IMG/VR virus record: IMGVR_UViG_3300042276_000285
Length of the DNA: 64,000 bases
Strand: one strand, 5' to 3'
Source of the DNA: an uncultured virus (IMG/VR IMGVR_UViG_3300042276_000285)
Taxonomy: Duplodnaviria > Heunggongvirae > Uroviricota > Caudoviricetes
Both the position numbers and the translations under genes were made by a program. Positions within the stretch are counted from its first letter, which is position 1. The number at the start of each line of letters is the position of its first letter. Of this stretch, positions 1 to 64,000 are shown one piece after another. A model generated the notes under the pieces. The model was not told the DNA's origin. It was given only the letters and a program-made list of their open reading frames with translations, and searched no databases.

Positions 1-26
1 CTAATTGGTTTTAATAATAGTTAGCG
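1..26 (+). other. attI-like proximal recombination site of array 1 (may extend left of window)
   Basis: CTAATTGGTTTTAATAATAG|TTAGCGG. Nt 1-23 are the exact reverse complement of 41969-41991 at the end of array 2; no hairpin arm precedes this GTT. Confidence 0.7.
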
Positions 27-809
27 GTAATGCGAACCAAACACATCATCCACCGCTATGTTATAATATTCCTTTTCCTTTTCAATCCCAATAAATCTTC
101 TGTTCAAATCCTTAGCACCTAAACAAGTTGTCCCACTACCCATTGTGTTATCAAGTACATACTCGTTTTCTTCACTATATGCAGTAATCAACCACTTTAT
201 TAAATCCAAAGGTTTTTGAGTTGGGTGCTTTTGGTCTTGTCTTCTCCATTGTTGTGGATAGTCAAGTACAGTAATTGGGTGTCTTGTTCCTTTATTGTCA
301 GTCTGCACCCCTTTTATTCCGTACTTCATATTGTTTTGTTTGTTTGGTGTCCATTTACGTTTATACGGCTTTCCTTCCGTAAGTTGTGGTAAGTAATAAC
401 TTGCACTTTCACCAAATACTAATATCATTTCGTGTTTTTTAAGTGGCATATATTTAGCGGTAAAAGGGCTTCCACACTTACTTTTCTTCCAAACCATATC
501 GTATCTAAATAACCTTTCGTTACTAAGCGCAAGTTTAAAAGCAAACATTCCAGCACCAAACAAAACAATATTTCCCTTTGGTTTTAATATGCGTTCATAT
601 TCAACCCACAACTTGTTTAGGTCTAAAACACTATCCCATTTATTTGCAGTCGTTCCATAAGGCAAGTCAGCCAAAATAAGTTGAACAGATTTATTGGGTA
701 TCAAAGGAAGAATATCCATACAATCCGCATTGAACAAAGCACTACCGCCAACATTGGCTATATGTAATGCCTTATTTCCTGATTCGTATTTAAGTTTTTC
801 TATATCCAT
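21..809 (-). CDS. DNA methyltransferase, N6-A/N4-C family (beta class)
   Basis: DLPYG motif IV, HPTQKP, VLDNTMGSGTT SAM-binding motif, FIGIEKE. The start lies in the attC1 loop and the stop is the TAA of the core at 20-23. Confidence 0.9.
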   Translation of the reverse strand: MDIEKLKYESGNKALHIANVGGSALFNADCMDILPLIPNKSVQLILADLPYGTTANKWDSVLDLNKLWVEYERILKPKGNIVLFGAGMFAFKLALSNERLFRYDMVWKKSKCGSPFTAKYMPLKKHEMILVFGESASYYLPQLTEGKPYKRKWTPNKQNNMKYGIKGVQTDNKGTRHPITVLDYPQQWRRQDQKHPTQKPLDLIKWLITAYSEENEYVLDNTMGSGTTCLGAKDLNRRFIGIEKEKEYYNIAVDDVFGSHYR

Positions 810-876
810 AAGCTCCTACTTCGTATTAATTTTTTTGGTAGTTTATCGGCACTACACATAGCCCTATCCGTTATAC
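746..876 (+). repeat. attC-like site 1 (131 bp)
   Basis: CGCCAACattGGCTATATGTAATGCC ... GGCACTACACATAGCCctatccGTTATAC. Confidence 0.85.
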
Positions 877-958
877 CTCATTGCGCCAAAAAAATTGTAA
901 ATAAATTTGAAAGCTAAATACATGGCGCAACGCACGCAAAACAGAAAAAGTTTTGCTG

Positions 959-1952
959 GTATAACACCATGTATATTTTATAGCTGTATCGTTCATTTAT
1001 TAGGCGTTTCTGCGTAAATCCGTTTTAATAATTTTCCCACCGCACATTAGTTTTTTCAAAACTATTTGGATTCAGATATTTCTTTTATGGAGTTTTCCCA
1101 TTTTTCAATTGATTCCTGATAGCTTTTAATGTTTTTTGTTAAGCTATCAATAGACCTATGTTTAAGGTCGTTTAACTTTTCGGCATCTAATTTTATTCCA
1201 TATTTTTCAGCTAATTTTTTATCATCTGCCGATATTTTATCTTTTTCAGACAATATGCTTTCGAGTTTTGCAATGGCTTCTTCTTTAGTATGAAATGGAA
1301 TAAACTTTTTATGTCCGCCGGAATAATCATAATAATCTCCAATAGCATATGTAAATGAACCGTCATCTTTACCAAAAAATGAAATCAATCTCAATCTTTC
1401 CTCATAGCTTTCGTTAAATTCAGCCATATCCATGATTTTCAAATCATATCCAGTAACAAGAATATACTTTATGTCGCCACAGATATAATCAGCCATTAAA
1501 TCAAATGTTTCAGGCTTAATTTTATCAATAGCAGACTTTATATATTCTATTTTATTTCTAAATTCTTTTGTTATCTCTCTATGTCTTTTTTCTAAACGAG
1601 ACATTTCGTCTAATCTTTGATTATACTCTTTTTTATAACGTTCTTCAACTTCTTTAATCCGTTTTTCTTGCCATGAAACAGCGGGAAAATCATGCAAACT
1701 TCTAACAACGAAGTTTTCACCAGAAGGAACTTCCTGATTATTTACTATAAAAACTTCCTGCACTATCTTTTCTTGTGCATTAAGATTTCCAATAACTACT
1801 ACTTTTTTACCGTCTGTTGTGTACTTAAATTCATTCATTGTTTTATATTTTAAAGTTTAAAAAATCCCTCTCAAAAATTATTAAAACTACGTCAGTTTTT
1901 CATTGAACATTCTGCATTAATCACGCTACAAAACATACATTTTCCGTTACCT
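959..1952 (+). repeat. attC-like site 2, loop expanded by a whole gene
   Basis: Arms ATGTATATTTTATAGC / GCTACAAAACATACAT; inner IR TTTTAATAATTTT / AAAATTATTAAAA. Confidence 0.8.
1062..1838 (-). CDS. Hypothetical phage protein (coiled-coil rich) inside attC2 loop
   Basis: 258-aa ORF with A/T-rich leader; no recognised motif. Confidence 0.8.
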   Translation of the reverse strand: MNEFKYTTDGKKVVVIGNLNAQEKIVQEVFIVNNQEVPSGENFVVRSLHDFPAVSWQEKRIKEVEERYKKEYNQRLDEMSRLEKRHREITKEFRNKIEYIKSAIDKIKPETFDLMADYICGDIKYILVTGYDLKIMDMAEFNESYEERLRLISFFGKDDGSFTYAIGDYYDYSGGHKKFIPFHTKEEAIAKLESILSEKDKISADDKKLAEKYGIKLDAEKLNDLKHRSIDSLTKNIKSYQESIEKWENSIKEISESK

Positions 1953-1962
1953 GCAATAAAAA

Positions 1963-2169
1963 TTACTTGTCATCTCTTTTAGGGCAAGTATATCTAACAT
2001 CGCCTTGCAAGTATTTAATCGCATTCCAAAGGTCATCTAATACTATTGTGCCAAGTGGTAGTAAGTTCCCTTTTCCATCTTTTACGCCAGATAGATAAAT
2101 AGCCAAGTCTTTTAAACTATCAGTTCCTACTATAATTTTTTCTTGCATTGGTTTGTTGTTATCTTCCAT
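1963..2169 (-). CDS. Hypothetical cassette protein (MEDNNKP...)
   Basis: ORF fills body 1946-2194; ATG at 2169. Confidence 0.65.
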   Translation of the reverse strand: MEDNNKPMQEKIIVGTDSLKDLAIYLSGVKDGKGNLLPLGTIVLDDLWNAIKYLQGDVRYTCPKRDDK

Positions 2170-2187
2170 AATCGTAATTTTAAAAGC

Positions 2188-2317
2188 AGGTAACAACGTG
2201 TATAAAAAATAGCTGTTAAGTGCTTTGGTTAATGTTATTTTATTTTTGTTTACTCTTTTACTAATTCAATTTTTAAGTGTGTTAAAACGCTACATTTCAT
2301 ACACAAATACGTTGTGC
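2188..2317 (+). repeat. attC-like site 3 (130 bp)
   Basis: GTGTATAAAAAATAGC / GCTACATTTCATACAC arms, GTT at 2311. Confidence 0.8.
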
Positions 2318-2332
2318 TTCATTAAAACGAAA

Positions 2333-3175
2333 GCACAACATGCAATATAAAACATGCTTAGTGTAGTGCTTCGTTTCAATGTTTCTACAAGTTTGACCAT
2401 AATTAAATATTTTTTTGCCCGCCCGCTTTGGTTTTTTCAAAACCATTAGGTTTTCGTAGTTTTGCAACAAATTCAAATCCAGTTCTTACATTGCCGTTTT
2501 GTCCAAACCCATTGCCATTAGTTTGTACTTGTCTTACTTCTTCAAGCATAAAACCTATCTCAATTAAAATTTTAATATGCCAAGAAAAAGCATCCACAAT
2601 CTTTCCTTTTCGTATATGGTTCTTAAAATTTAGTATAAACAACCCATCTTTTTTCAAAACCCGATACGCCTCTTTCCATGCTTTAATGTGTAAATTCCGA
2701 TAATCTTCGCCCCATTGCATTTTACCGCTATTATTATCGTTAAGAGTTCTACCCAACTTATGTGTGTATGTATTCCTACTACTTCCGTCATTAGCATTGT
2801 GGCAATCTGCCATTCTGTTGCCATATGTTGGGCTTGTGCATATTGCATCAAATTCGCAATTCGCAAATTGCAAATCCGTAGCATCTCCAACAATAGTTCC
2901 TTCTTGCATACCCGCCCATTCTGGTTCAATTTCAACACCTATTGTATCAAAAGGCAAGCTATGTATCTTTCCTGTCCCAGCGAACGGGTCTAAAACAGTC
3001 TTGCATCCTTGAAGCATTTCTTCAAATACTGGTAAAAGTGCATCTGTATATTTAGCTGGGTGCTTTGGTTTATTCATAAAAATCCCTCCCTAAAAAATAT
3101 TTAATTATTACCGTTGTGCTTCGCATCATAGTTTCTGCGTAATTGTCGCACGTTTCATATTGCTGTCCGTTATGT
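2333..3175 (+). repeat. attC-like site 4, loop holds a methyltransferase gene
   Basis: GCAATATAAAACATGC / GCACGTTTCATATTGC arms, GTT at 3169. Confidence 0.8.
2403..3077 (-). CDS. DNA methyltransferase (probable N4-C/N6-A)
   Basis: HPAKY, VLDPFAGTG motif I, TSPTY motif IV, YRVLKKDG. Confidence 0.85.
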   Translation of the reverse strand: MNKPKHPAKYTDALLPVFEEMLQGCKTVLDPFAGTGKIHSLPFDTIGVEIEPEWAGMQEGTIVGDATDLQFANCEFDAICTSPTYGNRMADCHNANDGSSRNTYTHKLGRTLNDNNSGKMQWGEDYRNLHIKAWKEAYRVLKKDGLFILNFKNHIRKGKIVDAFSWHIKILIEIGFMLEEVRQVQTNGNGFGQNGNVRTGFEFVAKLRKPNGFEKTKAGGQKNI

Positions 3176-3415
3176 GGCATTTGTTTCAATCTTCCAGTAC
3201 ATACTACAATAATCAGGGTAAAGTGGCTTTTCTTTTGCAGAATGTTCACCGCTAAACACCTTCATTTCTGTATGGTCAAGAAAGTCTTTCATAAAATAAT
3301 GTTCACCACTTTCGTAATCTTTTTCAGTCTTGTAAGCACAAAAACGCCACATAACAACAGGTATAGTTAATGCTCGTTCTTCTGCTAAGTCGTAATATTT
3401 TTTCTTTTTACTCAT
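3170..3415 (-). CDS. Hypothetical protein crossing attC5/body junction
   Basis: Starts in attC5 loop, GTT core read as Val, stop at next core. Confidence 0.6.
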   Translation of the reverse strand: MSKKKKYYDLAEERALTIPVVMWRFCAYKTEKDYESGEHYFMKDFLDHTEMKVFSGEHSAKEKPLYPDYCSMYWKIETNAT

Positions 3416-3479
3416 TTCTATTTTTAATTAAAGTGAATACTTCTATGGTCGCACTAATCATACCTGTGGTACGTTAGCA
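3349..3479 (+). repeat. attC-like site 5 (131 bp)
   Basis: ACAGGTATAGTTAATGC / GCACTAATCATACCTGT arms. Confidence 0.8.
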
Positions 3480-3485
3480 GTAATA

Positions 3486-4247
3486 CTACATTCCATCTCC
3501 GAATGAAGTTATCACATTAAATTCTTTTTCTTTTCTTTTTTCTTCCACCCTCTTTTTTGAATTAGTAAAATGTTCTAATTCTTTTTCAATGCCAATGAAA
3601 TTTCTATCAGTATTTATACAAGCAATTCCTGTTGAACAACTCCCCATCGTATTATCTAGTACCAAGTCATTTTCATCAGTATATGTTTTGATAAGATATT
3701 CCAACAAATCAACAGGTTTTTCAGAACTATGTAATCTACTGTAATTATCTACACACTTAAACTCTAAAATGTTTGTTGGAAATCTTGTTGTTTTACCACC
3801 TTCGTAATCTCTTGTATTTGTTCCGTGATATGCTTTTCCATTACTGCAACCTTTTGCACTATTTGTTGGTATGTGTCCATCTGTTATTTGTGGATAGTAT
3901 TTACCTTTTTTGAAAATACATATTTCTTCAATTTTTCTAATTGGCATTCGTTTAGCGTGAAAGAAATTAGTTCCTTGATTTTTCAACCAATACCAACAAT
4001 ATCTAAAATCCTTTTCATTGCTTGAAATTATTTTGGTTGTAAATGGCTGTGAAGCAAATAAAGCAATCGTTCCGTTTTTCTTTATTATTCGGTTGTATTG
4101 TTTCCAAAGTTCAATCATATCAATATGTTCATCCCATTTTGGTGCTGTCATCCCATAAGGTAAATCACAACAAATAAAATCAATACTTTTATCAGGTATC
4201 AATTTCATTTGTTCTATTGTATCTCCGTATCTTAAATCTATTGTCAT
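3486..4247 (-). CDS. DNA methyltransferase, N6-A/N4-C family (paralogue of 21..809)
   Basis: DLPYG, HSSEKP, VLDNTMGS, FIGIEKE. Confidence 0.9.
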   Translation of the reverse strand: MTIDLRYGDTIEQMKLIPDKSIDFICCDLPYGMTAPKWDEHIDMIELWKQYNRIIKKNGTIALFASQPFTTKIISSNEKDFRYCWYWLKNQGTNFFHAKRMPIRKIEEICIFKKGKYYPQITDGHIPTNSAKGCSNGKAYHGTNTRDYEGGKTTRFPTNILEFKCVDNYSRLHSSEKPVDLLEYLIKTYTDENDLVLDNTMGSCSTGIACINTDRNFIGIEKELEHFTNSKKRVEEKRKEKEFNVITSFGDGM

Positions 4248-4338
4248 AATTTTATTTTAATATTTTACCACCACACAAAAAAGAAAAGAAAAAGGTTCTG
4301 TTCTTCGATTGAGTATTTGTGGTTTAAATCCGTACTAC

Positions 4339-4432
4339 TGCTAACAGCGTATATAAGAAATGGCACATAAACATTTGTGCTAAATTTCAAGTTCGTGCAA
4401 GTGCCACTTCTCATATACGCAAACCGTTAGCG
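4339..4432 (+). repeat. attC-like site 6 (94 bp)
   Basis: GCGTATATAAGAAATGGCAC / GTGCCACTTCTCATATACGC arms. Confidence 0.9.
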
Positions 4433-4433
4433 G

Positions 4434-4847
4434 TCAGTTTTTTACCTTTAAATAATAAGCATACAACTCCTCTGTTGTCAAATGACCAACCGTGTGAATA
4501 TACCAACTACCACCCCTGTATCTAAACCAGCTATCAGCTTGCATTTTTTTAGCAATCCAGTCTGCGAACAAAACCGAACCGCTAACATTGTGCAAATGTA
4601 AACCGCTCGCTTCGTTGTTGCGTTCAGCCTCCGCGCGTTCTAAAAAATCATTCTCAAAATATTTTTTAATCTTTTTGCGCTCAGATGTTTTTAATTTAGT
4701 TATTTGTTTTTTGTGATATCCGGCTGTATAGTATTTGCCATTCCTTTTTACAGAATCGACAGTATATTCTAAAATTTTGTCGTTTATAATAATTGTAACA
4801 TCATGTGTAAATGTTTTTACTCTTTCTTTAAAATAAGTTATTTCCAT
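4434..4847 (-). CDS. Hypothetical fusion protein (attC7 loop + body)
   Basis: Junction peptide GLHLHNVSGS. Confidence 0.7.
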   Translation of the reverse strand: MEITYFKERVKTFTHDVTIIINDKILEYTVDSVKRNGKYYTAGYHKKQITKLKTSERKKIKKYFENDFLERAEAERNNEASGLHLHNVSGSVLFADWIAKKMQADSWFRYRGGSWYIHTVGHLTTEELYAYYLKVKN

Positions 4848-4932
4848 CGCGCGTTAATTTATAGTTTCGTAACTCGTATCAATGTTCATCTGTAATTCAA
4901 TAGCGGTCAGCACTTGCACTTTGCCGTTATAG
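4580..4932 (+). repeat. attC-like site 7
   Basis: GTGCAAATGTAAACCGCT / AGCGGTCAGCACTTGCAC arms. Confidence 0.8.
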
Positions 4933-5442
4933 TGCATTGCCCACCCGCTCAAAAACGAATTGCTTCGGAAGTAAATTTGAGCATAGGTAAATACTTTTAA
5001 ATGGTACGCCCTTTAGTTCTATTCCTGTCTTTATATAATCAATTCGTTTATCAAACACCATTATTTCAAATTTGTGGGTACTTAATAGTCCGTACCGCTT
5101 TTTGCTATCAAATAAACCTGCTTCATTAATCAACATTGCAAATGGTTTATTAAGTCCAAACAACCGTTCTAAAATCGGTTCTCGTAGGCTGTATGGTGGG
5201 TTACTTATAATTAGGTCGTAATTTTGTTCAGGTTCATACTCGAAAAAGTCTTTCCCTTCGTCAATATGTGAGTGTATAACATTATGGCTTTCACTCAGTA
5301 GTTTCACAAAATTACTTTCGTTCGTATCAAACGGACACCAAACGGTTGTTTTCGGTGGTAAATATGGTAAAAGCGGTACTATTGCGTAATCTTTAGTATA
5401 GTACTCATCGGCTTTGTTCTGTTTAAATTGGTGATTTGCCAT
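4927..5442 (-). CDS. Small phage adenine DNA methyltransferase
   Basis: DEYYT, VWCPFD, GKDFF, IISNPPYS motifs. Confidence 0.8.
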   Translation of the reverse strand: MANHQFKQNKADEYYTKDYAIVPLLPYLPPKTTVWCPFDTNESNFVKLLSESHNVIHSHIDEGKDFFEYEPEQNYDLIISNPPYSLREPILERLFGLNKPFAMLINEAGLFDSKKRYGLLSTHKFEIMVFDKRIDYIKTGIELKGVPFKSIYLCSNLLPKQFVFERVGNAL

Positions 5443-5456
5443 CGCTCAAAAACGCA

Positions 5457-5586
5457 CTATAACAATTTATATAAGTAATAGCCGTTGTAGTGCAATTATT
5501 AGGGCTTATTACTCTGTTTAACATTTGCAATTATTTCAAAGTTCGTGTTTCAAATCGGCTACTACTCATATAAGTATCCGTTATAA
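5457..5586 (+). repeat. attC-like site 8 (130 bp)
   Basis: TTATATAAGTAATAGCCG / CGGCTACTACTCATATAA arms. Confidence 0.85.
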
Positions 5587-5592
5587 AACATT

Positions 5593-5727
5593 TTAAGACA
5601 CATCATATGTCGAAAAATATTCACCATCTATATAAACTATTGCTTCATTTTCACGGTACTTTATTTTAATGTTTGAGCCGTAATTTAACTTTTCTCTGAG
5701 TAATTTAAGTAAGTCTTCTAAATACAT
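5593..5727 (-). CDS. Small hypothetical cassette protein (44 aa, MYLEDLLK...)
   Basis: Translated by hand; fills body 5580-5746. Confidence 0.55.
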   Translation of the reverse strand: MYLEDLLKLLREKLNYGSNIKIKYRENEAIVYIDGEYFSTYDVS

Positions 5728-5739
5728 AATAAAAACGTT

Positions 5740-5835
5740 TTATAACAAAAGCTATAAACAAAAAGCCTCTGTTTGGTTTGTACTTTTAATTATATTTTAT
5801 GGTTCGGCTTTCAGTTCATAGCCAAGCCGTTAGCG
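5740..5835 (+). repeat. attC-like site 9 (96 bp)
   Basis: GCTATAAACAAAAAGCC / GGCTTTCAGTTCATAGC arms. Confidence 0.85.
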
Positions 5836-6123
5836 TTCAGTTTGCCGATTATTGCAAATTTTCCAAATTGTTCCGTTCAGACATTTTCCATTGTATTGGT
5901 CTAAGCATGGTCTGTAATGGCAAACCGCATCGCTAACATGCGGTTTATTGCAGTTGCTCAGCTCGTCCGAACTTTTTGCCAACGCGCGGGGAAGCCATTC
6001 AAAACTTATAACCGAATCAACTCTTTTTTGTCCCTGTTTTTCGTACCAGTCAAATAGCTGGTCTTCCTCGGTTTGCGTTTCTGGTGTAATATGTGGCACA
6101 TTATCTGTAAATTGTATTTTCAT
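5830..6123 (-). CDS. Hypothetical fusion protein with Cys-rich C-terminus
   Basis: Junction peptide NCNKPHVSDA. Confidence 0.65.
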   Translation of the reverse strand: MKIQFTDNVPHITPETQTEEDQLFDWYEKQGQKRVDSVISFEWLPRALAKSSDELSNCNKPHVSDAVCHYRPCLDQYNGKCLNGTIWKICNNRQTER

Positions 6124-6212
6124 CCTACGCTCGTATTTTTATGGTTATTTACTCGTATCAACTTATTCGGTTATTGTAGCGGCAACCGACAACAAACCGC
6201 CAGCCGTTAGCA
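5931..6212 (+). repeat. attC-like site 10
   Basis: GCGGTTTATTGCAGTTGC / GCAACCGACAACAAACCGC arms. Confidence 0.8.
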
Positions 6213-6345
6213 ATAATAAAAACTAACAGTATCAATATGTACCGCCTATTTTGTCACTGCCGCAATTTGCACAGCTTGTAAAATTAAAATGTTCTATATT
6301 ATATGGATTCCATTTGTATCCACATTCCATACATTTACAATAGTC

Positions 6346-6519
6346 TTATTTAAAATCGTTTTTACTATTGCTAACATTATGCAAATTTAAATTTTTAATT
6401 TTCCATTCTGCATATTCGTTCATTGCGTTCAATATCGTGGCTTCCTTGCCTATATCTTCCAAACAAGGTTCCCAACTTCTCCAAATTTCAAGCATTTTTA
6501 AAGTGTCGTTTTTACTCAT
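6346..6519 (-). CDS. Small fusion ORF (57 aa) followed in frame by a stop-separated Zn-ribbon module
   Basis: MSKNDTLKM...NLNLHNVSNSKNDFK* then DYCKCMECG...CANCGSD to TGA at 6232. Confidence 0.5.
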   Translation of the reverse strand: MSKNDTLKMLEIWRSWEPCLEDIGKEATILNAMNEYAEWKIKNLNLHNVSNSKNDFK

Positions 6520-6569
6520 AATATTTCAATTTAAAATTAAAAATCAAAACTTGCACTTGTCCGTTAGCA
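6369..6569 (+). repeat. attC-like site 11
   Basis: TGCAAATTTAAATTTTTAATT / AATTAAAAATCAAAACTTGCA arms. Confidence 0.75.
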
Positions 6570-6578
6570 ATCAGTTTG

Positions 6579-6971
6579 CTAACCATCTATTCCACATTTA
6601 ATACACTTTAATGCAAATGGTATGTCAGATTCTTCGTTTGTTGTCCACTCGTGTTCGCAAACCGCCGTTTCGTCATTTATTTGCGCTTCGTGCTTAACGC
6701 CACATTCGCACTCATAAATAACTTTTGTAATCGGGGCTAATTTGTTGCATAAAGGGCAAATAAATTCCTTCACTTTGCTAACACCATGCAAAGGTAATGC
6801 TGCGCTCTCGTCCAAACTGTTTCCCGATGCTCGTTCTAATTCAAGAATATAATTAGCCAAATATTCTCTTTCATTAATCGTTAGAATATCAGCTTTTGTT
6901 TTGCCAATTAAAGCACTCACAATCATTTTTCGTTCCAATCCAAGTTTATTCAATTTGTTAATGTAATCCAT
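6579..6971 (-). CDS. Hypothetical fusion protein with Zn-ribbon C-terminus
   Basis: Junction peptide DESAALPLHGVS; CxxC pairs. Confidence 0.7.
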   Translation of the reverse strand: MDYINKLNKLGLERKMIVSALIGKTKADILTINEREYLANYILELERASGNSLDESAALPLHGVSKVKEFICPLCNKLAPITKVIYECECGVKHEAQINDETAVCEHEWTTNEESDIPFALKCIKCGIDG

Positions 6972-7057
6972 CGCTCGTATTATTTAATCGTTATTTACTC
7001 GTATCTACTTTCGTGCAGCTTTCAGGGCAGCACATACCCTTGCATTTACCGTTAGCA
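6776..7057 (+). repeat. attC-like site 12 (same shell as 35599-35965)
   Basis: ATGCAAAGGTAATGCTGC / GCAGCACATACCCTTGCAT arms. Confidence 0.9.
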
Positions 7058-7063
7058 GTAATG

Positions 7064-7306
7064 CTATTTGTGCTTATCATAAAATTCAATTAAATGATAT
7101 ATGCACTTCGCATCTCCCGTACTGCTAAACATATACTTTTGCCTCAAATATTCAACCATTTCATCAAGACTTAATGTGTTCCAATCAAACATAGGTGAAG
7201 CACTACTGCTAACACCATGTAAAAAACATTGCTCGGCAAGTTTCTTAGCATCTGGCTTTGGTTCACCTATTATAATCACTTTTGGCTTTTTGTCTTTATC
7301 TTTCAT
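7064..7306 (-). CDS. Hypothetical fusion protein
   Basis: Junction peptide CFLHGVSSSA. Confidence 0.65.
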   Translation of the reverse strand: MKDKDKKPKVIIIGEPKPDAKKLAEQCFLHGVSSSASPMFDWNTLSLDEMVEYLRQKYMFSSTGDAKCIYHLIEFYDKHK

Positions 7307-7339
7307 ATCGCAACGATTTTTTACATTTCAACGTTGTAT
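7207..7339 (+). repeat. attC-like site 13 (133 bp)
   Basis: ATGTAAAAAACATTGC / GCAACGATTTTTTACAT arms. Confidence 0.8.
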
Positions 7340-7491
7340 TTCACGGTAAGACCGAGAGGTTCAGAATCTACTTTAAAAATTCTTGTTTTAAAGTAGTGAA
7401 CCGAAGGGATTACGCGACGGTAGGAGCGAGTGAAATACAACGGCTTCGTGTAAACTTGAAATATGTGACCACTTTAACCGGAGCGAGCGCA

Positions 7492-7768
7492 ACACAACAA
7501 AAGTGTAAACGTAATTTCAAACGCGAGCTTAATTTCATTTCAAGTTCCTGTATTGCTCCCAGCCTTTAAAATTGAAATCTCTTTATTCATTCGCTCAATG
7601 CGTACATCGTATTTTTTAACATCGGTCATATAACCTAAATTTTCGTGTACTTTTCTCAATTCAAGTAACCTATCTCTATAAATTTCAAATGTCTTTAATA
7701 TGTCCATGATATTTCAATTTTAAATTCTTTCTCAATCCAGAAACTACGTTTACACGAAGCCGTTAGGC
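7492..7768 (+). repeat. attC-like site 14
   Basis: GTGTAAACGTAATTTC / GAAACTACGTTTACAC arms. Confidence 0.75.
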
Positions 7769-8053
7769 TTCATTTACCTCCGCACTCATAAATAATTCCC
7801 ATGCCTTTTGGTAGTTCTTATGCCACATTTTTTGTAACTCAATATCTTTATCACTCCAATTGTGTTTAGGCTGTAATTCGGCATAAGAATCATCATCCCA
7901 ACCCATTACAACGCCATACATAAAAGCTATCATCTTATCTTCGCTGCAATCTCTGGAGGTAAATGCGAATGTTTCGTGCAACCTTTGTAATGGGTTTGTT
8001 GGCGTTTCCATCTCATCTCTTGTTTGCCATTTTAATTCTGTATTATCTTTCAT
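7763..8053 (-). CDS. Hypothetical cassette protein (MKDNTELK...)
   Basis: ORF between CCWCCGCAC direct repeats; stop in core. Confidence 0.7.
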   Translation of the reverse strand: MKDNTELKWQTRDEMETPTNPLQRLHETFAFTSRDCSEDKMIAFMYGVVMGWDDDSYAELQPKHNWSDKDIELQKMWHKNYQKAWELFMSAEVNEA

Positions 8054-8086
8054 AATATTGTTTTTATCCCACCGCACAAAACGAAA

Positions 8087-8216
8087 GCCTAACAATGTAT
8101 AAAAATAATAGGCGGTTACGTGCGTGTAGGTAGTTTATAATCATTTAATTAATTGTATTCTGTTTGCGAAGTTCAGCGTTTCAAATCGCCTACTATTCTT
8201 ATACTCACCGTTACCG
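8087..8216 (+). repeat. attC-like site 15 (130 bp, related to site 8)
   Basis: GTATAAAAATAATAGGCG / CGCCTACTATTCTTATAC arms. Confidence 0.85.
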
Positions 8217-8286
8217 TGCATGCTAAATTTTAATTTAGTGCCGTGCTTAATCAGAAAGTGTTTAACCTTTAAGAAAAAGCACGACA

Positions 8287-8635
8287 CGGTAACAATGTGT
8301 AACTACAAAATGCTCGTAGCTCGTAAAACCATTTAGCCATCACACAACTCTGTTACCAGTAAGTCTTATCTTACCATCATCTTTTGGCTGTGTTTCCATT
8401 ACAATAAATTCACTTCCGTCTGAATTGTGTCTGTGCAATATTACAATTGCATCTAATTCAACTTTCCCATAAACAGAATCACCATAGTCTATGGTAACTT
8501 TTCTTGTTTTTGTTTTTCTTGTAGGCATATTTATTTATTTAGTTGCCCTCCGCGCTGTACTTTGGGCTGTTAATTCTCGTATCAAAGTCGCTGCAAATTT
8601 GAAGCAGCATTCAGTAGTTACACCAACCGTTAACG
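8287..8635 (+). repeat. attC-like site 16
   Basis: GTGTAACTACAAAATGCT / AGCATTCAGTAGTTACAC arms. Confidence 0.85.
8340..8528 (-). CDS. Small hypothetical protein in attC16 loop
   Basis: 62-aa ORF flanked by CCATCACAC / CCTCCGCGC. Confidence 0.6.
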   Translation of the reverse strand: MPTRKTKTRKVTIDYGDSVYGKVELDAIVILHRHNSDGSEFIVMETQPKDDGKIRLTGNRVV

Positions 8636-8977
8636 CACATGCTGAGAATCGTATTCATCAGCAGCTTTGCGTAATTCGTTATATTCTATAACAGGTACAG
8701 TAAACTTTTTGAAACGGTGTGCAATCTTTGAACCATCTACATATTCAGCAAGGTTTCCGCAGCTTTCAACAAAAGCACGTGCGTTAACACAAGCTAAATG
8801 CAAACCGCCTTCGGTATCTGAATCGGGCTTGCCAACGCTCGCAATAAATTTGGCTGTTAACTCTTTATTTCTGTAAAGAAATTCAGTTATAACTTGTGAG
8901 TTAGTCGTGTCATTGTTAACCTTCCAATCGGTTTTTTTATCAATGAAGGTTAGTAGTTCATTTAAAAATTTTTCCAT
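8630..8977 (-). CDS. Hypothetical fusion protein
   Basis: Junction peptide GGLHLACVNARA. Confidence 0.7.
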   Translation of the reverse strand: MEKFLNELLTFIDKKTDWKVNNDTTNSQVITEFLYRNKELTAKFIASVGKPDSDTEGGLHLACVNARAFVESCGNLAEYVDGSKIAHRFKKFTVPVIEYNELRKAADEYDSQHVR

Positions 8978-9061
8978 CGCTTCGGTATTTTAAAGTTATT
9001 TGTTATCTGATAATTCATCGGTTATTCAAAAGGCGGTCAGCACTTAGCTAAACCGTTAGCA
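8782..9061 (+). repeat. attC-like site 17 (family of site 7)
   Basis: AGCTAAATGCAAACCGCCTT / AAGGCGGTCAGCACTTAGCT arms. Confidence 0.85.
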
Positions 9062-9113
9062 ACAATGCCTTTAAATAATTGCCAACACTCAAAAGCCTTA
9101 CACAAGGCACAGT

Positions 9114-9537
9114 TGCTAACACGTTGTATAAAACATGCTTGCGGTAGTGCCTCGTGCTAGCTTCGGTGCTTAATTGGAGCAAAATAATAATGCCCCACGC
9201 ACAACAACTACTTTTTAATTTCAGGCCAACTCCACTCGCGCTCTCCTGTACCCAAAACAGCAGAAGTTACCCAAAGGTTTTCTTCTCCATCAAGTAGTAC
9301 TTTAAGGTTTACGCACTCGTCACCCCACACAGCAGTAATAACCGCAGGTGCATCTTCTTGGTAATTGTTCATCTTGTCCTTTTGCTCTTCATCACAATGA
9401 TAAATCACAATTCTACCTATTGTTGGTGTCATAACTAAATATGGGTTTTACAAAGCCCGCCCAGGGCATTATTATTTTTTCTCTCGTGTGAAGGTCAGTG
9501 CAAATTTGCCGTACTTGCCATATTGCCACCGTTAGCT
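9114..9537 (+). repeat. attC-like site 18 with non-matching (hybrid) outer arms
   Basis: Both boxes present; inner IR AAAATAATAATGCC / GGCATTATTATTTT; outer arms do not pair. Confidence 0.6.
9208..9432 (-). CDS. Small phage protein (MTPTIGRIVIY...WSWP)
   Basis: PTIGRIV / PAVIT / VNLKV / W-WP pattern typical of a common small phage protein. Confidence 0.75.
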   Translation of the reverse strand: MTPTIGRIVIYHCDEEQKDKMNNYQEDAPAVITAVWGDECVNLKVLLDGEENLWVTSAVLGTGEREWSWPEIKK

Positions 9538-10288
9538 ACAAAGCCAACAACTGTTCGTACTTTTTTAAACATTTACGGCAAATTAAGCGTGTGTCTATTT
9601 TTGTCGGTTGCTTATCCAACGCACGAAATGGAATATTGCCGTCAGGGTGTGTATATTTTGAATCATCTTTTGTTTTATCATAGGTTGGTAAGCCAGAAAG
9701 CGATAATGTATTATAGCCACCATTTTTTACTGAATATCCTGTCGTTTTATGATCTGGTTCGCAAAGAACTTTTCCATCAACGGCAATATGACGTTTTTTA
9801 GTAGCCCAACACAAAGCAACCTTGCGTTCTGCGTTTGGCTCAGTAGCTAACACATTACATAGGTCATTTGCTTTGCTATTCGGATGTTTGGTACTTTTAT
9901 TCATCGTATCTGTTTTTTGAAGTTTTGTAAATTTATTCAGGGGCAAACGCCCCATGTAATCGGCACGGTACCATTCATTCGCCCCACCGCACATCGTAAT
10001 ATCATTGTAACCACCAATTCCAACAACTTTTGCATCATCCCAATTACTTATCCCGTATTTAAACTCTCGCATTTCTGTGTAGGGTTTTCCTTTAAATCTA
10101 ACATCGGGCTTTGGCATCTTATCAAACATGAAGAAACCATCACAGCAATGCAACTGTTTTTCGCTGTAATAAAATACGTGCGTAGCCCTATTCTTTCTAA
10201 ATGGGTTACTCATAAACGCCCAACACTGCAACGAAATGGTAACAATGTGTAGGCGTAATGCCTTCGTTTTTTTAATTAAAGTTTTCAT
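9536..10288 (-). CDS. Read-through fusion of two cassettes
   Basis: Spans attC20, body 20, attC19 and body 19; core mutation at 9968 removes the internal TAA. Confidence 0.55.
   Translation of the reverse strand: MKTLIKKTKALRLHIVTISLQCWAFMSNPFRKNRATHVFYYSEKQLHCCDGFFMFDKMPKPDVRFKGKPYTEMREFKYGISNWDDAKVVGIGGYNDITMCGGANEWYRADYMGRLPLNKFTKLQKTDTMNKSTKHPNSKANDLCNVLATEPNAERKVALCWATKKRHIAVDGKVLCEPDHKTTGYSVKNGGYNTLSLSGLPTYDKTKDDSKYTHPDGNIPFRALDKQPTKIDTRLICRKCLKKYEQLLAL
9845..9973 (+). repeat. attC-like site 19 with mutated core (GGT)
   Basis: ATTACATAGGTCATTTGC / GCAAACGCCCCATGTAAT arms; GGTACCATT where GTTACCATT is expected. Confidence 0.8.
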
Positions 10289-10354
10289 ATACTTTTAGTT
10301 TTTAAGTTTTAAAACGAGTCAGTGGTGGCACTCCGCCTACACCAACCGTTATAG
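10237..10354 (+). repeat. attC-like site 20 (118 bp)
   Basis: GTGTAGGCGTAATGCC / GGCACTCCGCCTACAC arms. Confidence 0.85.
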
Positions 10355-10372
10355 TGCATTTCCATCCGCACT

Positions 10373-10537
10373 CTAAATCTGTTTATAAAATTCAATTTCT
10401 TTTCTTGTCATAGGTACTACTTGGTAACCATAACCTTGTTCTGCTTTCCAGTTAAAACATTCTTCGTATGTACCTGCATATACCTCATTACCCTCATCTT
10501 CATGGTAAACTAAATCAATTACTTTATGTGTTTTCAT
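10373..10537 (-). CDS. Small hypothetical cassette protein (MKTHKVID...)
   Basis: ORF in body 10348-10578. Confidence 0.6.
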   Translation of the reverse strand: MKTHKVIDLVYHEDEGNEVYAGTYEECFNWKAEQGYGYQVVPMTRKEIEFYKQI

Positions 10538-10630
10538 TTTATAATTTGTTATGCCTACCCGCAAAAACGCACTATAACAAGCGGTCATAAAAAATTGCGG
10601 GGTTAGCGGTTAACATTTAAACTTCTACAC

Positions 10631-11020
10631 TTATTCGCATTCATACGTGTTAACGTTTTTTTCAATTTTAAGCATTTCTCTATAATGCAGATCCACATCA
10701 ATGTCCTTTAATCTATTCATGTATCCACCCCACCACCACAGGTTTTTTAAAAAAGAAATTGGCTTGTTGTGGTAACCTTCGTCACCTGTGTGATATTTGT
10801 CTATACACGGAAATATGAACCTCTTATCACAGATCAACTCTCCGTCCCTTCCTTTCAGGTGGTGAAAAGAAACATCTTTCCACGTTACGTGATCCGGTAT
10901 AGGCAGGCCAGAAAACACGCACACCCATTTTCCGGCTTCTTTCAATTCTTTTTCTTTTTCTTGCTTTGCCCTGTTGTAGGCGCGTATTTCAACCTTTCTC
11001 TTTTCTGATATCTTTTTCAT
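10631..11020 (-). CDS. Putative HNH-like nuclease domain protein
   Basis: CVFSG...FHH...C..YH....YH spacing resembles HNH/Ref-like folds. Confidence 0.45.
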   Translation of the reverse strand: MKKISEKRKVEIRAYNRAKQEKEKELKEAGKWVCVFSGLPIPDHVTWKDVSFHHLKGRDGELICDKRFIFPCIDKYHTGDEGYHNKPISFLKNLWWWGGYMNRLKDIDVDLHYREMLKIEKNVNTYECE

Positions 11021-11152
11021 TTAATTTAGCTATTGATCTTACCAATACGACTGTCATAAACACAATCGCCAATATTCCAAAAATCCACCCTAATATCGTG
11101 TGGTGAAACAACCTTGCAATCGCCACGCACACAAACGAGTAAAATATTCCTT

Positions 11153-11347
11153 TCATTCTCTTTCTCCTATGTCTCTTAGTATTTCGTTGTATGTTCTCTT
11201 TCTATGCGTAAAGCCACACGCCGGACAAACATAAAAGTCGTGACACTTGTCCCACCTGTTTTTACGTCTTTTTGCCCTTACTAGGGTCATTTCCGTGTTA
11301 CACACGTTGCAAACGCTTTCGTCTCTTTGTGCTTCTTCTATGTTCAT
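11153..11347 (-). CDS. Zn-ribbon protein
   Basis: CNVC ... CPACG. Confidence 0.6.
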   Translation of the reverse strand: MNIEEAQRDESVCNVCNTEMTLVRAKRRKNRWDKCHDFYVCPACGFTHRKRTYNEILRDIGERE

Positions 11348-11500
11348 ATTAATTTTATTTTACGAAAACACAAACTCACTTCCGTAGTAAGTATGACTCC
11401 TTTTATACCCATGTGAGCGATTTTGAATGCGTTTTAAGACACTTTCCTCGTCCCGGGGCGTCATAAATATACCAGCCGCACATATCTGCGTTTATCCTCA

Positions 11501-11683
11501 TCATGGCTGTAATTCAGAAAGTACATTTAAACAAATCTCGCTGACGGGTGTAAATATTTCGTCGTTGGATTCTTCTTTAATAAGCTCCCACACGCGATCT
11601 ACTCCGTAGCCAATGACTACGTCAGTCAGTCCGTTTTCTTCGGCCATGCGCCAAATGCTTTGTTTTACTTTTTCCGGTGTCAT
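11501..11683 (-). CDS. Hypothetical protein
   Basis: ATG overlaps stop of upstream ORF. Confidence 0.55.
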   Translation of the reverse strand: MTPEKVKQSIWRMAEENGLTDVVIGYGVDRVWELIKEESNDEIFTPVSEICLNVLSELQP

Positions 11684-11970
11684 TCTGTTGCTTTTTGAAT
11701 TGCTTCTTCATGTCTCTCAATATCCTTACGATATAAATTTTTTATATCCATATCCAATTGAGATATTGACAGTAGTTTTTGAATTGATACAACGGCGTTT
11801 TTGAGTTCATTTAGCAATTCAGGAGCAGCAGCCATAACCTTTGAATTTGCTTCCATTTCTTTTTCGTCCCTATCGTAATAGGGAATTATTGCAAGGGTCT
11901 TGCCTGTTTCCATTGAAATTACATTGCCGTCTTTTGCATACCATTCTCCGGGTGTACATTGTGTTTTCAT
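11680..11970 (-). CDS. Phage protein with TPGxW / AAAPELL motifs
   Basis: TPGEW ... EANSKVMAAAPELL, a common phage early-protein pattern. Confidence 0.75.
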   Translation of the reverse strand: MKTQCTPGEWYAKDGNVISMETGKTLAIIPYYDRDEKEMEANSKVMAAAPELLNELKNAVVSIQKLLSISQLDMDIKNLYRKDIERHEEAIQKATE

Positions 11971-12523
11971 AATTAATAACATTTAAAATTTCCTAACTTA
12001 AAATTGTCTTTTGATACTTTTATTTTTTTTACCCCGTATCTAACAGGGCTTTTTCCGTCTGCCTTTGTTGGCAAGTCCCAGACGGGAGGGAATTCAATTT
12101 TTTCTTTCATTGTTCTTAGTTTAAATGATAATTATTACAACAATTGACAGTTTCAAGAAAATTTAAAACCTGTGACTCCAACAAAGTAACAAACTGTTCA
12201 GCATATTGACTTTTTCTGTCTATTGCTTTTGCAACAATTTCAACCTTGTTTTGATATGCGTCTGGCATATTGGAAGAAAAAACCAACAACGCAACTATCT
12301 TAAATCTTAATTCGATCTTGTCTTTCATAAAATGCAAATTTAATTAATAAATGTTTTGCGTGCAACATGTTATACAACATATTACCGCACTTCCTTAAAG
12401 TATTTCACACCGGAAAGCACCGCAGCGCCCCCGATTAACACTAGTCCTTCTTTGAACCAGATGAGATCAATTATAAACAACATCAAAAACGATATTGTAA
12501 ACGCCAAATACAAAACTTCTCTT

Positions 12524-12781
12524 TTAATCATGGAATCCAAAATATAAAGTTAATTCACAAAACTCGTCGTAACACGGATCGACAAACAGTTCACGTGGGG
12601 CGATTTTGAGCGTATTTAAGAACGTTTTAACCTGCTCCTTATGTTCCGTGTTCCAATCTGCAAAAAGCTCCTTATTTAGCTTTATTTCTTCTCGTATGGC
12701 CTTAGCCATGTCGCCGTTTGTCATTGCAGTATACACCGGAACAACAACGGACTTGTCTTTTTCTTGTGTTAGTCCAAACAT
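12524..12781 (-). CDS. Hypothetical protein
   Basis: 85-aa ORF in minus-strand operon. Confidence 0.55.
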   Translation of the reverse strand: MFGLTQEKDKSVVVPVYTAMTNGDMAKAIREEIKLNKELFADWNTEHKEQVKTFLNTLKIAPRELFVDPCYDEFCELTLYFGFHD

Positions 12782-12810
12782 TTCCTATATTTTAAATGTT
12801 ATTTCTTGCA

Positions 12811-13368
12811 TCAGATATACATTGCGCCATTTACCCGAACGTCTTTTATTTGTTCGATTATCTTATTAATTTGTTCAGGGTCTTTATCAGGAGCAAGTCC
12901 GTAAACCATTCCTTCAGGTTTAAAAGTACCTGTTTTTTCGTCTGGTTTATTTGTAGCCTCTCTGGATTCGTAAATAATTTCATTAAGTCTTTTCTCTGGC
13001 ATTCTATGCCCGTTTAAATAAATACCACGTTCTGCAATATGTGTGTAATCATAATTTACATAATAGGGAAGTTCATCGTAGTTATCATTTTTTACAGCCC
13101 ATTTCCATGCATTTTCTGGAACGTCGATATAATAAATCATTAACCACACAAAGAAAATATCCCCTTTATGCGTAGAACAATATTTATTATACCAGGCATG
13201 TTCCGAAAAATCGGAAGTATCAAAGTTTTTTAATGTGGCTGAGTTGTACAAGTTAACTTGTTCTTTTCTGTTGTCGCTCCATTCGGTCATTCTCTCATCG
13301 TATGGAGGAAAACAACCGCCGTCGCAATGCAATGAACCTTCGTATTTGTATAAACGTATCGTTTTCAT
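12811..13368 (-). CDS. Hypothetical protein
   Basis: 185-aa ORF, A-rich leader. Confidence 0.75.
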   Translation of the reverse strand: MKTIRLYKYEGSLHCDGGCFPPYDERMTEWSDNRKEQVNLYNSATLKNFDTSDFSEHAWYNKYCSTHKGDIFFVWLMIYYIDVPENAWKWAVKNDNYDELPYYVNYDYTHIAERGIYLNGHRMPEKRLNEIIYESREATNKPDEKTGTFKPEGMVYGLAPDKDPEQINKIIEQIKDVRVNGAMYI

Positions 13369-13470
13369 TTTTTTTATATTTTAAAAGTTATTTGTTTTTT
13401 CGTACTGTTTGGCGTGAGCCGGAAAGCATCCGGCTCAATTCGCCCCAGTTGATTAAATCTTGTGCGCTCA

Positions 13471-13764
13471 TTAGTTGTTGAATTGTTCGTAATACTCAAT
13501 TCTTTCTTCGATGTCTTCATCAGTGAATGGTGTATTCAAATCTTCATTCAACCATTCAACATATTCGTCTCCACAATCATCAGTTTGTACTTCGTGATTT
13601 GCATCAACGTAATCTTCAAAATCTCCACTTCTTTCAACTAACACTGCAAAGCTGCTGTTATCGGCTCTGTCGTTATCTTCCATAAGGCAGATTTCAGTAT
13701 CTGAATATACTCTTACTGTGAAGTTTGTGCCTTTTACCGAGTTTAAAATTTCTGTTGCTTTCAT
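13471..13764 (-). CDS. Acidic hypothetical protein (possible DNA mimic)
   Basis: 97 aa, very D/E-rich; A-rich leader. Confidence 0.7.
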   Translation of the reverse strand: MKATEILNSVKGTNFTVRVYSDTEICLMEDNDRADNSSFAVLVERSGDFEDYVDANHEVQTDDCGDEYVEWLNEDLNTPFTDEDIEERIEYYEQFNN

Positions 13765-13874
13765 TTTGTTGTTTTTTACTTTTTTTATTAATTTTGTTTT
13801 CGCTGAATTATTCAGCTTACATTGTGATAAGATGTAAACCCCGGATTGATTAGTTTATTTCCGGGGTTGTTTTT

Positions 13875-14126
13875 CTATCCTATTCCCATCTCTGCCGCAT
13901 GATCCCTGAATGAAGGAATGTTTGTTGTGATTACAAAATTACCTTGTCTTACTTCCCTTACTCCTTCACACGTTACATAAGAATGTGACCAATTGGATGG
14001 TGTCCAATCTTTTCTTTTGCAGTAGTTTTTTAAACTTTCCTCTTTCCAGAAACCATTTAAGGAAACGGATTTAATGTCATTTGGATAATCTTCATTTGTT
14101 TTTACAGTTAAGAATGTAGTTTTCAT
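13875..14126 (-). CDS. Hypothetical protein
   Basis: MKTTF start with A-rich leader. Confidence 0.65.
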   Translation of the reverse strand: MKTTFLTVKTNEDYPNDIKSVSLNGFWKEESLKNYCKRKDWTPSNWSHSYVTCEGVREVRQGNFVITTNIPSFRDHAAEMGIG

Positions 14127-14223
14127 AATTTTAGATTTTAAATTAAACATTAAATAAAATTTGTGGCTGCCCTGCTCCGGTCACAGGGTTGCGGATTCAG
14201 CCGATGTGTTAAAAATCGTAATT

Positions 14224-14502
14224 CTATTCAATGTGGTGAAGTTCTGACAAATCAGACAACAATTCCCATTCATCATCAACAGTATAGGGTGAATATTCAG
14301 CATAATAATACTTTTCGCCCTCAACAACAACATAATTTTCTTTGTTTTCTTCGAAATACGATTTGTTGTAGATGTCCAACAAGTCATTTTTTTTCATGTA
14401 TCGATCACAGTCAACCATAACATACTCACCTGTAAAGTGAGGAACTAAAATTTCATTGCCATTTTTGTAATAAGCGCCTTTAATAACTAATTTTGCTTTC
14501 AT
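14224..14502 (-). CDS. Hypothetical protein
   Basis: 92-aa ORF, A-rich leader. Confidence 0.7.
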   Translation of the reverse strand: MKAKLVIKGAYYKNGNEILVPHFTGEYVMVDCDRYMKKNDLLDIYNKSYFEENKENYVVVEGEKYYYAEYSPYTVDDEWELLSDLSELHHIE

Positions 14503-14592
14503 TGTTTTATTTTTTTTAAAATTAAAATTTTCGTTTGTTTACTGGCATTGCTGCCAGTGGTCACAATTTGCGGACTGCCAACCAGGAAAATA

Positions 14593-14886
14593 TTAAACAA
14601 CCATAAAATCAGCATATCTGTAAACTCCTTTTTCAATATCATTCACACATTCTTTAATGAATGATTCGATTCTTGTTTTAAAAAGGTCGTTTGCAATTTC
14701 GCTGAATTGTTTTCTAATTGAGGATGAAAGTTGTTCTTCAAACATTTCGCAAAGTTTTGCGTCAAGCATTCCAAATGCTAAAACTGCTTTCATTTCGTCG
14801 TTTGATGCATGAAGATCGCACAACCCTTTACTTAATTTGTCGGTATCAATTGATACTCTTCTGCTTGCAATTTCTAATGTTTTCAT
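14593..14886 (-). CDS. Hypothetical protein
   Basis: 97-aa ORF. Confidence 0.7.
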   Translation of the reverse strand: MKTLEIASRRVSIDTDKLSKGLCDLHASNDEMKAVLAFGMLDAKLCEMFEEQLSSSIRKQFSEIANDLFKTRIESFIKECVNDIEKGVYRYADFMVV

Positions 14887-14976
14887 TTGTAGTAAAATTT
14901 TAATTTTTAATAAGGTTTGTGGCTGCTCCGGTAAATTGAACCGAATAAAAAAGCCTATCTTTGCAGCCGCCGGAAA

Positions 14977-15168
14977 TTACAAGTTAATTGTTTCTTTTTT
15001 CACATCATCACTGTAATATCCAACTGAATTAGAACAGTAATAAATGATAATTTTTTCAACATCGAAACACATATTTTTTGCTCTATTCAAATAGCCTCTC
15101 ACCGTTTTTAAATCAGTTTGCAAAACAGAGGCGTTATTTTTACCTTTTTCATAAAATTCGCAATACAT
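14977..15168 (-). CDS. Hypothetical protein
   Basis: 63-aa ORF. Confidence 0.55.
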   Translation of the reverse strand: MYCEFYEKGKNNASVLQTDLKTVRGYLNRAKNMCFDVEKIIIYYCSNSVGYYSDDVKKETINL

Positions 15169-15171
15169 AGT

Positions 15172-15363
15172 TTATTTTTTTGAAGTTAAACAATCATTTT
15201 TTGATTCAGCTAAAACCCAAACTACGGTAACAACCGCAAAGAACAAACCAGCAACTAAAGCCAGTGTTTTTGAACCGGAAGACAAAAAACTATCTTCCGA
15301 GCAACCAATCCCGGCTAAACTTACAGCCGAAACAAAACTAATAAAGGAAATAATGTTTTTCAT
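15172..15363 (-). CDS. Small membrane protein
   Basis: Two hydrophobic segments. Confidence 0.6.
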   Translation of the reverse strand: MKNIISFISFVSAVSLAGIGCSEDSFLSSGSKTLALVAGLFFAVVTVVWVLAESKNDCLTSKK

Positions 15364-16607
15364 TGTGATAAGTATTTAAGATTAATATTTTAATTTAAAA
15401 ATTAACCGGAAAGATGTTTCTTGTTATTCTTACTTCGCTCGTGTTGTCAGGAAACAGCACAACCTGTTTCCGCGTTCTTTTATGCAATGTTTCATAAACA
15501 ATAGTTCTGCCTGTTCTGCCAGTGGAATAAATTGTAGTTTTCATTTTTTTTAAATTATTAAGTAAATATTTTGTGGCCTGTCAATGAATCGAACATTGAA
15601 TTATAACCATTCAGGCCGGACATGAAGTTTGACGAATAATCCTTTTATCCTGAACCGAAGTGATTTTCTTTATTCAATTGTGCACTGTTCCAAACTTTCA
15701 ATAGTCAAATATCTATCTTTTAAAATTAACTACCAAACTTTTTTATATGTTTTTTATATGTTTTACAACATGTTTCTGGTTTTTCCTGTGTGAAACCCTC
15801 TTTAAGGAAACACTAACACACAATAATAACAACAAATAACCCAATTAGCTCAAACACCCGTAAATATGATTTTATTTACATTTTGCTACAACGACACCAT
15901 CATAATAAAACACATAGACACAAAACACACACATAAAATAGCATATTGTTATATTATTATGGATTGTTGCGATAAATGAGGGTGAGTAAAGTAAAAACAA
16001 GGCAAAAACTTCTCTTTTCCATGCTTTTTACAGAAGGTTTTAAGGCTAACTTATTGATAAACAACAGCGGGAGACCGACGAGGAGCAAAAATATTTGTCC
16101 TATAATTGCTATTATGATCAATAGAAACGCAAAAATAAAGAGATCTGCAAAGAAAAGAAATCATTTGCAAGGGATATCTAACTAATTGTTATCACAGGCC
16201 ATTAGAGAGGTTTTAGCAGGGCCATTTGGCACTAACGCAACAAAACAATACAAATACCTAACGGAAACAGATCGCGCCTAATATACCGCCTCGATTTGTT
16301 CTACGCGGCACACGTGCAAAAACATGAACTTTCATTCATGCATTCATTTCTATTCAAATCGTTAATGAAATCGCTTTCTCTGGACTGACAGGAATAAACC
16401 GGAACTGCTTTTCTTTTCCTTTAAGTACTAATTTTATTCAAACACGACCCCCCGGCTTCGCAAATTCCGGTTTCGTTTGTTTTTTACACCACGTCGAATG
16501 TTACGCTGAGTCCACTGATCCAACAGTCTTCCCGGCAATGTTAAAATAGTTTGAGTTGTCTTTTGGTTCACATATTGCAGCCAAATATCTTTTTATGCAT
16601 CCCGTTT

Positions 16608-16775
16608 TCAATTCACGCAAATGTTCTCGGTTAGTCTCTCTATGTATTCACGGCGGTCAAATGAGTTGTGTACGACGATTATCTCACCGGATTCAAACAC
16701 GATTTTTGGTTTGCACTTACACGCAGTAGATTCTTCGTGTTCTTCTATGTCGTTAATGGGTAGTATGTGAATCAT
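16608..16775 (-). CDS. Small hypothetical protein (MIHILPINDIEEH...)
   Basis: 55 aa translated by hand; H..H..CxC..HN..D pattern. Confidence 0.55.
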   Translation of the reverse strand: MIHILPINDIEEHEESTACKCKPKIVFESGEIIVVHNSFDRREYIERLTENICVN

Positions 16776-16930
16776 TGTCTTGCACGCGATCGTTCCTAAA
16801 ATACTGCTTAAATTACGTCACACGGGCTATCTCAACCCGAATCTCAACACATACGCCACCACTTCAACGACGGCAATGACAACAACAACTGCTGCTATTA
16901 TCCACGGTTTATTTTCGTCAATCCACTTTT

Positions 16931-17260
16931 TCATTGTTCTTCTAATTTAAAATATTCTACCCACGCGGAGTCTTTTGAAGATTGCTCTAATTGCACGCAG
17001 TCGATTTCATACGCAGACGGATTCTTTATCTGTATCACCAGCGTGTCGTTTCTGATGTATGCATATTGTTCGCTGTGGTTGGAACACGCCGTAAGTATCA
17101 AAAACAACCCCACTATTCTAAATGCCCCCTTGCTCCATTTTATCTTTACTCTTTCTCCGGTCTTCTTATGTACGTACGTGTCCTTCACGGGAAACTTACG
17201 CTTTGTGTTTGGATACTCGTCCATTAACTGTTCGTACTTTGTTATGTCTATTTCACTCAT
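16931..17260 (-). CDS. Hypothetical protein with internal lipobox-like segment
   Basis: LFLILTAC. Confidence 0.55.
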   Translation of the reverse strand: MSEIDITKYEQLMDEYPNTKRKFPVKDTYVHKKTGERVKIKWSKGAFRIVGLFLILTACSNHSEQYAYIRNDTLVIQIKNPSAYEIDCVQLEQSSKDSAWVEYFKLEEQ

Positions 17261-18089
17261 CGCATAAAAATTGATTAAAGTCGTTGTAGTAGCCGTATAG
17301 ATACCTCATGTCTGTCACTCCATCCAACGCCATAAATACTTCGTCTCCGGCGGTATCGTTGTCACCCCAATAGTATATCTTCTTTCCACTCACAAAGGGT
17401 TTGATTAGGTTTATCTGTCCTACGCCGTTCAGGATGTACGTATCGTATTCCGGTTCCTGAAGGCCGTAGAACGTCATATAGCTAAGAAAGTCTGTGTACC
17501 CTTCGAATATATTTACGTCTCTGCTTCGTCCCTTTACAAGGCTAAAAGACTTTGGTGGTGAGCAAATCTTGATCCACGACGACCGAAGCTCCCACGAGTT
17601 CATGAACGTTTTGAATCCAACGGCAACATGACTCTTGTCCGGATTCTTTCCCATTGGAAAGCTAAATTCAACCTGCTTGCAATATTTCAACAAAACGTCT
17701 TTGTTTATCTTTCTGTCTGCAACAAAGTAAGAGATTAGCTTTTCGTCTGTGATGTCTAACACGGAGTGAATCTTTACACCGGGCTCGCTTCTCGTTGGCA
17801 CATACTCTACTTTGTGTACCGTGTTTTCTTCTTCAAGAAATTTAACAGCTTCACGAAATGTCATGTTCTCCATTGCCATAACAAGGTCTATGATAGACCC
17901 GCCTTTCTTCGCAGAGTAGTCGTGCCACCTGTTCGTAGCCGTGTTTACTTTCATTGAAGGATTGCCCTCTCTGGTAAGAATTGAATAGTAGCTGCGATAC
18001 TTGCCCGTTTTGTTTACAGGCGTGTACCCACACTTAGCTAAATATTCAACTATCGATTTGTTCCGTATGTTCTCCGTATTGTTCTTCAT
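17253..18089 (-). CDS. DNA primase-like protein (CHC2-like N-domain + Toprim), Bacteroidota type
   Basis: GGSIIDLVM, FEGYTDFLS, WGDNDTAG; the zinc-finger Cys residues appear degenerate. Confidence 0.85.
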   Translation of the reverse strand: MKNNTENIRNKSIVEYLAKCGYTPVNKTGKYRSYYSILTREGNPSMKVNTATNRWHDYSAKKGGSIIDLVMAMENMTFREAVKFLEEENTVHKVEYVPTRSEPGVKIHSVLDITDEKLISYFVADRKINKDVLLKYCKQVEFSFPMGKNPDKSHVAVGFKTFMNSWELRSSWIKICSPPKSFSLVKGRSRDVNIFEGYTDFLSYMTFYGLQEPEYDTYILNGVGQINLIKPFVSGKKIYYWGDNDTAGDEVFMALDGVTDMRYLYGYYNDFNQFLCDE

Positions 18090-18300
18090 ATACTGCTACT
18101 GCTGTAGATATTAAGTCGTACAAAACACCGCTTTTTTCTGTTGCCATTGCGCTCATAATCATAAACACTATATCTTCATCTGTGCCTGCATATACGTGGG
18201 TGACTTCGTTTCCTTCGTGTCTAAAGTACAACAAAGCTCCTTCGTCTCTGTTTACGATGCTGTCTGCTTCTAACTTTGCGTCTAAGTCAAGGTTGTTCAT
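18046..18300 (-). CDS. Hypothetical protein
   Basis: 84-aa ORF. Confidence 0.6.
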   Translation of the reverse strand: MNNLDLDAKLEADSIVNRDEGALLYFRHEGNEVTHVYAGTDEDIVFMIMSAMATEKSGVLYDLISTAVAVYEEQYGEHTEQIDS

Positions 18301-18438
18301 CTTTTATATCTTAACAGTTCTTTTTCTACTATCTTGTTGTACGCGGCGTATGCTTGTTCAATTGTTTCGTCTATTGTTTCTTCTTCTGTCCTCAACGCTG
18401 AAAACAACACAGAAATAGTCAATTTTTTGATGTCCAAA

Positions 18439-18672
18439 TCATATAACATACAGTATGCTTTTTTCGTCTATGTAAATGTAGTTAATTCCGTGTATTTTTA
18501 CGTTTGTGCCTCCACGACGAAACACTACCTCGTCTCCGGGGATAAGTTCCGAGCCTTCTCCTGCGACACGAACTGTGCCGTCAAACAAATCTTTGAATTT
18601 GTCTGGAACTATTATTCCGTCTTGTTTCTTTTTTTCTATTAATAGTTTTCCTTCGAGTACATTCATTGCCAT
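18439..18672 (-). CDS. GroES/Cpn10-like co-chaperonin
   Basis: GIIVP, GTVRVAGEG, PGDEVVF, IDEKSILYVI. Confidence 0.75.
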   Translation of the reverse strand: MAMNVLEGKLLIEKKKQDGIIVPDKFKDLFDGTVRVAGEGSELIPGDEVVFRRGGTNVKIHGINYIYIDEKSILYVI

Positions 18673-18701
18673 ATTTTTATATGCTTAACATGCAGTAAAA
18701 A

Positions 18702-19382
18702 CTACAAAACTCCCTGTATCCAACATCGCTGCAAGTATCCTATTCCTTTTTCAAGTATCGCAAATACGTCGTTTTCTATTTCTGTAAACCAGTTTCCTTC
18801 AAACACAACCACGTCGCCAACGCTAACATCAGCATCTACCATCAAAGAGTTGTGATACATGTCGTTTTTTCTTCCTGTGTACAAAACCTTTCCAAGACGC
18901 TTGTTCTGAAAGTCTCCAAAGTCAAGAATCAATCCTTCCACGCGCACGTTGTCAACAACTGGCTCTACAACAACGTTTCCGTTCAATGGGTATATTTCTC
19001 CGTTTCTGGCGCGAAGAATCAACTCTGAATAGTTAACAACAAAATATATATCGTTGCCACATTTAATAACCGGGGCGTTAGCACCTTCCATCTTTCCAAA
19101 GAACACAACGTCTCCTTCTTCAATCTCCACTTGTGTCTTCCATCCCATAGCACCTTCAAACATAGTCTCCCATTGTCCAATCAACTTCTTTGGTGCTTTT
19201 ACTACTGTTCCGTATCGTGCTACACGCCCCGGTTCGTCCCATTCCCCACCAGCTAAGATAATACTGCCAAACTTAGTTCCATCTTCCGGGACAAAATCAA
19301 CCTTAACTAAAACCTTGTTGTTTATCATTGGCTTGTTGCCAAGTTCTTTTAATTCTATCTTTTGTCGTTCTGCTATTCCCAT
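18702..19382 (-). CDS. Tandem double-GroES-like protein
   Basis: Two repeats: NKVLV..GSIIL..GTVV..EGDVVFF and PLNGNVVVEP..GLIL..GKV..VGDVVVF. Confidence 0.75.
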   Translation of the reverse strand: MGIAERQKIELKELGNKPMINNKVLVKVDFVPEDGTKFGSIILAGGEWDEPGRVARYGTVVKAPKKLIGQWETMFEGAMGWKTQVEIEEGDVVFFGKMEGANAPVIKCGNDIYFVVNYSELILRARNGEIYPLNGNVVVEPVVDNVRVEGLILDFGDFQNKRLGKVLYTGRKNDMYHNSLMVDADVSVGDVVVFEGNWFTEIENDVFAILEKGIGYLQRCWIQGVL

Positions 19383-19606
19383 ACAACAATTTTTTTAACG
19401 TTCACGAGCTTCTCTCCGTCTTTGCTAAAACAATGCCTGCCAAAATACAACACGCGGCTGCCGTCTGGAACATTGCCGTTGCCGTCCACAACAACACCCC
19501 ATTCCATTTTTGGGTCTGACGCAGTTTCCGGTATGATAATTCCGCTTGCCGTTACACGCTCGTATGGCTCAGGTCTTACTAATATGCTGTTTCCTGTTGG
19601 TTTCAT
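19373..19606 (-). CDS. GroES/Cpn10-like co-chaperonin
   Basis: MKPTGNSILVRP..TASGIIIPETA..GVVV. Confidence 0.85.
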   Translation of the reverse strand: MKPTGNSILVRPEPYERVTASGIIIPETASDPKMEWGVVVDGNGNVPDGSRVLYFGRHCFSKDGEKLVNVKKIVVWE

Positions 19607-19752
19607 GTATAAATGTTTGCAGTTCGCGAATCACGATAACTCTAAATCAAATGTTTTTACTAACTTGTTGAACATGTCGTTTTTTTCAAACAATTCCAAC
19701 TTGTCTTTTGGCGTTAACAGTATCTCTTTTTGGGGCTGATTACTCTCCTCTG

Positions 19753-20163
19753 TCAAAAAGGCATATCAGAGTCGTCGCCATCAACTTCTTTGGCATTTTG
19801 AAACTGCCTTAGATGCTTTGCTGCTATGTCGTCTGCGTATGCATTTAAATCTTCTTGTCCAGTTACAACTGACGTGTCCTCCCTGACAGTTTCAACCTTA
19901 AAAGCGTTTGCTCCTGTAAACCACCTGTCCTTCCACTTTCTGCTTGTAACATCATACCACACGCGAACAATAGAACCATCAGACGTGTCTGAAATGAATT
20001 GTATTACATCTGTGTTTAGAGACTCAAAGTAAAGTTCTTTCGGAAACTTCAAATTCTGTTCTTTTACCTTAATGGCAAAACCAATCTTCTGCCACTGTTT
20101 GCCTGCTTTTGATACACCAGACTGAATCTCTGTCTTTTCAATTAATTTTCCTGTAGTGTCCAT
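19753..20163 (-). CDS. DUF3127-like single-stranded DNA-binding protein
   Basis: SGVSKAGKQWQK, SRKWKDRWFT, acidic tail DDSDMPF. Confidence 0.8.
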   Translation of the reverse strand: MDTTGKLIEKTEIQSGVSKAGKQWQKIGFAIKVKEQNLKFPKELYFESLNTDVIQFISDTSDGSIVRVWYDVTSRKWKDRWFTGANAFKVETVREDTSVVTGQEDLNAYADDIAAKHLRQFQNAKEVDGDDSDMPF

Positions 20164-20270
20164 GTTTTTTCATTAAGTGATAACATTCCATTATTCTAAC
20201 GCGAATGTCGTGTTTTAATTCTTCGTCTTTCGTCTCTATTAACAGCAAAGACAATTCTGTTATTCTTTCC

Positions 20271-20483
20271 TTAAAAATGTTCATTGTATGTGTGTCCTGT
20301 AAAATTAAACGACGTCACCTTGTCAGTAATGTCCCACTCACCAATTGAAAGCTGTTCGTCTTCAACCACAAACTGATCGTAAAATCTTCCATTGGCGTAA
20401 ACAGCAAGACTTAATCCAAGTTTGTTCCAGTTGGTGTTGTGTGTTACAACGTAAATTCCATTCTCAACCATTTCTTCTTTCAT
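20271..20483 (-). CDS. Hypothetical protein
   Basis: Downstream of minus-strand TACATTTG promoter-like motif. Confidence 0.5.
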   Translation of the reverse strand: MKEEMVENGIYVVTHNTNWNKLGLSLAVYANGRFYDQFVVEDEQLSIGEWDITDKVTSFNFTGHTYNEHF

Positions 20484-21163
20484 TTCCTCATCGTGTTTAA
20501 TCTTTTGCAAATGTAACAACAAAAGCACAATGTAGCAAATGTTTTTTTATGTTGTACAACACATTATACATATAAAATTATTTTTTCCTTAAAGGAAATA
20601 TTGTTATTAAACGTGAAATAACTTACATTTACTTATAGGGAAACATTTTAACTGTTTTTAAATTGTTTATTTTTAAGGAAAAGGAATATTGGTGTTTTAA
20701 AAGAAAATTTCCCCCTTTCCCCCATAAAAGAAAGATTGCTTTTTTAGAAGCAAAAGGAGCGTAACGCCCTTCGGAGCTATCTGTGTTTGTGTCCAGCAAC
20801 CTTATGAGTTTTGATACCGTGCAATCTCTATTCGCGGGTAAGACGAAATTAACTTATGTATCACAATAAAAAAACCACCCTCTCTCATTGAGAAGAAGGT
20901 GGTATGTGTTTATGCGAAAACCGTCAGAACGATTTTTTTTCAAATTAATATGTAGCTCGAGTTTTCGCATAAAAAACTATTTTTTACACGGCAAATATAA
21001 TAAAAAAAAACAATCACAAAGAAAAAGGTTTAAAAAAAATCATTTATCTGTACTTGTAGTACAAATAAGCTCAAAAAAATAAACCAGAAACAACAACATA
21101 ATGTGAAAAAATATTATCTTTTTGCTTTGTTTTGTGCAAAATGGCGCACATATCACATTATAG

Positions 21164-21562
21164 TCAATCTTCATCGTCTCTAAATGGAATGATGGAACGT
21201 TTGTCCATTTTTATGTTTCCTATTGCGCTAATCATGACCTCGTGAACGTCTTCAAGGGCAAACGACGAATCCGGGTGTTTTTTTATACTGTTGAATATAG
21301 ACTCTTCTATTTTAGAGCAGAACAGAATAAAGTGAGGTATTTCGATAAACCCTGTGTATTCGTTGTAATTTATGTTTTGCTTCTTTAGTCTTTCGGTACG
21401 CATCCTCATTAGTTTTCCATACCATCTGTGTGCTTTTTCCCATGCCTTTTCAATGTTTTGTTTCACGCGGGTCGAGCAGTATGTTTTTATGAGACGTTCA
21501 ATTTCTTGTTCGTCAGAAGACTTGGCGACGTACTGCACCAGTTGTTTGAAATCTATTTCCAT
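21164..21562 (-). CDS. Hypothetical protein, first gene of leftward arm
   Basis: 132-aa ORF after minus-strand TACTTTTG. Confidence 0.7.
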   Translation of the reverse strand: MEIDFKQLVQYVAKSSDEQEIERLIKTYCSTRVKQNIEKAWEKAHRWYGKLMRMRTERLKKQNINYNEYTGFIEIPHFILFCSKIEESIFNSIKKHPDSSFALEDVHEVMISAIGNIKMDKRSIIPFRDDED

Positions 21563-21569
21563 TTTTTAT

Positions 21570-21655
21570 TTCAAAAGTACAAAATATTAATATGTTGTAC
21601 AACAGTTTTTTGCGCATAGTTATTGACATTTAAAATCTTTTTATTATCTTTGTGT
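21570..21655. promoter_or_regulatory. Divergent promoter region with central palindrome
   Basis: Minus-strand TACTTTTG (~21572-21579), palindrome ATGTTGTACAACAG 21592-21605, plus-strand TTGACA...TATCTTTG (21645-21652); gene strand switches here. Confidence 0.7.
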
Positions 21656-21678
21656 CGTAATTGCTAAAGACTAAAGAC

Positions 21679-22014
21679 ATGTTTTACAAAAAAAGGATTG
21701 AAGAACTGGAAGAAACCGTTGTTGCTTTGGACAAAAAAATCAAGGAGATAAACGACACGTTTACTTCAAGGCTTGACAAATTTGAAGATGAGACGAAGAA
21801 TGATTTTGTGGAAAAGTTTGAGGACATAATTGAAGTCATACGGGAAGAAATGACAAAAGACTTTAAGAAGCTAAGAGAATACGATGCCACGAATTTTAAT
21901 TCAATGTCAGAAATTGTCGAAGAAACCGTTAAGTCGTTTAACAAAAAACTTGATTTAATTGCGGGATACAGCACGAATCCGGTGTTAGCAAGAAAAGGTT
22001 TAGAGAAAAACTAA
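21679..22014 (+). CDS. Coiled-coil hypothetical protein
   Basis: 111 aa, heptad-rich. Confidence 0.7.
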   Translation: MFYKKRIEELEETVVALDKKIKEINDTFTSRLDKFEDETKNDFVEKFEDIIEVIREEMTKDFKKLREYDATNFNSMSEIVEETVKSFNKKLDLIAGYSTNPVLARKGLEKN

Positions 22015-22018
22015 TTTT

Positions 22019-22447
22019 ATGGATTTAGATACAATACGAGAAGAAGCCGCAAAACACGGATGCGTTGTTGTTTCTGTGCGCAATACGAGCATTTCGCCTA
22101 CGGAAGTTATTAGGATCGCGTGTTTTGCTACCGGAATACAAGTTGAAGATTTTTTCAAGAGGTCGCGCAAGCAGGAAATCGTGTTTGCAAGGTATTTGGC
22201 TTTCTATGCGTTTATCAGGGACAATGTAATGAGACAAATAGACATTGATCGCAGATACGGGTGGAATCATTCCAACATTCACTATGCAGAAGATTTGCTG
22301 AGAGGTGTTTACGAGGACGAAAAAAATATAAAGTACTTCAAGGAATGGCAACAGTTTGCTATATTGGATTTCAATGCCGCGTATGAAGAATATAAAAAAA
22401 CACTAAAAAATGATAGAGTACAAAAAAGTTGTAATGAAGCCGTATGA
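22019..22447 (+). CDS. DnaA C-terminal-like helix-turn-helix protein
   Basis: SRKQEIVFARYLAFY ... YGWNHSNIHYA matches the DnaA domain IV pattern. Confidence 0.7.
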   Translation: MDLDTIREEAAKHGCVVVSVRNTSISPTEVIRIACFATGIQVEDFFKRSRKQEIVFARYLAFYAFIRDNVMRQIDIDRRYGWNHSNIHYAEDLLRGVYEDEKNIKYFKEWQQFAILDFNAAYEEYKKTLKNDRVQKSCNEAV

Positions 22448-22711
22448 ATCTTTAAGAGACGACGACTTTGCAGAATTAGGCAAAGAGAATTGGGAACACT
22501 ACCTTATCGAGATCAACGAAAACGAAAGAATTTACTATTTCAGGAAACATGCAAATTAGACAAACAATACGCAACCGGATTGTGTTTCATGCGAAGAACG
22601 TAAATAAAGCTAAAGAGGAGGACAATGAAATGTTGCTTGCTGATTCTTTGATTAGAATAGACGAGTTGAAGAAGTTGCTTGGTGTGATGAGGAATAGATA
22701 ATTTGTTTGCT

Positions 22712-22987
22712 ATGAGTGCAAAAGAATTTTTAAATATAAAAGGCAATGGTGAATCGCCATACGGTGATGTTATATGGAACTTTGACACGGCGTCAAATGA
22801 TTGGCTGTGTGATTTGTTGGAAGAATACAAAGAATTTGTTTTACGAAATTCAGGTAATACCACCAAAATAATACAAAAGCAATATGAACTTGAAGGATCA
22901 ATTTACTTGGTTGAGTGTTGTGAAATTGGCCCCATAACACACGAAAAATATTGTCCTAAATGTGGTAAGAAAATAGTTCGGCAATGA
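22712..22987 (+). CDS. Hypothetical protein with C-terminal Zn ribbon
   Basis: YCPKCGKKI. Confidence 0.6.
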   Translation: MSAKEFLNIKGNGESPYGDVIWNFDTASNDWLCDLLEEYKEFVLRNSGNTTKIIQKQYELEGSIYLVECCEIGPITHEKYCPKCGKKIVRQ

Positions 22988-23019
22988 CAGCCTTTTTTGG
23001 TGTGTGTGTTTGAAGGTAT

Positions 23020-23027
23020 TATCTTTG
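23020..23027 (+). promoter_or_regulatory. Bacteroidota -7 promoter element TATCTTTG (also at 24438, 28484, 30919, 35192, 42084, 46736, 57005)
   Basis: Identical octamer matching TAnnTTTG, usually 10-25 nt upstream of gene starts. Confidence 0.75.
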
Positions 23028-23041
23028 TGAAAAAATAAACA

Positions 23042-23731
23042 ATGGCGTTAACTAATTGGGATTTATTAACAATAGCAAACATAGCGATCAACAAAGATGT
23101 CAATGGACGAGCGTTGACGTCCGGTCAATTTCAATCTTTGATAAACGCAAAGAGTCAGAAGTTGTTTGCTGAACATCTTGGGTTGGAACGCGAATATCCG
23201 CTGGATGCTCCTCTATCCCGGCGTGGAGTTGGCAAATCAAGAAAAATAAGTCAGTCGTTACGTCCATTTTTAAAGACAGAAACAAAGTCTGTTGCAGGCG
23301 GTTCTTTTGACATGAGTACGCTTTCTAAATCTGTTGGCTACTTGGTGTCTGTGAATCCTGCTACTATTTCAGGCAGACCGTTTGACGAATTGGAGCCAGA
23401 TGAGCTTGCAGACAGACTCGGAAGTGCTGTTACTGTTCCAACAGCAAGCGATCCTGCGTTTGTGTGGACAGGAAAAAACACAATCAACACACATCCAAGC
23501 ACAATAACATCGATAACCATCGTTTATTACAAATTTCCAGACAATGCTGTTATTGCTACGACTACCAATACGTCAACATTGCTGGAAGAATACAATGCAA
23601 GTGGAAGTACAGAGTTAGAGTGGTATGATACAGAAAAGATAGAAATTTTGTATCGCGTGTTGAAGGACATGGGCATTAACTTAGAACGCCAAGACGTGTT
23701 TGCGTTGGCAGAAAGGGAAACAAATGAATAA
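23042..23731 (+). CDS. Putative virion ring / head-tail connector protein
   Basis: Position, size, and YYKFP ... ELEW..EILYRVLKDMGINL pattern typical of crAss-like ring proteins. Confidence 0.55.
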   Translation: MALTNWDLLTIANIAINKDVNGRALTSGQFQSLINAKSQKLFAEHLGLEREYPLDAPLSRRGVGKSRKISQSLRPFLKTETKSVAGGSFDMSTLSKSVGYLVSVNPATISGRPFDELEPDELADRLGSAVTVPTASDPAFVWTGKNTINTHPSTITSITIVYYKFPDNAVIATTTNTSTLLEEYNASGSTELEWYDTEKIEILYRVLKDMGINLERQDVFALAERETNE

Positions 23732-24344
23732 AAAGGCGTTAGTTGAGTTTGTACGAGTGTCTATACTTGGTTCAGAGGCAGTAGCAGACAATCAAAAGAC
23801 AGCCCACTTCAAGCGAGTTGAACAGGGTGTTGGATATGCGTTTGACACGTTGCTTGCGCAGATACCAATTGACGAAAGCGGTGTCAGCCAGATAGAGGAA
23901 TACTATGTAAAGCACTACTACAATCAATCCGTAAAAGAGGCAACGAATGGATACCGATACGTTGGCGTAGACGACTCTATCGTGCCCGTAGGCGAAGGGA
24001 AAGGCATTTGGTATGTACAACCATCAGGAGGCGGCAATCCGTTCTCACAGGCTCGCAGACCGAGTCTGGCGATGTTTAGAAATCTAAAGATAGGCAGTGC
24101 TATCAACGAAACATACTGGAGGCTTGGCAACGTTGCAACGAATTTGCAGATTGTATTGGAACACATAGGCGACAGTCCTTTTAGAGACATACGCAGGGTT
24201 GACTATGGCGTTGTTCGTGCGTTTAGTTCATACGGAGAAACAGAAGAAGTTCGTATTCCCGGTGGCAGAAGTGACCTTTTGGTGAACATGACACGGGCGT
24301 GGTTTGACAAAAACTATAACGATATGATAAACAACAACAAATAA
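23724..24344 (+). CDS. Putative virion structural protein
   Basis: Coupled to upstream ORF; ends DMINNNK. Confidence 0.5.
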   Translation: MNKKALVEFVRVSILGSEAVADNQKTAHFKRVEQGVGYAFDTLLAQIPIDESGVSQIEEYYVKHYYNQSVKEATNGYRYVGVDDSIVPVGEGKGIWYVQPSGGGNPFSQARRPSLAMFRNLKIGSAINETYWRLGNVATNLQIVLEHIGDSPFRDIRRVDYGVVRAFSSYGETEEVRIPGGRSDLLVNMTRAWFDKNYNDMINNNK

Positions 24345-24372
24345 TTCTTTTTGGTTTTTTGGTCATTTTTTA

Positions 24373-24404
24373 GGCTCACGGCGGTTGCTGTGGGCTTTTT
24401 TTTT
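24373..24404 (+). terminator. Rho-independent terminator
   Basis: GCTCACGGC-ggtt-GCTGTGGGC followed by a T run. Confidence 0.7.
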
Positions 24405-24444
24405 GTTAAAATGTTTGTATGTTTGGTATTTATTTCTTATCTTT

Positions 24445-24571
24445 GTACAACGTTTGGTGCAAGTGGTGTTAGCCAACCGTATTGCAAATAATATAACACC
24501 GCAAAATGGTTAACGTGTGCAGATTTTTGTGAGTAACGCATTGGGCTAATGCCATTTGCACATTGTTAGCG
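24445..24571 (-). repeat. Orphan attC-like site (127 bp)
   Basis: TACAACGtttgGTGCAAGTGGTGTTAGCC ... GGCTAATGCCATTTGCACattGTTAGCG. Confidence 0.8.
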
Positions 24572-25037
24572 CAAGTATTTGGTTCTATGTCAGGCATTGT
24601 AAATGATTATGAAAGATTATTAGATTATACTAAGAAACATCAAAAAGCTGTTTCTGAAATTTTACCTGTTTTAAACGGAATGTCTACGAGAGATGCTAAG
24701 GACGTTCTTAAGTCTGTTGAACAGAGGCTTGATGAATTTCCTTTATCCATATCTGTTTAATCATTGTTTTTTATTAATACAGTTTCAGTCGTAAAATATT
24801 CAACTAATTTGTCGTCCTAGTCTTTTACTGTCATTCTTATTAAACTTCCATCTGTTCTGTGTTCTATTGAAGCGATTTAAGATGTGTTTAAGATTCGTTT
24901 ACCGTTAGGTGTTTGAATAGTAATAAAATTTGGTTTTGTCATAATTTATAAAATTTAAAAGTTAATGGATTTAGCTATTCTTTGTTGTCGCCTTCTTGGT
25001 TTAGATCCAGAAAAATATTCGACAAAAGCGAAACAAA

Positions 25038-25274
25038 ATGAAAGACAAAATAAGGGAAAACGCTAAAAAATATTTTGAGGAAGAATTAAGTGGAGAGCCG
25101 TTGTATCAAGATTTGGTAATAGACTGGCTTACAGAGTTCGCAAAACAGCAGTTAGAAGACTGCAATTCGCAAAACATTACCTGTGCTGTTTGTGGTTCTT
25201 CAAACCTGTTCAAATTCAAACTTGAACACATCAAATGTAGAAATTGTGGTGAAACGTTTGAGCGTGGCTGCTAA
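25038..25274 (+). CDS. Zn-ribbon protein, probable decayed cassette fusion
   Basis: DCNSQNIT resembles junction peptide NCNLQNVN; CxxC..CxxC. Confidence 0.6.
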   Translation: MKDKIRENAKKYFEEELSGEPLYQDLVIDWLTEFAKQQLEDCNSQNITCAVCGSSNLFKFKLEHIKCRNCGETFERGC

Positions 25275-25444
25275 TATAAAAAATGTAAATAAAAAACAGG
25301 ACAATTTGACAATAATTTGTTAAATATTTTACATATTTGCAATAGCTCATAAGAAACAATTTACCAAAAGAGGGTTAAGTGTATTGGCACTTAGCCTTTT
25401 TTTTTGTGTGTTGTTGTAAGTATTACTTTTGTAATAAAAATACT

Positions 25445-26170
25445 ATGCAACAATATGACTTGAAGGAACTGGACTGTGACGGAATGGTTATTCACCCCAA
25501 CTCCCCAAAGATAGTTACCTATTTAGAATCAAAAATACCTTTACTGAAAAAGTTTCCTGCCGAATACGACAAGAAAGGATTTAAGAAATCGATGGTGTAC
25601 AGGTACGTTCTGTTGATGTACGATCCAAAGTCGCCAATACAGGAAATGATGTCGTTAGACTGGTGGGCAAAGAAGTTTGAATCTATCGCCTACGCCGGGT
25701 TTGAACTCAAAAATGGCAGAGATGGACACCCGCGTTTTGATGAACAGGTGTTAGAGATGGCACTTGGGAAGATACAAGAGATAAACGACATTGTCATTTT
25801 GTTTATAGCATGGATAAACAACTATCGATGGAACCACCGCGTGTTCTTACACGAATCAATTCTGCAATATACAAAAGGTGCTTTGGCTGGTGATAAGGAA
25901 AGTGTGAAGGGTATTAGTGAAGTGAGAGCATTGAGGTCAGAGATCAACGTTCTTGACAAAGAAATGATACGCGCAAATGAAGAAACCGAAGAATTTGTTT
26001 CTCGTTTCTACTACCATATCGAGCAGTCGCGTTTGGCTATACGCCCGGAAGACTATGCAAAGAGGTTGGCAGACGGAGACGATCTGAGTTCAGATTCTCC
26101 GTATGGAATCAACTACCGCGTGAACAAAATAACATTTGCAGGAGACAAAATACCAGATGGAGAAGTGTAA
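25445..26170 (+). CDS. Hypothetical protein upstream of terminase (possible small subunit)
   Basis: 241 aa, overlaps terminase start; position-based call. Confidence 0.55.
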   Translation: MQQYDLKELDCDGMVIHPNSPKIVTYLESKIPLLKKFPAEYDKKGFKKSMVYRYVLLMYDPKSPIQEMMSLDWWAKKFESIAYAGFELKNGRDGHPRFDEQVLEMALGKIQEINDIVILFIAWINNYRWNHRVFLHESILQYTKGALAGDKESVKGISEVRALRSEINVLDKEMIRANEETEEFVSRFYYHIEQSRLAIRPEDYAKRLADGDDLSSDSPYGINYRVNKITFAGDKIPDGEV

Positions 26171-28454
26171 ATATCAATACGAAGAAGCAGACAAATACGT
26201 AGTAGTAAACGACAACGATCCAGACCTGCGTCCTATCGTGTTGAGACTGCCAGAGCCACCGCCGTTGCACACAATAGACGGGTATGGACTGCCGCCGGAA
26301 GAACAGCGGTTCAAGAGGCTTGCTATTCCACGGCGTTTGATAGATTTGGAGGCAGAGGCTATTCTTCGAACAAAGGAAGATATAAAGTCAAACAAAAACA
26401 ATAAATTGACTTTAATAAAAATACAGAAGACATTTTGGAATTTAGTACAAGAAAGATACAAGCAACTAAGCAAGGAAATAGATTTTATTCGCCGTGTGTG
26501 GTATCACAGGATTAACGGATATTGGGTATTTATAAAAGGAAAGCCGTATTATCTTACAGGCAGATTTTTTTATTATTTGAATTTTTGTTACATGGACGTG
26601 CAGGGAGAGCGTCCAGAATACAGAGATTGTGACCGTCGTGAATACATTTTTAAGGAATATTGTTGGACTGCGTCAGAGACATTTGAAAAATTAGATGAAT
26701 TTGGATTTGCTGTTCCAGAGGAAGACGGTTCTTATAAAATGATTGATTTGGGAAGGCGTATTTGTTTTGGCGACGGACAGACAAAGAATAGGCGTAGGGG
26801 GAATACGTCAAAAGGCGTGTCTGACGGAGTTGAGGTTGTTACGAGAACCATAGGCACAGATGGAATGGGTTTGCAAAGCTATACCGAAGAAAGTGCAAAA
26901 GGTCATTTTAAGGGAAAAGTTCTGCCATTGTTTGATCACCTTCCCATATGGCTAAAGCCGTATACTGCATCGAACAGAATGACACTAAAATTTGAAACAG
27001 AAAAAAGCGATTTCGGTGATTTTGGATTAGACACAAGAATTGAATATGCAACTACGTCGTCTTCCAAGTTTTTTGATGGTAGGAAGATGATGTATCTTAT
27101 AATTGACGAAAGCGGCAAGACTTCAAATGTGTCTGTTTCAGAAAGATACAATGTTAACAAACACACACTTGCACAGGGTGACGGAATGATTATTCGTGGA
27201 TATGCAACGAATCCAAGTACCGTAGATCAATTGACAGATGGTTCTGGGGACTATCAGTTTTTAATGGAATCGTCTAATTTTTACAAAAGAATAAAATCAA
27301 AAGGACAAACACCAAGTGGACTGTTTCGCGTATTTATTCCTGCGCAGGATGGGTTAGAAGGATTTGTTGATAGTTATGGTTTTTCCGTTACGGGAAATGT
27401 GAAAGAATACCAGAAAAAAGAGGGATTTGATCAGACGGCAGAAAGCTATCTTATCGGAGAGCGTGAATTGCTTTTAAAGGAAAACACCCCAGAGTCATTA
27501 AAGAAACATAGAGAACACAAGCAGCTTTGGCCTATGCAGTATTCAGATAGCTGGATGGGGATATCAGGCGACATTGGACTCGACATAGAAAAGATAGACA
27601 GCCAGATTGCTGAATTGCGTAGGAAAAATGAAATAATAAGGGGAAATTTTGAATGGGCAGATCAATTTGGGAGAAAAGTTTTGTTTAAGCAAGACGATAT
27701 AAAGGGAAGGTTTTTCATGTCAAAAGATTCGCCGGACTATGTTCGCAACAAAATGGTTCGAGTGTCTTTTTTCAATCCATTTAAACAAAAAATGGAAGAA
27801 TCGTGGAAGCCCATGTACCCCGGAATGTTTACGGTTGGAGTAGACCCATTTAGACTTGGAGGAAAAGCAGACAGAAAGATATCTGATTCACTTGGAAAGA
27901 AGTCGAGCTTGTCAGACGGTGGTATGGCAATACTTTGGAACTACGATGCGTCTATTGACGGAGAAAAAAACAAAAGCGAATGGGAAAGCTATCGCTTTGT
28001 GCTGACATATCGTTACAGGCACAACAATACAGATGATTTTAATGAAGATGTTTTAAAGGCAGCTATTTATTTTGGTGGAATGGTGTACCCGGAAACAAAC
28101 GTTCCAAACACGTATGAATATTTTGTAAAACATGGTTTTGGTGGTTATCTTTTGTATGATGTCGATAAATACACCGGAAGGTTGAAGGACAAACCCGGTG
28201 TAGATTCACTTGAGCGATCCAAGCAAGAGATATTCAGTCTGTGGAGAGATTATGTGGATTATCGTTGCCACAAGGAGCAACATGCTGATTTATTGCATGA
28301 GCTGAAGGATATACAGGGCATGGAATACATGAGGCATTTTGACCTTGTTGCTGCTGGCGGCGTGGCGTTGCTTGGGGCAAAAAGTCCGTATGTGGAAACG
28401 TTAAAACGAGTAGAAGATAGAGACTACGATCTACAGGATTTTCTTTGGACATAG
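26157..28454 (+). CDS. terL: Terminase large subunit
   Basis: KNRRRGNT Walker A variant, YLIIDESGK Walker B, nuclease VGVDPF ... HFDLVAA. Confidence 0.85.
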   Translation: MEKCKYQYEEADKYVVVNDNDPDLRPIVLRLPEPPPLHTIDGYGLPPEEQRFKRLAIPRRLIDLEAEAILRTKEDIKSNKNNKLTLIKIQKTFWNLVQERYKQLSKEIDFIRRVWYHRINGYWVFIKGKPYYLTGRFFYYLNFCYMDVQGERPEYRDCDRREYIFKEYCWTASETFEKLDEFGFAVPEEDGSYKMIDLGRRICFGDGQTKNRRRGNTSKGVSDGVEVVTRTIGTDGMGLQSYTEESAKGHFKGKVLPLFDHLPIWLKPYTASNRMTLKFETEKSDFGDFGLDTRIEYATTSSSKFFDGRKMMYLIIDESGKTSNVSVSERYNVNKHTLAQGDGMIIRGYATNPSTVDQLTDGSGDYQFLMESSNFYKRIKSKGQTPSGLFRVFIPAQDGLEGFVDSYGFSVTGNVKEYQKKEGFDQTAESYLIGERELLLKENTPESLKKHREHKQLWPMQYSDSWMGISGDIGLDIEKIDSQIAELRRKNEIIRGNFEWADQFGRKVLFKQDDIKGRFFMSKDSPDYVRNKMVRVSFFNPFKQKMEESWKPMYPGMFTVGVDPFRLGGKADRKISDSLGKKSSLSDGGMAILWNYDASIDGEKNKSEWESYRFVLTYRYRHNNTDDFNEDVLKAAIYFGGMVYPETNVPNTYEYFVKHGFGGYLLYDVDKYTGRLKDKPGVDSLERSKQEIFSLWRDYVDYRCHKEQHADLLHELKDIQGMEYMRHFDLVAAGGVALLGAKSPYVETLKRVEDRDYDLQDFLWT

Positions 28455-28509
28455 CCTTTTTTACAACTGTTTTGTCTGCGTTGTATCTTTGCTGTAAAAT
28501 ATTTCAGGG

Positions 28510-30888
28510 ATGATATTTAAAGCAGCTGAATACGGGAAGTCAAAAAGAGTATTTCCAGACAGAGAAAGCAAGGATTTAGACAAAAATTCTGAACAATATA
28601 ATTTACAGATTGCAGAATATGTGTATTCTGAATTTTGTCGCGGTGGTACTTACGTTGGCTATGACTGGTACAGCGATGTTGACAGAAACAGAAAATATTC
28701 AGACGGAAGGCAAGACACTGGTATATACATGGATGCTTTTTATGGAAAAGAGCAATCCAACACTGTTATAGAAAACTTCGACAATGCAAACACGCGACTT
28801 GCCAAAAGAAATGCATACGCTACCCTGAACTTTGAAATCCAATCACCCGCCCCCAGATATGTAGATGCCATTGTAAATAAATTAGCTGAACTTGTCAACC
28901 GTGTATCTGTTGATGCGTCAGACAGGAGCAGTGCTGAATTGCGTGAAGAATTGAAGTGGGGAACCTATGTAGACGGAAAATTCAGGAACGAACTTGAATC
29001 GTTGCGTGCAATGGCAGGACTTCCACAGCAAGATATAGGATATACGCCAAGAAGCGTAGAGGAACTGAACCTATACGAGGCAGAAGGTGGGTTCAAGCTG
29101 GGATACGAGGAAGTCATGGAACGGCTTTTGAAATTTGCGTTTGAGCAATCCAATTGGGAAGAAAATAGCTTGGAGAGACACATAAAAGACCTAATCACAA
29201 GCGGTTTTACAGGGGCAGAAGACTACTACGACAAACACACTGGACAAGTTCTTACGAGATACTTAGACGCAGAATATGTGGGCGTTCAATACACCAAAGA
29301 AGATGCATACAGGAAACCAGACTTTGGTTTCTATACTCGTATGGTGAAGCTATCAGATTTGTATAAGCGCGGGTTAGACGAAGAAAAGCTGGACTCAGCT
29401 GCAAAAACATTTGAAGGAAAATATGGGAATCCAACGTCAGACGACCTGAACAAAGTAAACAAACAGCGTTCCGACTATTCAAAGTACGATCAGTACACCG
29501 TCCCCGTGTTTGTTGTAAAGTGGATAGACGTTGAATGGATAAGAGAAGCACAAAACAAAATACGAAAAGGAAAGGTTCGTACACGAAACGTGGACAGGGA
29601 ATACAAGCCAACCACAAGAGAGCAAATCATAGAAACAAGAACCAAGACACTTCGTGAAGTGCATTGGGTTATTGGAACAAACTTGGTGTATGACTATGGC
29701 AAGTGTGAGTTTCAGAACAGAGACGGATTGAATGAACCAGTCCTTCCGATTCACTTGGTTAAGGTGACCGGAACCCCCATAATCCCAAGAATTATTCCAT
29801 CGCTGGATCAGTACCAAATGGCATGGCTTAGGCTGCAACAGGGAATTAGTTTGGCTGCTATGAACGGGTATGCTATCAACATGGATGCTATCTCCAATTT
29901 AAGCATGGGAAGCAAGAAGATGTCACCGCGTGAAGTACTTAGATTTTGGAGGCAAACAGGAACACTTTTCTTTAAGCCAACCGACGTAGCGGGGAACGTT
30001 CATCAGGGCATGATAACACGCCCCGTGGAGCAACTGCCCGGTGGTGCAGGTGCCGTAATAAACGAAGCTCTTGTTATGATGGACGCAGCCATGCAGCAGA
30101 TAGAGAGGCTAACAGGAATAAACGATGTGGCAGTTGGCGGTGCGCCAGATAGGGGAACAGGAAAAGCCGTTACCGAATTTTCTATTGCCGGAACAAACGA
30201 CGTGTTAAAAGGAATACTCAAACAGGTAAACATACTTAAATCAGACGTTGCACGTGGCATGACAATGCGTTTACAGCACGTTATAGAGGCAGACGAGCGA
30301 GCAAGGAAAGCATACAGCTGGATAGGAGATAGTGCCATAGAACTGCTTAAAATCGCTAATGGCGGCGACGTGAAATATGGAATAAGAACCCACGTTAGAC
30401 CAACACAGCAGGATATAGCTGAATTGAAGGAAATGATTGCCTTGTCTTTGAAAAATGGAAGAGACGGAAAGGTTGGGATTACAGAGGCAGATGCGGTTCG
30501 TTTCAATGCTATGATAAATTCAGGAGCAAGTTTGAAGCGCGTGGCGTTGTTGTTAGACTTTGCCAACAAAAAGGCAAAAGAAGAAGCAGAGGCAAAAGAA
30601 ATGCGAATGATTCAGATAAACGCACAGCAACAGGCATATACGGCACAGGTGAACTCACAGGGAAGGGAGCAGGAACAGCAGATTAAAACACAATCTGAAA
30701 TAGAAGTACAAAATGCCAAGACGAAAGGTTCTATTTTGGAGAAGGCGTTTGAGAAAGGAGAGGTAAAGTGGGATCAGGCATTGTACCTCATAAGTGGTAG
30801 GACAGTTCAGGAAATGCAAGAGCCACAGCAACAGCAAATTGGACAGACACAAGAGCAGACACTTCCAATGCCGGAAGAAGCCGTTTAG
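28510..30888 (+). CDS. Portal protein
   Basis: 792 aa after terminase; LTGIND motif, Q-rich coiled C-terminus typical of podovirus/crAss portals. Confidence 0.8.
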   Translation: MIFKAAEYGKSKRVFPDRESKDLDKNSEQYNLQIAEYVYSEFCRGGTYVGYDWYSDVDRNRKYSDGRQDTGIYMDAFYGKEQSNTVIENFDNANTRLAKRNAYATLNFEIQSPAPRYVDAIVNKLAELVNRVSVDASDRSSAELREELKWGTYVDGKFRNELESLRAMAGLPQQDIGYTPRSVEELNLYEAEGGFKLGYEEVMERLLKFAFEQSNWEENSLERHIKDLITSGFTGAEDYYDKHTGQVLTRYLDAEYVGVQYTKEDAYRKPDFGFYTRMVKLSDLYKRGLDEEKLDSAAKTFEGKYGNPTSDDLNKVNKQRSDYSKYDQYTVPVFVVKWIDVEWIREAQNKIRKGKVRTRNVDREYKPTTREQIIETRTKTLREVHWVIGTNLVYDYGKCEFQNRDGLNEPVLPIHLVKVTGTPIIPRIIPSLDQYQMAWLRLQQGISLAAMNGYAINMDAISNLSMGSKKMSPREVLRFWRQTGTLFFKPTDVAGNVHQGMITRPVEQLPGGAGAVINEALVMMDAAMQQIERLTGINDVAVGGAPDRGTGKAVTEFSIAGTNDVLKGILKQVNILKSDVARGMTMRLQHVIEADERARKAYSWIGDSAIELLKIANGGDVKYGIRTHVRPTQQDIAELKEMIALSLKNGRDGKVGITEADAVRFNAMINSGASLKRVALLLDFANKKAKEEAEAKEMRMIQINAQQQAYTAQVNSQGREQEQQIKTQSEIEVQNAKTKGSILEKAFEKGEVKWDQALYLISGRTVQEMQEPQQQQIGQTQEQTLPMPEEAV

Positions 30889-30944
30889 TGCTTTTTTAAG
30901 AGAATAAAAAAGACAATATATCTTTGTAAACAAAAAAATACAAC

Positions 30945-32051
30945 ATGGAAGAACAGGGAATTGTAGGAAGGGTAATAGACAAAGAACAATATCTTTCGCG
31001 GATGCCGAAGGATGTCGTTGAAACAAAGGACGAAGTTGTAGAAAAGACAGATGTTGTAGAACCGGGTGCCGTTGAAGAAAAGCCAGTGCAGCCGGTTTCC
31101 AGTGAAGAAAAACCGGAGCAGAAGGCATCAGAGGAAAAAGTGGTAGACTTCGTGAATTTATTCAACGAGAAATTTGGGAAAGACTTTAAGGAAGAAAAAG
31201 AAATAATAGCGTTATTTGACAAAGTTGGTGGTTACGACGAGTTGGAAAAATCCAATAAAGACTTGCTGGCAAAACTTGGCGACTACAAAAAAGTTGCAGA
31301 CGGTGTAAACCCGATGAAGTATTTTGCCTCCGAAGACGATTTTATCAGGAATCAGTTTTTGCTGAAGAACAAAGATAAATTCGACGAAAGCAAGTTGGAA
31401 GTATTGTCTTCGCTTAGTCCAGAGCGCATATCAAAATTGTCTCCTGTTGAAGCTATTAAAAAAGACTTGGTTGTCAACAATGGTGTTTCAGCGGAAGACG
31501 CAGAGGAATACGTTTCTGAGACATATGGCGATTTAGACGATATGTCGGGAGCAGCAAAAGTAAAACTTCAATTGGCGGCAAAAGAAGCCAAAGGGCGTTT
31601 GACGGGCTTGTATGAGGGAATTGAAGTCCCTAAGGGTGTAAGCGTGGACGAACACTTGGTGCAGCGCAGAGATTCGTGGCAGAAGTCTGTGAAGGCAACC
31701 GTTGATGGAATAGACAAATTGTTGCTTGCTGACGGCGTGGATGTGGAAATTCCGGCAGAGTCGAAAGAAGGAGTTGCAGACGAGCTTGTGTCTATGGTCT
31801 TAAATAGCGGAATGGAGCTGACAGAAGAAAATCTTAAATCCGTGGCAGGAAAAGCAAGAGACATTCTTTTGGCAAGAAACATTGACGACGCTATGAAAGC
31901 ATATGCGGCAACAAAAATAGAAGAAGAAAAGGCTAAATGGAGAGCCGACATTCACAATGACAAGCCGTTGAGTACTGACGTAAGTGGATCTACAAAAGCG
32001 ACAAGAACCAATGACGACATAGTCAAAAACTTCGCATTGTTAAACAGATAA
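30945..32051 (+). CDS. Putative capsid scaffolding protein
   Basis: Acidic, helical, between portal and capsid. Confidence 0.6.
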   Translation: MEEQGIVGRVIDKEQYLSRMPKDVVETKDEVVEKTDVVEPGAVEEKPVQPVSSEEKPEQKASEEKVVDFVNLFNEKFGKDFKEEKEIIALFDKVGGYDELEKSNKDLLAKLGDYKKVADGVNPMKYFASEDDFIRNQFLLKNKDKFDESKLEVLSSLSPERISKLSPVEAIKKDLVVNNGVSAEDAEEYVSETYGDLDDMSGAAKVKLQLAAKEAKGRLTGLYEGIEVPKGVSVDEHLVQRRDSWQKSVKATVDGIDKLLLADGVDVEIPAESKEGVADELVSMVLNSGMELTEENLKSVAGKARDILLARNIDDAMKAYAATKIEEEKAKWRADIHNDKPLSTDVSGSTKATRTNDDIVKNFALLNR

Positions 32052-32063
32052 AATGAATGAAAC

Positions 32064-33491
32064 ATGTCTTTAGTTAATAGTAATTACAGAGAATCAACAG
32101 CCACCCAGTCGTGGTACAATCAGACTTTTGCGTCTATATATGATGCAGAGTTGAAACCACAGACTTTGGGTGAGTTGATTTATCGCTACGGAGACGGCTT
32201 GTCTGTGACAGGTATTCTCCACATGGCAAACAGGGTTATTCCTGTTAAAAGCCCGAACATCACAATTTTTGAAAAAGGAGCGCCCACTCGTCCTGTTAAG
32301 GTGTCAATTGCTACCAGTGTAGATGCTTCTGCTGGTGTAACAGTTACCCCGGCAACAGACGACGATTCAGACGACTACCTTCGTGCAGGTCTGACAATTG
32401 TCATTCCTAAGTCTTTTACAAACAAAGACAAAGACGTGGAATTGGTACTTTCTTATGCTGATTCTACGTGGACTGGTACTCCGCTTGTATCTGGACTGCA
32501 AATAACAACTGCACTGTCCGATGAATACGTATTTGTTGGAGCCAGTGCGTTTGGGTACGGAACAGCACAGCCAGACCCGATGGCTTCCGGCAGCTATTCT
32601 TACGAGACCAAAGACCGTATTATAAAAGACACCTCTGGTGTTGAAGGCGGTCAGGTTTATCAGGAACGTTGGGAAGAAATTGAAATGGCAGGTGGACGAA
32701 AAGGTGTGCTGACACAATCGTTGATGGAAATGGACTTCAGGGTAGACGATCAATATGATTCAGCCCTGTTGATTGGAGATGAAAACGCCAACACTACCAA
32801 CCTCGTTGCTACCAGCGTCAGTGGTGCTTCACAGGCAATCCCGTCTTTCAATGGGTTGATTGCAGAAATGAAATCCAAAGGACAAGAACTGGAGTGGACT
32901 ACTGGTTTCGACATTGACAAGTTCCGTGCAGTAAAAGTTCTGTTGGAAAACGTGGGTATCACCAATCGCGGTGTTGATTTCTTCGTTGGTACGGACTTGA
33001 ATTCTAACATTGAAACAGAAATGTTGGACTTCCTGAATGCTTATTCACCGGGTCACAGTTTGTGGGATATGGTTAAAGGGGTAGGTTTCAACGTTAAGAA
33101 ACTGAACATTAACGGCGTTATGTTCTACATCAATGAACTTGGTGCGTTCTCTAACCCGAACAAGTTTGGTTTGAGTAACTATGGATACCGTGACATGGGT
33201 CTTATGTTACCGCAGGGGGACTATGCTGCTCAATTGCAACAGAACGGAATTCAGGAAAATGTACGTCTGCCTCACCTGTCGATTGGATATCCGGCAAACA
33301 ACGGCGAAAACAGAAAACGTAAGTTCTCTATTGAACCCGGTGTAAATGGATTAGAGGGAATGGGAAGCATTGTTTCCAATGCATACGACGGTGTTAAGGT
33401 CTATACCATTGCACATATGGTTCCGATCTTCACACACATGCACCAGACCATTTTGGTAGAAAAAGATGAAACATCAGGCGTAGGAGCTTAA
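32064..33491 (+). CDS. Major capsid protein
   Basis: 475 aa, position after scaffold, high-expression codon usage, FNGLI motif. Confidence 0.75.
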   Translation: MSLVNSNYRESTATQSWYNQTFASIYDAELKPQTLGELIYRYGDGLSVTGILHMANRVIPVKSPNITIFEKGAPTRPVKVSIATSVDASAGVTVTPATDDDSDDYLRAGLTIVIPKSFTNKDKDVELVLSYADSTWTGTPLVSGLQITTALSDEYVFVGASAFGYGTAQPDPMASGSYSYETKDRIIKDTSGVEGGQVYQERWEEIEMAGGRKGVLTQSLMEMDFRVDDQYDSALLIGDENANTTNLVATSVSGASQAIPSFNGLIAEMKSKGQELEWTTGFDIDKFRAVKVLLENVGITNRGVDFFVGTDLNSNIETEMLDFLNAYSPGHSLWDMVKGVGFNVKKLNINGVMFYINELGAFSNPNKFGLSNYGYRDMGLMLPQGDYAAQLQQNGIQENVRLPHLSIGYPANNGENRKRKFSIEPGVNGLEGMGSIVSNAYDGVKVYTIAHMVPIFTHMHQTILVEKDETSGVGA

Positions 33492-33508
33492 AAAAAGGAG
33501 GTATTAAG

Positions 33509-33997
33509 ATGAAAAAGTTAATTGTAATTGTATCACTGCTTGTTTTTGCGATGCTTAGTTATTCGCAGGACATTACAGTCACAGGGCTAAAAGCTTCCGT
33601 AGATGCCTTTGTTGATGTTTCCGGATCGACAAACGAGTCTTACATATACAAGTATCCAAGCGAAAGTGCTGATACGTTGATAGAAAGTGAAACTTGGAAT
33701 TTCGACATTGGGATATTGAAGGATTATTCGGCTGATCTTAAATACGAAGCGCGTGTTGCCATTGACAGCATTAGCGGTACGCCTTCGTTGAATATTATTT
33801 TGCAGGGTAAATATTCATGGAACGATAGTTATACATCTTTAGACACAGTTGCGTGGGCAGGGACAAGCTCTGACACTACCGCCGTGTTTACTTACAGTAC
33901 AGCTAAAAACTATCGGTTTGTGAATATTGCCATTGTTGCTGATGCTACCGACCAAAAGGTGCAGGTAGAGAGAATTGAATTTGGAGTATATGACTAA
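33509..33997 (+). CDS. Signal-peptide-bearing beta-rich protein
   Basis: MKKLIVIVSLLVFAMLSYS-Q. Confidence 0.75.
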   Translation: MKKLIVIVSLLVFAMLSYSQDITVTGLKASVDAFVDVSGSTNESYIYKYPSESADTLIESETWNFDIGILKDYSADLKYEARVAIDSISGTPSLNIILQGKYSWNDSYTSLDTVAWAGTSSDTTAVFTYSTAKNYRFVNIAIVADATDQKVQVERIEFGVYD

Positions 33998-34053
33998 CAG
34001 GTTGGGGCTTTTGCCCCTTCCTTTTTTCAACACAGAGAAAAATACAAAACAAC

Positions 34054-35097
34054 ATGATATTTTATTTAGACAAATTGGTTGACTGGAACAGGCGAACCGG
34101 CCTGTCAGAACTTGAGAGACAAGTAAAAGAAGAAATTGAACAAATCCGTTCAGAATTCTTTTCAGAAAATTCACCACAACTTGTAAGGCTTATTTATCCA
34201 AAAGGAGCAGCAGAGAAAGTACACCACGTTCACGGCGTGTTGCGTAAGTTTCCTATTGACCTGTTGAGTCCTGACGGTGTTTGGAGATATTCAAAGTCAC
34301 GTCCGAAGATGTTAAAAAGCGGAAAACTGGACTACGGAGATCGTCACCTGTTTGTACTTCATACGAATAAGTTTTCAGAGAAAGATATTGAACTCATTTG
34401 GTACTTGAAGAACAAAGCGTCGTCGCTTAAAAATGGCAAGGTGTATATTGAAAATCTGGAAGCAGAAGCCAAACAACAGGTAGAGGAAATGTCAACAGAG
34501 GCAGACATTCGTTATATGATAATGGGTAACACCTCTCCGGTGGCTAAGAACGAAAAGCTGATAAAGGAAGCGGCAGAGATTTTTGGCGTGAAAGACGTTG
34601 ACAAAATGAAAATCAATCAGATAAAAATGTCTTTGTATGATAAAATAGTAGAAGGAGAAAAGGCCAAAGACAGGTTTGCCAACTTCAATAAGTTTGAAGA
34701 AATTGTAGAAGGCAACGTGAAGCGCAAAGCTGCTTTTATCACGCGGCGTGCCATAAACGACAGCATTGTTGGATACAGAGACAGAGCTTGGTGGATAAAA
34801 GAAGGGCGTGAATATGTAGAGAAATTAATAAACATACGTCCCGTTGACGTAGAACAGCGTGTAGAATTGTTGATAGAAGAAGTAATCAACAATCCTAACA
34901 TACGAAGCAGGCTGTTTGCGGTGATGGGAGAATCAGAAAACACGACAGTAGAAGAACTGTGGGAGTTGGATCGTCCGACTCTTATGAGACATGCAAAAGA
35001 CAGAGGGTTGCCAACGAGTACCAAGTCTACGAAGACTGAATTGGTAGAGATGTTGTGTAAAGACATGGAGATCGAATTTAAACCTGAATCTGCATAG
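34054..35097 (+). CDS. Hypothetical protein with C-terminal Rho-N/HeH-like motif
   Basis: LMRHAKDRGL..STKTELVEML. Confidence 0.7.
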   Translation: MIFYLDKLVDWNRRTGLSELERQVKEEIEQIRSEFFSENSPQLVRLIYPKGAAEKVHHVHGVLRKFPIDLLSPDGVWRYSKSRPKMLKSGKLDYGDRHLFVLHTNKFSEKDIELIWYLKNKASSLKNGKVYIENLEAEAKQQVEEMSTEADIRYMIMGNTSPVAKNEKLIKEAAEIFGVKDVDKMKINQIKMSLYDKIVEGEKAKDRFANFNKFEEIVEGNVKRKAAFITRRAINDSIVGYRDRAWWIKEGREYVEKLINIRPVDVEQRVELLIEEVINNPNIRSRLFAVMGESENTTVEELWELDRPTLMRHAKDRGLPTSTKSTKTELVEMLCKDMEIEFKPESA

Positions 35098-35125
35098 TTT
35101 TGTAGGTTTCTTCTCGTGTTGTATC

Positions 35126-35157
35126 GGGGGTGGCTGTTGAGTCGCCCCCTTTTTTTA
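35126..35157 (+). terminator. Rho-independent terminator upstream of array 2 promoter
   Basis: GGGGGTGGCT-gttg-AGTCGCCCCC followed by a T run. Confidence 0.75.
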
Positions 35158-35259
35158 TTCACAAATACTTGCATCGATGCGACTTATTTTCTATCTTTGC
35201 TAACGTTTCCGCCATGAGTAGTGGCGGTTTTAGAACTACTCACTTTAAATAACAAAATA

Positions 35260-35592
35260 ATGAGCGAATTTGAAAACGGATATTATTGGGTAAGTTATAA
35301 AGGTATGAAACCTGTAATTATGGAAAAAGATAATTATGGATGGAATGCTATGGGTATAGAAACCGAACCAGATTTAACAGATTATAAAGTATTAGGAAAG
35401 GTAAGCGAATGGGATTTGAGCGTACCACAAGCAAATGAATTATCACCGCATGTTAGCGGTAGTGCTTTTCCTAAGTACGATTGCGATGATTGTAAACACT
35501 ACCCCTGCCAAACAGAACCAGATAGCCACGGAAGCCGACAAAGAAAAATAGAATACGGTAAATGCGGAGACCATAGCGAAAGATGTGATTAG
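35260..35592 (+). CDS. Hypothetical fusion protein, Cys-rich C-terminus
   Basis: Junction peptide NELSPHVSGSA. Confidence 0.65.
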   Translation: MSEFENGYYWVSYKGMKPVIMEKDNYGWNAMGIETEPDLTDYKVLGKVSEWDLSVPQANELSPHVSGSAFPKYDCDDCKHYPCQTEPDSHGSRQRKIEYGKCGDHSERCD

Positions 35593-35598
35593 CATTAC

Positions 35599-35965
35599 CG
35601 CTAACGGTAAATGCAAGGGTATGTGCTGCCATGAAAGTTGCACAGACAATGATACGAGTAAACGACAAAACAAATAAAAGCGATGGAAAAAATAACTTAT
35701 TACACAAACAGCGGTGAATTTATAGCTGACAAATTACTGCCATGTCCTTTTTGTGGGGGTGAGCCTGAATTTATAACAATCGGAAACTACCACACAAAGA
35801 GTAGAAAAGCACAAATTGAATGTACCAAATGCCATGTAAGGCGAACAACTGGCACAATTAGAAATGACCTTGAATGGTGTGGACGTAAAGCAATTGAGGC
35901 TTGGAACGCGCGTTGGCAAGACAGTTCGGACGAGAGCGCAGCATTACCTTTGCATGATGTTAGCG
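35599..35965 (-). repeat. attC-like site sharing its shell with 6776-7057
   Basis: GCTAACGGTAAATGCAAGGGTATGTGCTGCC and GGACGAGAGCGCAGCATTACCTTTGCATG identical to the reverse complement of site 12. Confidence 0.9.
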
Positions 35966-36120
35966 CGTCGTTGCTTAAAAAATACATGACTTTGATAATT
36001 GATTGTGAAGGAGTGGACTTCCTTTATAAAATAGATACAATGCAAGATACACAGGAATGGACAGACGAAGAGGTTGAAGCTTTAACTGAACTTTCAGAAT
36101 CAATTAGCAATGCGCGCTAA
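35683..36120 (+). CDS. Lar-like (restriction alleviation) Zn-binding domain fused to a cassette body
   Basis: LLPCPFCGGE ... IECTKC ... AIEAWN. Confidence 0.7.
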   Translation: MEKITYYTNSGEFIADKLLPCPFCGGEPEFITIGNYHTKSRKAQIECTKCHVRRTTGTIRNDLEWCGRKAIEAWNARWQDSSDESAALPLHDVSASLLKKYMTLIIDCEGVDFLYKIDTMQDTQEWTDEEVEALTELSESISNAR

Positions 36121-36233
36121 CGGTTTGTACAAGTTGCGTTTTAAAACTGACGATTATTTGAAATACTAAAGTAATATTTTTAAAAGCGAAGCGGGGGCGT
36201 TTTCTCCTGCATAAATTTAATACATACAGCAAA

Positions 36234-36929
36234 ATGAAAAATTTAAAAGAAATGACAGAACAAGAAATTCTTGCGTTAACAGATGAAGAAATTACGCTTA
36301 GAATTAAGCTGAAAAAGGCAGAAGAAGGAATTAAATTAGTTCCAAAACCCAAAATGCCTTCCTATTTTGATATTGAAGAACCTGACAAAACAGTTTATTA
36401 TTGCGAGTTATTCGGTGATGATTTGTGTTTTGAAAGCATGGAAGAACTTACTAAATTGATTCAATTGATTTCTGGTAGCGAAACAAAATGTTCGGTTACC
36501 TATGACTACAATAAAGCCGGGTCTGAATATTCTTATATCACGTCAAAAATGAAAACACGTGGTTACAGCTATAAAGAATGGAGTGTGACTGGTTCGAAAC
36601 GTGTTTATTCAATCGAAAAATACAATGCTTGTGTTGATATGATTGCTCAGAACAAAAAAATGAAAGAGCAATATGAAAAAGAATTAAAAGAATATGAAGC
36701 TGCTATTTCGGAAGCCAAATGGATTGAAGATGAAATAAACGACCGTGTTCGCGAAGTTCGTGACAAATATTGGAAACTAAATGAATATTGCCGTAAATTT
36801 AAACTTGATTATTTGCCACTTGCAGACGAAAATGAAGACGTGGCAATGAAGTTTATGGATAAAGCATATTCGTTAACTGACGAACAAAAGGAATACGTTC
36901 TATCAAATTATGCAGGATTAAATTCCTAA
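36234..36929 (+). CDS. Hypothetical protein inside attC loop
   Basis: 231-aa ORF. Confidence 0.8.
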   Translation: MKNLKEMTEQEILALTDEEITLRIKLKKAEEGIKLVPKPKMPSYFDIEEPDKTVYYCELFGDDLCFESMEELTKLIQLISGSETKCSVTYDYNKAGSEYSYITSKMKTRGYSYKEWSVTGSKRVYSIEKYNACVDMIAQNKKMKEQYEKELKEYEAAISEAKWIEDEINDRVREVRDKYWKLNEYCRKFKLDYLPLADENEDVAMKFMDKAYSLTDEQKEYVLSNYAGLNS

Positions 36930-37168
36930 ACAGCTTTGCTGTATGCGGGAGGGGCTTTTAAAAATATGGTTAATTAAGCTCCACCGTTGATTAGATGCAC
37001 GGCAAAAATGCAATTTGTACTTTGTTATAAACTGTAGCCGTGCTTCTTCTAATCTTTTTAAACATACAGTTTTCACGGCTATTGTTTATAACGGTTGGTG
37101 TTTGTTTAGTTTGCCAACCGGATTGCAGAGAATTTTAATTGAAATACTAAAATATCAAATTACGCGCG

Positions 37169-37444
37169 ATGGAAGATTACGAACAAGATTATGACGAATG
37201 TTGCCCGAAGTGCGAACATTCACCGACACACTACCGCAATTGCAGCGAATTGCACTGCGATGAAGGTTATATAGATGAAAATGACCTTGACCCGATAGAT
37301 TTCATGGAAGGTGAAAGTTACATTATGTGCAATGAGTGTTACGGCACTGGTATTGAAGAATGGTGTCCAAAATGTGGTTACGATATTAGCGCACATAAGT
37401 ACGTTGTGCGGCTGCGAGAAGCTAAATTGAAAAGCGCAAATTAA
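37169..37444 (+). CDS. Cys-rich zinc-finger protein inside attC loop
   Basis: CPKC, CNECYGTG, CPKCG. Confidence 0.7.
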   Translation: MEDYEQDYDECCPKCEHSPTHYRNCSELHCDEGYIDENDLDPIDFMEGESYIMCNECYGTGIEEWCPKCGYDISAHKYVVRLREAKLKSAN

Positions 37445-37671
37445 ATAAACACATTGTTACCATGCCGAAGGGTACGTTTTGCGCTTACGTACCTTTCGGA
37501 TTGCTTCAAATTTTCAAGCGCAAAATGCATGGTAACGGGAACTTGTATGAAGCGGTGGCGATTAGGAGCTACTACCTATCGAACCGCACAAAATTAACTT
37601 AGTAGCTAAGTGGTTAAAAATAAGCACATAACGCCACTGATTTATACAAAATGTTATGCTGCGTTTTTGTT

Positions 37672-37947
37672 ATGATTTACAAATTAACTTTTGATGACGG
37701 CAGAATTGATTGGTGTACCGCCAAAAACCAATTACACCTATTAAAATCTTACGATAAAGATTATGATTTGCCATTGCAGGAAATTGAAAATATCGAAGAA
37801 ATAGAGGAAGAACAAGCCAAAACAATAATGGTTACAAATACTGAATTTGACGAAGATAACCCAGATGATATGCCGGAACAATTATCAATTTGGGAATTGG
37901 CAGTTGGAGAAGATTTTGAAATAATCGCTTCTACGGAGTTCGTTTAA
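37672..37947 (+). CDS. Acidic hypothetical cassette protein
   Basis: Fills body 37653-37959. Confidence 0.7.
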   Translation: MIYKLTFDDGRIDWCTAKNQLHLLKSYDKDYDLPLQEIENIEEIEEEQAKTIMVTNTEFDEDNPDDMPEQLSIWELAVGEDFEIIASTEFV

Positions 37948-38073
37948 ATGCAGCATAACGGTCGAGTGTATGAGTAGTGTGGCTTTGCACATACTTTCTT
38001 TCGACTTACAGATAAACTTATTTAGCCACATTACTTATACACTTTGTTATAGGTATGTAAAAATTTATGGATT

Positions 38074-38247
38074 ATGAAAGATAAAGAAATTAAAGACTTA
38101 CAAAAGTTTAGGGCAAAGGAAGAGTTGAAGATAAAACTACTTCAAGTTATTAACAAATATAAATCAAAGGAAGAACCACATATAATGTTATCAAATGATG
38201 ATATTGTAAATGTTTTATCTTCAATGATAGTTAGAAGAACGGAATAA
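38074..38247 (+). CDS. Small hypothetical cassette protein (57 aa, MKDKEIKD...)
   Basis: Translated by hand; fills body 38046-38265. Confidence 0.55.
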   Translation: MKDKEIKDLQKFRAKEELKIKLLQVINKYKSKEEPHIMLSNDDIVNVLSSMIVRRTE

Positions 38248-38342
38248 ATTTTTATTACCTATAACGGAAAGCATAAGTTTTGACCGCAGTTGAATAACCG
38301 AAAAAATCTAATACGAGTATAAACAGTTTAAAATTACGTGTG

Positions 38343-38684
38343 ATGGGAAAAGAATTACATATTATAAGACCAAAAGGAACAACTATTGGAGAATATGAAG
38401 TAACAAAAATTGGATTTTTGATGCCGAATGGAGAGGAAGTTATCATTCCTTTTAATAAAGGCACGAAGATAAAAGACATACTGAGCGAAGGCAATCCGTT
38501 GCTCGAAGTTGGTAGCGGTTTAAATTTATGCTGTGTTAGCAGCCGTTTATCCTTAGATGAAATAGAAAAAGAATCAAAAGAGTGGGCTGAAAGTAGGAGT
38601 GTTGGCAACAAAGAGCAGGACGATGAATGTGCTTATGACTTTAAATGTGGAATGATAACCGCAAGAAATAAACTTAGCAAATAA
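38343..38684 (+). CDS. Hypothetical fusion protein
   Basis: Junction peptide GLNLCCVSSR. Confidence 0.65.
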   Translation: MGKELHIIRPKGTTIGEYEVTKIGFLMPNGEEVIIPFNKGTKIKDILSEGNPLLEVGSGLNLCCVSSRLSLDEIEKESKEWAESRSVGNKEQDDECAYDFKCGMITARNKLSK

Positions 38685-38735
38685 AATGGCTGCTAACGGT
38701 AACTTGTAAGTTGTCGGTTTTTATTAACGGATTAA

Positions 38736-39119
38736 ATGAACGAAATTATGGAAAAAGTATTTAGAGTTGCAGACATTAGAAAATTTGAGCAACAAGTTAC
38801 AAAAGGAGATATAAGCTATTCAAGAATGGTTGAATTAATGAACGAAATGGCGCATACGCACTATGTAGTTAATAAAAACTGCAATTTACAAAATGTTAAC
38901 CGCCGTTATTCCCCAGAAGAAGGAAAAGTACGAGGCGGATCAACAATTAAATGGGAAACTTTTACGGACGAATCATATCACAATATGGTTGCTGTTAGAC
39001 CAGTTGGAGACACCGACTTTAATTCACCGAGGTTATTTCATTTCATATTCCCAGAAAATGCCGAAAAATTTAAACTACTTGCTGAAATGGCTTTTGTTGC
39101 TAAGCCTAATGGCGGTTAA
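38736..39119 (+). CDS. Hypothetical fusion protein
   Basis: Junction peptide NCNLQNVNRR; stop in core. Confidence 0.65.
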   Translation: MNEIMEKVFRVADIRKFEQQVTKGDISYSRMVELMNEMAHTHYVVNKNCNLQNVNRRYSPEEGKVRGGSTIKWETFTDESYHNMVAVRPVGDTDFNSPRLFHFIFPENAEKFKLLAEMAFVAKPNGG

Positions 39120-39204
39120 CGGTAAGCATAAGAATAGTGGCGACAATAACGCACGAAAGTTAATAAAAGAGATACAGTAATATTTTATTTTTAGGGATGG
39201 TTTT

Positions 39205-39867
39205 ATGTTTTATTATTACGGAAGAAAAAAACAAATAGCCAAGTATTATCCTGCTCCAAACTGCGATACTATTATTGAGCCGTTTGCAGGTGCAGCATCT
39301 TACTCAATGTTTGGCGACAATTGGGAAAAGAATATAATTCTCATCGAAAAGGATGAGAAAGTTGCCAATATTTGGGATTGGCTTATTAATAGCGCAACTG
39401 TCGAGGATATTAAGAATTTACCTGACTTAAAAGTTGGTGAAAGAAGTTCTGATTTTTTACATATTGTACATGCTGCAACAAAAATGGCTTTCCACTACAA
39501 AACGATTAAGGTAACACCTGTACTGGAACGAAATTGGGAAATCAGCCGCAGAATATTTGCTGAAAACCTTCACAAAATAAAACATTGGCAGATTATTAAT
39601 GACGATTATTCAAGTGCGCCAAATATTGAAGCTACTTGGTTTATCGACCCCCCGTACAAAGGCAATGCAGGAATGGGGTACAGGCATAGCAGTAGATTGT
39701 TGGACTATGATAAACTCGCCGATTGGACATTGAAACGCAAAGGCGAAATTATTTTTTGTGAGGGTAAAAACGGTGATTATTTACCATTTAAACCCTTATT
39801 AAATTTGAAAGGTGTGGCTGGGAAAGTAAGTAAAGAAGTTATTTTTTACAAATCCAAATTGCTTTGA
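39205..39867 (+). CDS. Dam/D12-like DNA adenine methyltransferase
   Basis: YYGRK, IEPFAGAA, FIDPPY. Confidence 0.85.
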   Translation: MFYYYGRKKQIAKYYPAPNCDTIIEPFAGAASYSMFGDNWEKNIILIEKDEKVANIWDWLINSATVEDIKNLPDLKVGERSSDFLHIVHAATKMAFHYKTIKVTPVLERNWEISRRIFAENLHKIKHWQIINDDYSSAPNIEATWFIDPPYKGNAGMGYRHSSRLLDYDKLADWTLKRKGEIIFCEGKNGDYLPFKPLLNLKGVAGKVSKEVIFYKSKLL

Positions 39868-40117
39868 AAAAGCAAAAGTGCGAGGGCAAAATAAAATATG
39901 GAATTAGCGCAGAATGTTGATTAAATGTACCACACCAAGCCATTATTTTTATGCATTGTTATGCACCGTGCTTTTTGTAACTTTGAAACACGGACGTAAC
40001 AACAAAGATGCATTTATGAATAATAGCATGGTGCATAACGGTTGCAACAAGTGGCGTTGCTGCCAGACAGTTGATTAAATGAACGGACGTTAAAAAAATA
40101 ATTTTAGGGAGGGTTTT

Positions 40118-40834
40118 ATGATTAATTTTTTCTTTGGTAACTACAAAATATTTACGCGCAATATCCCTGATTTATATTACGATTGGACTATTGCCGATAT
40201 TCCCTACGGAATTGACGTTGCAAATATGGCTTATCTGAAAGAAGTTAATACAACAGTTAAACAGAAAAATGGAAATAGACTTAATCCAAACCGAAACAAA
40301 AAAGCATATAAACAAAAGGATTGGGACAAACAAACACCTTCTCAAGATTACTTTGACGAGATTAGGCGCATAAGTAAGAATCAGATTGTTTTCGGTGTTA
40401 ACTATGTTGATTGGAAAGGACTTGGAAAAGGCAGAATTAAATGGGATAAAGGTGTTCCTGATGGTGTTAGTTTTAACCGTTATGAATATGCCTATTGTAG
40501 TTCGATTGATTATGAACACGAAATACAACTTCTTTGGGCTGGAATGTGCCAAGCTAAAAGCCTGAGCGAACCAATGACACAGCAAGGCAATAAGAAACTC
40601 AATGAAAAACGTATTCATCCATGCCACAAGCCTATTTTGCTTTATAAAAGACTATTGCTTGATTTCGTGGAACCTGGGATGAAAATAATTGACACGCATG
40701 GAGGAGGAATGAGTTTAGCAATTGCTGCAGATGAATTTGGCGCAGATGCAGATATATGTGAGATTGACGGTGAATACTTTAATTCTGGAACTAACAGATA
40801 TAAATTGCACAAACGCCAACTCAAACTGTTTTGA
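40118..40834 (+). CDS. DNA methyltransferase, N6-A/N4-C family
   Basis: ADIPYGI, RIHPCHKP, IIDTHGGG, CEIDGEYF. Confidence 0.85.
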   Translation: MINFFFGNYKIFTRNIPDLYYDWTIADIPYGIDVANMAYLKEVNTTVKQKNGNRLNPNRNKKAYKQKDWDKQTPSQDYFDEIRRISKNQIVFGVNYVDWKGLGKGRIKWDKGVPDGVSFNRYEYAYCSSIDYEHEIQLLWAGMCQAKSLSEPMTQQGNKKLNEKRIHPCHKPILLYKRLLLDFVEPGMKIIDTHGGGMSLAIAADEFGADADICEIDGEYFNSGTNRYKLHKRQLKLF

Positions 40835-41137
40835 AAAAACAGTACGTGGGTCGGCAAATTATTTTTTGATTTTATGCAGAAACTTAGCTATGAAATACCG
40901 AAGCAATGCCATTTGTTGCGTGTTAGCGTGCCAACGGGAACGGTTTTGCTAAACTGGTTTTCATGTTTGCTTATAAGTTTCAAGCAAAACTGCACGCTAA
41001 CGGCTATTGTAAGAATAGTAGCCGTAAAATACGCAGAAAAGTTGATTGAAATACAATAGTTTAATAACCGATAATAGCTCTAAAAAGACCACATAGCAGG
41101 CTATTATTTTTACAAATTGTTATGTGGCGTTATTATT

Positions 41138-41302
41138 ATGGACAAATGGGAAATATACGGAACTTTCAATAACTGGAAGAATCGAAACTATCACGAGCTT
41201 AGAAAAGAGTACGAAGGTGGGAAAAATTGCGGGGATTCAATGAGAAGTACTGACGATTGTAGTTTTGATGATTTTTGTATGGGTAAGTGGCAGCGACTTT
41301 AA
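41138..41302 (+). CDS. Small hypothetical cassette protein
   Basis: Fills body 41119-41313. Confidence 0.55.
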   Translation: MDKWEIYGTFNNWKNRNYHELRKEYEGGKNCGDSMRSTDDCSFDDFCMGKWQRL

Positions 41303-41482
41303 TGCCACATAACGGTTCGTATATGAAAAGTAGCGGACTACGAAGCGCAAAACTATCAAACTATGAGAAACGATAATACGAGTACGAACCTTGCAAACGG
41401 CACTAAAACCGCTATTTTTTATATATGGTGTTATGTGTAGTGCTTTATTAATCAGATTGTTAAACTTTAAAAATTAAATAAA

Positions 41483-41959
41483 ATGGGATTAGATGTAAGA
41501 ACTTACGGAAATATTAAACTTGCTGAAAACGAAGATGATTACGCATTTACAGCATTTGTAATAGATGATAATTGGAAGCATAAAATTAAAAACTTAGAAG
41601 ATGGTAAATGTTATACTGGTGATAGCATTTTCAGAGGTGTTTCTTATCCTTATTCAGCACATAGCAGATTTAGAGAAATGTTGGTAAAATTAATTGATAG
41701 AACTGATTTACTTGAAGCTGATGGAAAAATAAAATGGAGCGAACTGCCTTCTGATATTCCATTTAATGCGTTAATTGACTTTGCAGATAACGAAGGTTGT
41801 TTGGACTGGGAAATTTCAGAAACTATCTATTCTGACTTTAAAAAATACAATGAAAAGGCAAAAGCTGAATTAGATGAATACAATTATTCAAGATACGAAA
41901 CTTGGATGAAAACATTTGAAGCAGCTAAAAATAATCAAGGCGTGGTGGTGTTTTCTTAA
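41483..41959 (+). CDS. Phage hypothetical protein (MGLD... family)
   Basis: MGLDV start, PFNALIDFADNEG. Confidence 0.8.
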   Translation: MGLDVRTYGNIKLAENEDDYAFTAFVIDDNWKHKIKNLEDGKCYTGDSIFRGVSYPYSAHSRFREMLVKLIDRTDLLEADGKIKWSELPSDIPFNALIDFADNEGCLDWEISETIYSDFKKYNEKAKAELDEYNYSRYETWMKTFEAAKNNQGVVVFS

Positions 41960-41965
41960 CATTAC

Positions 41966-42003
41966 ACATAACTATTATTAAAACCAATTAGTTTAACCAA
42001 TTA
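41966..42003 (-). other. attI-like proximal site of array 2
   Basis: 41969-41991 is the exact reverse complement of 1-23; internal direct repeat AACCAATTA at 41982 and 41995. Confidence 0.7.
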
Positions 42004-42108
42004 ATTTTCAATCAGATAAAAATGGATTTGACAGAACTGAAACAAAACTATGTCACTGTTTTGACTGCGCATATCCATTTTTGTATCTTTGTAGAAAAAT
42101 AAATAAAC

Positions 42109-42846
42109 ATGCCAACAGGATTTAGGACAGCCAACCAGATAATAAACGAGTCGCTTGCCTCCGTACGTGACTTCGATCGAAAGTACTACAACGAAGCTGC
42201 TATGTACTTTGACAGGGGGTATCGTGAGTTTAAGTTGTTCAACGATTCTTCTTTTAAGGAATCGTGGGAAACAATTACTGCAATAAATACTGTAAACTAT
42301 CCCAAAGACGCTATCAGGTTGTTGTCTGTCGGAGTGGTATCAGATGGAGAGATGTTTACGTTCACGCGATCTGACGACATGGTTGCGCCAATTACAAGCC
42401 CAATTGATTCTTTTTTAGATAGTGATAGAGGAGAAGACGACACCTTGCGGCGTGTGCCACAAATTGGCTATGGGGCTAAATCTGTAAACGTAGAATACTA
42501 CTACTTTGACGACAGGAAAAAGCGCAGGATTGTGCTTGGCAGAGCTGCTGTTGACGTTTCTCGTTTTGCAGCCAGAGGAGAGGTGTTAGTGAGGTATGTT
42601 GCAAACGAGGTGGATAACTTGGATGCGCTGCATATACCTGACGATGCTTCCAATCTTTTGATTGCTTATATAGAATATAAACTTGTTGAATCGCGTCCAG
42701 ACAAGTACGATCGTGGCTACATGGCAGAAAAGAAACAAAACTACAGAGAAGAAGTAAGGCGGTACGAAGCATTGGAACTGCCGTCGTTGCAAGACATGAT
42801 AGACGTTATTTATGAAACATCGGGACAAACGCCGCGTAGAGTATGA
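42109..42846 (+). CDS. Putative tail tubular / ring protein
   Basis: Precedes stabilisation protein; size and position. Confidence 0.6.
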   Translation: MPTGFRTANQIINESLASVRDFDRKYYNEAAMYFDRGYREFKLFNDSSFKESWETITAINTVNYPKDAIRLLSVGVVSDGEMFTFTRSDDMVAPITSPIDSFLDSDRGEDDTLRRVPQIGYGAKSVNVEYYYFDDRKKRRIVLGRAAVDVSRFAARGEVLVRYVANEVDNLDALHIPDDASNLLIAYIEYKLVESRPDKYDRGYMAEKKQNYREEVRRYEALELPSLQDMIDVIYETSGQTPRRV

Positions 42847-45800
42847 AGACACTTTTGCCAATGAATGGAGGCATCAACAGAGATGCAAATCCGCTATATA
42901 TAGCTTCTGACAGAGGCGACGTGTATGACAGGAGAAACTGCCGTGTGTATTCTTTTGATGGTAATAGAACAGGAATAAACGTTTCTATAAAGGGTATGAC
43001 AGAGGTGTCGGCAAGTCTTCCGAGTGGCACGAATATAATTATAGGATACGTACAGGACAAAGAAAGAGATTGTGGAATCTTCTTCAACTACAATTCAAAC
43101 GGAAACGACGGTATTTACATATTTACGGGTTCGCTTGTGATAAACTTGGGAGTGCCAAATGGTGTTCTTGGGTTTAGCCCATTTTATTTTGTAAGGGCAT
43201 CAGTGATAGGAGACTATTGCGTGTTTACAGACAACCTGAATCCACCGCGTAAGATACAGTTTGTGAACGACGACGGAGATTTTCAAATCAATTTACTTTC
43301 AGGGAAAAGTGCAGATGACATACAGTTGATAAATAGACCACCCTCTTCTGCACCAACGTTTGTGGTGGGAAGTGATTCATCAAAGAAAAGTAACAGACTC
43401 ATAGGAAAATCATTTCAGTTTGCATATTATTATATATATTCCGACAATACATATTCAGTATTGTCTCCGTATTCTGATTTGCTTGTAGCACCGTCTATGT
43501 TTACTGGTGACAAAGATTCTTACGTGGATCAGTCGCTTGGAAACCATGCGGTAGTTTCTTATAATGTTGGTTACGACAGTGTTTCAGAAGTTGTACTTGT
43601 GGCAAGAGAGGGAAATAGTGGGAATTGGTTTGTTGTAGACAAACATGAAAAAGATTCAGAAGACGAATTGTCTGTAATTTCAACCGTTTTTTATAATGAT
43701 GTGGCAAGAGTTGGTGTGCAACATCAGGAAGTTGATTCTTTTTTTAGCGACGTTCCGTTATTGGCAAAATCTGTTAGCATTGTTCAAAACAGAGTTGCAC
43801 TGGCAAATGTTTTAAAGGGATACGATAAAACAAATGTTGATTTTAGTGTATCTGTTGCTTACGAAGACTACGATTTAAATGGTCTTTTTACGGATATGAC
43901 AAACAGCGACGAAATTAGTTCTACTAATTATATTATAAAATGGACAATTCCTACCGCTTTAATTAAGGGACAGATTATAAAAGCAACATTTAGTGGACGG
44001 TTTAAGAATGAAAGTTCTTATGATTTTGACTTTTATTATTCGTTTTCGGTTGTTGTTGAAAGCGGTGACGTTGTGTCTGATATTATAAATAAATTTGTTG
44101 CAGACATTACCTCGAAAGGAAACGGAATTATAACCACTATAAGAAAAGGTACTTTTATTACGGCATCTCCATATCAAAGTGGAAGCGACGTTGGAATACA
44201 GTTTTTAGGGGTCGCTGGAAGTGGTTCAGAGGAATATTCATATAGTGGCACATTTACGCAAGAAACAATTGTTTCGGGTGTAAATACATTCAAGGCGGGC
44301 AGTTATTATGAAGTTGGAGTTGTTTTGTGTGATGAACACTCAAGAACATCTGGTGTATTGAGCAAAAAAAAGATTTATATTCCAAGTGCAGGAGAAAGAG
44401 ATTTTGCAGATGCTTACAAAAGGGCTTATTTAAACTTTACCATAAACAATACAACAGCGCCATCATGGGCAAAGTATTTAAGATTTGTTGTTACTGAGTC
44501 TGTAAGTTTTTCTGGCGTGTTTAATACTATTGTTGGTGCTTCCTCTGTTGAGGCAGTAAATGATGGTAAAGATGTATTTGCTATATCGTTGTCTGAGTCC
44601 TTAGATTATGCTTTTACAGACGGAGACTACGTTTTAATTGAAAGTATTAGCGGTTCTTCTATAACAACGATACAAAAAACGTGTATAGGAACAAGAACCA
44701 TAGTATACGATTCTGCCTCTAATGAATATTCTGGATTTTTCTTACTTATTCCAAACGAAGGAGAATCTATTTTAGATTTTGCAGGAAATAAGCTTACGAT
44801 ATACAGACCAAAATCAGACATAGAAAATAATGTTTTCTTTGAGGACGTTAATACTTATTCTGTAACGAATGGAGTTATACAAATAACAAGCGGTACCATT
44901 GATAATTCTGATGCATGGATAATAAACAGACAGTTTAGCGTCACTTTTGATATAGGACTCCCAAATGTATTACAAGGAATTAGATTAAACACAGGAACGT
45001 CAGGAACGGCTCAGTTTTCTTATGGAAGCATAACTGGTGTATTTACTTTTTATGACGATTATGAGACAACTATAAAGAGATTTGTTGCTCAATATGGGAA
45101 TGATTTTTTAACAAACGGATTAGTTGTAGCAGCAGATGGTAGTGACTTATTGGTCTATGAGCCAGCAGGCGCGTCAACATCTCCAACAATAACTAATTTA
45201 ACGGGAGATTTAGACGGAGACACTCTGTTGATAAATGAAGCAAGAACAGGTGTTTTGTATGCCACCGTAGAGGATTTCTATATAGACATTTATACCGGAT
45301 TAAGGGCTTATGCTCGTGGTAGGAGTATTGTAGAATTATCAGATTTATCTCAAATAAGATTACAGGATTTTGTGTGGAGTTTTAATTATTTAGACAATAC
45401 CAAGATAAACGGAATGTCAACGTTTAATCCACTGAACAGGAAGCAGTTAGACGAAAAGAACGGACAGATAAATGCCATCTCAGTAGTTGGCGACGTGGTA
45501 AAAGTAATTCAGGACAACAAGGAAACGTCGCTGTACATTGGCAAGGCACGTTTTGTAGACGGGGACGGAACCATCGGGCTTGTAAAATCAAACGACTTTA
45601 TTGGAGACGCCTATCCGAGTGTGTCAGACTACGGTTCACGCTATCCGAACAGCGTAAGCACCAACAATCGTGACGTATACTATTTTGACGGGGACAGAGG
45701 GCAGGTGATACGATCATCGGCAAACGGACAGTTTCCTATTTCTGACTATGGAATGAAGTCAGAGTTTTTGCGGATAAAAAGAGATATGGACAATGCTCTG

Positions 45801-46427
45801 GGCGTAGACAGCAGAAGCGTGAAAATTATCTCTTTCTACGACGTAAGGAACGATGAGTATGTGATTACATTTGACATACGCGGAAACGTAGAGACGTGGG
45901 CTTTCAAAGAAGGGGCAGATCAGTGGGTGGCAAGATACGACTTTGAAGACGCTTCCGGCAATGCACCGAGTCTGTATGGAAATGTAGGAGAACAGGCGTT
46001 GTCGTTTTTGAACGGAAGCGTGTGGCTGCATGAGCGTAGCACGTCGTACAATACCTTTTATGGCGATTTAAAACCACTTTCTGTCACAGGACTACTAAAT
46101 ATATATCCTGAACAGGAAAAGTGTCTCAGAGCTGTCAAAATTGACTCAAACAGGGCTATGGACACAACGATTACTTCTCCGGTGGCAAACACGCGTCCTG
46201 TTGGGCAAAAGAGTTTGTTGTATGCAGAGAGCTACTCGTTGCGGGAAGGAAGTTACACGTCAGCCGTGTATGGCAACATTTTAGGGGCAGGTGGAGTAGA
46301 GAATTTGTCGTTGTTGCATTCCGGCGACGACATGGTTGGGAAGTACCTGCAACTGACGTTTTCAGACGAAAGTGCAAGTGAAATGCAACTGCGCTTGGTT
46401 ACAGCCTCTTTTACAATAAATCGATAA
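42843..46427 (+). CDS. Tail stabilisation (muzzle, P22 gp10-like) protein
   Basis: GGINRD N-terminus, FTDNLNPPRKI, TFKAGSYYEVGVV, YYFDGDRG, PISDYGM motifs typical of crAss-like stabilisation proteins. Confidence 0.75.
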   Translation: MKTLLPMNGGINRDANPLYIASDRGDVYDRRNCRVYSFDGNRTGINVSIKGMTEVSASLPSGTNIIIGYVQDKERDCGIFFNYNSNGNDGIYIFTGSLVINLGVPNGVLGFSPFYFVRASVIGDYCVFTDNLNPPRKIQFVNDDGDFQINLLSGKSADDIQLINRPPSSAPTFVVGSDSSKKSNRLIGKSFQFAYYYIYSDNTYSVLSPYSDLLVAPSMFTGDKDSYVDQSLGNHAVVSYNVGYDSVSEVVLVAREGNSGNWFVVDKHEKDSEDELSVISTVFYNDVARVGVQHQEVDSFFSDVPLLAKSVSIVQNRVALANVLKGYDKTNVDFSVSVAYEDYDLNGLFTDMTNSDEISSTNYIIKWTIPTALIKGQIIKATFSGRFKNESSYDFDFYYSFSVVVESGDVVSDIINKFVADITSKGNGIITTIRKGTFITASPYQSGSDVGIQFLGVAGSGSEEYSYSGTFTQETIVSGVNTFKAGSYYEVGVVLCDEHSRTSGVLSKKKIYIPSAGERDFADAYKRAYLNFTINNTTAPSWAKYLRFVVTESVSFSGVFNTIVGASSVEAVNDGKDVFAISLSESLDYAFTDGDYVLIESISGSSITTIQKTCIGTRTIVYDSASNEYSGFFLLIPNEGESILDFAGNKLTIYRPKSDIENNVFFEDVNTYSVTNGVIQITSGTIDNSDAWIINRQFSVTFDIGLPNVLQGIRLNTGTSGTAQFSYGSITGVFTFYDDYETTIKRFVAQYGNDFLTNGLVVAADGSDLLVYEPAGASTSPTITNLTGDLDGDTLLINEARTGVLYATVEDFYIDIYTGLRAYARGRSIVELSDLSQIRLQDFVWSFNYLDNTKINGMSTFNPLNRKQLDEKNGQINAISVVGDVVKVIQDNKETSLYIGKARFVDGDGTIGLVKSNDFIGDAYPSVSDYGSRYPNSVSTNNRDVYYFDGDRGQVIRSSANGQFPISDYGMKSEFLRIKRDMDNALGVDSRSVKIISFYDVRNDEYVITFDIRGNVETWAFKEGADQWVARYDFEDASGNAPSLYGNVGEQALSFLNGSVWLHERSTSYNTFYGDLKPLSVTGLLNIYPEQEKCLRAVKIDSNRAMDTTITSPVANTRPVGQKSLLYAESYSLREGSYTSAVYGNILGAGGVENLSLLHSGDDMVGKYLQLTFSDESASEMQLRLVTASFTINR

Positions 46428-46760
46428 TATGTTTTACAACATGTAAAAATATTTGTGGATTTGTTGTTAGTTTTGTGTGATGATTGTTGTAATTGATATT
46501 ATATGTAAAGCCATATAAATTGGTATAATGTTTAAGTATTATATTCACAAGCATACAATGAATGAAATGGAATTAAGAAAAGAAGAAATGTTTTAGAATT
46601 TTGTTATCAAGTTGTTGTTTGATTTGCAGCTAAGTAATTCCAGTGTAACTTTTGATGTTGTAGAAGACGATGATTTGGTTGAAAGGGGTTAGACTTTGTG
46701 TTTAGCCCTTTTTTATTTGTACGCAGCCATATTTGTATCTTTGCTGTAAAATATAGAAAT

Positions 46761-47483
46761 ATGCCAATACCATTATTAGTACCACTGATTGCGGCGGGTG
46801 TATCGGCTGCTGGGCAAATAGGCATGGGTGTAGCCGATTCTGTTAAAGGGAACAGGACGTTGAAACAGGCACAGAGCTTTTACGAACAGAACAAATTCGA
46901 CATACCCGAATTTGCACAGGAGGCATTGAGTGTTGCGGAGAGACAGGGGTCTTCGATGCGTCTTCCGGGTGAGGATATAGCAAGGTCTCGGTTGGAAGAA
47001 ACTGTGTCAGGTGGCATAGGTGCGGCACAACAGGCAGCTACAAGTTCAAGTGACGTTTTGGCGTTGTTGGGGACATTTATGGGACAAAAAGCACAGTCAG
47101 AACAAAACTTAATAGAAGCAGGGGCGCAAAGATACGATGCCAATCAGCTGCAACTTCAAAACGCGCTGGGAATGATGTCGGAATTGGAGCAGAAGCGTTG
47201 GCAGTACAACGTGCTTTATCCATATCAACAGCAGTTGGCACAGGCAGAGGCTTACTCTACAAGAGGGCGACAGGAGCTAAGTGGCGGTTTAAGCGCACTT
47301 GGAAGCATGGCTGGCGGTATGGCTCAGGTAGGTTCAGCACAAGGTCAATACAACAATTGGATGGCAAATATGGGGTTTACAATGGGAGATTTAAACCCAC
47401 AGAACAGAATGCAGCCAATGGGGACAATTGGCACGCCGAGTTTGTCGTCTGGAGTTAGTACAAATCAATTAATGCCGATGTAA
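46761..47483 (+). CDS. Putative ejection / pilot protein
   Basis: Hydrophobic G/A-rich N-terminus, Q-rich helical body. Confidence 0.6.
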   Translation: MPIPLLVPLIAAGVSAAGQIGMGVADSVKGNRTLKQAQSFYEQNKFDIPEFAQEALSVAERQGSSMRLPGEDIARSRLEETVSGGIGAAQQAATSSSDVLALLGTFMGQKAQSEQNLIEAGAQRYDANQLQLQNALGMMSELEQKRWQYNVLYPYQQQLAQAEAYSTRGRQELSGGLSALGSMAGGMAQVGSAQGQYNNWMANMGFTMGDLNPQNRMQPMGTIGTPSLSSGVSTNQLMPM

Positions 47484-47485
47484 TT

Positions 47486-49108
47486 ATGGCAGATGGATTT
47501 TTAACAGGAGTAAGCAGGCAACCATTGGACTTGGTCTCAGGTGCGCAAAGTTTCATGCGTTCTGCGGTTGAGTCGCGTTTGGCAGAAATAGAGGCAAACA
47601 AAATAGAAGTAAGCGAAAACTACAAAAATTCGTTGAAGGCTATGTCTCTGTCTACCGTAGAGGGACTATCAGAAAATTTACGCAGAAAGTATCAAGGCAG
47701 AATAGAAGAATACCGCAAAGACGTTATGAACAAATTTCGTTCTTCTGGTGGCAAATTGAGCATGCAACAGGAGAAAGAAATTCAGGATGGCTATGTAGAC
47801 ATACAGAGAAAGATGGCCGGTGATGTTTCTATATTGAACGAAATACAAAAAGTTCAGGACATGGCATTGAGCAATCCTACGATGTACAACATAGAAGCAC
47901 TTAGCACTGACTTGGGGCATGTTCAGACGGCGTTGGACAAAGGGGAATATACAGGCAGACCGTCCGTGTTGCTGATGAAACATCAAGTTCCTGTTAGCGA
48001 AGGCGACTTTATTGCCAAACACTACGGAAACGAAATGAAGGCGTTAGAGGACTTTGTTACGGGCGACTTCACAGGAAACATCTTCAAAACTACAGAGTTG
48101 ACAGGGTTAGACCCGAACACATACGAGCTAACACGCCGCGCAAGCGACCTGCGAGACAGAATATTAGAAAACCCGTGGATGAAATCCAAATATACCAATC
48201 CAGACGGTTCTATAAATCCAGAGGCGTATGCTCGTCAGAAACAAGTGGCAGAAGACAACATCACCAGAATAGTTGAAGACATGAAGTCTTACAGTCCGCG
48301 TGCGGGTAGTGGCAAAGACAAAGAATTGACATACCTGACGCCAACCACTGTTGACGTAAACGGTGAGGACGTAAGCGTGTATAACGTTCCGGCTGGTATA
48401 CCACAAACGAAAATGACCATTACGGTTGGTGGAAAGCTGAAAAATGCAAACACGGGGCGTATGGAAGAAGTAAAAGGAAATACGCTCGACGACTTTATTG
48501 TCAAGGGGGTATCACCAGAAACAAGAGAAGTGTTTGTTCAGGTAGAAGGCGGTGGTGTTTTGGAAAGAGACGGTCAGCCGTTGTTAGCCAGAGAAACAGA
48601 AATTGGTTCTTTAGAGGGAAGGTCAGACAGCGACAAGATGCAAGACGGACAGACGCCAAATCAAATTAAAGAAAATGCATTTAGCATACTCGTTGGTCAG
48701 TCGAGCAAGCCAAGTGAAAGAGATTGGACGCGTGTTGTAGACGCGAAAGTGACCGAGAACAACGACGGTTCATATACGCTTAGCGGCACACTTGAAAGGC
48801 ATGGAACAAAAGCACTTGGAGTTGGCTTAGGTGGCGTTAGAAAAGAAGAAGATTTATCCAAAGAAGGCGAGAACCTGAAAAAGTCAGAACAGGTAAGCAT
48901 AACCTACCAACCAATAACAGGAGGCAAAGAACCAAAATCTTATGCCTTGCCAATGGATGAATACAAGGATGTGTTGCAGCGCATCGTTGGCAAATTTGGC
49001 CTTGTGTACGACGGTAAGAGATACACATGGGACGACGTGTTTAACAGGCCTGAATTGTTTCAGAAGTCGAAGAAAACAAAAGAAGACGATCCGTTAGGAA
49101 TATTATAA
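47486..49108 (+). CDS. Putative ejection (internal virion) protein
   Basis: Position between pilot-like and giant genes; ends DDPLGIL. Confidence 0.55.
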   Translation: MADGFLTGVSRQPLDLVSGAQSFMRSAVESRLAEIEANKIEVSENYKNSLKAMSLSTVEGLSENLRRKYQGRIEEYRKDVMNKFRSSGGKLSMQQEKEIQDGYVDIQRKMAGDVSILNEIQKVQDMALSNPTMYNIEALSTDLGHVQTALDKGEYTGRPSVLLMKHQVPVSEGDFIAKHYGNEMKALEDFVTGDFTGNIFKTTELTGLDPNTYELTRRASDLRDRILENPWMKSKYTNPDGSINPEAYARQKQVAEDNITRIVEDMKSYSPRAGSGKDKELTYLTPTTVDVNGEDVSVYNVPAGIPQTKMTITVGGKLKNANTGRMEEVKGNTLDDFIVKGVSPETREVFVQVEGGGVLERDGQPLLARETEIGSLEGRSDSDKMQDGQTPNQIKENAFSILVGQSSKPSERDWTRVVDAKVTENNDGSYTLSGTLERHGTKALGVGLGGVRKEEDLSKEGENLKKSEQVSITYQPITGGKEPKSYALPMDEYKDVLQRIVGKFGLVYDGKRYTWDDVFNRPELFQKSKKTKEDDPLGIL

Positions 49109-49109
49109 T

Positions 49110-52100
49110 ATGGAAGAAAAATTAACATATCAGGAACTCGCACTGAAGATAAAGTCCAAATATCCACAGTATAAAGATATGGACGATACGGTGTTGGTTG
49201 ACAAAATGGTCTCTAAATATCCTGTATACGGAGAGTTGTTAAAAAAAAAAGACAGTGGCGACGAAGTTTCAAAATCTTCGGAAGAACCTATTACTTCGGT
49301 TGGGAGTGAAACAACCGCACAAAAATTTGGTTCACAACAGCTATTTGATAAAGATGGCAAGATACCTCAGAATTCCAAGTTAGCAGATAAGCCAAAAACA
49401 GAACAAGAATCAAATTTTGTTCCTGATACATATTTTGACGAAAAGATAAGCGAGGGTGATTCTCGTTACGGAGTTTCTATTTATAATTATTCAAAATCAA
49501 ACATTGAAAAGAATGATGCTGTTTCTAAACACAACAGTATAATTGAAAATATAAACAGTGGTTCAGATTCTACCTATAATGCAATCATTGAGGATAAAAA
49601 GAAACAGATACAAACCGAAGTTGAAAAGTTGCAGAAACAATTTGATTTTAAAGAACCAACAAACGATCAGGAAGTTGATGAATACAATAAAAAAGTAGTT
49701 GACTTTAATAAACAGGCAAAACAAATTCAGGAAAAAATATTGTCAACCATTGACAAGGATGTAGAAGATTACGTTAATAAAACTGTTCCGTCGGTTATCG
49801 AAGATAAGTATATCGACAAAAACGATAAGGCACAATTAGACACAATGATTGAAAAAGAAATGCCTGTATCTTATGATGACAAGAAGAAATACATTGATAA
49901 GATCGTTGAATCAATGACTTATTTCTATGATGAAAAGGAAAAGAAAGAAGCAAAATCTGAATTGTACAATTATCTTTCTGAAAAACTATTATTTGACAAA
50001 GAGGGTAATCCAACGCAATATGCGTTAAAAAATCAGGCAGAAACAAGACTTGAAAAAGTAAATAAAAGAATATCTGAATTAGAAAATGAATTATCAAAAC
50101 CACAATTCCAAAGGACAAGGCGGGAAATAACAAGAGGACAATTTGCAGGAACAAGGTCTTATACTCCGTCAAGCGAAGAAACTAAACTTCGAGATGAATT
50201 ATCTAATTTAAGACAAGCGCAAAATAAATATCGGGAAGTAATTGCCTTACCGGATAAGCAAGAAGGCGTTAAAGTGGGTAAGTTTTCAGATGCTTTTACA
50301 GCGGAAACAGTTGCAGACATAGCAACCGGAGGGTTTGCTTCTGCATTTGTGGCGTTAGATGTATTAGGGAAAATCAAAAAAGGAGAAGATGCTACTGATG
50401 CTGAAAAGGAAATGTTAAACGCATTATCATTAAATAACGCAGCCAAAGGAGACATTAAAGAGAACATGAGGACTTGGGCTATCGTTGGACAGGGAGTTGC
50501 TGGTTCATTGCCTTTTGTTACTTCAATTATGCTGTCAGGTGGAACATCTGCGTTATTCAGAGCAGGCACTAAGAAAGCACTTGGATGGGAACTTAAAAAT
50601 ACGATTAAAAACAGGATAATAAATCAGGTTGGAAATGTTACTTCGGCAGCAGCAAGAGTTCCATTTTATGGTGGTTATTATGAGAGTTTAGCAGACAGAC
50701 GTGCAAAAATTGAAATGAAGTACGACCCAATATCAGGTCAATTTGCGGCAGATGTAAAGGAAAGTGAAAAACCATTTATTGCAGATGCTACAAAACAATT
50801 TGTTACCACATGGACTGAATTTTATGCAGAAGAACTTGGTGGGTCTATTGCTGCAAGAGTTGTTAACCCATTGGCAAAAAGGATTGGTTTAAAAAATATT
50901 ACTAATTCAGTATTTAAAAAAGTTACAGAAGCAACTAAAATAAATGACCCAATAACTGAATATTTAGAAGAAGTTGTAACAGGCGGTATGCAAATAGCCA
51001 TTGGAGAACAAGACCCAAAAGAGTTTCTTACATGGAAAACCCAATGGGAAACCTTGCTTACCACGACAGTAATGTCAGGTACACCACAAGTATTGACAGC
51101 ACCTTTTAGTAAAAACACAGAAGGACTTGCGAAACATTTTAATAAAAAACAAATAGCTGAAATAGAAAAAATATTGGCTATTGAAGATATATCTGAAAAA
51201 GCAAAGCAACTTACTCAATTTTCGTATGACAATAAAATAGGAGAGGATGCTATCCGTCAACTTGGGGATTACGCATGGAAATCACAAGCAGAACAAGCCG
51301 ATAAAATTACAAAAGAGGAAGCTGAAAAGATAAAGAAAGATCAAACAGAGTTAGCAACCCAACAGGAACAACTTGACTATTTAAAAGAAAAAGGCGTTGA
51401 AGTACCCGATGGAACTTCGATGGAGAACTTAAATAAATTGTATAACGAAACAAAAAAATCAGAAACGCCAAAAGTAAGCGAAAGGGACACTAAATTAGAA
51501 TTTGTTAAATCAAGGGGAATTGAAATAGCAGAAGATATTTCAGACAACGAACTTGATAAGACATATCGGGAACAACGTGTATCTAAAATTAAAGAAGATA
51601 ATGTAGAATTTGATAATCAAATATCAGAATCACAAAAAAGGTTAGGGCTACCAACAACTCCAGATATTAAAATATCCGATGATACCGAATTAACGCTGGA
51701 ACAGCTTGATAATGGTGAACCTGTTACCAATGAGTTTTTAAAGAAAGCCAGCGATGAGTTGTATAAAAAGTACAATGAATTAGAGGCAATGAAGCAGTCT
51801 GATTCTCGTGTTTACACGACAGAACAGATTGAATCCATGCAGGAATTTTTAGGTGAAGAAATAACTAAATTAGAAGATTATGCAAAAGAACAAGCAGAAA
51901 CGGGTAAGTTTGTCGGCGAAACTGAAACTGGCGAAGTTACCGAAAGAGGAGCAGAAGAAGTTGTTGAAGTTAAACCAAAAATAAAAGAAGATGGCAAAGA
52001 AATGCAAGTCAGCGAAAGCGAAAGAGAAGATGTACCAGAATCCGAAACACAAGCCGCCGAAGGAGGTGAGACAGAGGCAGCGGCAGTTGCAGAGGCAGCA

Positions 52101-55100
52101 GAAGCGGAAATAAAGCTAGTAGAGCCACTTTCTCCCGAAGAAGGTGCTGTTGCTCCATTAGAAGAAGAAGTGGCTGAAAAAGGCGTAGAAGAGACAATAG
52201 AACGGCAGCAAATCGAACCTGCTGCCGAAATAAAGGCAGCAGAACCAAAGGTGGTAAAAGCCACCGGAATCAAACCAAAGAACTTGCGCGACGTGTACAG
52301 GGCGGGGCGTGAAGTATTTGGACTTGACAAATCACAGGCGTTGGCACAGGCTGTTGTTGTGGATAGAATTGTAGGCAACATCGCAAGACGGCAAGGTGTT
52401 GGCAAGGATGCTGTGTATTCTGGTGTAGAATTTAGAAAAGGATTGTCAGAAGAAGGCGCTAGGGCTCCACAGGGGGCAAAAGGAGCTATTAGTATCATGC
52501 GTGATGGTCGTGCAGTCATTAGCGCACTAACAAACCCAAATGTTTCCACGCCGCTACATGAAATAGCCCATCTGTACGAGAAATACACGACAAAGCCTGA
52601 ACGCGACGCCGTGTTGAAATGGGCAAAGACAAAAACGTGGACAACGGAAACAAGCGAGAAGTTTGCGCGTGGGTTTGAAAGATATTTGGCAGATGGCAAA
52701 GCACCTGTTCCGAGTTTGCAGAAAGTGTTTGACCGATTCAAGGCGTGGCTGACTGACATCTACAACGGAATCACAGGAAGTGAAATAGACATTGAGTTGA
52801 ACGATGCTATGCGCGGTGTGTATTCTGCAATGTTGGGTGAGGGTGTTGTAAAAACCAAAAAGCGTACAGCGGCAGAAACTAAACCAAGCACGACTGGGTT
52901 TGACGACGTGGACGCATTGTTGTTTCAGGACGTTTTATTTCAAGGTGAAGACAAAACAGAAAAACACACAAAGGCTGTAAACCTGTTGGTTGACAAAGCC
53001 GAATCAGCCAAAGAAGATGTTGAGAAATTTGTAAGGGAAAAACTTGCCAATGCAGGCAATCCGGTGCGTGAAGAAATAATTACTAACGTTTTAAAAGAAA
53101 GAGGTTATGCCAAAGAAAAGCAAAGTGGGAAGATGCGTAGCGAAGGTAAGCAAAAGCAACCCAAAGGGAAGGGCGATAGCGATTTGTCAGAAGTCGACAG
53201 GGCAGAGCTACAAGACCGGAAGAAAGACAAAAAAGTAAGCCAGTTTGGAAAGAGGTTCTTTACTGCTACGTCTCAGGTTTCAGAAGAAGTTCAAGACCTG
53301 ATTGTAGAAAAAGGTATTCATTTGTACGAGCCAACCAGCTTGGAAGAAGCGGTGACTGTGGCTAAGGAAATGGCGTCGAATCTTTCGTATGAGGAGCTAA
53401 AAGACATCATAACATCCAACAGAAAGATGAACGAGGCTGTTCGTGCCAATATTGCCATTCAAACGCTAAAGAAATCTACTGCCGAAATGCGCCAAAACAG
53501 CAAAAACGGTGTTAGTTCTCCTTATTTGGTGAATTTGCAGTTGGAGGTACTAAGGTCTTTAAAAGACAATGTAAGCGCGGCTGGGTTGTTGATGAGAGCT
53601 ACACAGGGTGATGAGTTTACCGAATACATAGCCCCGGATGCGTGGGTGCAGGACTATATCGATACCGTACTTGGATCGAGAAGAACCAGCATGAAAGAAA
53701 AGTGGTTCAACAGGGCTTCCGATTTGTTTGACAAAAAAGCAAAGCGGGCTGTGTCTGAATCGGTGTCAGAGACAATGGATGCTCCAAAAGTAAAAAAGGA
53801 AATAGAAAAAGCCAAAAAGAGAAAACCAAAGGCGCCAAAGTCAGAAGCAGCTAAAAAGCGAAACGACATTGTTGCCAAGTGGAAAAAGTCGCTGGAAAAC
53901 AGGAAGACGCTGTTTCAGGCAGCAAGGTCTGAGTTTGTCTGGATGGAAGAAGACATTCAGTTTGCACGCGATGTCGTACAGACGTACATAGAAGACGGCG
54001 TGTACAACAGGAACGTGTTGGCAGAAAAGCTATCCATGCAATTTGAGAGTCTTGGTCTTCCGGTGGAAGAAGAAGTGCTTCGCAGGATTATCCCGGACGA
54101 GTTCAACGGTGTTCCGCTGGATAAGTTGTTTGAACGTCAGCAGTTGGACAAGGCAGCAGAGTCGTTGGCAACAAGGATATTTGGGTCGGTAATCGAGACT
54201 AAGAAAAAAGACGATCCATTGCTTCAAATGGTGAATACATTGCTTTCTAAATTCAAGGAAAGAACAGAAACAAAAGAGGTAAAAAAGAAAACAGATTTAG
54301 AAAAAGTAGTAGACGCCATAAGCAGGGTAAGCGACTACAAAGAGGTATGGAAAGAGGCACGTGATCTTGCCATTGACAAAGTTGACGCAAACGAATCGTT
54401 AGAATCAATTCAAAAGGAACTGGCAAAAGAAAAAATAAACTATGCCTACGACAACGCCACTAAGTTTACGTTTACTGAAAATCAAATAAGAGGCGTTGTT
54501 CGGGACGCAATACGAAAAAAAGAAATAAACCTCGACGACTTGGTTAGGTCGCACATGAGTGTAAGAGGGGCTACGCGTGAAACGTTGCGCAACTTCATTA
54601 TAGACTCATCTGGATTAGATGCAGAGGGAGCAAAGACATTGTCTGATGCTGTTTATGGTGTCTATGAAAGGATGCTGACACAACGTGCAACCAACATTGT
54701 GTCCAAAGAAGCGAAAAAGATGGGGGACAAGGTTTCTGGCAAAGAGGTTGAAAAAAGAATCGTTGCAACAGAGACAGAGAGGCTGTTGGACATGATTTTG
54801 TTGAAGGCATTTGAGAACGACGAATTTAGAAACGCGTATGCCTCCGTGAAGGGAATCCCAAGGATTACAGAAGACCATGTAGCCAACATCGAAATGCTTG
54901 CCGACAAAGTAAGGGAAACACCATCTACGGGTGTAAAGAGAATGCGCAAAGACGACTTGCTTATGTACATGAGGCGACTGGAAGGAGTGTCTATTCAGGA
55001 GGCATTGGATACCCTGTGGTTTGCTGCGGTGTTATCCGGCGTGCCTACACAGGTAAGAAACGCTTATGGTGCCTTTGGGAACGTGTATGGTGATTTATTT

Positions 55101-56960
55101 TTGAAGATAGCATCCAACCCGTTAAAGGCAGCAGACATTATAAAGTCACAGTCGCGTGGGTTTAGATTTGGTAGAACAAAAGCAGGCGTTATATGGAGAA
55201 CTGGAAAGTACTTTTTTGAAAATAGAACGGACGCTCCTATGGCGTCAGAATACGCCGTTGACAAAGATTCAAGTTGGACAAATCCGTTTAAGTTTGCTGC
55301 GTACCTGATGAGGTTTATGTCAGCCAACGACCAGCTTGCGCTATCCGTAGGGAAAGAGGCTTATGCTACTCTGCTGGCCAACGAACAGAAAAACGTCAAC
55401 TATTTCAAAAAGGCTTTCAGCAAAGAATATCGCAGGCGTATCAACGAGGAGGTAGAGCGCGTTCTTGGGTTGTCGAAAGAACAGTTGGATGAATTTGACA
55501 GGATTGTAAAAGAAGAATCCGAAGAATACGGGTATGACATAAACGAACAAAAAATACGCAAGCAAGAGCTTATAGATGAAGCACGTCCTCTTGAACTGGT
55601 GAAAGATGCGGAGACAATAGCCGCCGAACTTACAGGAAATACAAAGGCTTATGGAACAATTGGATATTTGATTGAACAAATTGCCAAGCCGTTGAGAAGT
55701 TTTACTGTAAACATTAAAGTTCGCGGCAAAGACTACGCAATACATCCAACCAAGCTACTTGCCGTGTTTACCAAGATTTCTACCAACGTGGCTACGACAC
55801 AGCTTTCCTTTACGCCGTTTGGATTTATGAACGTATTGGCTGGAAAACATGGCTTTTTGCCAAAAGACAATCCATTTATAAGAGAAATGTCACCGGCTAA
55901 AAAAAGAATTCACATAGCAAGGGCAACTGCTGGAACTGTGTTGATAGGATTGATATGGGGGTTAATGAATCCAGACGACGAAGACCATTGGTTTCAGTTG
56001 ACTGCAAACGGAACAGGAAACTACAAAGACGAAAAAGAACTAAGAAGGATTGGGTGGAGACCGTATTCTGTTTTCATTGGCGGATACGATGGAATCCGTG
56101 TTTCATACAGATATACTCCATTTGCCCTGTTGATGGCTCCGCTGGGATATATGTCAGACAGAAAAAGATTTACGAAAAAAGGAAAAGAGAAATCCGAATT
56201 TGAATTGGTTGCGTGGGCTATGACAGATGTATTTACGTACATTGCAGATAATACGCCGTTAAGTGGTATGTTGAATTTCATGAACGACATAATTGGTGGC
56301 ATACGTGGAGCCTCCGATATGGCTGAATCTGGTAAAGACGGCGCAAAGGCAGTAGCTAAAGCATTTCTAAACATACCAAAGGGGATATACGGTGCAGGGA
56401 TAGTTCGTTCTGTTATAGACACGTGGGATAGCTTTACCCGCGACGAAAGAATGGAGAACAACAAAATCTACAACGACTATATCGACAGAACCGTGTTTGA
56501 GATATTGCCGTGGGAAGAAGACAACTTTCCGGCACGTGATTCATGGGGATTGCCAATGAAGCAGTACAGAACGCTGGATGAGTTTTTTGGGTTGAGAGAC
56601 GAAGATCAGTTTGCCTCTTTGAGAGAATTTCACTACGAACAGGGCGCAGGCGTTGTTGGAATGCCAAACAGAAATCAATTGCTTTTCAGGGTTAAGTTTG
56701 CAGACGGGACACAACAGTACATAAGTCTTTCAAGGAACAACAAAAATCACAGGTATCTGTGGAATGAGGTGTTTCTAAAGAAACGTGGAGAGTACATGCG
56801 TGAAAGCATGACAAGTCTTAAAAACACAGGATACAAAAACGAAAGATATGTAGAAGAATTTTCAAAGAGAAAAACGAAAGACCAGAACAACGCAAAAGAG
56901 GATGTGTATCGCTATACGCTGAACAAGCCACTTCCTGTGTCGGAAAAGAATAAAGAGTAA
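49110..56960 (+). CDS. Giant internal virion / polyvalent protein with zincin-like HEXXH motif
   Basis: 2616 aa; STPLHEIAHLY ... EKFARGFERYL; N-terminal KIKSKYPQY. Confidence 0.75.
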   Translation: MEEKLTYQELALKIKSKYPQYKDMDDTVLVDKMVSKYPVYGELLKKKDSGDEVSKSSEEPITSVGSETTAQKFGSQQLFDKDGKIPQNSKLADKPKTEQESNFVPDTYFDEKISEGDSRYGVSIYNYSKSNIEKNDAVSKHNSIIENINSGSDSTYNAIIEDKKKQIQTEVEKLQKQFDFKEPTNDQEVDEYNKKVVDFNKQAKQIQEKILSTIDKDVEDYVNKTVPSVIEDKYIDKNDKAQLDTMIEKEMPVSYDDKKKYIDKIVESMTYFYDEKEKKEAKSELYNYLSEKLLFDKEGNPTQYALKNQAETRLEKVNKRISELENELSKPQFQRTRREITRGQFAGTRSYTPSSEETKLRDELSNLRQAQNKYREVIALPDKQEGVKVGKFSDAFTAETVADIATGGFASAFVALDVLGKIKKGEDATDAEKEMLNALSLNNAAKGDIKENMRTWAIVGQGVAGSLPFVTSIMLSGGTSALFRAGTKKALGWELKNTIKNRIINQVGNVTSAAARVPFYGGYYESLADRRAKIEMKYDPISGQFAADVKESEKPFIADATKQFVTTWTEFYAEELGGSIAARVVNPLAKRIGLKNITNSVFKKVTEATKINDPITEYLEEVVTGGMQIAIGEQDPKEFLTWKTQWETLLTTTVMSGTPQVLTAPFSKNTEGLAKHFNKKQIAEIEKILAIEDISEKAKQLTQFSYDNKIGEDAIRQLGDYAWKSQAEQADKITKEEAEKIKKDQTELATQQEQLDYLKEKGVEVPDGTSMENLNKLYNETKKSETPKVSERDTKLEFVKSRGIEIAEDISDNELDKTYREQRVSKIKEDNVEFDNQISESQKRLGLPTTPDIKISDDTELTLEQLDNGEPVTNEFLKKASDELYKKYNELEAMKQSDSRVYTTEQIESMQEFLGEEITKLEDYAKEQAETGKFVGETETGEVTERGAEEVVEVKPKIKEDGKEMQVSESEREDVPESETQAAEGGETEAAAVAEAAEAEIKLVEPLSPEEGAVAPLEEEVAEKGVEETIERQQIEPAAEIKAAEPKVVKATGIKPKNLRDVYRAGREVFGLDKSQALAQAVVVDRIVGNIARRQGVGKDAVYSGVEFRKGLSEEGARAPQGAKGAISIMRDGRAVISALTNPNVSTPLHEIAHLYEKYTTKPERDAVLKWAKTKTWTTETSEKFARGFERYLADGKAPVPSLQKVFDRFKAWLTDIYNGITGSEIDIELNDAMRGVYSAMLGEGVVKTKKRTAAETKPSTTGFDDVDALLFQDVLFQGEDKTEKHTKAVNLLVDKAESAKEDVEKFVREKLANAGNPVREEIITNVLKERGYAKEKQSGKMRSEGKQKQPKGKGDSDLSEVDRAELQDRKKDKKVSQFGKRFFTATSQVSEEVQDLIVEKGIHLYEPTSLEEAVTVAKEMASNLSYEELKDIITSNRKMNEAVRANIAIQTLKKSTAEMRQNSKNGVSSPYLVNLQLEVLRSLKDNVSAAGLLMRATQGDEFTEYIAPDAWVQDYIDTVLGSRRTSMKEKWFNRASDLFDKKAKRAVSESVSETMDAPKVKKEIEKAKKRKPKAPKSEAAKKRNDIVAKWKKSLENRKTLFQAARSEFVWMEEDIQFARDVVQTYIEDGVYNRNVLAEKLSMQFESLGLPVEEEVLRRIIPDEFNGVPLDKLFERQQLDKAAESLATRIFGSVIETKKKDDPLLQMVNTLLSKFKERTETKEVKKKTDLEKVVDAISRVSDYKEVWKEARDLAIDKVDANESLESIQKELAKEKINYAYDNATKFTFTENQIRGVVRDAIRKKEINLDDLVRSHMSVRGATRETLRNFIIDSSGLDAEGAKTLSDAVYGVYERMLTQRATNIVSKEAKKMGDKVSGKEVEKRIVATETERLLDMILLKAFENDEFRNAYASVKGIPRITEDHVANIEMLADKVRETPSTGVKRMRKDDLLMYMRRLEGVSIQEALDTLWFAAVLSGVPTQVRNAYGAFGNVYGDLFLKIASNPLKAADIIKSQSRGFRFGRTKAGVIWRTGKYFFENRTDAPMASEYAVDKDSSWTNPFKFAAYLMRFMSANDQLALSVGKEAYATLLANEQKNVNYFKKAFSKEYRRRINEEVERVLGLSKEQLDEFDRIVKEESEEYGYDINEQKIRKQELIDEARPLELVKDAETIAAELTGNTKAYGTIGYLIEQIAKPLRSFTVNIKVRGKDYAIHPTKLLAVFTKISTNVATTQLSFTPFGFMNVLAGKHGFLPKDNPFIREMSPAKKRIHIARATAGTVLIGLIWGLMNPDDEDHWFQLTANGTGNYKDEKELRRIGWRPYSVFIGGYDGIRVSYRYTPFALLMAPLGYMSDRKRFTKKGKEKSEFELVAWAMTDVFTYIADNTPLSGMLNFMNDIIGGIRGASDMAESGKDGAKAVAKAFLNIPKGIYGAGIVRSVIDTWDSFTRDERMENNKIYNDYIDRTVFEILPWEEDNFPARDSWGLPMKQYRTLDEFFGLRDEDQFASLREFHYEQGAGVVGMPNRNQLLFRVKFADGTQQYISLSRNNKNHRYLWNEVFLKKRGEYMRESMTSLKNTGYKNERYVEEFSKRKTKDQNNAKEDVYRYTLNKPLPVSEKNKE
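53107..53238 (+). CDS. Candidate overprinted small basic protein (43 aa)
   Basis: Alternative frame MPKKSKVGRCVAKVSKSNPKGRAIAICQKSTGQSYKTGRKTKK with A-rich leader. Confidence 0.45.
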   Translation: MPKKSKVGRCVAKVSKSNPKGRAIAICQKSTGQSYKTGRKTKK

Positions 56961-57028
56961 GAAGCCATTTTTATGGCTTTTTCTATGCCTGTTTTTTTCG
57001 TGTGTATCTTTGTAAAGAAGTTAAAATC

Positions 57029-57520
57029 ATGCCAACGATTGAAGAAAATATGGGAGACTACTTGGATCAGCTTGAGAAAATATTAGATAGGGCTGAAAGC
57101 GAGAGAAAAGAGCATTTTCAAAAAATGCAGGAGCAGCGTGAATTAAACAACAGGCAGCTTACTATGTACAAAGAAGTTCTGGATGCAAGCATCATGTTCA
57201 ACAAAGAACGGTTGGACGGCATGGACAAGCGCATAGGGTGGTTCACGAAGATTGCATTAGCCCTGTTGCCATTTGTTGCTGCGTTTGTTGCTGCTGGGTT
57301 TACCGTGAACACGCGGGTGTCTAAAATAGAAGACTACGTTAGAGAACAAGACCCCGCACAAAAAACAGAAGTAACCAACAGCATTGGCGTGGTTGTGGAC
57401 GAAACAAGAGACGCTCTGGAAAACGTTGGCATGGACAAAGAAGATGCATACAAATACGAAAAAGACGCAAAGGGCGGTGTGACGAGAGCAATGGGTGACA
57501 TTAGTCGTGGAGTAAAATAA
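57029..57520 (+). CDS. Single-TM coiled-coil protein
   Basis: IALALLPFVAAFVAAGF hydrophobic segment. Confidence 0.7.
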   Translation: MPTIEENMGDYLDQLEKILDRAESERKEHFQKMQEQRELNNRQLTMYKEVLDASIMFNKERLDGMDKRIGWFTKIALALLPFVAAFVAAGFTVNTRVSKIEDYVREQDPAQKTEVTNSIGVVVDETRDALENVGMDKEDAYKYEKDAKGGVTRAMGDISRGVK

Positions 57521-57526
57521 AATAAT

Positions 57527-58036
57527 ATGGCAAGTTTCAAAATAAAATGTTCAAAGAACAAGGCACAGACGGTGATTACAGTTAAGCAAACCGATTCTGT
57601 TGATTTGATTGGAGTAGCAGAAATTGTTGTCAGTTTGTATTCAGACGACATATCTACGGCAGACAACACCTATACACTGGACGCAACAGAACTTAGTGCT
57701 TTCAAAACAGACGGCACAGTTAACTTAAATGTGTCAGACGTCATTGGTGCAAGTCCGGCAGACGACTTTTATTTGGTAGAGTTCAGTGCAGACAGTGGCA
57801 GCTATTTGTCTAACAAGGCAGGGTTAGCTATTACGCTGGAAGCAGCCGGAAGGGTGTACTCAAAGCAGGGATTTGTCGATGTATACGCTCCAGACTTTAG
57901 GATCGACCGCGTGTTGCACACAGTTCACATGCTCTTTCAGGAAATGAATCTCATAGAAGAACTGGACACGTCGTTGCAAAAGAGGGCAGACTTCACTACC
58001 CGTCTTAGTTTGTTAAAAGAAATACTACAATACTGA
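57527..58036 (+). CDS. Putative tail-associated protein
   Basis: Late operon position. Confidence 0.6.
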   Translation: MASFKIKCSKNKAQTVITVKQTDSVDLIGVAEIVVSLYSDDISTADNTYTLDATELSAFKTDGTVNLNVSDVIGASPADDFYLVEFSADSGSYLSNKAGLAITLEAAGRVYSKQGFVDVYAPDFRIDRVLHTVHMLFQEMNLIEELDTSLQKRADFTTRLSLLKEILQY

Positions 58037-58617
58037 TGAATCAGGCACAACTGGACAATATAAAAGAAACAGCCGCAGGCGTGGTGAATCAATACTCAAG
58101 TGGATATGCAGACGCTATGCTGCGTGGTACAGAGCAGATAGGCGACCTGTTTGAACACTGTTTGAGGCTTCACTATCTTTGGGGGGTGTTGAACGAAGTG
58201 CGATTGAGTGGTACGTCTCTGTATGTGGGAAACGCCGTTATCTCCGGCGACGACGTAGAGGACGTATATTCAAAGATATGGCACTACAACGGAATATTTG
58301 CGTCCGTAGATCTGTCTGACTATTCAGATATAGTTGCAGACGACGGTGACGGTGGCACGAGCAATGGAGATACCGGCACAGGAATTTCAAGCGACCACTA
58401 TCGGTCAAACGACATAACGTCGGTAGTAGGCACCAATGTGGTTACATTCAGTTCTCCGCTTCCAAGTTCGGACTACACTGTTACCGTGTACAACACAGGG
58501 GCAAATGGCTATCTGCAAAAGAATTTAGTGGTAAGCACAAAAACAGCCAACGGGTTTGTGTGTGGCGACGTATTGGAAGCAGGAACGTTAACCTATTTTG
58601 CAGTAATTGACCTATGA
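58036..58617 (+). CDS. Putative tail-associated protein
   Basis: C-terminal VTFSSPLPSSDYTV module shared with next gene. Confidence 0.6.
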   Translation: MNQAQLDNIKETAAGVVNQYSSGYADAMLRGTEQIGDLFEHCLRLHYLWGVLNEVRLSGTSLYVGNAVISGDDVEDVYSKIWHYNGIFASVDLSDYSDIVADDGDGGTSNGDTGTGISSDHYRSNDITSVVGTNVVTFSSPLPSSDYTVTVYNTGANGYLQKNLVVSTKTANGFVCGDVLEAGTLTYFAVIDL

Positions 58618-61166
58618 TGAACAATAAGCCATATAAGCTCATTTTAGCCCTTTTTACGGCACTTCTCCTGTCGGGTGGTGTATTTGGTCAGGGGTTCGTA
58701 GAACGTCATATAAAAGGCACAGAAGACGTCGAGACGAACCTTCACTTTATCTATCAGGGGATACACATTCCCGTATTGGATCAGACCTATCATGAGTTCA
58801 GTGCCGATTCGCTTACATGGAGAAAGAGCTACGAAGAAGGAGACTGCTACATACGGTTTAACAACTATACAGACAATTCTGTAAATCCATACACCGGATA
58901 CGAAGGCTATCACCCCGATTCAGGATGGTGGGTGTTTAACTTCTGCACGTGCAACGGAGCCATACCCGACAACATAGGCGGAGTAGATACGATGTTCGTG
59001 TATTACTACCAGACAGATACGACATACATAATTGACACCGTAGTCGTTCAAAACGATGCGCTGGATATAAACATTCCATTTCCCGATACGGTGAGTGGAA
59101 GCACTGTGAACTATCAGGATACGACGTACCATACACACGAATTGTATGTTTTTATAGGAGACAACGAAGACGTAGATACAACAGGCAGATTCGACGGAGC
59201 CGTGTTGAAGTGGAACGCTGTGAGTGAGATGTGGGAAGTGTCCTCTGATCTTATAGGCACAGGGGGAGGAGCATCACTGCGTGTCACAGAAGAAGACAAC
59301 AACCCAAGCGTGGACAACGTTACAGAGATACGTGTAACCAATAGTCACCTGACAAACAATGGAACGGGAAGTGTATCTTTGGATTTGACGATAGACGCCA
59401 ACGAGGCAGAGAATGACTTTTTCAGAACAGGGAAAGTCAGAGTTCCTTCCGGCGACAACTTCATAACGTTTAGTTCAGCCCTGCCCGACACAGACTACGT
59501 GGTGGCAAGCGTGTATGCGCAATTGGACTGGCAGCAGGCACGACAAAGCCTGTGGTACGACAGCCTTGCTGTGGACGGGTTTAGAGTGCTGGACGTCGTG
59601 GACAGTGCCTATGTACACTACATAGCCATACGGGATTTGGATTCTCTGTTGCTGGCACTGAACGGAACAGGACTGGTGTACGCAAGCGGAGCAGACACCA
59701 CATTAGGTTTTTTGTCCAACTCTGTTGACGACAGTACAATTACTGTTTCCAACAACGAATTGCACGTACTGGACACAGCTCTGTATCACAACAACCTTAG
59801 AAATCTAAATTGGGCAGACGCAGGGCACACGATGGACGACACGCTGGAAATGAACGGATACAACGTGGATCAAGTGGGTGTAGTTGGTATGGACACATCG
59901 TATACTGTTTTGGGGTCAGAACCAATAGGTAGCATCTATTGGGACAGCGACAACGGAACGTACAGCTACGTGTTTGAAAACGGCGTGATAGGGCAGAACT
60001 TCTTCGAGGAATATTTTAGGGTAAAAAACGAAACAGGAGCGCAAATAGACAACGGAACACCCGTTATGTATTCCGGCTCGGTAGGAGCCAGTGGAAACCC
60101 GAAAGTAGTGAAGGCTATTGCCGACGGAACAAGAGCACCGTGGACGTTTTTGGGTGTAGCCACAGAAGACATTGCCAACGGTGGTTGGGGTTTGGTTTCG
60201 TGGAGGGGAATAGTACGCGGAATAGACACAGACGGAAGCCCATACGGTGAAACGTGGAGTGCGGGCGATACTATATACGTATCTTCTGCGACAGCAGGAT
60301 ATCTGACAAACGTTCAGCCCAGCGCACCAAACTACACTATATGGGTGGCTATTGTTTCTTCCGCAGGAAACAACGGGTCGTTGCTCATCAGACCAAGCTG
60401 GGACAGCAAAATAACTGATGCCGCCGACGTGAACGGAACCCCACTGACAGAAAGCGGACAGTTCCTCGTGTGGAACAACGACAGTTCTTATTTCGATCCA
60501 ACGTGGAACGTAGATACCTTTAAGGTATTAGACGCATTGTACGGAGAGATGTACAAATACGAAAATACAACGGCCGCTGTCATTGGAACACAAGATACCT
60601 ATCATGCGGTTGTGAATTTTACACAAGGAAGCCAAAACGGAGTTACCTACGTGGCAGGGGCAGAAGGAAGTTTCACGGCAGTGGCAGATTACAGCGGAAC
60701 AGTAGCCGGAACAGTGTTGATAACAGACGTAGGACACGGGTTGTCCACAGGCGACATACTTACAATTCACAATACAACAAACTACAACGGCGTGTTTGAG
60801 ATAACAGTAGTAGACCCGGACTCCTATTACATTACCGACACATACGTTGCCACAGAAACGGGGGATTGGGCAGCAGGTGACTATCTGAGATGTGATGTTG
60901 CGGGTGTGTACATGGCTACATTCCACGCCACTGCATTTGCAGCAGCAGCCAACACGCAGTTTAAGTTTGAGTTGTTCAAAAACACAACAGAGTTGAACAA
61001 CATAGCTGCGTCGCGTATGTTTTCATCTACCGACTACGGGTCTATCAGCGGACATGGAGTTGTTACCCTTGCTGTGGGGGATCGCGTATGGTTTGCAGTG
61101 ATGAACAGAACAAGTTCAACAGATATAACAGTGCGTCACGCAAATGTGACAATAAACAGACTTTGA
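58614..61166 (+). CDS. Tail-fibre-like multidomain protein with N-terminal signal peptide
   Basis: KLILALFTALLLSGGVFG-Q; LGVATEDI..G.VRGIDT cement-like domain; C1q-like C-terminus. Confidence 0.65.
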   Translation: MMNNKPYKLILALFTALLLSGGVFGQGFVERHIKGTEDVETNLHFIYQGIHIPVLDQTYHEFSADSLTWRKSYEEGDCYIRFNNYTDNSVNPYTGYEGYHPDSGWWVFNFCTCNGAIPDNIGGVDTMFVYYYQTDTTYIIDTVVVQNDALDINIPFPDTVSGSTVNYQDTTYHTHELYVFIGDNEDVDTTGRFDGAVLKWNAVSEMWEVSSDLIGTGGGASLRVTEEDNNPSVDNVTEIRVTNSHLTNNGTGSVSLDLTIDANEAENDFFRTGKVRVPSGDNFITFSSALPDTDYVVASVYAQLDWQQARQSLWYDSLAVDGFRVLDVVDSAYVHYIAIRDLDSLLLALNGTGLVYASGADTTLGFLSNSVDDSTITVSNNELHVLDTALYHNNLRNLNWADAGHTMDDTLEMNGYNVDQVGVVGMDTSYTVLGSEPIGSIYWDSDNGTYSYVFENGVIGQNFFEEYFRVKNETGAQIDNGTPVMYSGSVGASGNPKVVKAIADGTRAPWTFLGVATEDIANGGWGLVSWRGIVRGIDTDGSPYGETWSAGDTIYVSSATAGYLTNVQPSAPNYTIWVAIVSSAGNNGSLLIRPSWDSKITDAADVNGTPLTESGQFLVWNNDSSYFDPTWNVDTFKVLDALYGEMYKYENTTAAVIGTQDTYHAVVNFTQGSQNGVTYVAGAEGSFTAVADYSGTVAGTVLITDVGHGLSTGDILTIHNTTNYNGVFEITVVDPDSYYITDTYVATETGDWAAGDYLRCDVAGVYMATFHATAFAAAANTQFKFELFKNTTELNNIAASRMFSSTDYGSISGHGVVTLAVGDRVWFAVMNRTSSTDITVRHANVTINRL

Positions 61167-61201
61167 TGTAAAATAACGATATTTGTAAAAAAAAATAAAC
61201 A

Positions 61202-61591
61202 ATGGCAATTTACAGAGACACAAACACCAGATATGTGGGCACGATAGACATCGAAACGGCCACAATTGTTCCTCAGTTTACACTGCGCACAGGAGCCTTG
61301 GACGACGGGTACTTCAGAACAGACAAAGGAGAGTCTTTTTCTTTTCAGTTGTTTTCCGACGACATCAGCGCAAGTCTTACGTGGACGCTGCAATACAGCC
61401 TAGACGGAACGAATTGGGCAACAGCAAAGGACAGCTCTGACACGGACATTACGGGAACGCTTGTGGCAGACACAGCCACTATTCAGTCCGTGTATGCTCC
61501 GAGGTATGTCTATTTCAGAGTTTCTCTGGCAGTGACGACAGAGACCGGTAACGTGAGCTATATTGTCAGACCCGGAAACAGTGAAAAGTAA
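61202..61591 (+). CDS. Putative virion beta-sandwich protein
   Basis: LQYSLDGTNW ... YFRV. Confidence 0.65.
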   Translation: MAIYRDTNTRYVGTIDIETATIVPQFTLRTGALDDGYFRTDKGESFSFQLFSDDISASLTWTLQYSLDGTNWATAKDSSDTDITGTLVADTATIQSVYAPRYVYFRVSLAVTTETGNVSYIVRPGNSEK

Positions 61592-61776
61592 TGAGAGTAA
61601 TCGGTAAGTTTGTAGGAAGGGACATTGGCAAGACAGTGGGAAAGGCTCGCCTTGGGTCAAAGTTGAACTCTTATGCGATTACAACAGACATCGAAGATGG
61701 AGTTATTCAGGCAATTTTAACAGATAGTGAAGACGGAACACCAGAATTAATCTTAATTGATACGGAGGACAGATAA
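61591..61776 (+). CDS. Small hypothetical protein
   Basis: Translationally coupled (TAATG). Confidence 0.55.
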   Translation: MRVIGKFVGRDIGKTVGKARLGSKLNSYAITTDIEDGVIQAILTDSEDGTPELILIDTEDR

Positions 61777-61778
61777 TC

Positions 61779-63548
61779 ATGAGTAAAGAAGCAAAAAATT
61801 TAGGGGCATATACAAACACGTTAGAATCACTGCGTAGGCTATTAGGTAAAAACAAAGAATTTTTCCCCAAGAATTTAATTAATACCGTTTCTCCAGATCA
61901 CATAACTGGATATTTTTACGATATTTATGGCAGTTTGACTTTAAATTCGAAGTATAATATAACTGAATATATAACAGTTGACGGATTAGTTGGTAAGGTT
62001 CTTTTGTCTTTTTATATTGGGGAAAAAAATTCAATAGTACAACATCATCATTTTAGGTTTGTTACATTTTTTGACAACAATAAAAATTTTATTGCCTCAA
62101 CATCTATTACAGATTATCGCAATTATTATCTTGTTGAAGATGTAGCCGATGCTGTTTATATGAGGATTTCGTACGAAAACACCAGCCTGAGCTCTGAGAC
62201 TGAAAGTGTAATCATATGCAGCGAAGAAGATTTTTATAACTCCTTAATATCAAGAATTGTTCTCGAAAATAAAAATTCATTGCAATTAGCAAGTACGGTG
62301 TTATCAGTTAATAGTAATTTATATAGAAATGATGATGGCTTGGTGGCCTCTGAATATTACAGTTCTTGTGAATTTGTTCCACAACGAGACAAGTTGTATT
62401 ACATACACTTAAATACAGGAGGTGGTTTGCCGTCTGACTTGAACTTTATGACTGTTTTGGATTCTAATGATAATGTTATTTATCGTAATAAATCATCGCT
62501 TTCATATAAAGGATGGGTTTTTCCATCAAACGCAGTTAAAGTGGTGTTGTCGTATCGTAATTTATGTGATCCATTGCTGTTGACTGAAGGTAAAAATTCA
62601 AATGAAAACTATAATTTAAGTGGAGATCTCACTTCTGGAGTTACGTATTATATTGGAGAAAATAATTATATAAAAAAGAATGTAATATTGACATATTTTA
62701 TTCAATTTACAACTTTTTCAAACATCCGAATTGGGAGGGGTGTTGGCGAATATTGGTATTCATATGTTGATGTTAATTCAACGCAGATAATAGCAACAAC
62801 TAAGAACGGGGTTGTGTCCACAGAATCTCACGGACTGACTATCTTGGATTATTTAGTTATTTCATTAGAATCAGACGATTATAATCAGACCATTGTAAAG
62901 ATTAGAACAAACGGGGGGACGTTTACAAGTGCCGCATTTGATTTTTACGGCGACGGAAGACCGTATATAATTCCATACATGGATTGTCAATTATACAAGG
63001 CTTGTGAAATTTTCAAAGATATTAAAAAGACGGTTAGATACTACGGAGATAGTTATTCTGGAACAAATAACGTAGAGCGATGGCCGTATCAAGCGGCATT
63101 ATTGGGTGCTGATTTTTTAGTCAATGGTTTAACTGGCGGAACTTCTGTTGAATTATATGAAATGGTGGTAAGAGACATGTGGTTTGGCAAACCAAACATA
63201 GTTATTTGGGGACTTGGTATGAATGATGGTTCGGACGCAGACGAAAATACCCCTAACGCAACATGGAAGTATATCGTTGATAGTCTTATTCAATTATCAT
63301 ATTTGCTTGATTTTGAATTGATTTTATGTACAATTCCAAATGTTCCATCTAGATATCATGGTGGGAAGAACAAGTATATTAGAGAGTTAGGATTTAGATA
63401 TATTGATTTTGATTCTATTGTTGACAATGGCATTGACTACACGTGGAAATCAGGAATGCTAAGTGCAGATAACATACATCCGTCAAAGATTGGCGCAATT
63501 GCTTTAGCTCATGCTGCCATAGCATCTGTTTCTGAACTCTTTGTTTAG
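61779..63548 (+). CDS. SGNH/GDSL hydrolase domain protein (putative tail spike / esterase)
   Basis: YGDSY, GMND, DNIHP catalytic blocks. Confidence 0.85.
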   Translation: MSKEAKNLGAYTNTLESLRRLLGKNKEFFPKNLINTVSPDHITGYFYDIYGSLTLNSKYNITEYITVDGLVGKVLLSFYIGEKNSIVQHHHFRFVTFFDNNKNFIASTSITDYRNYYLVEDVADAVYMRISYENTSLSSETESVIICSEEDFYNSLISRIVLENKNSLQLASTVLSVNSNLYRNDDGLVASEYYSSCEFVPQRDKLYYIHLNTGGGLPSDLNFMTVLDSNDNVIYRNKSSLSYKGWVFPSNAVKVVLSYRNLCDPLLLTEGKNSNENYNLSGDLTSGVTYYIGENNYIKKNVILTYFIQFTTFSNIRIGRGVGEYWYSYVDVNSTQIIATTKNGVVSTESHGLTILDYLVISLESDDYNQTIVKIRTNGGTFTSAAFDFYGDGRPYIIPYMDCQLYKACEIFKDIKKTVRYYGDSYSGTNNVERWPYQAALLGADFLVNGLTGGTSVELYEMVVRDMWFGKPNIVIWGLGMNDGSDADENTPNATWKYIVDSLIQLSYLLDFELILCTIPNVPSRYHGGKNKYIRELGFRYIDFDSIVDNGIDYTWKSGMLSADNIHPSKIGAIALAHAAIASVSELFV

Positions 63549-63574
63549 TTCACCTTTGGAACAATACAAAGCAG

Positions 63575-63606
63575 GCAGGATTCTTTTTAAGGGTCTTGCC
63601 TTTTTT
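63575..63606 (+). terminator. Rho-independent terminator
   Basis: GGCAGGATTCTT-ttt-AAGGGTCTTGCC followed by a T run. Confidence 0.65.
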
Positions 63607-63860
63607 GTGTTAATTTTACAACATGAAGAACACGCAGGAAAAGTTTGTGGACTCACAGACAAAATTCAAAATAAAGATAAATGTAAAAAAAGCAATACGT
63701 TGGATAAAAAAGAAACTAAAATGAAAGGATTGTATTTTGGAGAATGGATAGACGTGCAGAAGGTAGACGCAGAGTGGCTAAAAGAGCCGTGCTACTTCAA
63801 CACAAAAGAGGGGGTTATCCCGCGTGAACTGTTAGACGACATCATAGGAGAAGAATGCTC

Positions 63861-64000
63861 ATGACAGAAAAAGACAGACTGATTTTTGTTGGATATATGT
63901 ATCCATACGCGAAGCTCGTAGAAGAAGACACAGAGCTGAACTGTCGTATTCAGTTGGCGCAGTTGGTGGCAGAATCCGGGTGGGAAATACCTGAAGGCAA
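63861..64000 (+). CDS. Glucosaminidase (GH73-like) endolysin, 5' part
   Basis: LAQLVAESGW motif; ORF runs off window. Confidence 0.6.
   Translation, partial: MTEKDRLIFVGYMYPYAKLVEEDTELNCRIQLAQLVAESGWEIPEG

What the first reader, a model, noticed from the sequence alone, without database searches (positions are those of the whole stretch)
1..10630. Phage-borne integron-like cassette array 1 (21 cassettes)
Seen: 10.6 kb is tiled almost without gaps by alternating units. Each body has complementary ends (e.g. GTTAGCAGTAATGCT 7051 / AGCACTACTGCTAAC 7213; GTTAACGCACATGCT 8629 / AGCACGTGCGTTAAC 8788). Each hairpin site is bounded by YAACA...CGTT with 15-20 bp imperfect arms, and unexpanded sites cluster at 129-133 bp. 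Established: this is the signature of integron cassettes, where R'' RYYYAAC matches the cassette's own 5' GTTRRRY. Inference: a tailed phage uses a cassette platform as its accessory-gene module, and the cargo is phage-type rather than bacterial.
Basis: partly seen in the sequence, partly recalled or inferred. Interest (0 to 1): 0.95.

Follow-up and report, generated by a model that had tools for sequence, protein, structure and literature searches.

The report
Phage gene-cassette arrays with own recombinase
A crAss-like phage carries two long arrays of swappable gene cassettes, mostly anti-restriction genes, separated by hairpin recombination sites and ending next to a Xer-like recombinase gene, so it resembles a bacterial integron built from different parts.

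Summary
Window 1-10630 (genes on the minus strand) and 35201-41972 (plus strand) are tiled by cassettes bounded by YAAC|G cores. Each cassette starts with a hairpin site (TAACG..arm..arm..TGTTA), and its 3' end pairs with the sequence behind the internal core.

Four lines of evidence support a recombination platform:
- **Structure.** 18 of 24 stem pairs covary, and G·T wobbles sit at fixed places on the gene-sense strand.
- **Strain differences.** Genomes more than 99% identical differ by whole cassettes, with every junction inside the 4-8 nt core.
- **Transfer.** One methylase cassette is shared at 86% identity with an unrelated Flavobacterium siphovirus, core to core.
- **Recombinase.** In near-identical genomes a 271-aa tyrosine recombinase starts about 50 nt beyond the array end, just left of window position 1. 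Array 2 ends in an exact copy of that end site plus 43 nt of the recombinase gene.

The recombinase is Xer-like with intact catalytic residues, and it does not meet the integron-integrase profile. Its homologues sit beside such arrays in 38 other viral contigs, in cultured Polaribacter phages Freya_1-10, and in Flavobacteriaceae chromosomes.

Verdict: an integron-like cassette platform that is not a canonical integron. Only a two-site CALIN in phage P12002L was found in print.

The parts
1..19 (-). Last 19 nt of the attI-like end site of array 1. The rest of the site and the recombinase gene lie left of the window.
   Evidence: Identical to G003 16965-16983. In G003 this is followed, 50 nt on, by the start of the 271-aa recombinase gene.
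20..10630 (-). Cassette array 1, with the sense strand on minus. About 17-20 cassettes bounded by CCG|TTA cores.
   Evidence: Strain differences: G002 lacks window 33-7048, and G003 has an extra 456-nt cassette at position 20.
745..877 (-). Long-class hairpin site of the last cassette. Its loop holds the start codon and a 24-aa leader of methylase 21-809.
   Evidence: Covariance model 39.1 bits; leader KALHIANVGGS.
21..809 (-). Cargo: N6/N4 DNA methyltransferase.
   Evidence: PF01555 E 8e-35; phrog_67.
962..1949 (-). Expanded hairpin site with ORF 1062-1838 in its loop.
   Evidence: Arm duplex -12.2 kcal/mol, just under my threshold.
2187..2318 (-). Hairpin site with a CAACG variant core.
   Evidence: Covariance model 36.9 bits. 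Window 2178-2315 is 91% identical to Polaribacter phage P12002L.
2403..3077 (-). Cargo: DNA methyltransferase.
   Evidence: PF01555 E 2e-10.
3348..3480 (-). Long-class hairpin site.
   Evidence: Covariance model 40.5 bits.
3473..4344 (-). Cassette body with complementary ends, carrying methylase 3486-4247.
   Evidence: Window 3471-4346 is 86% identical to Flavobacterium phage mymlan6-1, with unrelated flanks. In 18 of 47 other viral loci the homology stops at 3470-3474.
4338..4433 (-). Short-class hairpin site.
   Evidence: Arm duplex -20.1 kcal/mol. Covariance model 84.1 bits on the sense strand against 25.7 on the antisense strand (this was a training sequence).
4583..4929 (-). Expanded hairpin site.
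   Evidence: -15.6 kcal/mol.
4927..5442 (-). Cargo: DNA methyltransferase.
   Evidence: phrog_799 E 4e-33.
5456..5587 (-). Long-class hairpin site.
   Evidence: Covariance model 53 bits.
5579..5835 (-). Whole cassette that sits in array 2 of strain G002.
   Evidence: 99.6% identical to L003 13783-14040. Also found on a contig of run X6 with other flanks.
5934..6209 (-). Expanded hairpin site.
   Evidence: -19.9 kcal/mol.
6372..6566 (-). Expanded hairpin site.
   Evidence: -16.9 kcal/mol.
6779..7054 (-). Expanded hairpin site. Its core at 7049-7054 is the junction of the G002 deletion.
   Evidence: -16.8 kcal/mol.
8086..8217 (-). Long-class hairpin site.
   Evidence: Covariance model 40.7 bits.
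8290..8632 (-). Expanded hairpin site.
   Evidence: -17.7 kcal/mol.
8785..9058 (-). Expanded hairpin site.
   Evidence: -19.8 kcal/mol.
9844..9974 (-). Hairpin site with a decayed core, inside the 250-aa ORF 9536-10288.
   Evidence: Covariance model 30.5 bits.
10236..10355 (-). Hairpin site.
   Evidence: -18.1 kcal/mol; covariance model 55.2 bits (training sequence).
24444..24572 (+). Solitary hairpin site outside both arrays.
   Evidence: Covariance model 29.6 bits, E 0.004; sequence.
35201..41972 (+). Cassette array 2, with the sense strand on plus. 11 paired sites: 35602-35962, 36118-37027, 37089-37459, 37529-37660, 37952-38053, 38262-38538, 38694-38898, 39117-39961, 40036-40925, 40994-41126, 41306-41437.
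   Evidence: In G002, window 37538-41962 is replaced, with the junction directly behind TAACGG at 37533-37538.
35683..36120 (+). Cargo: Lar-like restriction alleviation protein. The ORF starts in a site loop, runs through the internal core, and stops at the TAA of the next TAACGG.
   Evidence: PF14354 E 2e-10; phrog_599.
39205..39867 (+). Cargo: D12-class DNA methyltransferase in the loop of an expanded site.
   Evidence: PF02086; phrog_56.
40118..40834 (+). Cargo: DNA methyltransferase in the loop of an expanded site (arm duplex -21 kcal/mol).
   Evidence: PF01555; phrog_23224 E 6e-35.
41973..42021 (+). Second copy of the attI-like end site, holding two direct repeats of AACCAATTA.
   Evidence: Identical to the sequence between array 1 and the recombinase start in G003 and G002.
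42022..42064 (+). Remnant of the recombinase gene: the first 43 nt, encoding MDLTELKQNYVTVL, after which the sequence diverges.
   Evidence: Alignment A3; protein P0001.

Best explanation
The region is a recombinase-run gene-cassette platform that works like an integron. The window holds two arrays.

Anatomy, read on the gene-sense strand. A cassette runs from one TAA|CG core to the next. It has five parts in order:
1. A left arm.
2. A loop, which may be short, may carry a start codon and leader peptide, or may carry a whole gene.
3. A right arm.
4. An internal TGTTA core.
5. A body whose last 8-14 nt pair with the first nt behind the internal core.

In an excised circle, the two arm pairs and the core would form one long stem. 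That explains why each cassette's ends are complementary.

Recombinase. A 271-aa Xer-like tyrosine recombinase with the full R-K-H-R-H-Y set is encoded co-directionally just beyond the 3' end of array 1. An attI-like site separates it from the array. Array 2 ends in a copy of that site.

Proposed mechanism. The recombinase exchanges strands at the core between a folded hairpin site and the end site (insertion), or between two hairpin sites (excision and deletion). This lets the phage gain, lose and shuffle anti-restriction genes.

Shown: the structure and its covariation; cassette-sized differences between near-identical genomes, with junctions in the core; transfer of a cassette between unrelated phages; and the conserved link between this recombinase family and such arrays.

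Inferred: folding of the single-stranded sense strand, catalysis by this particular enzyme, and circular intermediates.
For: Structure.
- 22 of 28 TAACGG sites pair with a partner, against 1.5% of 263 control sites.
- On 44 sites from 20 contigs, 18 of 24 pairs have compensatory changes. The covariation score is 0.599, against 0.163 in shuffles (0 of 500 reach it) and 0.09-0.17 when partners are slid.
- G·T wobbles sit at fixed columns (43 of 44 and 41 of 44), and in 23 window sites there are 61 G·T against 7 T·G.
- The covariance model scores the sense strand 84 bits and the antisense strand 26 bits.

Mobility.
- G002 against the window: array 2 differs from directly behind TAACGG (37538) to the end site. 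Cassette 5579-5835 sits in the other array.
- G002 lacks window 33-7048, joined within CCGTTAGC. It also carries 2.5 kb more, inserted at AATAATA|GTTA. G003 carries one 456-nt cassette more at the same point.
- The methylase cassette is 86% identical in a Flavobacterium siphovirus, core to core. In 18 of 47 viral loci the homology ends at 3470-3474.

Recombinase.
- PF00589 E 3e-19 plus a SAM-like N-terminal domain.
- Catalytic residues are invariant in 28 homologues.
- The start codon lies 50 nt from the end of array 1. The attI-like site and 43 nt of the gene are duplicated at the end of array 2.

Family link.
- In 38 viral loci with homologues of 27-66% identity, hairpins number 222 in 214.5 kb upstream against 34 in 274 kb downstream, and density rises toward the gene.
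- Cultured phage Freya_10 has 4.9 kb of cassettes inserted exactly between ACAAC| and the site in front of the integrase, relative to Freya_1. Other isolates hold subsets.
- In Flavobacteriaceae, 49 of 101 genomes have model hits, there are one-stranded arrays of up to 15 sites, and a homologue often lies 1-13 kb away.

Prior experiment. One attC called in the related array of phage P12002L recombined with attI1 under IntI1 (Qi et al. 2023, PMC9892861, section 3.4 and supplement read).
Against: - No excised circle, no recombination assay and no reads across a fresh junction were seen. Catalysis by this enzyme is inferred from position alone.
- Phages mymlan6-1 and P12002L have arrays (8 and 3 model hits) but no tyrosine recombinase at all.
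- The enzyme lacks the segment that integron integrases need for folded single-stranded sites. Hairpin recombination by it is therefore unproven.
- Sites for the covariation test were picked by arm duplex energy, so the high percentage paired is partly built in.
- Contigs of four other metagenomes laid on the array give mixed results. Only about 5-6 of the 24 listed loose ends fall at cores. A joint seen in 3 runs (2443->3074) lies at gene ends, not cores. The one clean core-to-core joint (7047->9528) has only 22 letters on its short side.
- 3 sense ORFs of 60 aa or more cross a boundary core.
- Some units have arms that do not pair (9534, 7765).
- The G·T bias would also fit a structure that acts in RNA.
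Confidence: 0.75

Rival explanations
1. The hairpins are regulatory elements of a polycistronic early region: terminator, promoter or translation-start modules, like the PeSL elements of T4-type phages (recalled, not read here). On this view they shuffle genes only because they offer short homology to the general recombination machinery, and the recombinase serves something else, such as lysogeny.
For: - Sites are fixed in orientation relative to transcription.
- G·T (G·U) wobbles lie on the sense strand.
- Loops carry conserved motifs.
- In 32 of 53 long-class sites the loop holds an ATG that reads in frame through the right arm into the cassette ORF.
- Bartlau et al. 2021 (PMC8776804, passages read) read the Freya integrase as a sign of temperate potential.
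Against: - Junctions between strains fall within a 4-8 nt core with unrelated arms on either side. That is too little homology for general recombination.
- Arrays cluster on one side of the recombinase gene in 38 loci.
- The end site is duplicated together with a fragment of the recombinase gene.
- Phi14:2 early transcripts showed no common upstream motif (preprint 10.1101/2020.03.07.982082, passages read), and the sites also occur in siphoviruses.
- A regulatory role could still coexist with recombination.
Confidence: 0.1
2. The arrays are ordinary integron material: clusters of attC sites lacking an integrase (CALINs), picked up from bacterial integrons and recombined by a host integron integrase.
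For: - Qi et al. 2023 called a CALIN with two attC sites in phage P12002L, and one site recombined under IntI1.
- That phage shares a 138-nt site at 91% identity with the window.
- The core, the crossover position and the complementarity of cassette ends follow integron rules.
Against: - The neighbouring recombinase scores 67 bits on TIGR02249 (cut-off 265), and only over its N-terminal half.
- No other tyrosine recombinase was found in the parts of the phage that I could see.
- Canonical integrons are reported as nearly absent from Bacteroidetes (IntegronFinder 2.0 preprint, passages read), yet 49 of 101 Flavobacteriaceae genomes carry these sites.
- The genes lie on the bottom-strand side, and the recombinase is co-directional with the array.
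- P12002L_attC1, the site with the same cores as here, did not recombine under IntI1.
Confidence: 0.07
3. The units are small non-autonomous mobile elements. Either they are MITE-like, or they are elements that exploit a Xer recombinase at a dif-like site, as IMEX elements and pdif modules of Acinetobacter plasmids do (recalled). On this view they have piled up one after another.
For: - Each unit has its own terminal inverted repeats.
- The enzyme is Xer-like.
- A homologue is a mostly single-copy chromosomal gene in 77 of 101 Flavobacteriaceae genomes.
- Many chromosomal hits lie at contig ends, as dispersed repeats do.
- A MITE census reports MITEs shared by Flavobacteriales and their viruses (PMC11602168, passages read).
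Against: - Units tile without gaps and share one core between neighbours, rather than having target duplications.
- Arrays are one-stranded and polar toward the recombinase.
- Arms vary from site to site, so they are not conserved Xer-binding half-sites.
- This rival differs from the best explanation mostly in name.
Confidence: 0.08

Closest known systems
Integrons (IntI, attI, attC cassette arrays; sedentary chromosomal integrons)
   Same: - Cassettes are separated by imperfect hairpin sites whose sequence varies but whose structure is kept.
- AAC/GTT cores sit at the stem base.
- The crossover is at G|TT, so each cassette's 5' end complements its own site.
- One strand folds better than the other.
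- An end site with direct repeats lies next to a tyrosine recombinase gene, and that is where content varies most.
   Different: - The recombinase is a 271-aa Xer-like enzyme without the IntI-specific segment.
- It lies co-directional and downstream of the genes in phages, and convergent in bacteria. It is not divergent.
- Genes are on the strand equivalent to the attC bottom strand.
- The complementary cassette ends are 8-14 nt, not 4.
- The stem has a 3-nt bulge beside the core and fixed G·T pairs, instead of the two extrahelical bases.
- Loops can hold whole genes or a translated leader.
CALIN in Polaribacter phage P12002L (Qi et al. 2023, Front Microbiol, PMC9892861)
   Same: - The site family is the same: GCTAACGG...TTGTTAGG.
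- The cargo type is the same, DNA methyltransferases.
- A 138-nt site is 91% identical to window 2178-2315.
   Different: - Only two sites were called there, and no recombinase was linked to them.
- Here there are about 28 sites in two arrays, an adjacent recombinase family, strain-level turnover, and chromosomal counterparts.
Xer-dependent elements: CTX phage hairpin attP, IMEX, pdif modules (recalled)
   Same: - A Xer-type enzyme is involved.
- A folded single strand may mimic a duplex site.
- Modules are bounded by sites in alternating orientation.
   Different: - The sites here are not conserved 28-bp dif-like sequences.
- The phage brings its own enzyme.
- The arrays are long and polar.
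PeSL (promoter-early stem-loop) cassettes of T4-type phages (recalled)
   Same: Small accessory genes in a hyperplastic phage region are separated by stem-loops that mark exchange points.
   Different: PeSL shuffling is thought to rest on homology between conserved elements, and no recombinase is involved. Here the arms are not conserved, the junctions lie in a 4-8 nt core, and a recombinase is linked.

Membership tests
Integron | Integron integrase: a tyrosine recombinase with the IntI-specific extra segment in the catalytic domain | tested here: not met
   - TIGR02249 scores 67.1 bits (cut-off 265) and matches only profile positions 15-177 of 315. PRK15417 scores 29 bits (cut-off 435).
- phmmer aligns IntI4 (2a3v) only over residues 59-171, while XerA and XerD align to the C-terminus.
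- R134 to H218 is 84 residues. The spacings of XerD and IntI1 that I compare this with are recalled.
- The fold is nearest XerA, then IntI.
Integron | attC-type sites: imperfect hairpins with AAC...GTT cores, conserved in structure and variable in sequence | tested here: met
Integron | Sites recognised by the canonical attC model (IntegronFinder or HattCI), with two extrahelical bases | not testable with these tools
   - Neither model is on hand, and Rfam gives no hit on the sites.
- Qi et al. called 2 sites in P12002L.
- Here the stem shows a 3-nt bulge and fixed G·T pairs instead of extrahelical bases.
Integron | Crossover at G|TT, so that a cassette's first bases complement its own site | tested here: met
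   Junctions lie in GTTA / CCGTTAGC. Complementary ends are shown.
Integron | attI beside the integrase gene, serving as the preferred insertion point | tested here: met
   This is comparative evidence only. There are three states at the end of array 1 in three strains, replacement up to the end of array 2, and the 4.9 kb Freya_10 insertion at the site.
Integron | Integrase gene divergent from the array; promoterless cassettes read from Pc on the attC top strand | tested here: not met
   - The recombinase is co-directional and downstream of the array.
- The genes lie on the strand that reads TAAC-GG...T-GTTA, like the aadA7 bottom strand in Qi et al. Table S3.
- Pc was not tested.
CALIN | Two or more attC sites with no integrase nearby | tested here: inconclusive
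   Array 2 has 11 sites and only a 43-nt remnant of the recombinase gene. Whether its sites count as attC depends on the canonical model.
Xer/dif modules (IMEX, pdif) | Sites with conserved XerC- and XerD-binding arms around a 6-8 bp centre | tested here: not met
   The arms differ from site to site. Only TAACG and TGTTA are invariant in 44 sites.
MITE | Terminal inverted repeats plus a target-site duplication, at dispersed single insertions | tested here: inconclusive
   - Inverted ends are present.
- Neighbours share one core rather than a duplication.
- Chromosomal hits at contig ends were not resolved.

The most novel reading that the evidence does not exclude
This may be a second lineage of integron-like systems that has not been described. 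It would be native to Flavobacteriaceae and their phages, from siphoviruses to crAss-like phages. A short Xer-like recombinase runs it. That enzyme lacks the helix thought to have made integron integrases able to act on folded single strands.

If so, hairpin-site cassette capture evolved twice. Phages would use it to trade anti-restriction genes among unrelated viral families and with host chromosomes.
Probability: 0.5. Interest if true: 0.92.

Novelty: new variant of a known kind. Interest (0 to 1): 0.88.

Why it matters
Integrons are the textbook device for capturing genes, and they are considered bacterial, IntI-dependent and nearly absent from Bacteroidetes. Three consequences would follow if this finding holds.

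- **A second platform.** Here a platform of the same logic, but with another recombinase and a differently built site, sits in a crAss-like phage, in cultured marine flavophages and in about half of the Flavobacteriaceae genomes sampled.
- **Phage plasticity.** It would explain how virulent phages keep a fast-changing set of methyltransferases and other counter-defence genes, and how such genes pass between unrelated phages.
- **Integrase genes in phages.** It would change how an integrase gene in a phage genome is read. It need not mean lysogeny.

The system also offers a natural test of whether the IntI-specific helix is really needed for recombination of folded single strands. Cultured host-phage pairs are available for that test: Polaribacter with Freya_1 to Freya_10, whose arrays range from 0 to 4.9 kb.

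Tried and rejected
- **Rfam scan of the window.** No family matches the sites. The only hit is a twister ribozyme elsewhere.
- **Earlier findings of this scan.** Nothing is on record.
- **Anchored ungapped or gapped arm scoring.** It was too strict because of the bulge beside the core. I replaced it with duplex energies.
- **Search for PF00589 in the nearest record, G001.** No hit, but that record ends at window position 13, so the result says nothing. The gene was found in G002 and G003.
- **Idea that the hairpins are promoters for the virion RNA polymerase, as in N4.** The phi14:2 preprint reports no common motif for early transcripts, and the sites occur in siphoviruses. Dropped.
- **Bacterial loci as a negative control.** 40 of the 80 loci returned were scanned, and most showed 0-3 hairpins upstream. 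A few had 5-9 downstream. Later calls showed that closer chromosomal homologues do have convergent arrays. The control therefore holds only for the upstream, co-directional layout.
- **Laid contigs.** Parts of the array without cover in runs X6-X9 are not evidence. Most loose ends are not at cores. The joints at 1342->10391 and 7054->10565 have short sides and were not used.
- **Covariance model on the Freya loci.** No hit. Freya sites were seen only through duplex energy and the junction sequences.
- **Cross-tabulation of model hits and recombinase in 101 genomes.** The result is 45 of 49 against 32 of 52.
- **Prior-art searches.** Only Qi et al. 2023 bears on this. Supplements of bioRxiv preprints, and Dryad file 1 of Qi et al. 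(site coordinates), could not be seen.

Full report
**What the window is.** The window comes from a crAss-like phage. ORF 42843-46427 carries the crassvirus muzzle C-terminal domain, and a 2616-aa protein follows it. Genes run on the minus strand up to about 21 kb and on the plus strand after that, and the GC skew turns there. The phage's DNA is held in wastewater metagenome runs. The window's own assembly is not held. Three near-identical IMG/VR records stand in for it: G001, G002 and G003.

**The observation.** On the + strand of 1-10630, CCGTTA occurs 16 times and its complement never. A second region, 35.2-42.0 kb, has the mirror bias of 12 to 2. The remaining 46.5 kb hold 4 and 11.

Read on the gene-sense strand, the pattern is:

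..bR-GCTAACGG-aL..loop..aR-TGTTAGC-bL..body..bR-GCTAACGG..

Here aL pairs with aR, and bL pairs with bR. I call TAACG 'J1' and TGTTA 'J2'.
- Of 28 TAACGG sites, 22 have a downstream GTTA partner with an arm duplex of -13 kcal/mol or better. Of 263 TAAC sites outside the arrays, 1.5% do.
- Three of the six misses have a variant core or fall just under the threshold.
- Unexpanded sites fall into two size classes, about 88-112 nt and 124-133 nt. Others are 'expanded', with 195-988 nt between the arms.

**Structure is under selection.** I aligned 44 short sites: 4 from the window and 40 from 19 other viral contigs.
- Only TAACG and TGTTA are invariant.
- The consensus fold has 24 pairs, and 18 of them carry compensatory changes. 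One pair, for example, is UA 13, GC 12, CG 11, AU 6.
- 95.7% of cells pair, against 71.9% in shuffles. The covariation score is 0.599 against 0.163 (0 of 500 shuffles reach it), and 0.09-0.17 when partners are slid.
- Caveat: the sites were chosen by duplex energy, so the percentage paired is partly built in. The diversity of pair types is not.

Two features are fixed: a 3-nt bulge on the 5' arm beside the core, and G·T pairs at set columns (43 of 44 and 41 of 44). In 23 window sites there are 61 G·T against 7 T·G, 6 A·C and 11 C·A. The gene-sense strand therefore folds well, while its complement would carry A·C mismatches. A covariance model built from the alignment scores the two best window sites at 84 and 75 bits on the sense strand and 26 and 25 on the antisense strand. 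It also finds 9 further window sites at E<0.01, all on the sense strand of their array, plus one solitary site at 24444-24572.

**Which core bounds a cassette.** Sense ORFs of 60 aa or more run through J2 13 times at the 27 sites. They run through J1 only 3 times. One of those is at a decayed core inside a 250-aa ORF, and two are alternative-frame ORFs. The TAA of TAACGG is often the stop codon.

ORFs cross J2 in one frame, with GTT AGC read as Val-Ser, giving ..LHxVS... In other phages, 32 of 53 long-class sites have an ATG in the loop that is open through the right arm to that GTT codon and on for a median of about 55 codons. Only 9 of 43 short-class sites do, and those ORFs continue only briefly. 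The window's methylase 21-809 has such a 24-aa leader, and its paralogue 3486-4247 does not. A cassette therefore runs from J1 to J1, and long-class sites supply a start codon and a leader.

**Cassettes move, and junctions lie in the core.**
1. G002 is 99.6% identical to the window over 24054-37538 and 99.0% over 41962-46018. Between these it carries 3.5 kb of other cassettes. The left junction falls directly behind TAACGG (37533-37538). One of the G002 cassettes is window 5579-5835 from array 1, at 99.6% identity.
2. In array 1, G002 lacks window 33-7048. The join lies within CCGTTAGC.
3. At the 3' end of array 1 the three strains read AATAATA-GTTA followed by three different cassettes. G003 has one 456-nt cassette more than the window, and G002 has a further 2.5 kb.
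4. Window 3471-4346, a methylase body from GTTAGC to GCTAAC, is 86% identical to Flavobacterium siphovirus mymlan6-1, with unrelated flanks. Window 2178-2315, a site, is 91% identical to Polaribacter phage P12002L.
5. Relatives of that methylase turned up in 47 other viral loci.
   - Nucleotide homology stops at 3470-3474 in 18 of them.
   - Upstream, it stops at 4428-4434 (J1) in 7, at 4346-4364 (J2) in 11, and at 4390 in 2.
   - In the rest it ends inside the gene or 10-30 nt off.
6. Contigs of four other metagenomes give mixed support.
   - For: a core-to-core joint (7047->9528, short side 22), cassette 5579-5832 in foreign flanks, and contig ends at several cores.
   - Against: only about 5-6 of the 24 listed loose ends fall at cores, and a joint seen in three runs lies at gene ends.

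**The recombinase.**
- Position. In G003 and G002, 50 nt beyond the last core of array 1, a 271-aa ORF starts on the same strand (G003 16118-16933). It lies just left of window position 1. Window 1-19 is the end of the intervening site.
- Domains and scores. It has PF00589 (E 3e-19) and the SAM-like N-terminal domain. Its best NCBIfam model is archaeal XerA, at 105 bits against a cut-off of 220. The integron-integrase model gives 67 bits against a cut-off of 265, and only over the N-terminal half.
- Catalytic residues. R134, K159, H218, R221, H243 and Y252 are invariant in 28 homologues.
- Fold. The predicted fold (pLDDT 86.8) is nearest XerA, then IntI.
- Second copy. Array 2 ends with TAAC (41969-41972), followed by an exact copy of the 49-nt intervening site and the first 43 nt of the recombinase gene, after which the sequence diverges. 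The site holds two direct repeats of AACCAATTA.

**The link holds across the family.** 38 other viral loci encode homologues of 27-66% identity. In them, TAAC..GTTA hairpins of -13 kcal/mol or better number 222 in 214.5 kb upstream on the same strand (1.03 per kb) and 34 in 274 kb downstream (0.12 per kb). There are 60 in the nearest kb. The last core is followed by a conserved YAAC|TAKTATATA motif.

Cultured Polaribacter phages Freya_1 to Freya_10 range from 43,978 to 48,920 bp and encode a homologue. Freya_10 is 100% and 99.9% identical to Freya_1 on either side of a 4.9-kb insertion. The insertion lies exactly between ACAAC| and the site 47 nt before the integrase ATG. It begins GGATATGG.. 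and ends ..GCTAAC. Other isolates hold subsets, and Danklef phages share 38% of it at 97% identity. The paper that describes these phages reads the integrase as temperate potential, in the passages I read.

Phages mymlan6-1 and P12002L have arrays (8 and 3 model hits) but no tyrosine recombinase.

**The system is also chromosomal.**
- The covariance model hits 49 of 101 sampled Flavobacteriaceae genomes at E<=0.001, with only 41 candidates scored per genome. Many hits lie at contig ends.
- Four contigs that I fetched hold one-stranded arrays of 15, 6, 4 and 4 sites.
- A homologue of the recombinase (E<=1e-50, about 376 aa, with an N-terminal extension) is present in 77 of 101 genomes, mostly as a single copy. 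It is in 45 of the 49 model-positive genomes and 32 of the 52 others.
- The homologue often lies 1-13 kb from a site and is convergent with the array. In L214, six sites on the plus strand (11813-17128) are followed by the gene on the minus strand (18119-18931).

**Cargo.** The cargo includes six DNA methyltransferases (21-809, 2403-3077, 3486-4247, 4927-5442, 39205-39867, 40118-40834) and a Lar-like restriction alleviation protein (35683-36120). The remaining small ORFs have no family.

**Comparison with what is known.** The geometry follows integron rules if the antisense strand is taken as the top strand: recombinase gene, end site, then cassettes that each end in a site, with the crossover at G|TT. 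The sense strand reads TAAC-GG...T-GTTA, like the aadA7 bottom strand printed in Qi et al. Table S3.

Qi et al. 2023 (abstract, section 3.4 and supplement read) reported a CALIN with two attC sites in P12002L. One site recombined under IntI1. The other, which has the cores seen here, did not. The IntegronFinder 2.0 preprint reports integrons as nearly absent from Bacteroidetes, in the passages I read.

My searches found no description of a Xer-like recombinase tied to such arrays.

Membership in 'integron' fails on the integrase and on gene polarity. The way the system works matches.

**Verdict.** It is best filed as a new variant of the integron kind. The enzymology is unproven.

Noticed in passing
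window 14526-14592 (-): Type-P3 twister ribozyme, 41.8 bits against a gathering score of 39.9, E 1.7e-5. It lies between small ORFs of the leftward gene block.
   Followed up: no
window 24444-24572 (+): A solitary hairpin site of the same family (ACAACG...TTGTTAGCG) in the intergenic stretch before the ORF that starts at 24609, far from both arrays.
   Followed up: partly
window 7439-7455 and 7748-7764: A perfect 17-nt inverted repeat (AACGGCTTCGTGTAAAC / GTTTACACGAAGCCGTT) flanks ORF 7540-7707. Both ends look like boundary cores, as if one unit were bounded by two J1-type halves.
   Followed up: no
window 9121-9534 and 7765: Two units whose outer arms do not pair with each other. Unit 9121-9534 has an inner 15-nt perfect inverted repeat (9181-9195 / 9464-9478) around ORF 9208-9432. 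These may be chimeric cassettes.
   Followed up: no
L198 (G030:C11), L197, L199, L200, L214: Flavobacteriaceae chromosomes carry one-stranded arrays of the same sites, up to 15 on a 15.9-kb contig. A 376-aa homologue of the recombinase lies convergent with the array. The sense strand of L198 has few ORFs of 50 aa or more.
   Followed up: partly
L149 (Desulfitobacterium sp. Sab5, NZ_CP172056.1): Nine TAAC..GTTA hairpins and five TAACGG motifs lie within 8 kb downstream of a 26%-identical recombinase homologue in a Firmicute.
   Followed up: no
L130, L136, L137, L150, L152, L155, L162, L167, L182: Homologues of 25-28% identity occur in DPANN archaeal MAGs (Nanoarchaeota, Woesearchaeota, Pacearchaeota). 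Of these, only L130, L137 and L150 were scanned for hairpins, and none showed enrichment.
   Followed up: partly
Freya_10 record 4969-5592 (L185): An HNH endonuclease gene follows the integrase directly in Freya phages.
   Followed up: no
window 6777-6839, 6967-7066 vs 35602-35962: The site at 6779-7054 in array 1 and the site at 35602-35962 in array 2 share arms at 84-90% identity and the translated motif DESAALPLH(G/D)VS, but they hold different loops. This suggests exchange of site halves between the arrays.
   Followed up: partly

Follow-up and report, generated by a model that had tools for sequence, protein, structure and literature searches.

Integrons are bacterial devices in which promoterless genes are read from one promoter at attI. 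In their classical form the attC sites measure about 57-141 bp and carry extrahelical bases on the 3′ arm, which mark the bottom strand. The ORF occupies the body of the cassette, upstream of attC and in most cases on the top strand. In phages of the CTX-phi type, folded single-stranded phage DNA is integrated in an Xer-dependent manner, and in T4-type phages promoter-stem-loop cassettes are shuffled by recombination between repeated regulatory modules.

The closest described system comes from virulent phages, in which the accessible part of Qi et al. 2023 (PMC9892861) reports CALINs (attC clusters without an integrase) that carry DNA methyltransferases, Polaribacter phage P12002L included. 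One P12002L attC was recombined with attI1 by IntI1 as the bottom strand, the top strand (in that paper's labels) giving no recombinants, and the same text mentions only two P12002L sites, 'with divergent directions'. For Bacteroidetes, only In0 elements had been found earlier according to the accessible part of the IntegronFinder 2.0 preprint. As far as the accessible texts of the literature go, neither phage cassettes of reversed polarity nor genes housed in attC loops were found described.

Two cassette arrays in a crAss-like phage

The window, i.e. the whole stretch of 64,000 nt analysed here, belongs to a crAss-like phage and carries two integrase-less cassette arrays (Table 1), both of which end in one common 20-nt attI-like sequence. 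Their genes are mainly DNA methyltransferases and small genes of unknown function; the product of ORF 1062-1838 has tblastn matches in phage phi80 and in Pseudomonas and Pantoea phages, with E values down to 5e-34. No intI gene lies beside either array in the window. A search with PF00589 returned no match among the window ORFs or in the nearest record (G001), no recombinase of the kind linked to bacterial arrays (see below) was found in either, and none is annotated in mumin9-1 or P12002L. Two closer records, G001 and L011, match the window at 100% identity and thus offer no polymorphism, and in two more distant relatives (L051 and L052) no site was detected at E ≤ 0.01 within 18.7 kb of sequence. 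A twister ribozyme (twister-P3) lies at 14526-14592, between two cistrons and on their strand; it was the only Rfam match above the gathering score over the window, and relaxed thresholds in 1-21000 gave nothing credible more.

Table 1. Coordinates of the two arrays and of features at the array 1 end and in the interval 959-3175 (slash, junction)
Feature	Position	Strand	Description
Array 1	about 1-10360	genes on -	at least 18 sites, single orientation
attI-like end, array 1	1-20	-	CTAATTGGTTTTAATAATAG, then /TTA of the last cassette
N6/N4 DNA methyltransferase	21-809	-	Pfam PF01555, 7.9e-35; starts (ATG) within the loop of site 876>746 and ends at the last core, whose TAA is its stop
Cassette 1	871-1946	-	1076 nt; bounds G870/T871 and G1946/T1947; 80-nt body (871-956) without an ORF, and hairpin whose loop measures 940 nt
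Long site 1952>959, 3′ arm in gene sense	969-984	-	pairs with 1925-1940 across 940 nt
258-aa ORF	1062-1838	-	wholly in the hairpin loop of site 1952>959
Long site 1952>959, 5′ arm in gene sense	1925-1940	-	partner of 969-984
Cassette 2	1947-2311	-	365 nt; body with a 68-aa ORF (1963-2169) and compact hairpin site of ~130 nt, 2186-2320
Cassette 3	2312-3169	-	858 nt; mini-body with an 8-nt loop (2312-2339) and hairpin with a 790-nt loop
224-aa DNA methyltransferase	2403-3077	-	Pfam PF01555, 2.2e-10; wholly in the hairpin loop
Second copy of 5′ core, AAGCACAAC/GG	3111-3123	-	within the loop, 35 nt before the ATG of the methyltransferase; without an adjacent paired arm
5′ core of site 3175>2333	3167-3177	-	supplies the stop (TAA) of ORF 3170-3415
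Array 2	about 36108-41991	genes on +	at least 9 sites; its end is the attI-like 20-mer 41972-41991

Structure of the hairpin sites and pairing of their arms

Along the folding strand a site consists of nnnnnTAAC-G, a bulge of 4-5 nt, a stem of 16-27 bp, a loop, the return stem and T-GTTAnnnnn, in this order. In an alignment of 26 compact sites the outer inverted repeat formed by TAAC and GTTA (the R boxes) is invariant or nearly so, compensatory changes occur in 14 of the 21 consensus pairs, and the G33.T124 pair is present in 26/26. A second paired region, conserved in structure rather than sequence, as in an L box, lies beyond an unpaired spacer, the 4-5 nt bulge after TAACG. Where classical sites have their extrahelical bases, the features conserved here are the 5′-side bulge and the invariant G.T pair. 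The extra unpaired bases belong to the folding strand's 5′ arm, an apparent departure from the classical 3′ arm that would speak against an integron-type site.

We listed 25 sites in the window, first picked by a scan that rewarded G.T pairs, with an arm-score threshold of 26; a plain scan (core plus 7 bp) was set aside as too noisy. Sites of 94-131 nt number 12 and the remaining 13 span 201-994 nt, so that the set exceeds the classical size range. The long-range pairing on which the original prediction hinged proved to be specific and not what shuffled arms would give: cognate arms outscore every non-cognate partner in 24 of the 25 sites, including all five with loops of 0.84-1 kb, the 600 non-cognate pairs having a mean score of 12.2 (sd 4.3, maximum 32). 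Nor were hidden internal sites found that would split the long sites into ordinary ones: a covariance model built from the compact sites finds no full site inside the long loops. The sites with loops of 0.8-1 kb are putative recombination sites. In the interval of Table 1 the arms of site 1952>959 form a 16-bp stem including 2 G.T pairs on the coding strand, with a score of 33 against 16-19 for the best non-cognate partners, and those of site 3175>2333 (2342-2357 and 3148-3163) score 35 against 15-18. The compact site 2186-2320 is matched by the covariance model at 2182-2323 (91.3 bits) and shares 91% identity with a site in Polaribacter phage P12002L.

The strand that folds is the one that codes. 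All 16 full-length covariance-model matches lie on the gene-sense strand (minus in array 1, plus in array 2) and none on the opposite one; among the 35 array ORFs (non-nested ATG ORFs of at least 50 aa) 32 lie on this same folding strand and three opposite, in line with the strand originally noted for the ORFs. Folding the sites as single-stranded DNA, a check that had been proposed with that observation, gave a more stable coding strand in 24 of the 25 window sites and in 27 of 30 other phage sites. Because the site scan had rewarded G.T pairs, the count of strand bias was repeated with symmetric scoring on the same site list, and the coding strand then held 131 G.T against 32 A.C pairs (61 against 8 in the window alone). 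The classical layout, with the ORF in the body, mostly on the top strand and upstream of attC, is therefore not that of these arrays.

Cassette boundaries and polarity

Between a 3′ core and the 5′ core of the next site, all five variable bases are complementary in 18 of 23 adjacent pairs and in 3 of 506 non-adjacent ones, and this complementarity of neighbours is the footprint of circular cassettes. Cassette 1 has the complementary cores GTTATACC and GGTATAAC, and those of cassette 3, GTTGTGCTT and AAGCACAAC, are complementary at 5/5 positions. Direct comparisons of phages locate the exchange. Nine related Flavobacterium siphophages yielded 87 breakpoint clusters in 38 distinct contexts, of which 29 lie at the (A or C)CGTTA core on the non-coding strand, 5 within 25 nt and 4 at the other core. 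Phage mumin9-1 differs from mumin6-3 by a 506-bp insertion inside AACGTTA, an empty and a filled site, and six different first cassettes were found directly after the same ATATTGTAG/TTA. In a 99.8% relative of the window phage (L050) the part corresponding to 37538-41962 is replaced, and cassette 5835>5576 of window array 1 stands in array 2 of that relative with 99.2% identity and TAAC/G bounds on both sides. The mumin indel, the relative and the breakpoint contexts thus document gain and loss of cassette-sized units with a crossover at G/TT.

Since the exchange occurs at the TAA/C of the first core, a cassette extends from one TAA/C core to the next, and since the folding strand of the phage is the coding strand, the hairpin comes first and the gene second in the gene direction. 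The polarity of the cassettes is inverted: read along the gene, their boundary lies at the core ahead of the hairpin, and it is from where cassettes begin and end that the genes are seen to be antisense to the top strand. The bounds given for cassette 1 combine motif coordinates with this boundary rule, carried over from the phage indels, the breakpoints and L050. Exchange is not strictly one-sided, given the 4 breakpoints at the other core and two cross-phage homologies that end at TAACA on one side. The distinct inside-out architecture originally proposed is supported by the cassette boundaries, the core complementarity and the relative L050.

One might object that the polarity has been misread, so that the coding strand would correspond to the classical top strand and the cassettes would be ordinary ones, gene first and attC after it. 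A hairpin indeed follows every ORF in the gene direction, as it would in any array, the AAC...GTT motif of the hairpin is identical when read on either strand, and the coding strand, with the longer spacer on its 5′ arm, resembles the classical top strand. We hold this to be very improbable, because the indel units are bounded by the core preceding the hairpin (29 + 5 contexts against 4), because, seen from the genes, the variable array end and the fixed attI-like sequence are both downstream, and because the site model falls on a different strand relative to the ORFs in phages and in bacteria.

New cassettes abut a fixed attI-like sequence, which lies downstream in the direction of the genes. 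The 20-mer that closes array 1 recurs identically in inverted orientation at the end of array 2, next to a different cassette, and in L050 yet another cassette stands against it. Transcription would run toward the attI-like end, as had been predicted, a reading that fits the ORF direction and the common 20-nt ends. In the metagenomes the only clean core-to-core joint, 7047>9528, is weak (side 22, one run, 90% likeness). Many other joints on metagenome contigs have short sides or lie off the cores.

Whole genes inside hairpin loops

The eight stop codons listed in the original prediction (21, 3170, 4927, 5830, 7763, 8630, 36120 and 39119) are all the TAA of an nnnTAAC core. It also placed eight complete genes between the arms of single sites, and this holds with specific pairing for seven of them, ORFs 1062-1838, 2403-3077, 8340-8528, 36234-36929, 37169-37444, 39205-39867 and 40118-40834, at cognate scores of 33-43. 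For the eighth, ORF 9208-9432, both cores are in the chain, but the arms score below the threshold of 26. An additional small ORF, 7540-7707, lies within a site. Overall, 8 of the 35 array ORFs fall wholly within sites and 7 more have their ATG there; the eight cassettes with a whole ORF in the hairpin loop keep a body of 8-80 nt, and ATGs are often situated in a loop. No convincing promoter motif was seen in the loops on inspection by eye. A homologue of methyltransferase 2403-3077 in Vibrio phage helene 12B3 has no such cores, also by eye, and a contig search with methyltransferase 3486-4247 returned mostly unrelated MAG fragments and one useful Flavobacteriaceae genome.

The long sites could also be relics. 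The compact sites would then be real, whereas some other event would have inserted a gene, leader and tail included, into an ordinary site's loop, leaving distant arms that no longer recombine as one site. The loop motif CGCAGAAA would fit such an origin, since long sites carry it twice, after the 5′ arm and before the 3′ arm, and compact sites once, as would the second 5′ core copy at 3111-3123. Contigs of other runs diverge at 3111. In other metagenomes, moreover, ORF 2403-3077 is skipped or replaced between 2413/2443 and 3074 (two joints, 3 runs each), i.e. it varies at its own ends and not at the cores, and nearly all bacterial sites measure 120-126 nt. Against this, the five long sites keep arms of 16-19 bp with 2-3 G.T pairs each, no A.C pair and scores as high as those of compact sites, their cores continue the register of the chain with a complementarity of 5/5 or 4/5, the pattern is present in both arrays with eight ORFs, and the covariance model detects no full site within the long loops. 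We therefore regard decayed long sites as rather unlikely.

A bacterial counterpart in Flavobacteriaceae

The site model matches 55 of 61 Flavobacteriaceae genomes, at 50-92 bits. Bacterial sites measure ~123 nt and are joined by the same chain of complementary cores as in the phage, and in 27 of 28 array bodies the longest ORF lies opposite to the model strand, the classical orientation; the crossover polarity in these arrays is an assumption. At six loci, a biased sample since they were chosen where both match lists had a common contig, the array begins 1-2 kb from a gene for a 394-395 aa Xer/IntI-like recombinase. This recombinase stays below the curated cut-offs of both integrase models (216 bits against 220 for NF040815; 204 bits, in two stretches, against 265 for TIGR02249). 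Among PDB entries it best matches XerA and IntI4, XerA being the closest among solved structures. A canonical integron integrase over the curated cut-off was found in none of 301 Flavobacteriaceae genomes. At two loci, the regions after the bacterial integrase genes showed no obvious motif in common with the phage 20-mer.

These arrays bear on whether the stems act mainly in RNA, as long-range 5′-3′ pairings or local hairpins of a polycistronic transcript that insulate, process or stabilise cistrons, in which case shuffling would arise only secondarily, as repeated regulatory modules recombine with each other. Pairs compatible with G.U are concentrated on the coding strand, whole ORFs are bracketed by stems, a twister ribozyme sits between two cistrons on the same strand, and the long-loop cassettes have a conserved leader, with GGAGGG before the ATG, plus a conserved tail, all of which would suit an RNA function. 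In bacterial arrays, however, the same asymmetric site is antisense to the ORFs (27/28), so that the strand bias is a property of the DNA site and not of the mRNA. The junctions also fall exactly at a core whose 7 nt are too few for homologous exchange, and the variable bases of neighbouring cores are complementary, as in circular cassettes. Finally, a related site was recombined by IntI1, according to the accessible part of PMC9892861. A mainly RNA role is accordingly improbable.

Interpretation

We consider it likely that the phage arrays are integron-type cassettes, a CALIN with attC sites of a Flavobacteriaceae-type family and with reversed gene polarity. In the mechanism that we envisage, a host Xer/IntI-like tyrosine recombinase would act during infection on the coding strand, folded as single-stranded DNA, and would excise cassette circles and insert them at the attI-like end. 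Each cassette would carry its own expression signals, in the loop or in the leader, and the arrays could shuffle anti-restriction methyltransferases among unrelated phages.

More tentatively, phages of Flavobacteriaceae may run a polarity-reversed integron in which host Xer/IntI-like integrases serve integrase-less arrays. The attC hairpin would then be a 5′ expression module that may house a whole gene, by which anti-restriction methyltransferases and other early genes could be traded ready to express among unrelated lineages, crAss-like podophages and Muminvirus and Incheonvirus siphophages, and the bacterial arrays would form a large integron family that standard tools file as integrase-only or miss. 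If true, this would account for the exchange of methyltransferase sets by unrelated phages of one host family; such sets are linked to plating efficiency in the accessible part of Nilsson et al. 2020 (PMC7077304). The recombination logic of integrons would here operate in lytic phages, with the genes reversed and partly inside the recombination hairpin. Should the long-loop sites be active, attC would be freed from two assumed constraints, one on its size and one that keeps the ORF outside the site. The data also point to a widespread Flavobacteriaceae integron family that is probably beyond the curated integrase and attC models. That standard attC models would largely miss sites of this architecture, as originally predicted, agrees with the IntegronFinder 2.0 passage on Bacteroidetes.

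Comparison with known systems

The T4-type promoter-stem-loop cassettes share with these arrays repeated stem-loop modules beside small, variable early-type genes and a modular shuffling, but they rely on homologous exchange of longer modules, whereas here a 7-nt core holds the junctions and the sites are members of a family resembling bacterial attC. As in the CTX-phi type, a hairpin folded from one DNA strand would be the substrate of a host Xer-family recombinase; there a whole phage genome enters a dif site, while here arrays of small gene cassettes are concerned.

The phage CALINs of PMC9892861 are alike in their phage-borne attC clusters and methyltransferases, and include P12002L, which has a site 91% identical to one in the window; in its accessible part, that account does without the reversed polarity, in-loop genes, attI-like ends and host counterpart described here. 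With the chromosomal arrays of Flavobacteriaceae the phage arrays have the covariance model and the chain of complementary cores in common, but those arrays have their sites of ~123 nt after opposite-strand ORFs, many of them beside an Xer/IntI-like recombinase, and the phage arrays have neither. Finally, the phage cassettes resemble classical integron cassettes in the AAC and GTT cores, the pairing of R and L boxes on either side of an unpaired spacer, the crossover at G/TT, first bases complementary to their own inverse core and growth at a fixed attachment site. They differ in that the integrase is absent in cis, the stems are long and near-perfect with a bulge of 4-5 nt and an invariant G.T pair, the loops reach 940 nt, the ORF is on the folding strand, and the hairpin precedes the gene, with ORF starts or whole ORFs in its loop.

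Site structure and pairing of distant arms

Read in gene direction, the attC-like sites open with AATGnnnnnTAAC-GG(n3) and a 16-27 bp arm, and close, after the loop, with the return arm and (n2)T-GTTAnnnnnCATT. The structural alignment of 26 compact sites from the window, eight related Flavobacterium phages and the Polaribacter phage P12002L gave one common structure of 21 consensus pairs, with compensatory changes at 14 of them, a G.T pair that is invariant (26/26) and a bulge of 4-5 nt directly after TAACG. The covariance model built from these sites (hereafter the model) retrieved 16 window sites at full length, each of them on its array's coding strand, and matches outside the training set include 4333-4438, 37947-38058, 5734-5841, 7201-7345 and 9839-9979. 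A lone match was also seen in the central region, distant from both arrays, between ORFs 23724-24344 and 24587-24760 (Table).

The original prediction had paired arms lying up to about 1 kb apart. For 25 window sites, the 36 nt past each 5′ core were scored against the 36 nt ahead of each 3′ core in all combinations. Cognate arms scored 27-47, compared with a mean of 12.2 (sd 4.3, maximum 32) for the 600 non-cognate combinations, and they outscored all of their non-cognate partners in 24 of the 25 sites, the five with 0.84-1 kb loops included. Inside the long loops the model found no full site, and its two partial matches there, both weak, were to loop positions. The one qualification is an extra 5′-core copy without an arm at 3111-3123. 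Since the cognate arms win and the loops hold no full site, the long pairings are neither on a par with shuffled partners nor split by hidden internal sites.

Features of the window (site names give 5′ core > 3′ core in gene direction)
Feature	Position (strand)	Evidence
Long site	1952>959	arm score 33
Long site	3175>2333	arm score 35
Long site	36115>37030	arm score 34
Long site	39114>39964	arm score 35
Long site	40033>40928	arm score 43
Methyltransferase ORFs wholly inside a site	2403-3077, 39205-39867, 40118-40834	
ORF wholly inside a site	1062-1838	homologues in phi80 and Pseudomonas phages
Leaders of long-loop cassettes	3078-3111, 1839-1900, 39170-39204, 40090-40117	end in GGAGGG, 5-7 nt ahead of ATG
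Conserved tails	2382-2453, 1032-1075, 39855-39900, 40820-40870	small palindrome GTTTTGAAAAAAC
Lone site match	24440-24577 (+)	model, 30 bits, E 0.0015
Type-P3 twister ribozyme	14526-14592 (-)	41.8 bits, gathering score 39.9
Three neighbouring Cpn10 (GroES)-like ORFs	18439-19606 (-)	weak to moderate match of each
Muzzle-protein C-terminal domain	42843-46427	Pfam
2616-aa polyvalent protein with LPD14; DnaG-type primase; DUF3127; Lar-like protein		Pfam

Genes within the hairpins

Whole genes are housed in the loops, as had been proposed, with eight window ORFs lying wholly within a site; the predicted use of the core TAA as a stop was likewise recovered, in eight ORFs that end on the following core. 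Seven ORFs have their ATG in the loop and read out across the 3′ arm and core. The gene-in-loop cassettes have a body of just 8-80 nt and share a leader ...TAATAnnTTTTTAGGGAGGGnTTTTATG, a tail with GTTTTGAAAAAAC and a loop motif, CGCAGAAA, which flanks the gene on both sides. The GGAGGG of the long-loop leaders is a strong Shine-Dalgarno-like box, which is unusual in Bacteroidota genes. In some cassettes the tail belongs to the reading frame (the C-terminus of 2403-3077), and in others it follows the stop codon (1062-1838).

In four other metagenomes, the cassette of 2403-3077 has kept its leader and tail, and its ORF body is skipped or replaced (joints 2413>3074 and 2443>3074, three runs each, sides 32-39 nt). 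This hints at a second mode of gene exchange within a conserved frame, and it is the chief support for regarding the long sites as secondary constructs, an explanation that we find conceivable but rather unlikely. We favour the reading in which the long-loop sites would remain active and their loops would carry promoters.

Folding strand and boundaries of the exchanged unit

Folding of the sites is strand-biased. Under symmetric scoring, with G.T and A.C weighted alike, the coding strands of 55 distinct sites form 860 Watson-Crick, 131 G.T and 32 A.C pairs (61 G.T versus 8 A.C in the window sites alone). The G.T versus A.C strand bias has a binomial p of 2e-15, and the ratio expected from base composition, as estimated from sequence skews, is only about 1.15. 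The check by ssDNA folding, with DNA parameters, agreed: the coding strand is more stable than its opposite in 24/25 window sites and 27/30 other phage sites.

The variable bases after GTTA and before the next TAAC are complementary at all five positions in 18 of 23 adjacent pairs, compared with 3/506 non-adjacent control pairs; of the five exceptions, three (10354>9061, 7768>6569 and 38259>39114) span 573-1176 nt, intermediate sites having been left out of the list. Such complementarity is the look of arrays built from circular cassettes. Because the close records of the window are identical to it, the boundaries of exchange (slashes below) were mapped in relatives. Nine Muminvirus/Lillamyvirus siphophages have flanks that are 97-100% identical and differ in cassette content. 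In mumin9-1, 506 bp are inserted within AACGTTA where mumin6-3 has TGATAACGTTAACCGC, and two more insertions, in filifjonk9-1, follow the same pattern. Across all siphophage pairs, 87 breakpoint clusters reduced to 38 distinct contexts, 29 at the (A/C)CGTTA core on the non-coding strand, five at most 25 nt upstream and four at the TAACA core; at the downstream end of gene direction, one fixed sequence, ATATTGTAG/TTA, precedes six different cassettes. A relative 99.8% identical to the window (L050) matches array 2 as far as the core CATGGTAAC/GG (37530-37538) and resumes at the attI-like end, with different cassettes in between; among its array-2 cassettes is the array-1 cassette 5835>5576 of the window (99.2% identity), and the homology starts and stops at TAAC/G. 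Both window arrays share the 20-nt end CTAATTGGTTTTAATAATAG, followed by /TTA and different cassettes, and this 20-mer would be the insertion site. From the insertions, L050 and the shared ends, the exchanged unit therefore reads, in gene direction, core-hairpin-gene-core, and crossover occurs at the core that stands at the hairpin's 5′ end in the coding strand. The classical definition places crossover on the top strand, at the attC 3′ end, and by this definition the coding strand counts as the bottom one.

Two distant IMG/VR relatives (65-66% identity in ORF 42109-42846) had no match to the model over 18.7 kb surrounding the homologous gene, so the wider phage group does not consistently carry the arrays at this place.

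Opposite polarity in bacterial arrays

The model matched 12 places in one Flavobacteriaceae MAG and, at E <= 1e-5, 55 of 61 sampled Flavobacteriaceae genomes, with up to at least 29 matches in a genome (52 candidates scored per genome). These sites, about 120-126 nt long, are arranged in arrays whose cores are complementary from one site to the next, as in the phage. In the bacterial bodies the longest ORF is opposite to the model strand in 27/28 cases, whereas 32/35 phage window ORFs are on it. Since one model yields opposite ORF strands, the inversion is seen directly, without recourse to general attC rules, and the claim that the phage cassette ORFs run antisense to the attC top strand was borne out.

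At six loci, chosen because the lists of integrase-like and site matches had a contig in common, the array begins 1-2 kb from a recombinase of 394-395 aa in fixed relative orientation. It scores 216 bits on NF040815 (XerA/integron integrase; cut-off 220), 204 on TIGR02249 (cut-off 265) and about 180 on XerC and XerD, its closest solved structures being, in order, archaeal XerA, IntI4 and XerD; none of 301 genomes had a TIGR02249 match above cut-off. This enzyme (L037 6319-7506, L044 3733-4917 and four other bacterial loci), just below the NCBIfam cut-off, has an N-terminal extension of roughly 100 aa and heads arrays of up to at least 12 sites; the enzyme and its arrays have the look of an integron family not yet recognised. 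Another bacterial locus (L036, G002:C3, 9460-13973) has four sites and no recombinase nearby. It is flanked by an Mrp/NUBPL-type Fe-S gene and sucA, and the products of its cassettes are an HxlR regulator, a zinc alcohol dehydrogenase, a LuxR-like protein and a hydrolase. Neither the 79 window ORFs nor the nearest public record yielded a tyrosine recombinase. During infection, a host Xer/IntI-like enzyme would exchange the cassettes by acting on folded single strands.

Phage context and comparison with known systems

By Pfam, the window belongs to a crAss-like phage; its genes are on the - strand to about 21 kb and on + beyond, and the metagenome runs containing it are labelled wastewater. Outside the arrays, the twister ribozyme sits on the coding strand between ORFs 14593-14886 and 14224-14502. 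The adjoining 92-aa ORF is exactly missing in contigs of three metagenome runs (joint 14210>14511, sides 38-52), and 12781>14159 is also skipped in one; both are gene-sized indels without attC-type cores. The three Cpn10-like ORFs may derive from splitting or repetition of a co-chaperonin gene.

The methyltransferase cassette body at 3471-4346 is 86% identical to Muminvirus mymlan6-1, with homology ending at ACGTTAGC and GCTAACA, and the compact site at 2178-2315 is 91% identical to P12002L. The structural genes of this crAss-like podophage are unrelated to those annotated in these siphophages. In Muminvirus phages, plating efficiency was linked to methyltransferase content, in a paper whose main text does not use the word "integrase" (Nilsson et al. 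2020, PMC7077304). According to the IntegronFinder 2.0 preprint, earlier detection in Bacteroidetes was limited to In0 elements. We found no account in the literature of reversed polarity or of genes within attC loops. Clusters of attC sites without integrase (CALINs) have been found in phages. P12002L is one of these, with two methyltransferases and sites in divergent directions, and IntI1 recombined one of its sites with attI1 through the bottom strand alone, in the strand labelling of that paper (Qi et al. 2023, PMC9892861). Unlike the phage arrays, the bacterial arrays described here keep the classical order, gene first and attC second.

Follow-up and report, generated by a model that had tools for sequence, protein, structure and literature searches.

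The DNA analysed here (64,000 nt, called the window below) derives from an uncultured member of the Caudoviricetes. Matches to a large terminase, a portal protein and a crAss-like muzzle identify it as a tailed phage, which has been seen in wastewater metagenomes. Hairpin sites and their cargos form two arrays in the window, with one further site outside them:

746-10578, minus strand: left array of sites and cargos, with 16 TAACGG feet (others end AACG) and five DNA methyltransferase cargos
35452-41436, plus strand: right array, with 11 TAACGG feet and two DNA methyltransferase cargos
24445-24571, plus strand: solitary hairpin site outside the arrays (covariance model R1, 36.7 bits; stem score 33)

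One loop of the right array contains a complete Lar restriction-alleviation domain, and the methyltransferase and Lar cargos together suggest that the array serves anti-restriction functions. Our own stem-finder, at a threshold of 22, returned 32 window sites, about seven of them likely false; counts of the strict GTTRRRY/RYYYAAC motifs showed no enrichment because the boxes are GTTAGC- or GTTATG-like. With 25 array sites and no integrase nearby, the arrays correspond to clusters of attC sites lacking an integrase (CALINs). A Pfam search of 78 window ORFs revealed no tyrosine recombinase family, and a near-identical 61-kb record (G001) gave no PF00589 match, about 15 kb of the genome lying beyond the sequence searched. 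Within each array the sites follow one another in direct order, and the combination of inverted sites and a linked recombinase that characterizes a shufflon was not found.

The ORF at the centre of this study lies in the left array and reads from the loop of one hairpin into the following cargo:

4434-4847, minus strand: studied ORF of 137 aa, with an N-module (residues 1-87), the linker GLHLHN-V-SGS (LHLHNVSGS) and a C-module (residues 88-137)
4926-4938, minus strand: 5' foot of the N-module hairpin, an R-box arm ending TAAC that pairs with GTTATAGTGCGTT at 5463 with one mismatch in 13
4900-4925, minus strand: 5' stem arm (GG plus arm), pairing with 4587-4608 across 342 nt
4848-4899, minus strand: loop leader, comprising GATACGAG, about 22 nt and then ACGCGCG abutting the ATG, which lies 81 nt after AAC
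4587-4608, minus strand: 3' stem arm, translated as ...SGLHLHN
4574-4586, minus strand: GTT box, the R-box foot GTTA with a cargo-specific extension; GTT is Val88, and the box pairs with ACTGACCGCTAAC at 4426-4438
4426-4438, minus strand: R-box arm that closes the C-module cargo, …CCGCTAAC
4339-4432, minus strand: next compact hairpin, 94 nt (model R1, 63.1 bits), followed by a methyltransferase cargo from 4345 to 3476

The foot at 4926-4938 also serves as the closing arm of the methyltransferase cargo before it (5463 to 4929), and the stop codon of the 137-aa ORF (TGA, 4434-4436) falls in the extension of the closing arm, directly ahead of the TAAC core. The 5' arm at 4900-4925 scored 24 with its cognate partner and 22 with the best non-cognate one. 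AlphaFold2 modelled the protein as two folded parts (mean pLDDT 90.6), with a dip in confidence (mean 64) at residues 81-90, which are the linker. When this model was compared with PDB structures by Foldseek, no match reached E ≤ 0.001, and Pfam and PHROGs returned no family for either module.

Each GTT box of the preliminary description forms the 3' foot of a hairpin site resembling those of integrons, with the layout 5'-(cargo-specific arm)TAAC-GG-arm...loop...arm-T-GTTA(cargo-specific arm)-3'. Each cargo is flanked by its own complementary GTTA.../...TAAC arms, and 23 of the 27 TAAC feet have a GTT-starting partner upstream with at most three mismatches in 13. Among the window hairpins, the cognate 3' arm was the top partner of the 5' arm in 23 of 24 cases, the arm-pairing score averaging 32 for cognate and 14 for non-cognate pairs. 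When 38 window and bacterial sites were aligned, 22 consensus pairs emerged, 13 of them with compensatory changes, together with three invariant G.U positions; TAAC and GTTA are nearly invariant in the alignment, and the full GTTRRRY consensus is partly kept. As in attC sites, two imperfect inverted-repeat pairs (R''/R' and L''/L') fold one strand into a hairpin, and the AAC/GTT core adjoins cargo-specific bases complementary to the far arm of the same cargo. The stem has no bulges; it carries three invariant G.T positions (C.A on the other strand) with a spacing of 8-1-4-1-6, which could stand in for the extrahelical bases of attC. The compact sites are 89-131 nt in length, and ten window sites of 196-372 nt contain coding sequence. 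The length of attC sites ranges from about 57 to 141 bp, which the long coding-sequence sites of the window exceed.

Using a strict two-half site pattern, we found the same site of about 125 nt in at least 121 bacterial loci, mostly Bacteroidota among the matches listed. Two bacterial genomes hold arrays of it (L135, 15 sites in 17 kb; L134, seven sites), each headed by an Xer-like recombinase that passes NF040815 (228 and 224 bits, respectively; cut-off 220). One array-adjacent Xer-like recombinase is encoded by ORF 1171-2298 of L130, and a phage-borne one, of 276 aa, occurs in L167. Against the IntI model TIGR02249 the array-adjacent recombinases reached 200 and 197 bits (cut-off 265), with positions of about 180-237 unmatched, and none of five Bacteroidota genomes carrying the site has a match above that cut-off. 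An adjacent IntI with the IntI-specific segment, as in a complete integron, was thus not found. The arrangement of a complete integron, with the gene upstream of attC on the top strand and crossover at G|TT of R', is present in the bacterial arrays and not in the phage: in bacteria each gene lies upstream of its hairpin, on the opposite strand from the phage arrangement. The phage cassettes are therefore inverted, so that the hairpin precedes the cargo on the sense strand, and the canonical crossover maps to TAA|C, the end of the C-module, and not to GTT. The preliminary description had cautioned that canonical IntI crossover would not part the modules, and the orientation of the bacterial genes bears this out; re-pairing would therefore need a second exchange or route at the GTT foot. 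An IS200/IS605- or REPIN-like hairpin element was considered and dropped, since the arrays carry one gene per site with a tyrosine recombinase at their head, and no HUH enzyme was seen. The hairpin sites of the two phage arrays thus belong to an integron-like cassette system of Bacteroidota.

The folding of the sites also bears on an RNA-level explanation, according to which the hairpins fold in the mRNA and act in its processing, stability or translation control, the fusions being incidental. In ten of 11 compact sites, DNA folding predicted the top (sense) strand to be more stable than the bottom one (e.g., -20.0 versus -14.5 kcal/mol at 4339-4432). The phage sense strand bears the G.T positions, so that the mRNA would fold with G.U pairs at the three invariant positions, and a conserved leader of about 80 nt stands ahead of the loop ATG. 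However, the bacterial sites are antisense to their genes, and the conserved fold is therefore no mRNA feature there. Moreover, the cargo-specific complementary arms and the exchange of cassettes between unrelated phages (see below) indicate a DNA recombination site, and no Rfam family matched the hairpin sites at gathering or at E ≤ 1. We regard an RNA-level role as improbable.

In addition to the 137-aa ORF, the following ORFs cross a junction in the window:

21-809, minus strand: DNA methyltransferase, ALHIANVGGS, GTT at 750-752; 19-codon leader from a compact hairpin, Pfam domain from residue 42
3170-3415, minus strand: short-leader ORF, IPVVMWR, GTT at 3353-3355 with an in-frame ATG next (GTTATG)
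5830-6123, minus strand: fusion ORF, KPHVSDA, GTT at 5935-5937; Cys-rich C-module, stop is the R-box TAA
6346-6519, minus strand: loop ORF of 48 codons, LNLHNVSNS, GTT at 6373-6375 in frame; stops nine codons on
6579-6971, minus strand: fusion ORF, LPLHGVSK, GTT at 6780-6782; Cys-rich C-module
7064-7306, minus strand: short-leader ORF, 31 codons, FLHGVSSS, GTT at 7211-7213
8630-8977, minus strand: fusion ORF, LHLACVNAR, GTT at 8786-8788; stop is the R-box TAA
9536-10288, minus strand: 250-aa ORF with two junctions, LRLHIVTIS, GTT at 10241-10243 in frame after a 15-codon leader
35260-35592, plus strand: first right-array junction, SPHVSGS, GTT at 35452-35454; 64-codon N-module
35683-36120, plus strand: Lar fusion, Lar residues 17-77 in the loop, linker SAALPLHD-V-SAS (LPLHDVSAS), GTT at 35959-35961; 53-residue C-module ending on the R-box TAA
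38343-38684, plus strand: fusion ORF, LNLCCVSSR, GTT at 38535-38537
38736-39119, plus strand: fusion ORF, NLQNVNRR, GTT at 38895-38897; stop is the R-box TAA

All 13 in-frame Val linkers reported in the preliminary description are present in the sequence, as is the exception at 9851, which is the second junction of the 250-aa ORF (9849-9851, NVLAT), read xxG TTA in a degenerate hairpin (9845-9973) that scores just 25.4 bits with model R1. GTT is thus read as Val at 13 of 14 crossed junctions (p = 9e-4 against 1/2), and the linker consensus across the fusion ORFs is L-x-L-H-x-V-S. Only eight of the 13 have a long N-part (48-92 codons) that begins in the loop of a detected hairpin; four have leaders of only 15-31 codons (at 752, 3355, 7213 and 10243), whose ORFs may instead have a later start and may not be true fusions, and upstream of the junction at 35452 no 5' hairpin arm was detected. 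Nor are all of these ORFs two-module proteins as had been proposed, since that with GTT at 6373-6375 stops nine codons past it, the cargo there having its own 32-aa Cys-rich ORF (6232-6330). The compact hairpins at 4345 and 8093 are each crossed by a further short ORF in frame 1; both ORFs look non-coding.

Long N-modules almost always use the same reading frame. Eight window loops contain a start codon followed by 48-92 codons, and all eight run through the foot with GTT as Val. Seven of the ten long loops have their ATG 79-85 nt past AAC, in eight of ten the ORF starts ATGG, and GATACGAG or AATACGAG is present in six of ten. Loop ORFs of at least 38 codons that reach GTT were distributed over frames 1, 2 and 3 as 8:0:0 in the window (25 sites) and as 10:1:1 in 27 other viral loci (120 sites), so that 18 of 20 are in frame 1 (p = 2e-7 versus 1/3). 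A random distribution of frames in a larger set, named in the preliminary description as evidence against its reading, was therefore not observed for the long loop ORFs. Short leaders (10-37 codons) in the other viral loci showed no bias (13:8:10), and all crossing ORFs pooled (26:8:10) showed a mild excess only against arm openness (92:42:60). The earlier remark that TAG or TAA closes one of the three frames applies at GTTAG and GTTAA boxes, but frame 3 is mostly open through the boxes. Fusion cargos are also distinctive at their far end: GTT is in phase with the closing TAA in nine of ten of them versus four of 16 other cargos (Fisher p = 0.004), and the TAA of the closing foot is itself the stop codon in five of ten. 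By inspection, four of eight C-modules lack any Met.

Homologues revealed that the two halves of these proteins do not always occur together. Among 37 representative hits to the 137-aa ORF, from which a repetitive 408-aa hit (P0055) was set aside and in which the metagenome proteins are gene-caller predictions, both parts occurred only in the self hit; seven hits covered the N-part only and 28 the C-part only. The C-module was found behind at least nine unrelated N-parts with V, A or I at the junction, alone, and also as the N-module ahead of DVS(V/A)S and a Cys-rich tail. The N-module was joined to two other C-modules, in the near-identical fronts P0025 and P0026. Similarly, the Lar front (81-85% identity) precedes five different backs after SAAL(P/T)LH(D/G)V, and the back of the window's Lar fusion was found behind two other fronts. 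For the modules of Lar and of the 137-aa ORF the break in re-paired homologues fell at Val every time (V/A/I for the C-module). By eye only, the back half of L166 resembles that of P0008. Constant co-occurrence of N- and C-modules, on which the exon-shuffling proposal would have foundered, is thus not seen, and the expected pairing of one N-module with different C-modules is. Both modules also occur as stand-alone proteins, and therefore their fusion may be neutral.

Comparisons at the DNA level point in the same direction. Flavobacterium phage mymlan6-1 has the methyltransferase cargo 4345-3476 too, but the similarity extends only from GTTA to TAAC (GTTAGCAGTAG to ...CTGCTAACG), and the hairpins flanking the cargo differ on both sides. 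Within the window, the hairpin scaffold of 6579-6971 matches that of 35683-36120, and the two copies carry unrelated N and C bodies. Taken together, the DNA and protein comparisons place breaks at both feet, TAA|C and G|TTA. A search for related loci with the 137-aa ORF yielded just one identical contig, of the same phage; that with the Lar fusion yielded two identical loci and two of another phage, in which Lar is fused by a different linker without a hairpin.

These data contradict the view that the fusions are ordinary two-domain proteins, vertically inherited, in which the linker is a conserved protein motif and the DNA repeats are secondary. Such proteins would account for the recognizable peptide consensus of the linker; however, a non-coding arm lying 190-370 nt upstream is complementary to the linker codons, compact sites without coding sequence bear these same arms, and the modules re-pair freely. 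We give this view almost no credence.

Another explanation is that the re-pairing is a tolerated by-product. The mobile unit would then be a whole gene, that is, a hairpin and the cargo that follows it, moving at TAA|C; read-through would result from the inversion, and swaps at GTT would be occasional homologous recombination between the arms of co-infecting phages, with no selected role. TAA|C is indeed the canonical boundary, both in the bacterial arrays and according to the available excerpts of a study of Riemerella anatipestifer (PMC13148043). Scaffold arms up to about 45-85 nt in length are near-identical between unrelated modules, which is sufficient for phage recombinases, and the stand-alone modules and unbiased short leaders also fit. 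In four other runs, contigs depart from or rejoin the window sequence at many places, some of them at feet or close by (4429, 4440/6777, 7054/10565, 9526-9528) and others elsewhere (2381, 3111, 4247); we take these joints as a sign of mosaicism only. Against it stand the frame bias of the long loop ORFs and the fusion cargos, which have no start codon and, in nine of ten cases, keep phase from one foot to the other. Near-identical fronts with different backs (P0025/P0026 and Lar) imply that swaps are not rare, and the compensatory changes in the arms point to selection for folding beyond homology alone. On balance, we think the by-product explanation rather unlikely.

We therefore lean, with modest confidence, towards a two-array hairpin system with loop-start fusions that are re-paired in frame by exchange at the GTT foot. 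The loop tolerates large inserts, which in eight sites comprise the conserved leader of about 80 nt, the ATG and 48-92 codons. Translation would begin in the loop, pass the 3' arm and the GTTA foot to produce the L-x-L-H-x-V-S linker, enter a cargo that lacks a start codon and stop on the closing TAA or in phase with it. Since every fusion cargo opens in phase 0 at GTT and most of them keep phase to the end, a swap at this foot would re-pair any loop N-module with any cargo C-module in frame, and canonical exchange at TAA|C would move whole genes. The second exchange would probably act on the other strand of the folded site through an Xer-like recombinase of the host or of a co-infecting phage, with homologous recombination between the conserved arms as an alternative route. 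Re-pairing may be under selection as a means of protein diversification. A more specific proposal is a natural DNA-level counterpart of exon shuffling, in which the foot would be a phase-0 codon (GTT for entry, TAA for exit), an integron-type Xer-like recombinase would act on either strand, and the loop would supply a promoter-leader and the front half of a protein; this proposal is tentative, and we hold it with somewhat more doubt than belief. The exon-shuffling-like device envisaged in the preliminary description is thus borne out in part: modules re-pair and long N-modules almost always keep one frame, but short leaders in other phages do not.

If the fusions are made, they would represent a prokaryotic and viral path to new domain combinations, like exon shuffling between introns of compatible phase, and a ready natural design for modular protein assembly. 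If exchange on either strand is true, Bacteroidota phages would possess a combinatorial library of small anti-defence proteins.

Qi et al. (2023; PMC9892861, available excerpts) described CALINs in virulent phages, Polaribacter phage P12002L among them. As here, those excerpts describe attC-like hairpin arrays without integrase and with methyltransferase cargo, and they make no mention of loop-start ORFs, a fixed frame or re-pairing of protein halves (PMC9892861). The window site 2178-2315 is 91% identical to P12002L 39109-39246. In the same excerpts just two P12002L sites are reported, IntI1 being active on one (PMC9892861); the site shared with the window may or may not be among the two. In our comparison, P12002L also carries an HNH endonuclease joined through FINGV to a Cys-rich tail, and Cellulophaga phage phi19:3 is another isolated phage with genes of this kind. 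In Riemerella anatipestifer, single-gene cassettes carry an attC-like hairpin at the 3' end; the gene and its hairpin region, about 140 bp, travel together as one unit in the absence of flanking homology, by a mechanism stated as 'yet to be elucidated' (PMC13148043, available excerpts). Riemerella belongs to the same host phylum, and our strict site pattern also matches a Riemerella contig (L085); its cassettes differ in that, as far as the excerpts go, the hairpin follows the gene, without coding sequence in the hairpin or protein fusion (PMC13148043). The Bacteroidota Xer-like cassette system thus appears to have been printed so far only in fragments found separately, as phage CALINs and as Riemerella cassettes, and our finding links the phage arrays to this wide system. 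Literature searches for in-frame read-through of such sites found no description.

Other systems share single features with the arrays. PeSL cassettes of T4-type phages place short conserved scaffolds between small accessory genes and shuffle whole ORFs by homology; they differ from the present sites, which have an in-frame junction and compensatory, cargo-specific arms. Shufflons and invertible tail fibres (R64 Rci/sfx, Mu G, P1 C), like hsdS, have in-gene sites, a fixed frame and a constant N-part with alternative C-parts. They work by inversion at a single locus, where a dedicated recombinase chooses among a few alternatives; in the present arrays, by contrast, cassettes in direct order pass from genome to genome, and the N- and C-halves both vary. 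Coding across a recombination site is known from fused integron cassettes and attI1 ORF-11, which are isolated cases of attC loss or a short leader peptide, in contrast to the recurrent phase-compatible junction and the whole domains in the site loop seen here. Classical integrons, sedentary chromosomal arrays included, have attC sites in which a single strand folds and an AAC/GTT core accompanies the R and L boxes, one gene per cassette, cargo that includes defence and anti-defence genes, and arrays adjoining a tyrosine recombinase. The present system shares these features, along with the pairing of a cargo's first bases with its own far arm. It differs in that the recombinase of the bacterial arrays lacks the IntI-specific segment and falls below the IntI cut-off, invariant mismatches replace the bulged bases, the loops are as long as 370 nt and include coding sequence, the phage cassettes are inverted, and exchange occurs at both feet. 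Integron-type systems are seen as shufflers of whole genes; in this phage the site also bears coding sequence and a phase convention, and protein halves are re-paired as well.

The GTT box forms one of the two feet of a hairpin site whose repeat unit, read on the coding strand, is 5'-...nnnnnTAAC-GG-arm...loop...arm-T-GTTAnnnnn...-3'; the segment from the GTTA foot to the next TAAC foot is its cargo. The ATG/CTG-N5-TAACGG context occurs 16 times on the minus strand (873-10351) and 11 times on the plus strand (35602-41310). The arm following TAAC pairs with the arm directly 5' of the next GTTA, in compact sites of 89-131 nt and also across 190-370 nt, and the opening arm of each cargo (GTTA+9) is complementary to that cargo's own closing arm (9+TAAC). 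A complementary partner (≤3 mismatches in 13) was present for 23 of 27 feet, with covarying variable bases. When all arms were compared, the cognate one was the top-scoring partner in 23 of 24 hairpins (mean score 32 versus 14.2 for non-cognate arms), a comparison that is partly circular because the finder itself picks the best arm within 650 nt. At threshold 22, about seven of the 32 sites found in the window are probably false. The G.T-bearing strand was the better folder in 10 of 11 compact window sites.

The ORF under study crosses one of these boxes:
4434-4847, minus strand: ORF of 137 aa, reading ...SGLHLHN-V-SGS... across the GTTAGC box at 4586-4581

Its AlphaFold2 model, for which 28 sequences were aligned, has a mean pLDDT of 90.6 and shows two folded parts, with a drop to 64 at the linker (residues 81-90); a PDB fold search with the model gave no match. 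The window is tailed-phage DNA encoding a large terminase, a portal, a virion-type protein of 2616 aa and a weak match to crAss muzzle; its genes lie on the minus strand as far as about 21.5 kb and on the plus strand from there on. Among small early-region ORFs is a match to the type-P3 twister ribozyme (RF03154; 14526-14592, minus strand; 41.8 bits, gathering score 39.9), and three adjacent ORFs (18439-18672, 18702-19382 and 19373-19606) each match a portion of the GroES/Cpn10 family, which makes 18439-19606 (minus strand) an apparent co-chaperonin gene that is split or interrupted.

Eight window loops contain an ATG followed by 48-92 codons running to GTT, all eight in the frame that reads GTT as Val. 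Complete loop ORFs that stop before the arm are:
37169-37444: complete loop ORF
8340-8528: complete loop ORF

Of the ten long loops, seven place the ATG 79-85 nt downstream of AAC, eight have ATGG as the start, and six carry GATACGAG or AATACGAG about 20-30 nt upstream. A complete Lar restriction-alleviation domain (residues 17-77, E = 1.7e-10) makes up one loop-borne front half (N-module), and Met was absent, by inspection, from four of eight cargo-borne back halves (C-modules). The opening GTT and the closing TAA were in phase in 9/10 fusion cargos versus 4/16 other cargos (Fisher p = 0.004), with the closing-foot TAA serving as the stop codon in half (5/10) of the fusion cargos. The fusions are putatively translated and may be selected for.

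Frame use was examined with the stem-finder in two GenBank and 25 IMG/VR loci of other phages, the window's own phage being excluded and only dominant-strand sites kept (120 sites at score ≥24). Loop ORFs of at least 38 codons reaching GTT were distributed 10:1:1 over the frames; with the window included, 18 of 20 were in the GTT=Val frame (p = 2e-7 against 1/3; 2e-4 against 1/2). For leaders of 10-37 codons (≥15 codons downstream) the distribution was 5:1:0 within the window, compared with 13:8:10 in other phages. Pooling every crossing ORF at score ≥26 (111 sites) gave 26:8:10, the arm being open in 92:42:60 sites. These figures indicate that the fixed frame belongs to the long modules carried in loops and does not hold for crossing ORFs in general. 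The preliminary description, in which ORFs read through the GTT box in a fixed frame, rested on a real observation that exceeds chance; in the larger set, frame use is non-random for the long modules, and the claim does not extend to short leaders of other phages.

GTTATG-type boxes occur at 3355, 9435, 37653, 39958, 41119 and 41430, with ATG directly after GTT; the ORF at 9208-9432 begins exactly at such an ATG, and the 'V-M-x-R-F' reading recurs in other phages. Because this ATG is in frame, the phase-0 convention also fits cargos bringing their own start codon.

A HMMER search with the 137-aa ORF against 1.84 billion representatives gave 37 matches at E ≤ 0.001, of which 34 sequences were inspected and one, a repetitive 408-aa match, was set aside. 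Only the self match spans both parts; seven cover the N-part only and 28 the C-part only, so the two modules do not constantly co-occur. The C-module (FAxWIxxK...WFRY...GHLTTEELY) follows unrelated fronts at V in seven matches (P0002, P0003, P0027, P0028, P0029, P0031, P0036), at A in P0034 and at I in P0040, stands alone in P0030, P0037, P0048 and P0051, and in P0042 and P0043 is itself the front half, ahead of 'DVSVS/DVSAS' and a Cys-rich tail. Stand-alone N-modules occur in P0033, P0041, P0049 and P0056, and two near-identical copies carry different Cys-rich tails, after 'LDLQNVSNS' in P0025 and 'LDLHFVSVP' in P0026. For the Lar fusion, a word-indexed search gave 21 matches (18 sequences inspected): four non-self fronts at 81-85% identity lead into four further backs after SAAL(P/T)LH(D/G)V, P0019 has a different linker type, and many matches are stand-alone Lar proteins of 79-87 aa. 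The back half of the window's Lar fusion turns up again after two other, unrelated fronts (P0020, P0021). The viral locus L166 has a back half resembling, by eye, that of P0008 behind a different front, and ORFs of Polaribacter phage P12002L have the same junctions, e.g., an HNH endonuclease followed by FINGV and a Cys-rich tail. Comparison of these predicted homologues shows that front and back halves combine in varying pairs at the Val codon, which partly supports the proposal of combinatorial two-module proteins. Literature searches turned up no account of such sites being read through in frame or of halves re-pairing there.

A strict pattern covering both halves of the compact site matched at least 121 stretches in a species-representative genome collection and 30 in IMG/VR. 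Among the bacterial matches listed, nearly all were from Bacteroidota, with some from Ignavibacteria, Calditrichia and others; on sequence grounds, the phage sites are assigned to a wide Bacteroidota system. An alignment of 38 sites (7 window and 31 bacterial) has 22 pairs, 13 with compensatory changes, and three positions that are G.U in 38/38; an Rfam search of the hairpin sites matched no family. A covariance model made from this alignment identified two bacterial arrays, both with one gene per interval:
L135 (G004:C1:2312000-2331900), Prolixibacteraceae chromosome: 15 sites in 17 kb
L134 (G006:C48:306000-325800), Aquimarina contig: 7 sites

Additional strict-pattern sites lie up to about 265 kb away on the Prolixibacteraceae chromosome. 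A co-oriented Xer-like tyrosine recombinase of 368-375 aa stands at the head of each array; both enzymes pass NCBIfam NF040815, 'site-specific tyrosine recombinase/integron integrase' (228 and 224 bits, cut-off 220), and do not reach the IntI model (200 and 197 versus 265; IntI positions ~180-237 unmatched). A 327-kb phage record (L167, G009:C1:13335-17090) has a compact 276-aa Xer-like recombinase adjoining its array (196.8 bits to NF040815). No recombinase was found in the other four of five viral records with arrays, including a complete 84-kb phage with 14 sites, in the window or its 98%-similar record G001, and no tyrosine recombinase within 4 kb of the site in 12 bacterial loci. ORFs flanking the sites in these 12 loci include Shedu, GmrSD, HEPN, TIR, NACHT, Mrr, PIN and beta-lactamase-fold proteins. 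Contigs L035, L049 and L063, which are labelled Prevotellamassilia, Sphingobacterium and an Erysipelotrichaceae MAG, share one identical compact site, its downstream arm included; the L035 copy is surrounded by genes for ABC-F, nucleotidyltransferase and hydrolase proteins and by IS4-type transposases. This sharing suggests recent wide transfer of one cassette.

Integrons cleave the bottom strand at RYYYAA|C. In all 12 bacterial loci and both bacterial arrays, the G.T strand is the one opposite the genes, and the hairpin lies 3' of the gene; in the phage window, the G.T strand carries the genes, and the hairpin precedes the cargo. If cleavage is integron-like, crossover in the phage would fall at TAA|C, the end of the C-module, and the canonical cassette would be hairpin plus cargo, i.e., the whole fused gene. 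With inverted genes placing crossover there, the earlier caveat that canonical IntI crossover would not separate the modules was correct.

Despite the canonical TAA|C, exchange is seen at both the TAAC foot and the GTT foot; the second of these would need a route other than the canonical crossover. The methyltransferase cargo from 4345 to 3476 shares 86% identity with a cargo of Flavobacterium phage mymlan6-1, an unrelated phage; this identity spans GTTAGCAGTAG through ...CTGCTAACG and ends there, with both flanking hairpins different. One scaffold has two window copies (7240-6760 and 35425-35985) that share three segments (opening arm; closing arm, 5' stem arm, leader and ATG; 3' stem arm and GTTAGC) and enclose two bodies, both unrelated between copies. 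P12002L carries a hairpin that matches the whole of 2178-2315 at 91% identity and has different neighbours. Array pieces in other contexts in contigs from four other runs, where 0.51-0.83 of the records continue into unlike sequence, are a sign of mosaicism only; the unit 2382-3111 is also found in other contexts in such contigs. Orphan 5' halves (TAACGG and arm, the matching 3' arm absent) at 3078-3172 (minus strand), 39117-39204 and 40036-40117 (both plus strand) precede methyltransferase genes 2403-3077, 39205-39867 and 40118-40834, respectively, each with a Shine-Dalgarno-like TTTTAGGGAGGG..ATG, and look like gene insertion into the hairpin via another route.

Phage CALINs have been described (Qi et al., 2023; PMC9892861), as have Riemerella hairpin cassettes (PMC13148043). 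In the latter, the mobile unit is reported to comprise 27 bp of 5' UTR, the gene itself and a 140-bp stretch that folds like attC, matching the hairpin plus whole-gene cassette expected for the phage. The hairpin sites are integron-like, yet fail several defining tests of classical attC/IntI.
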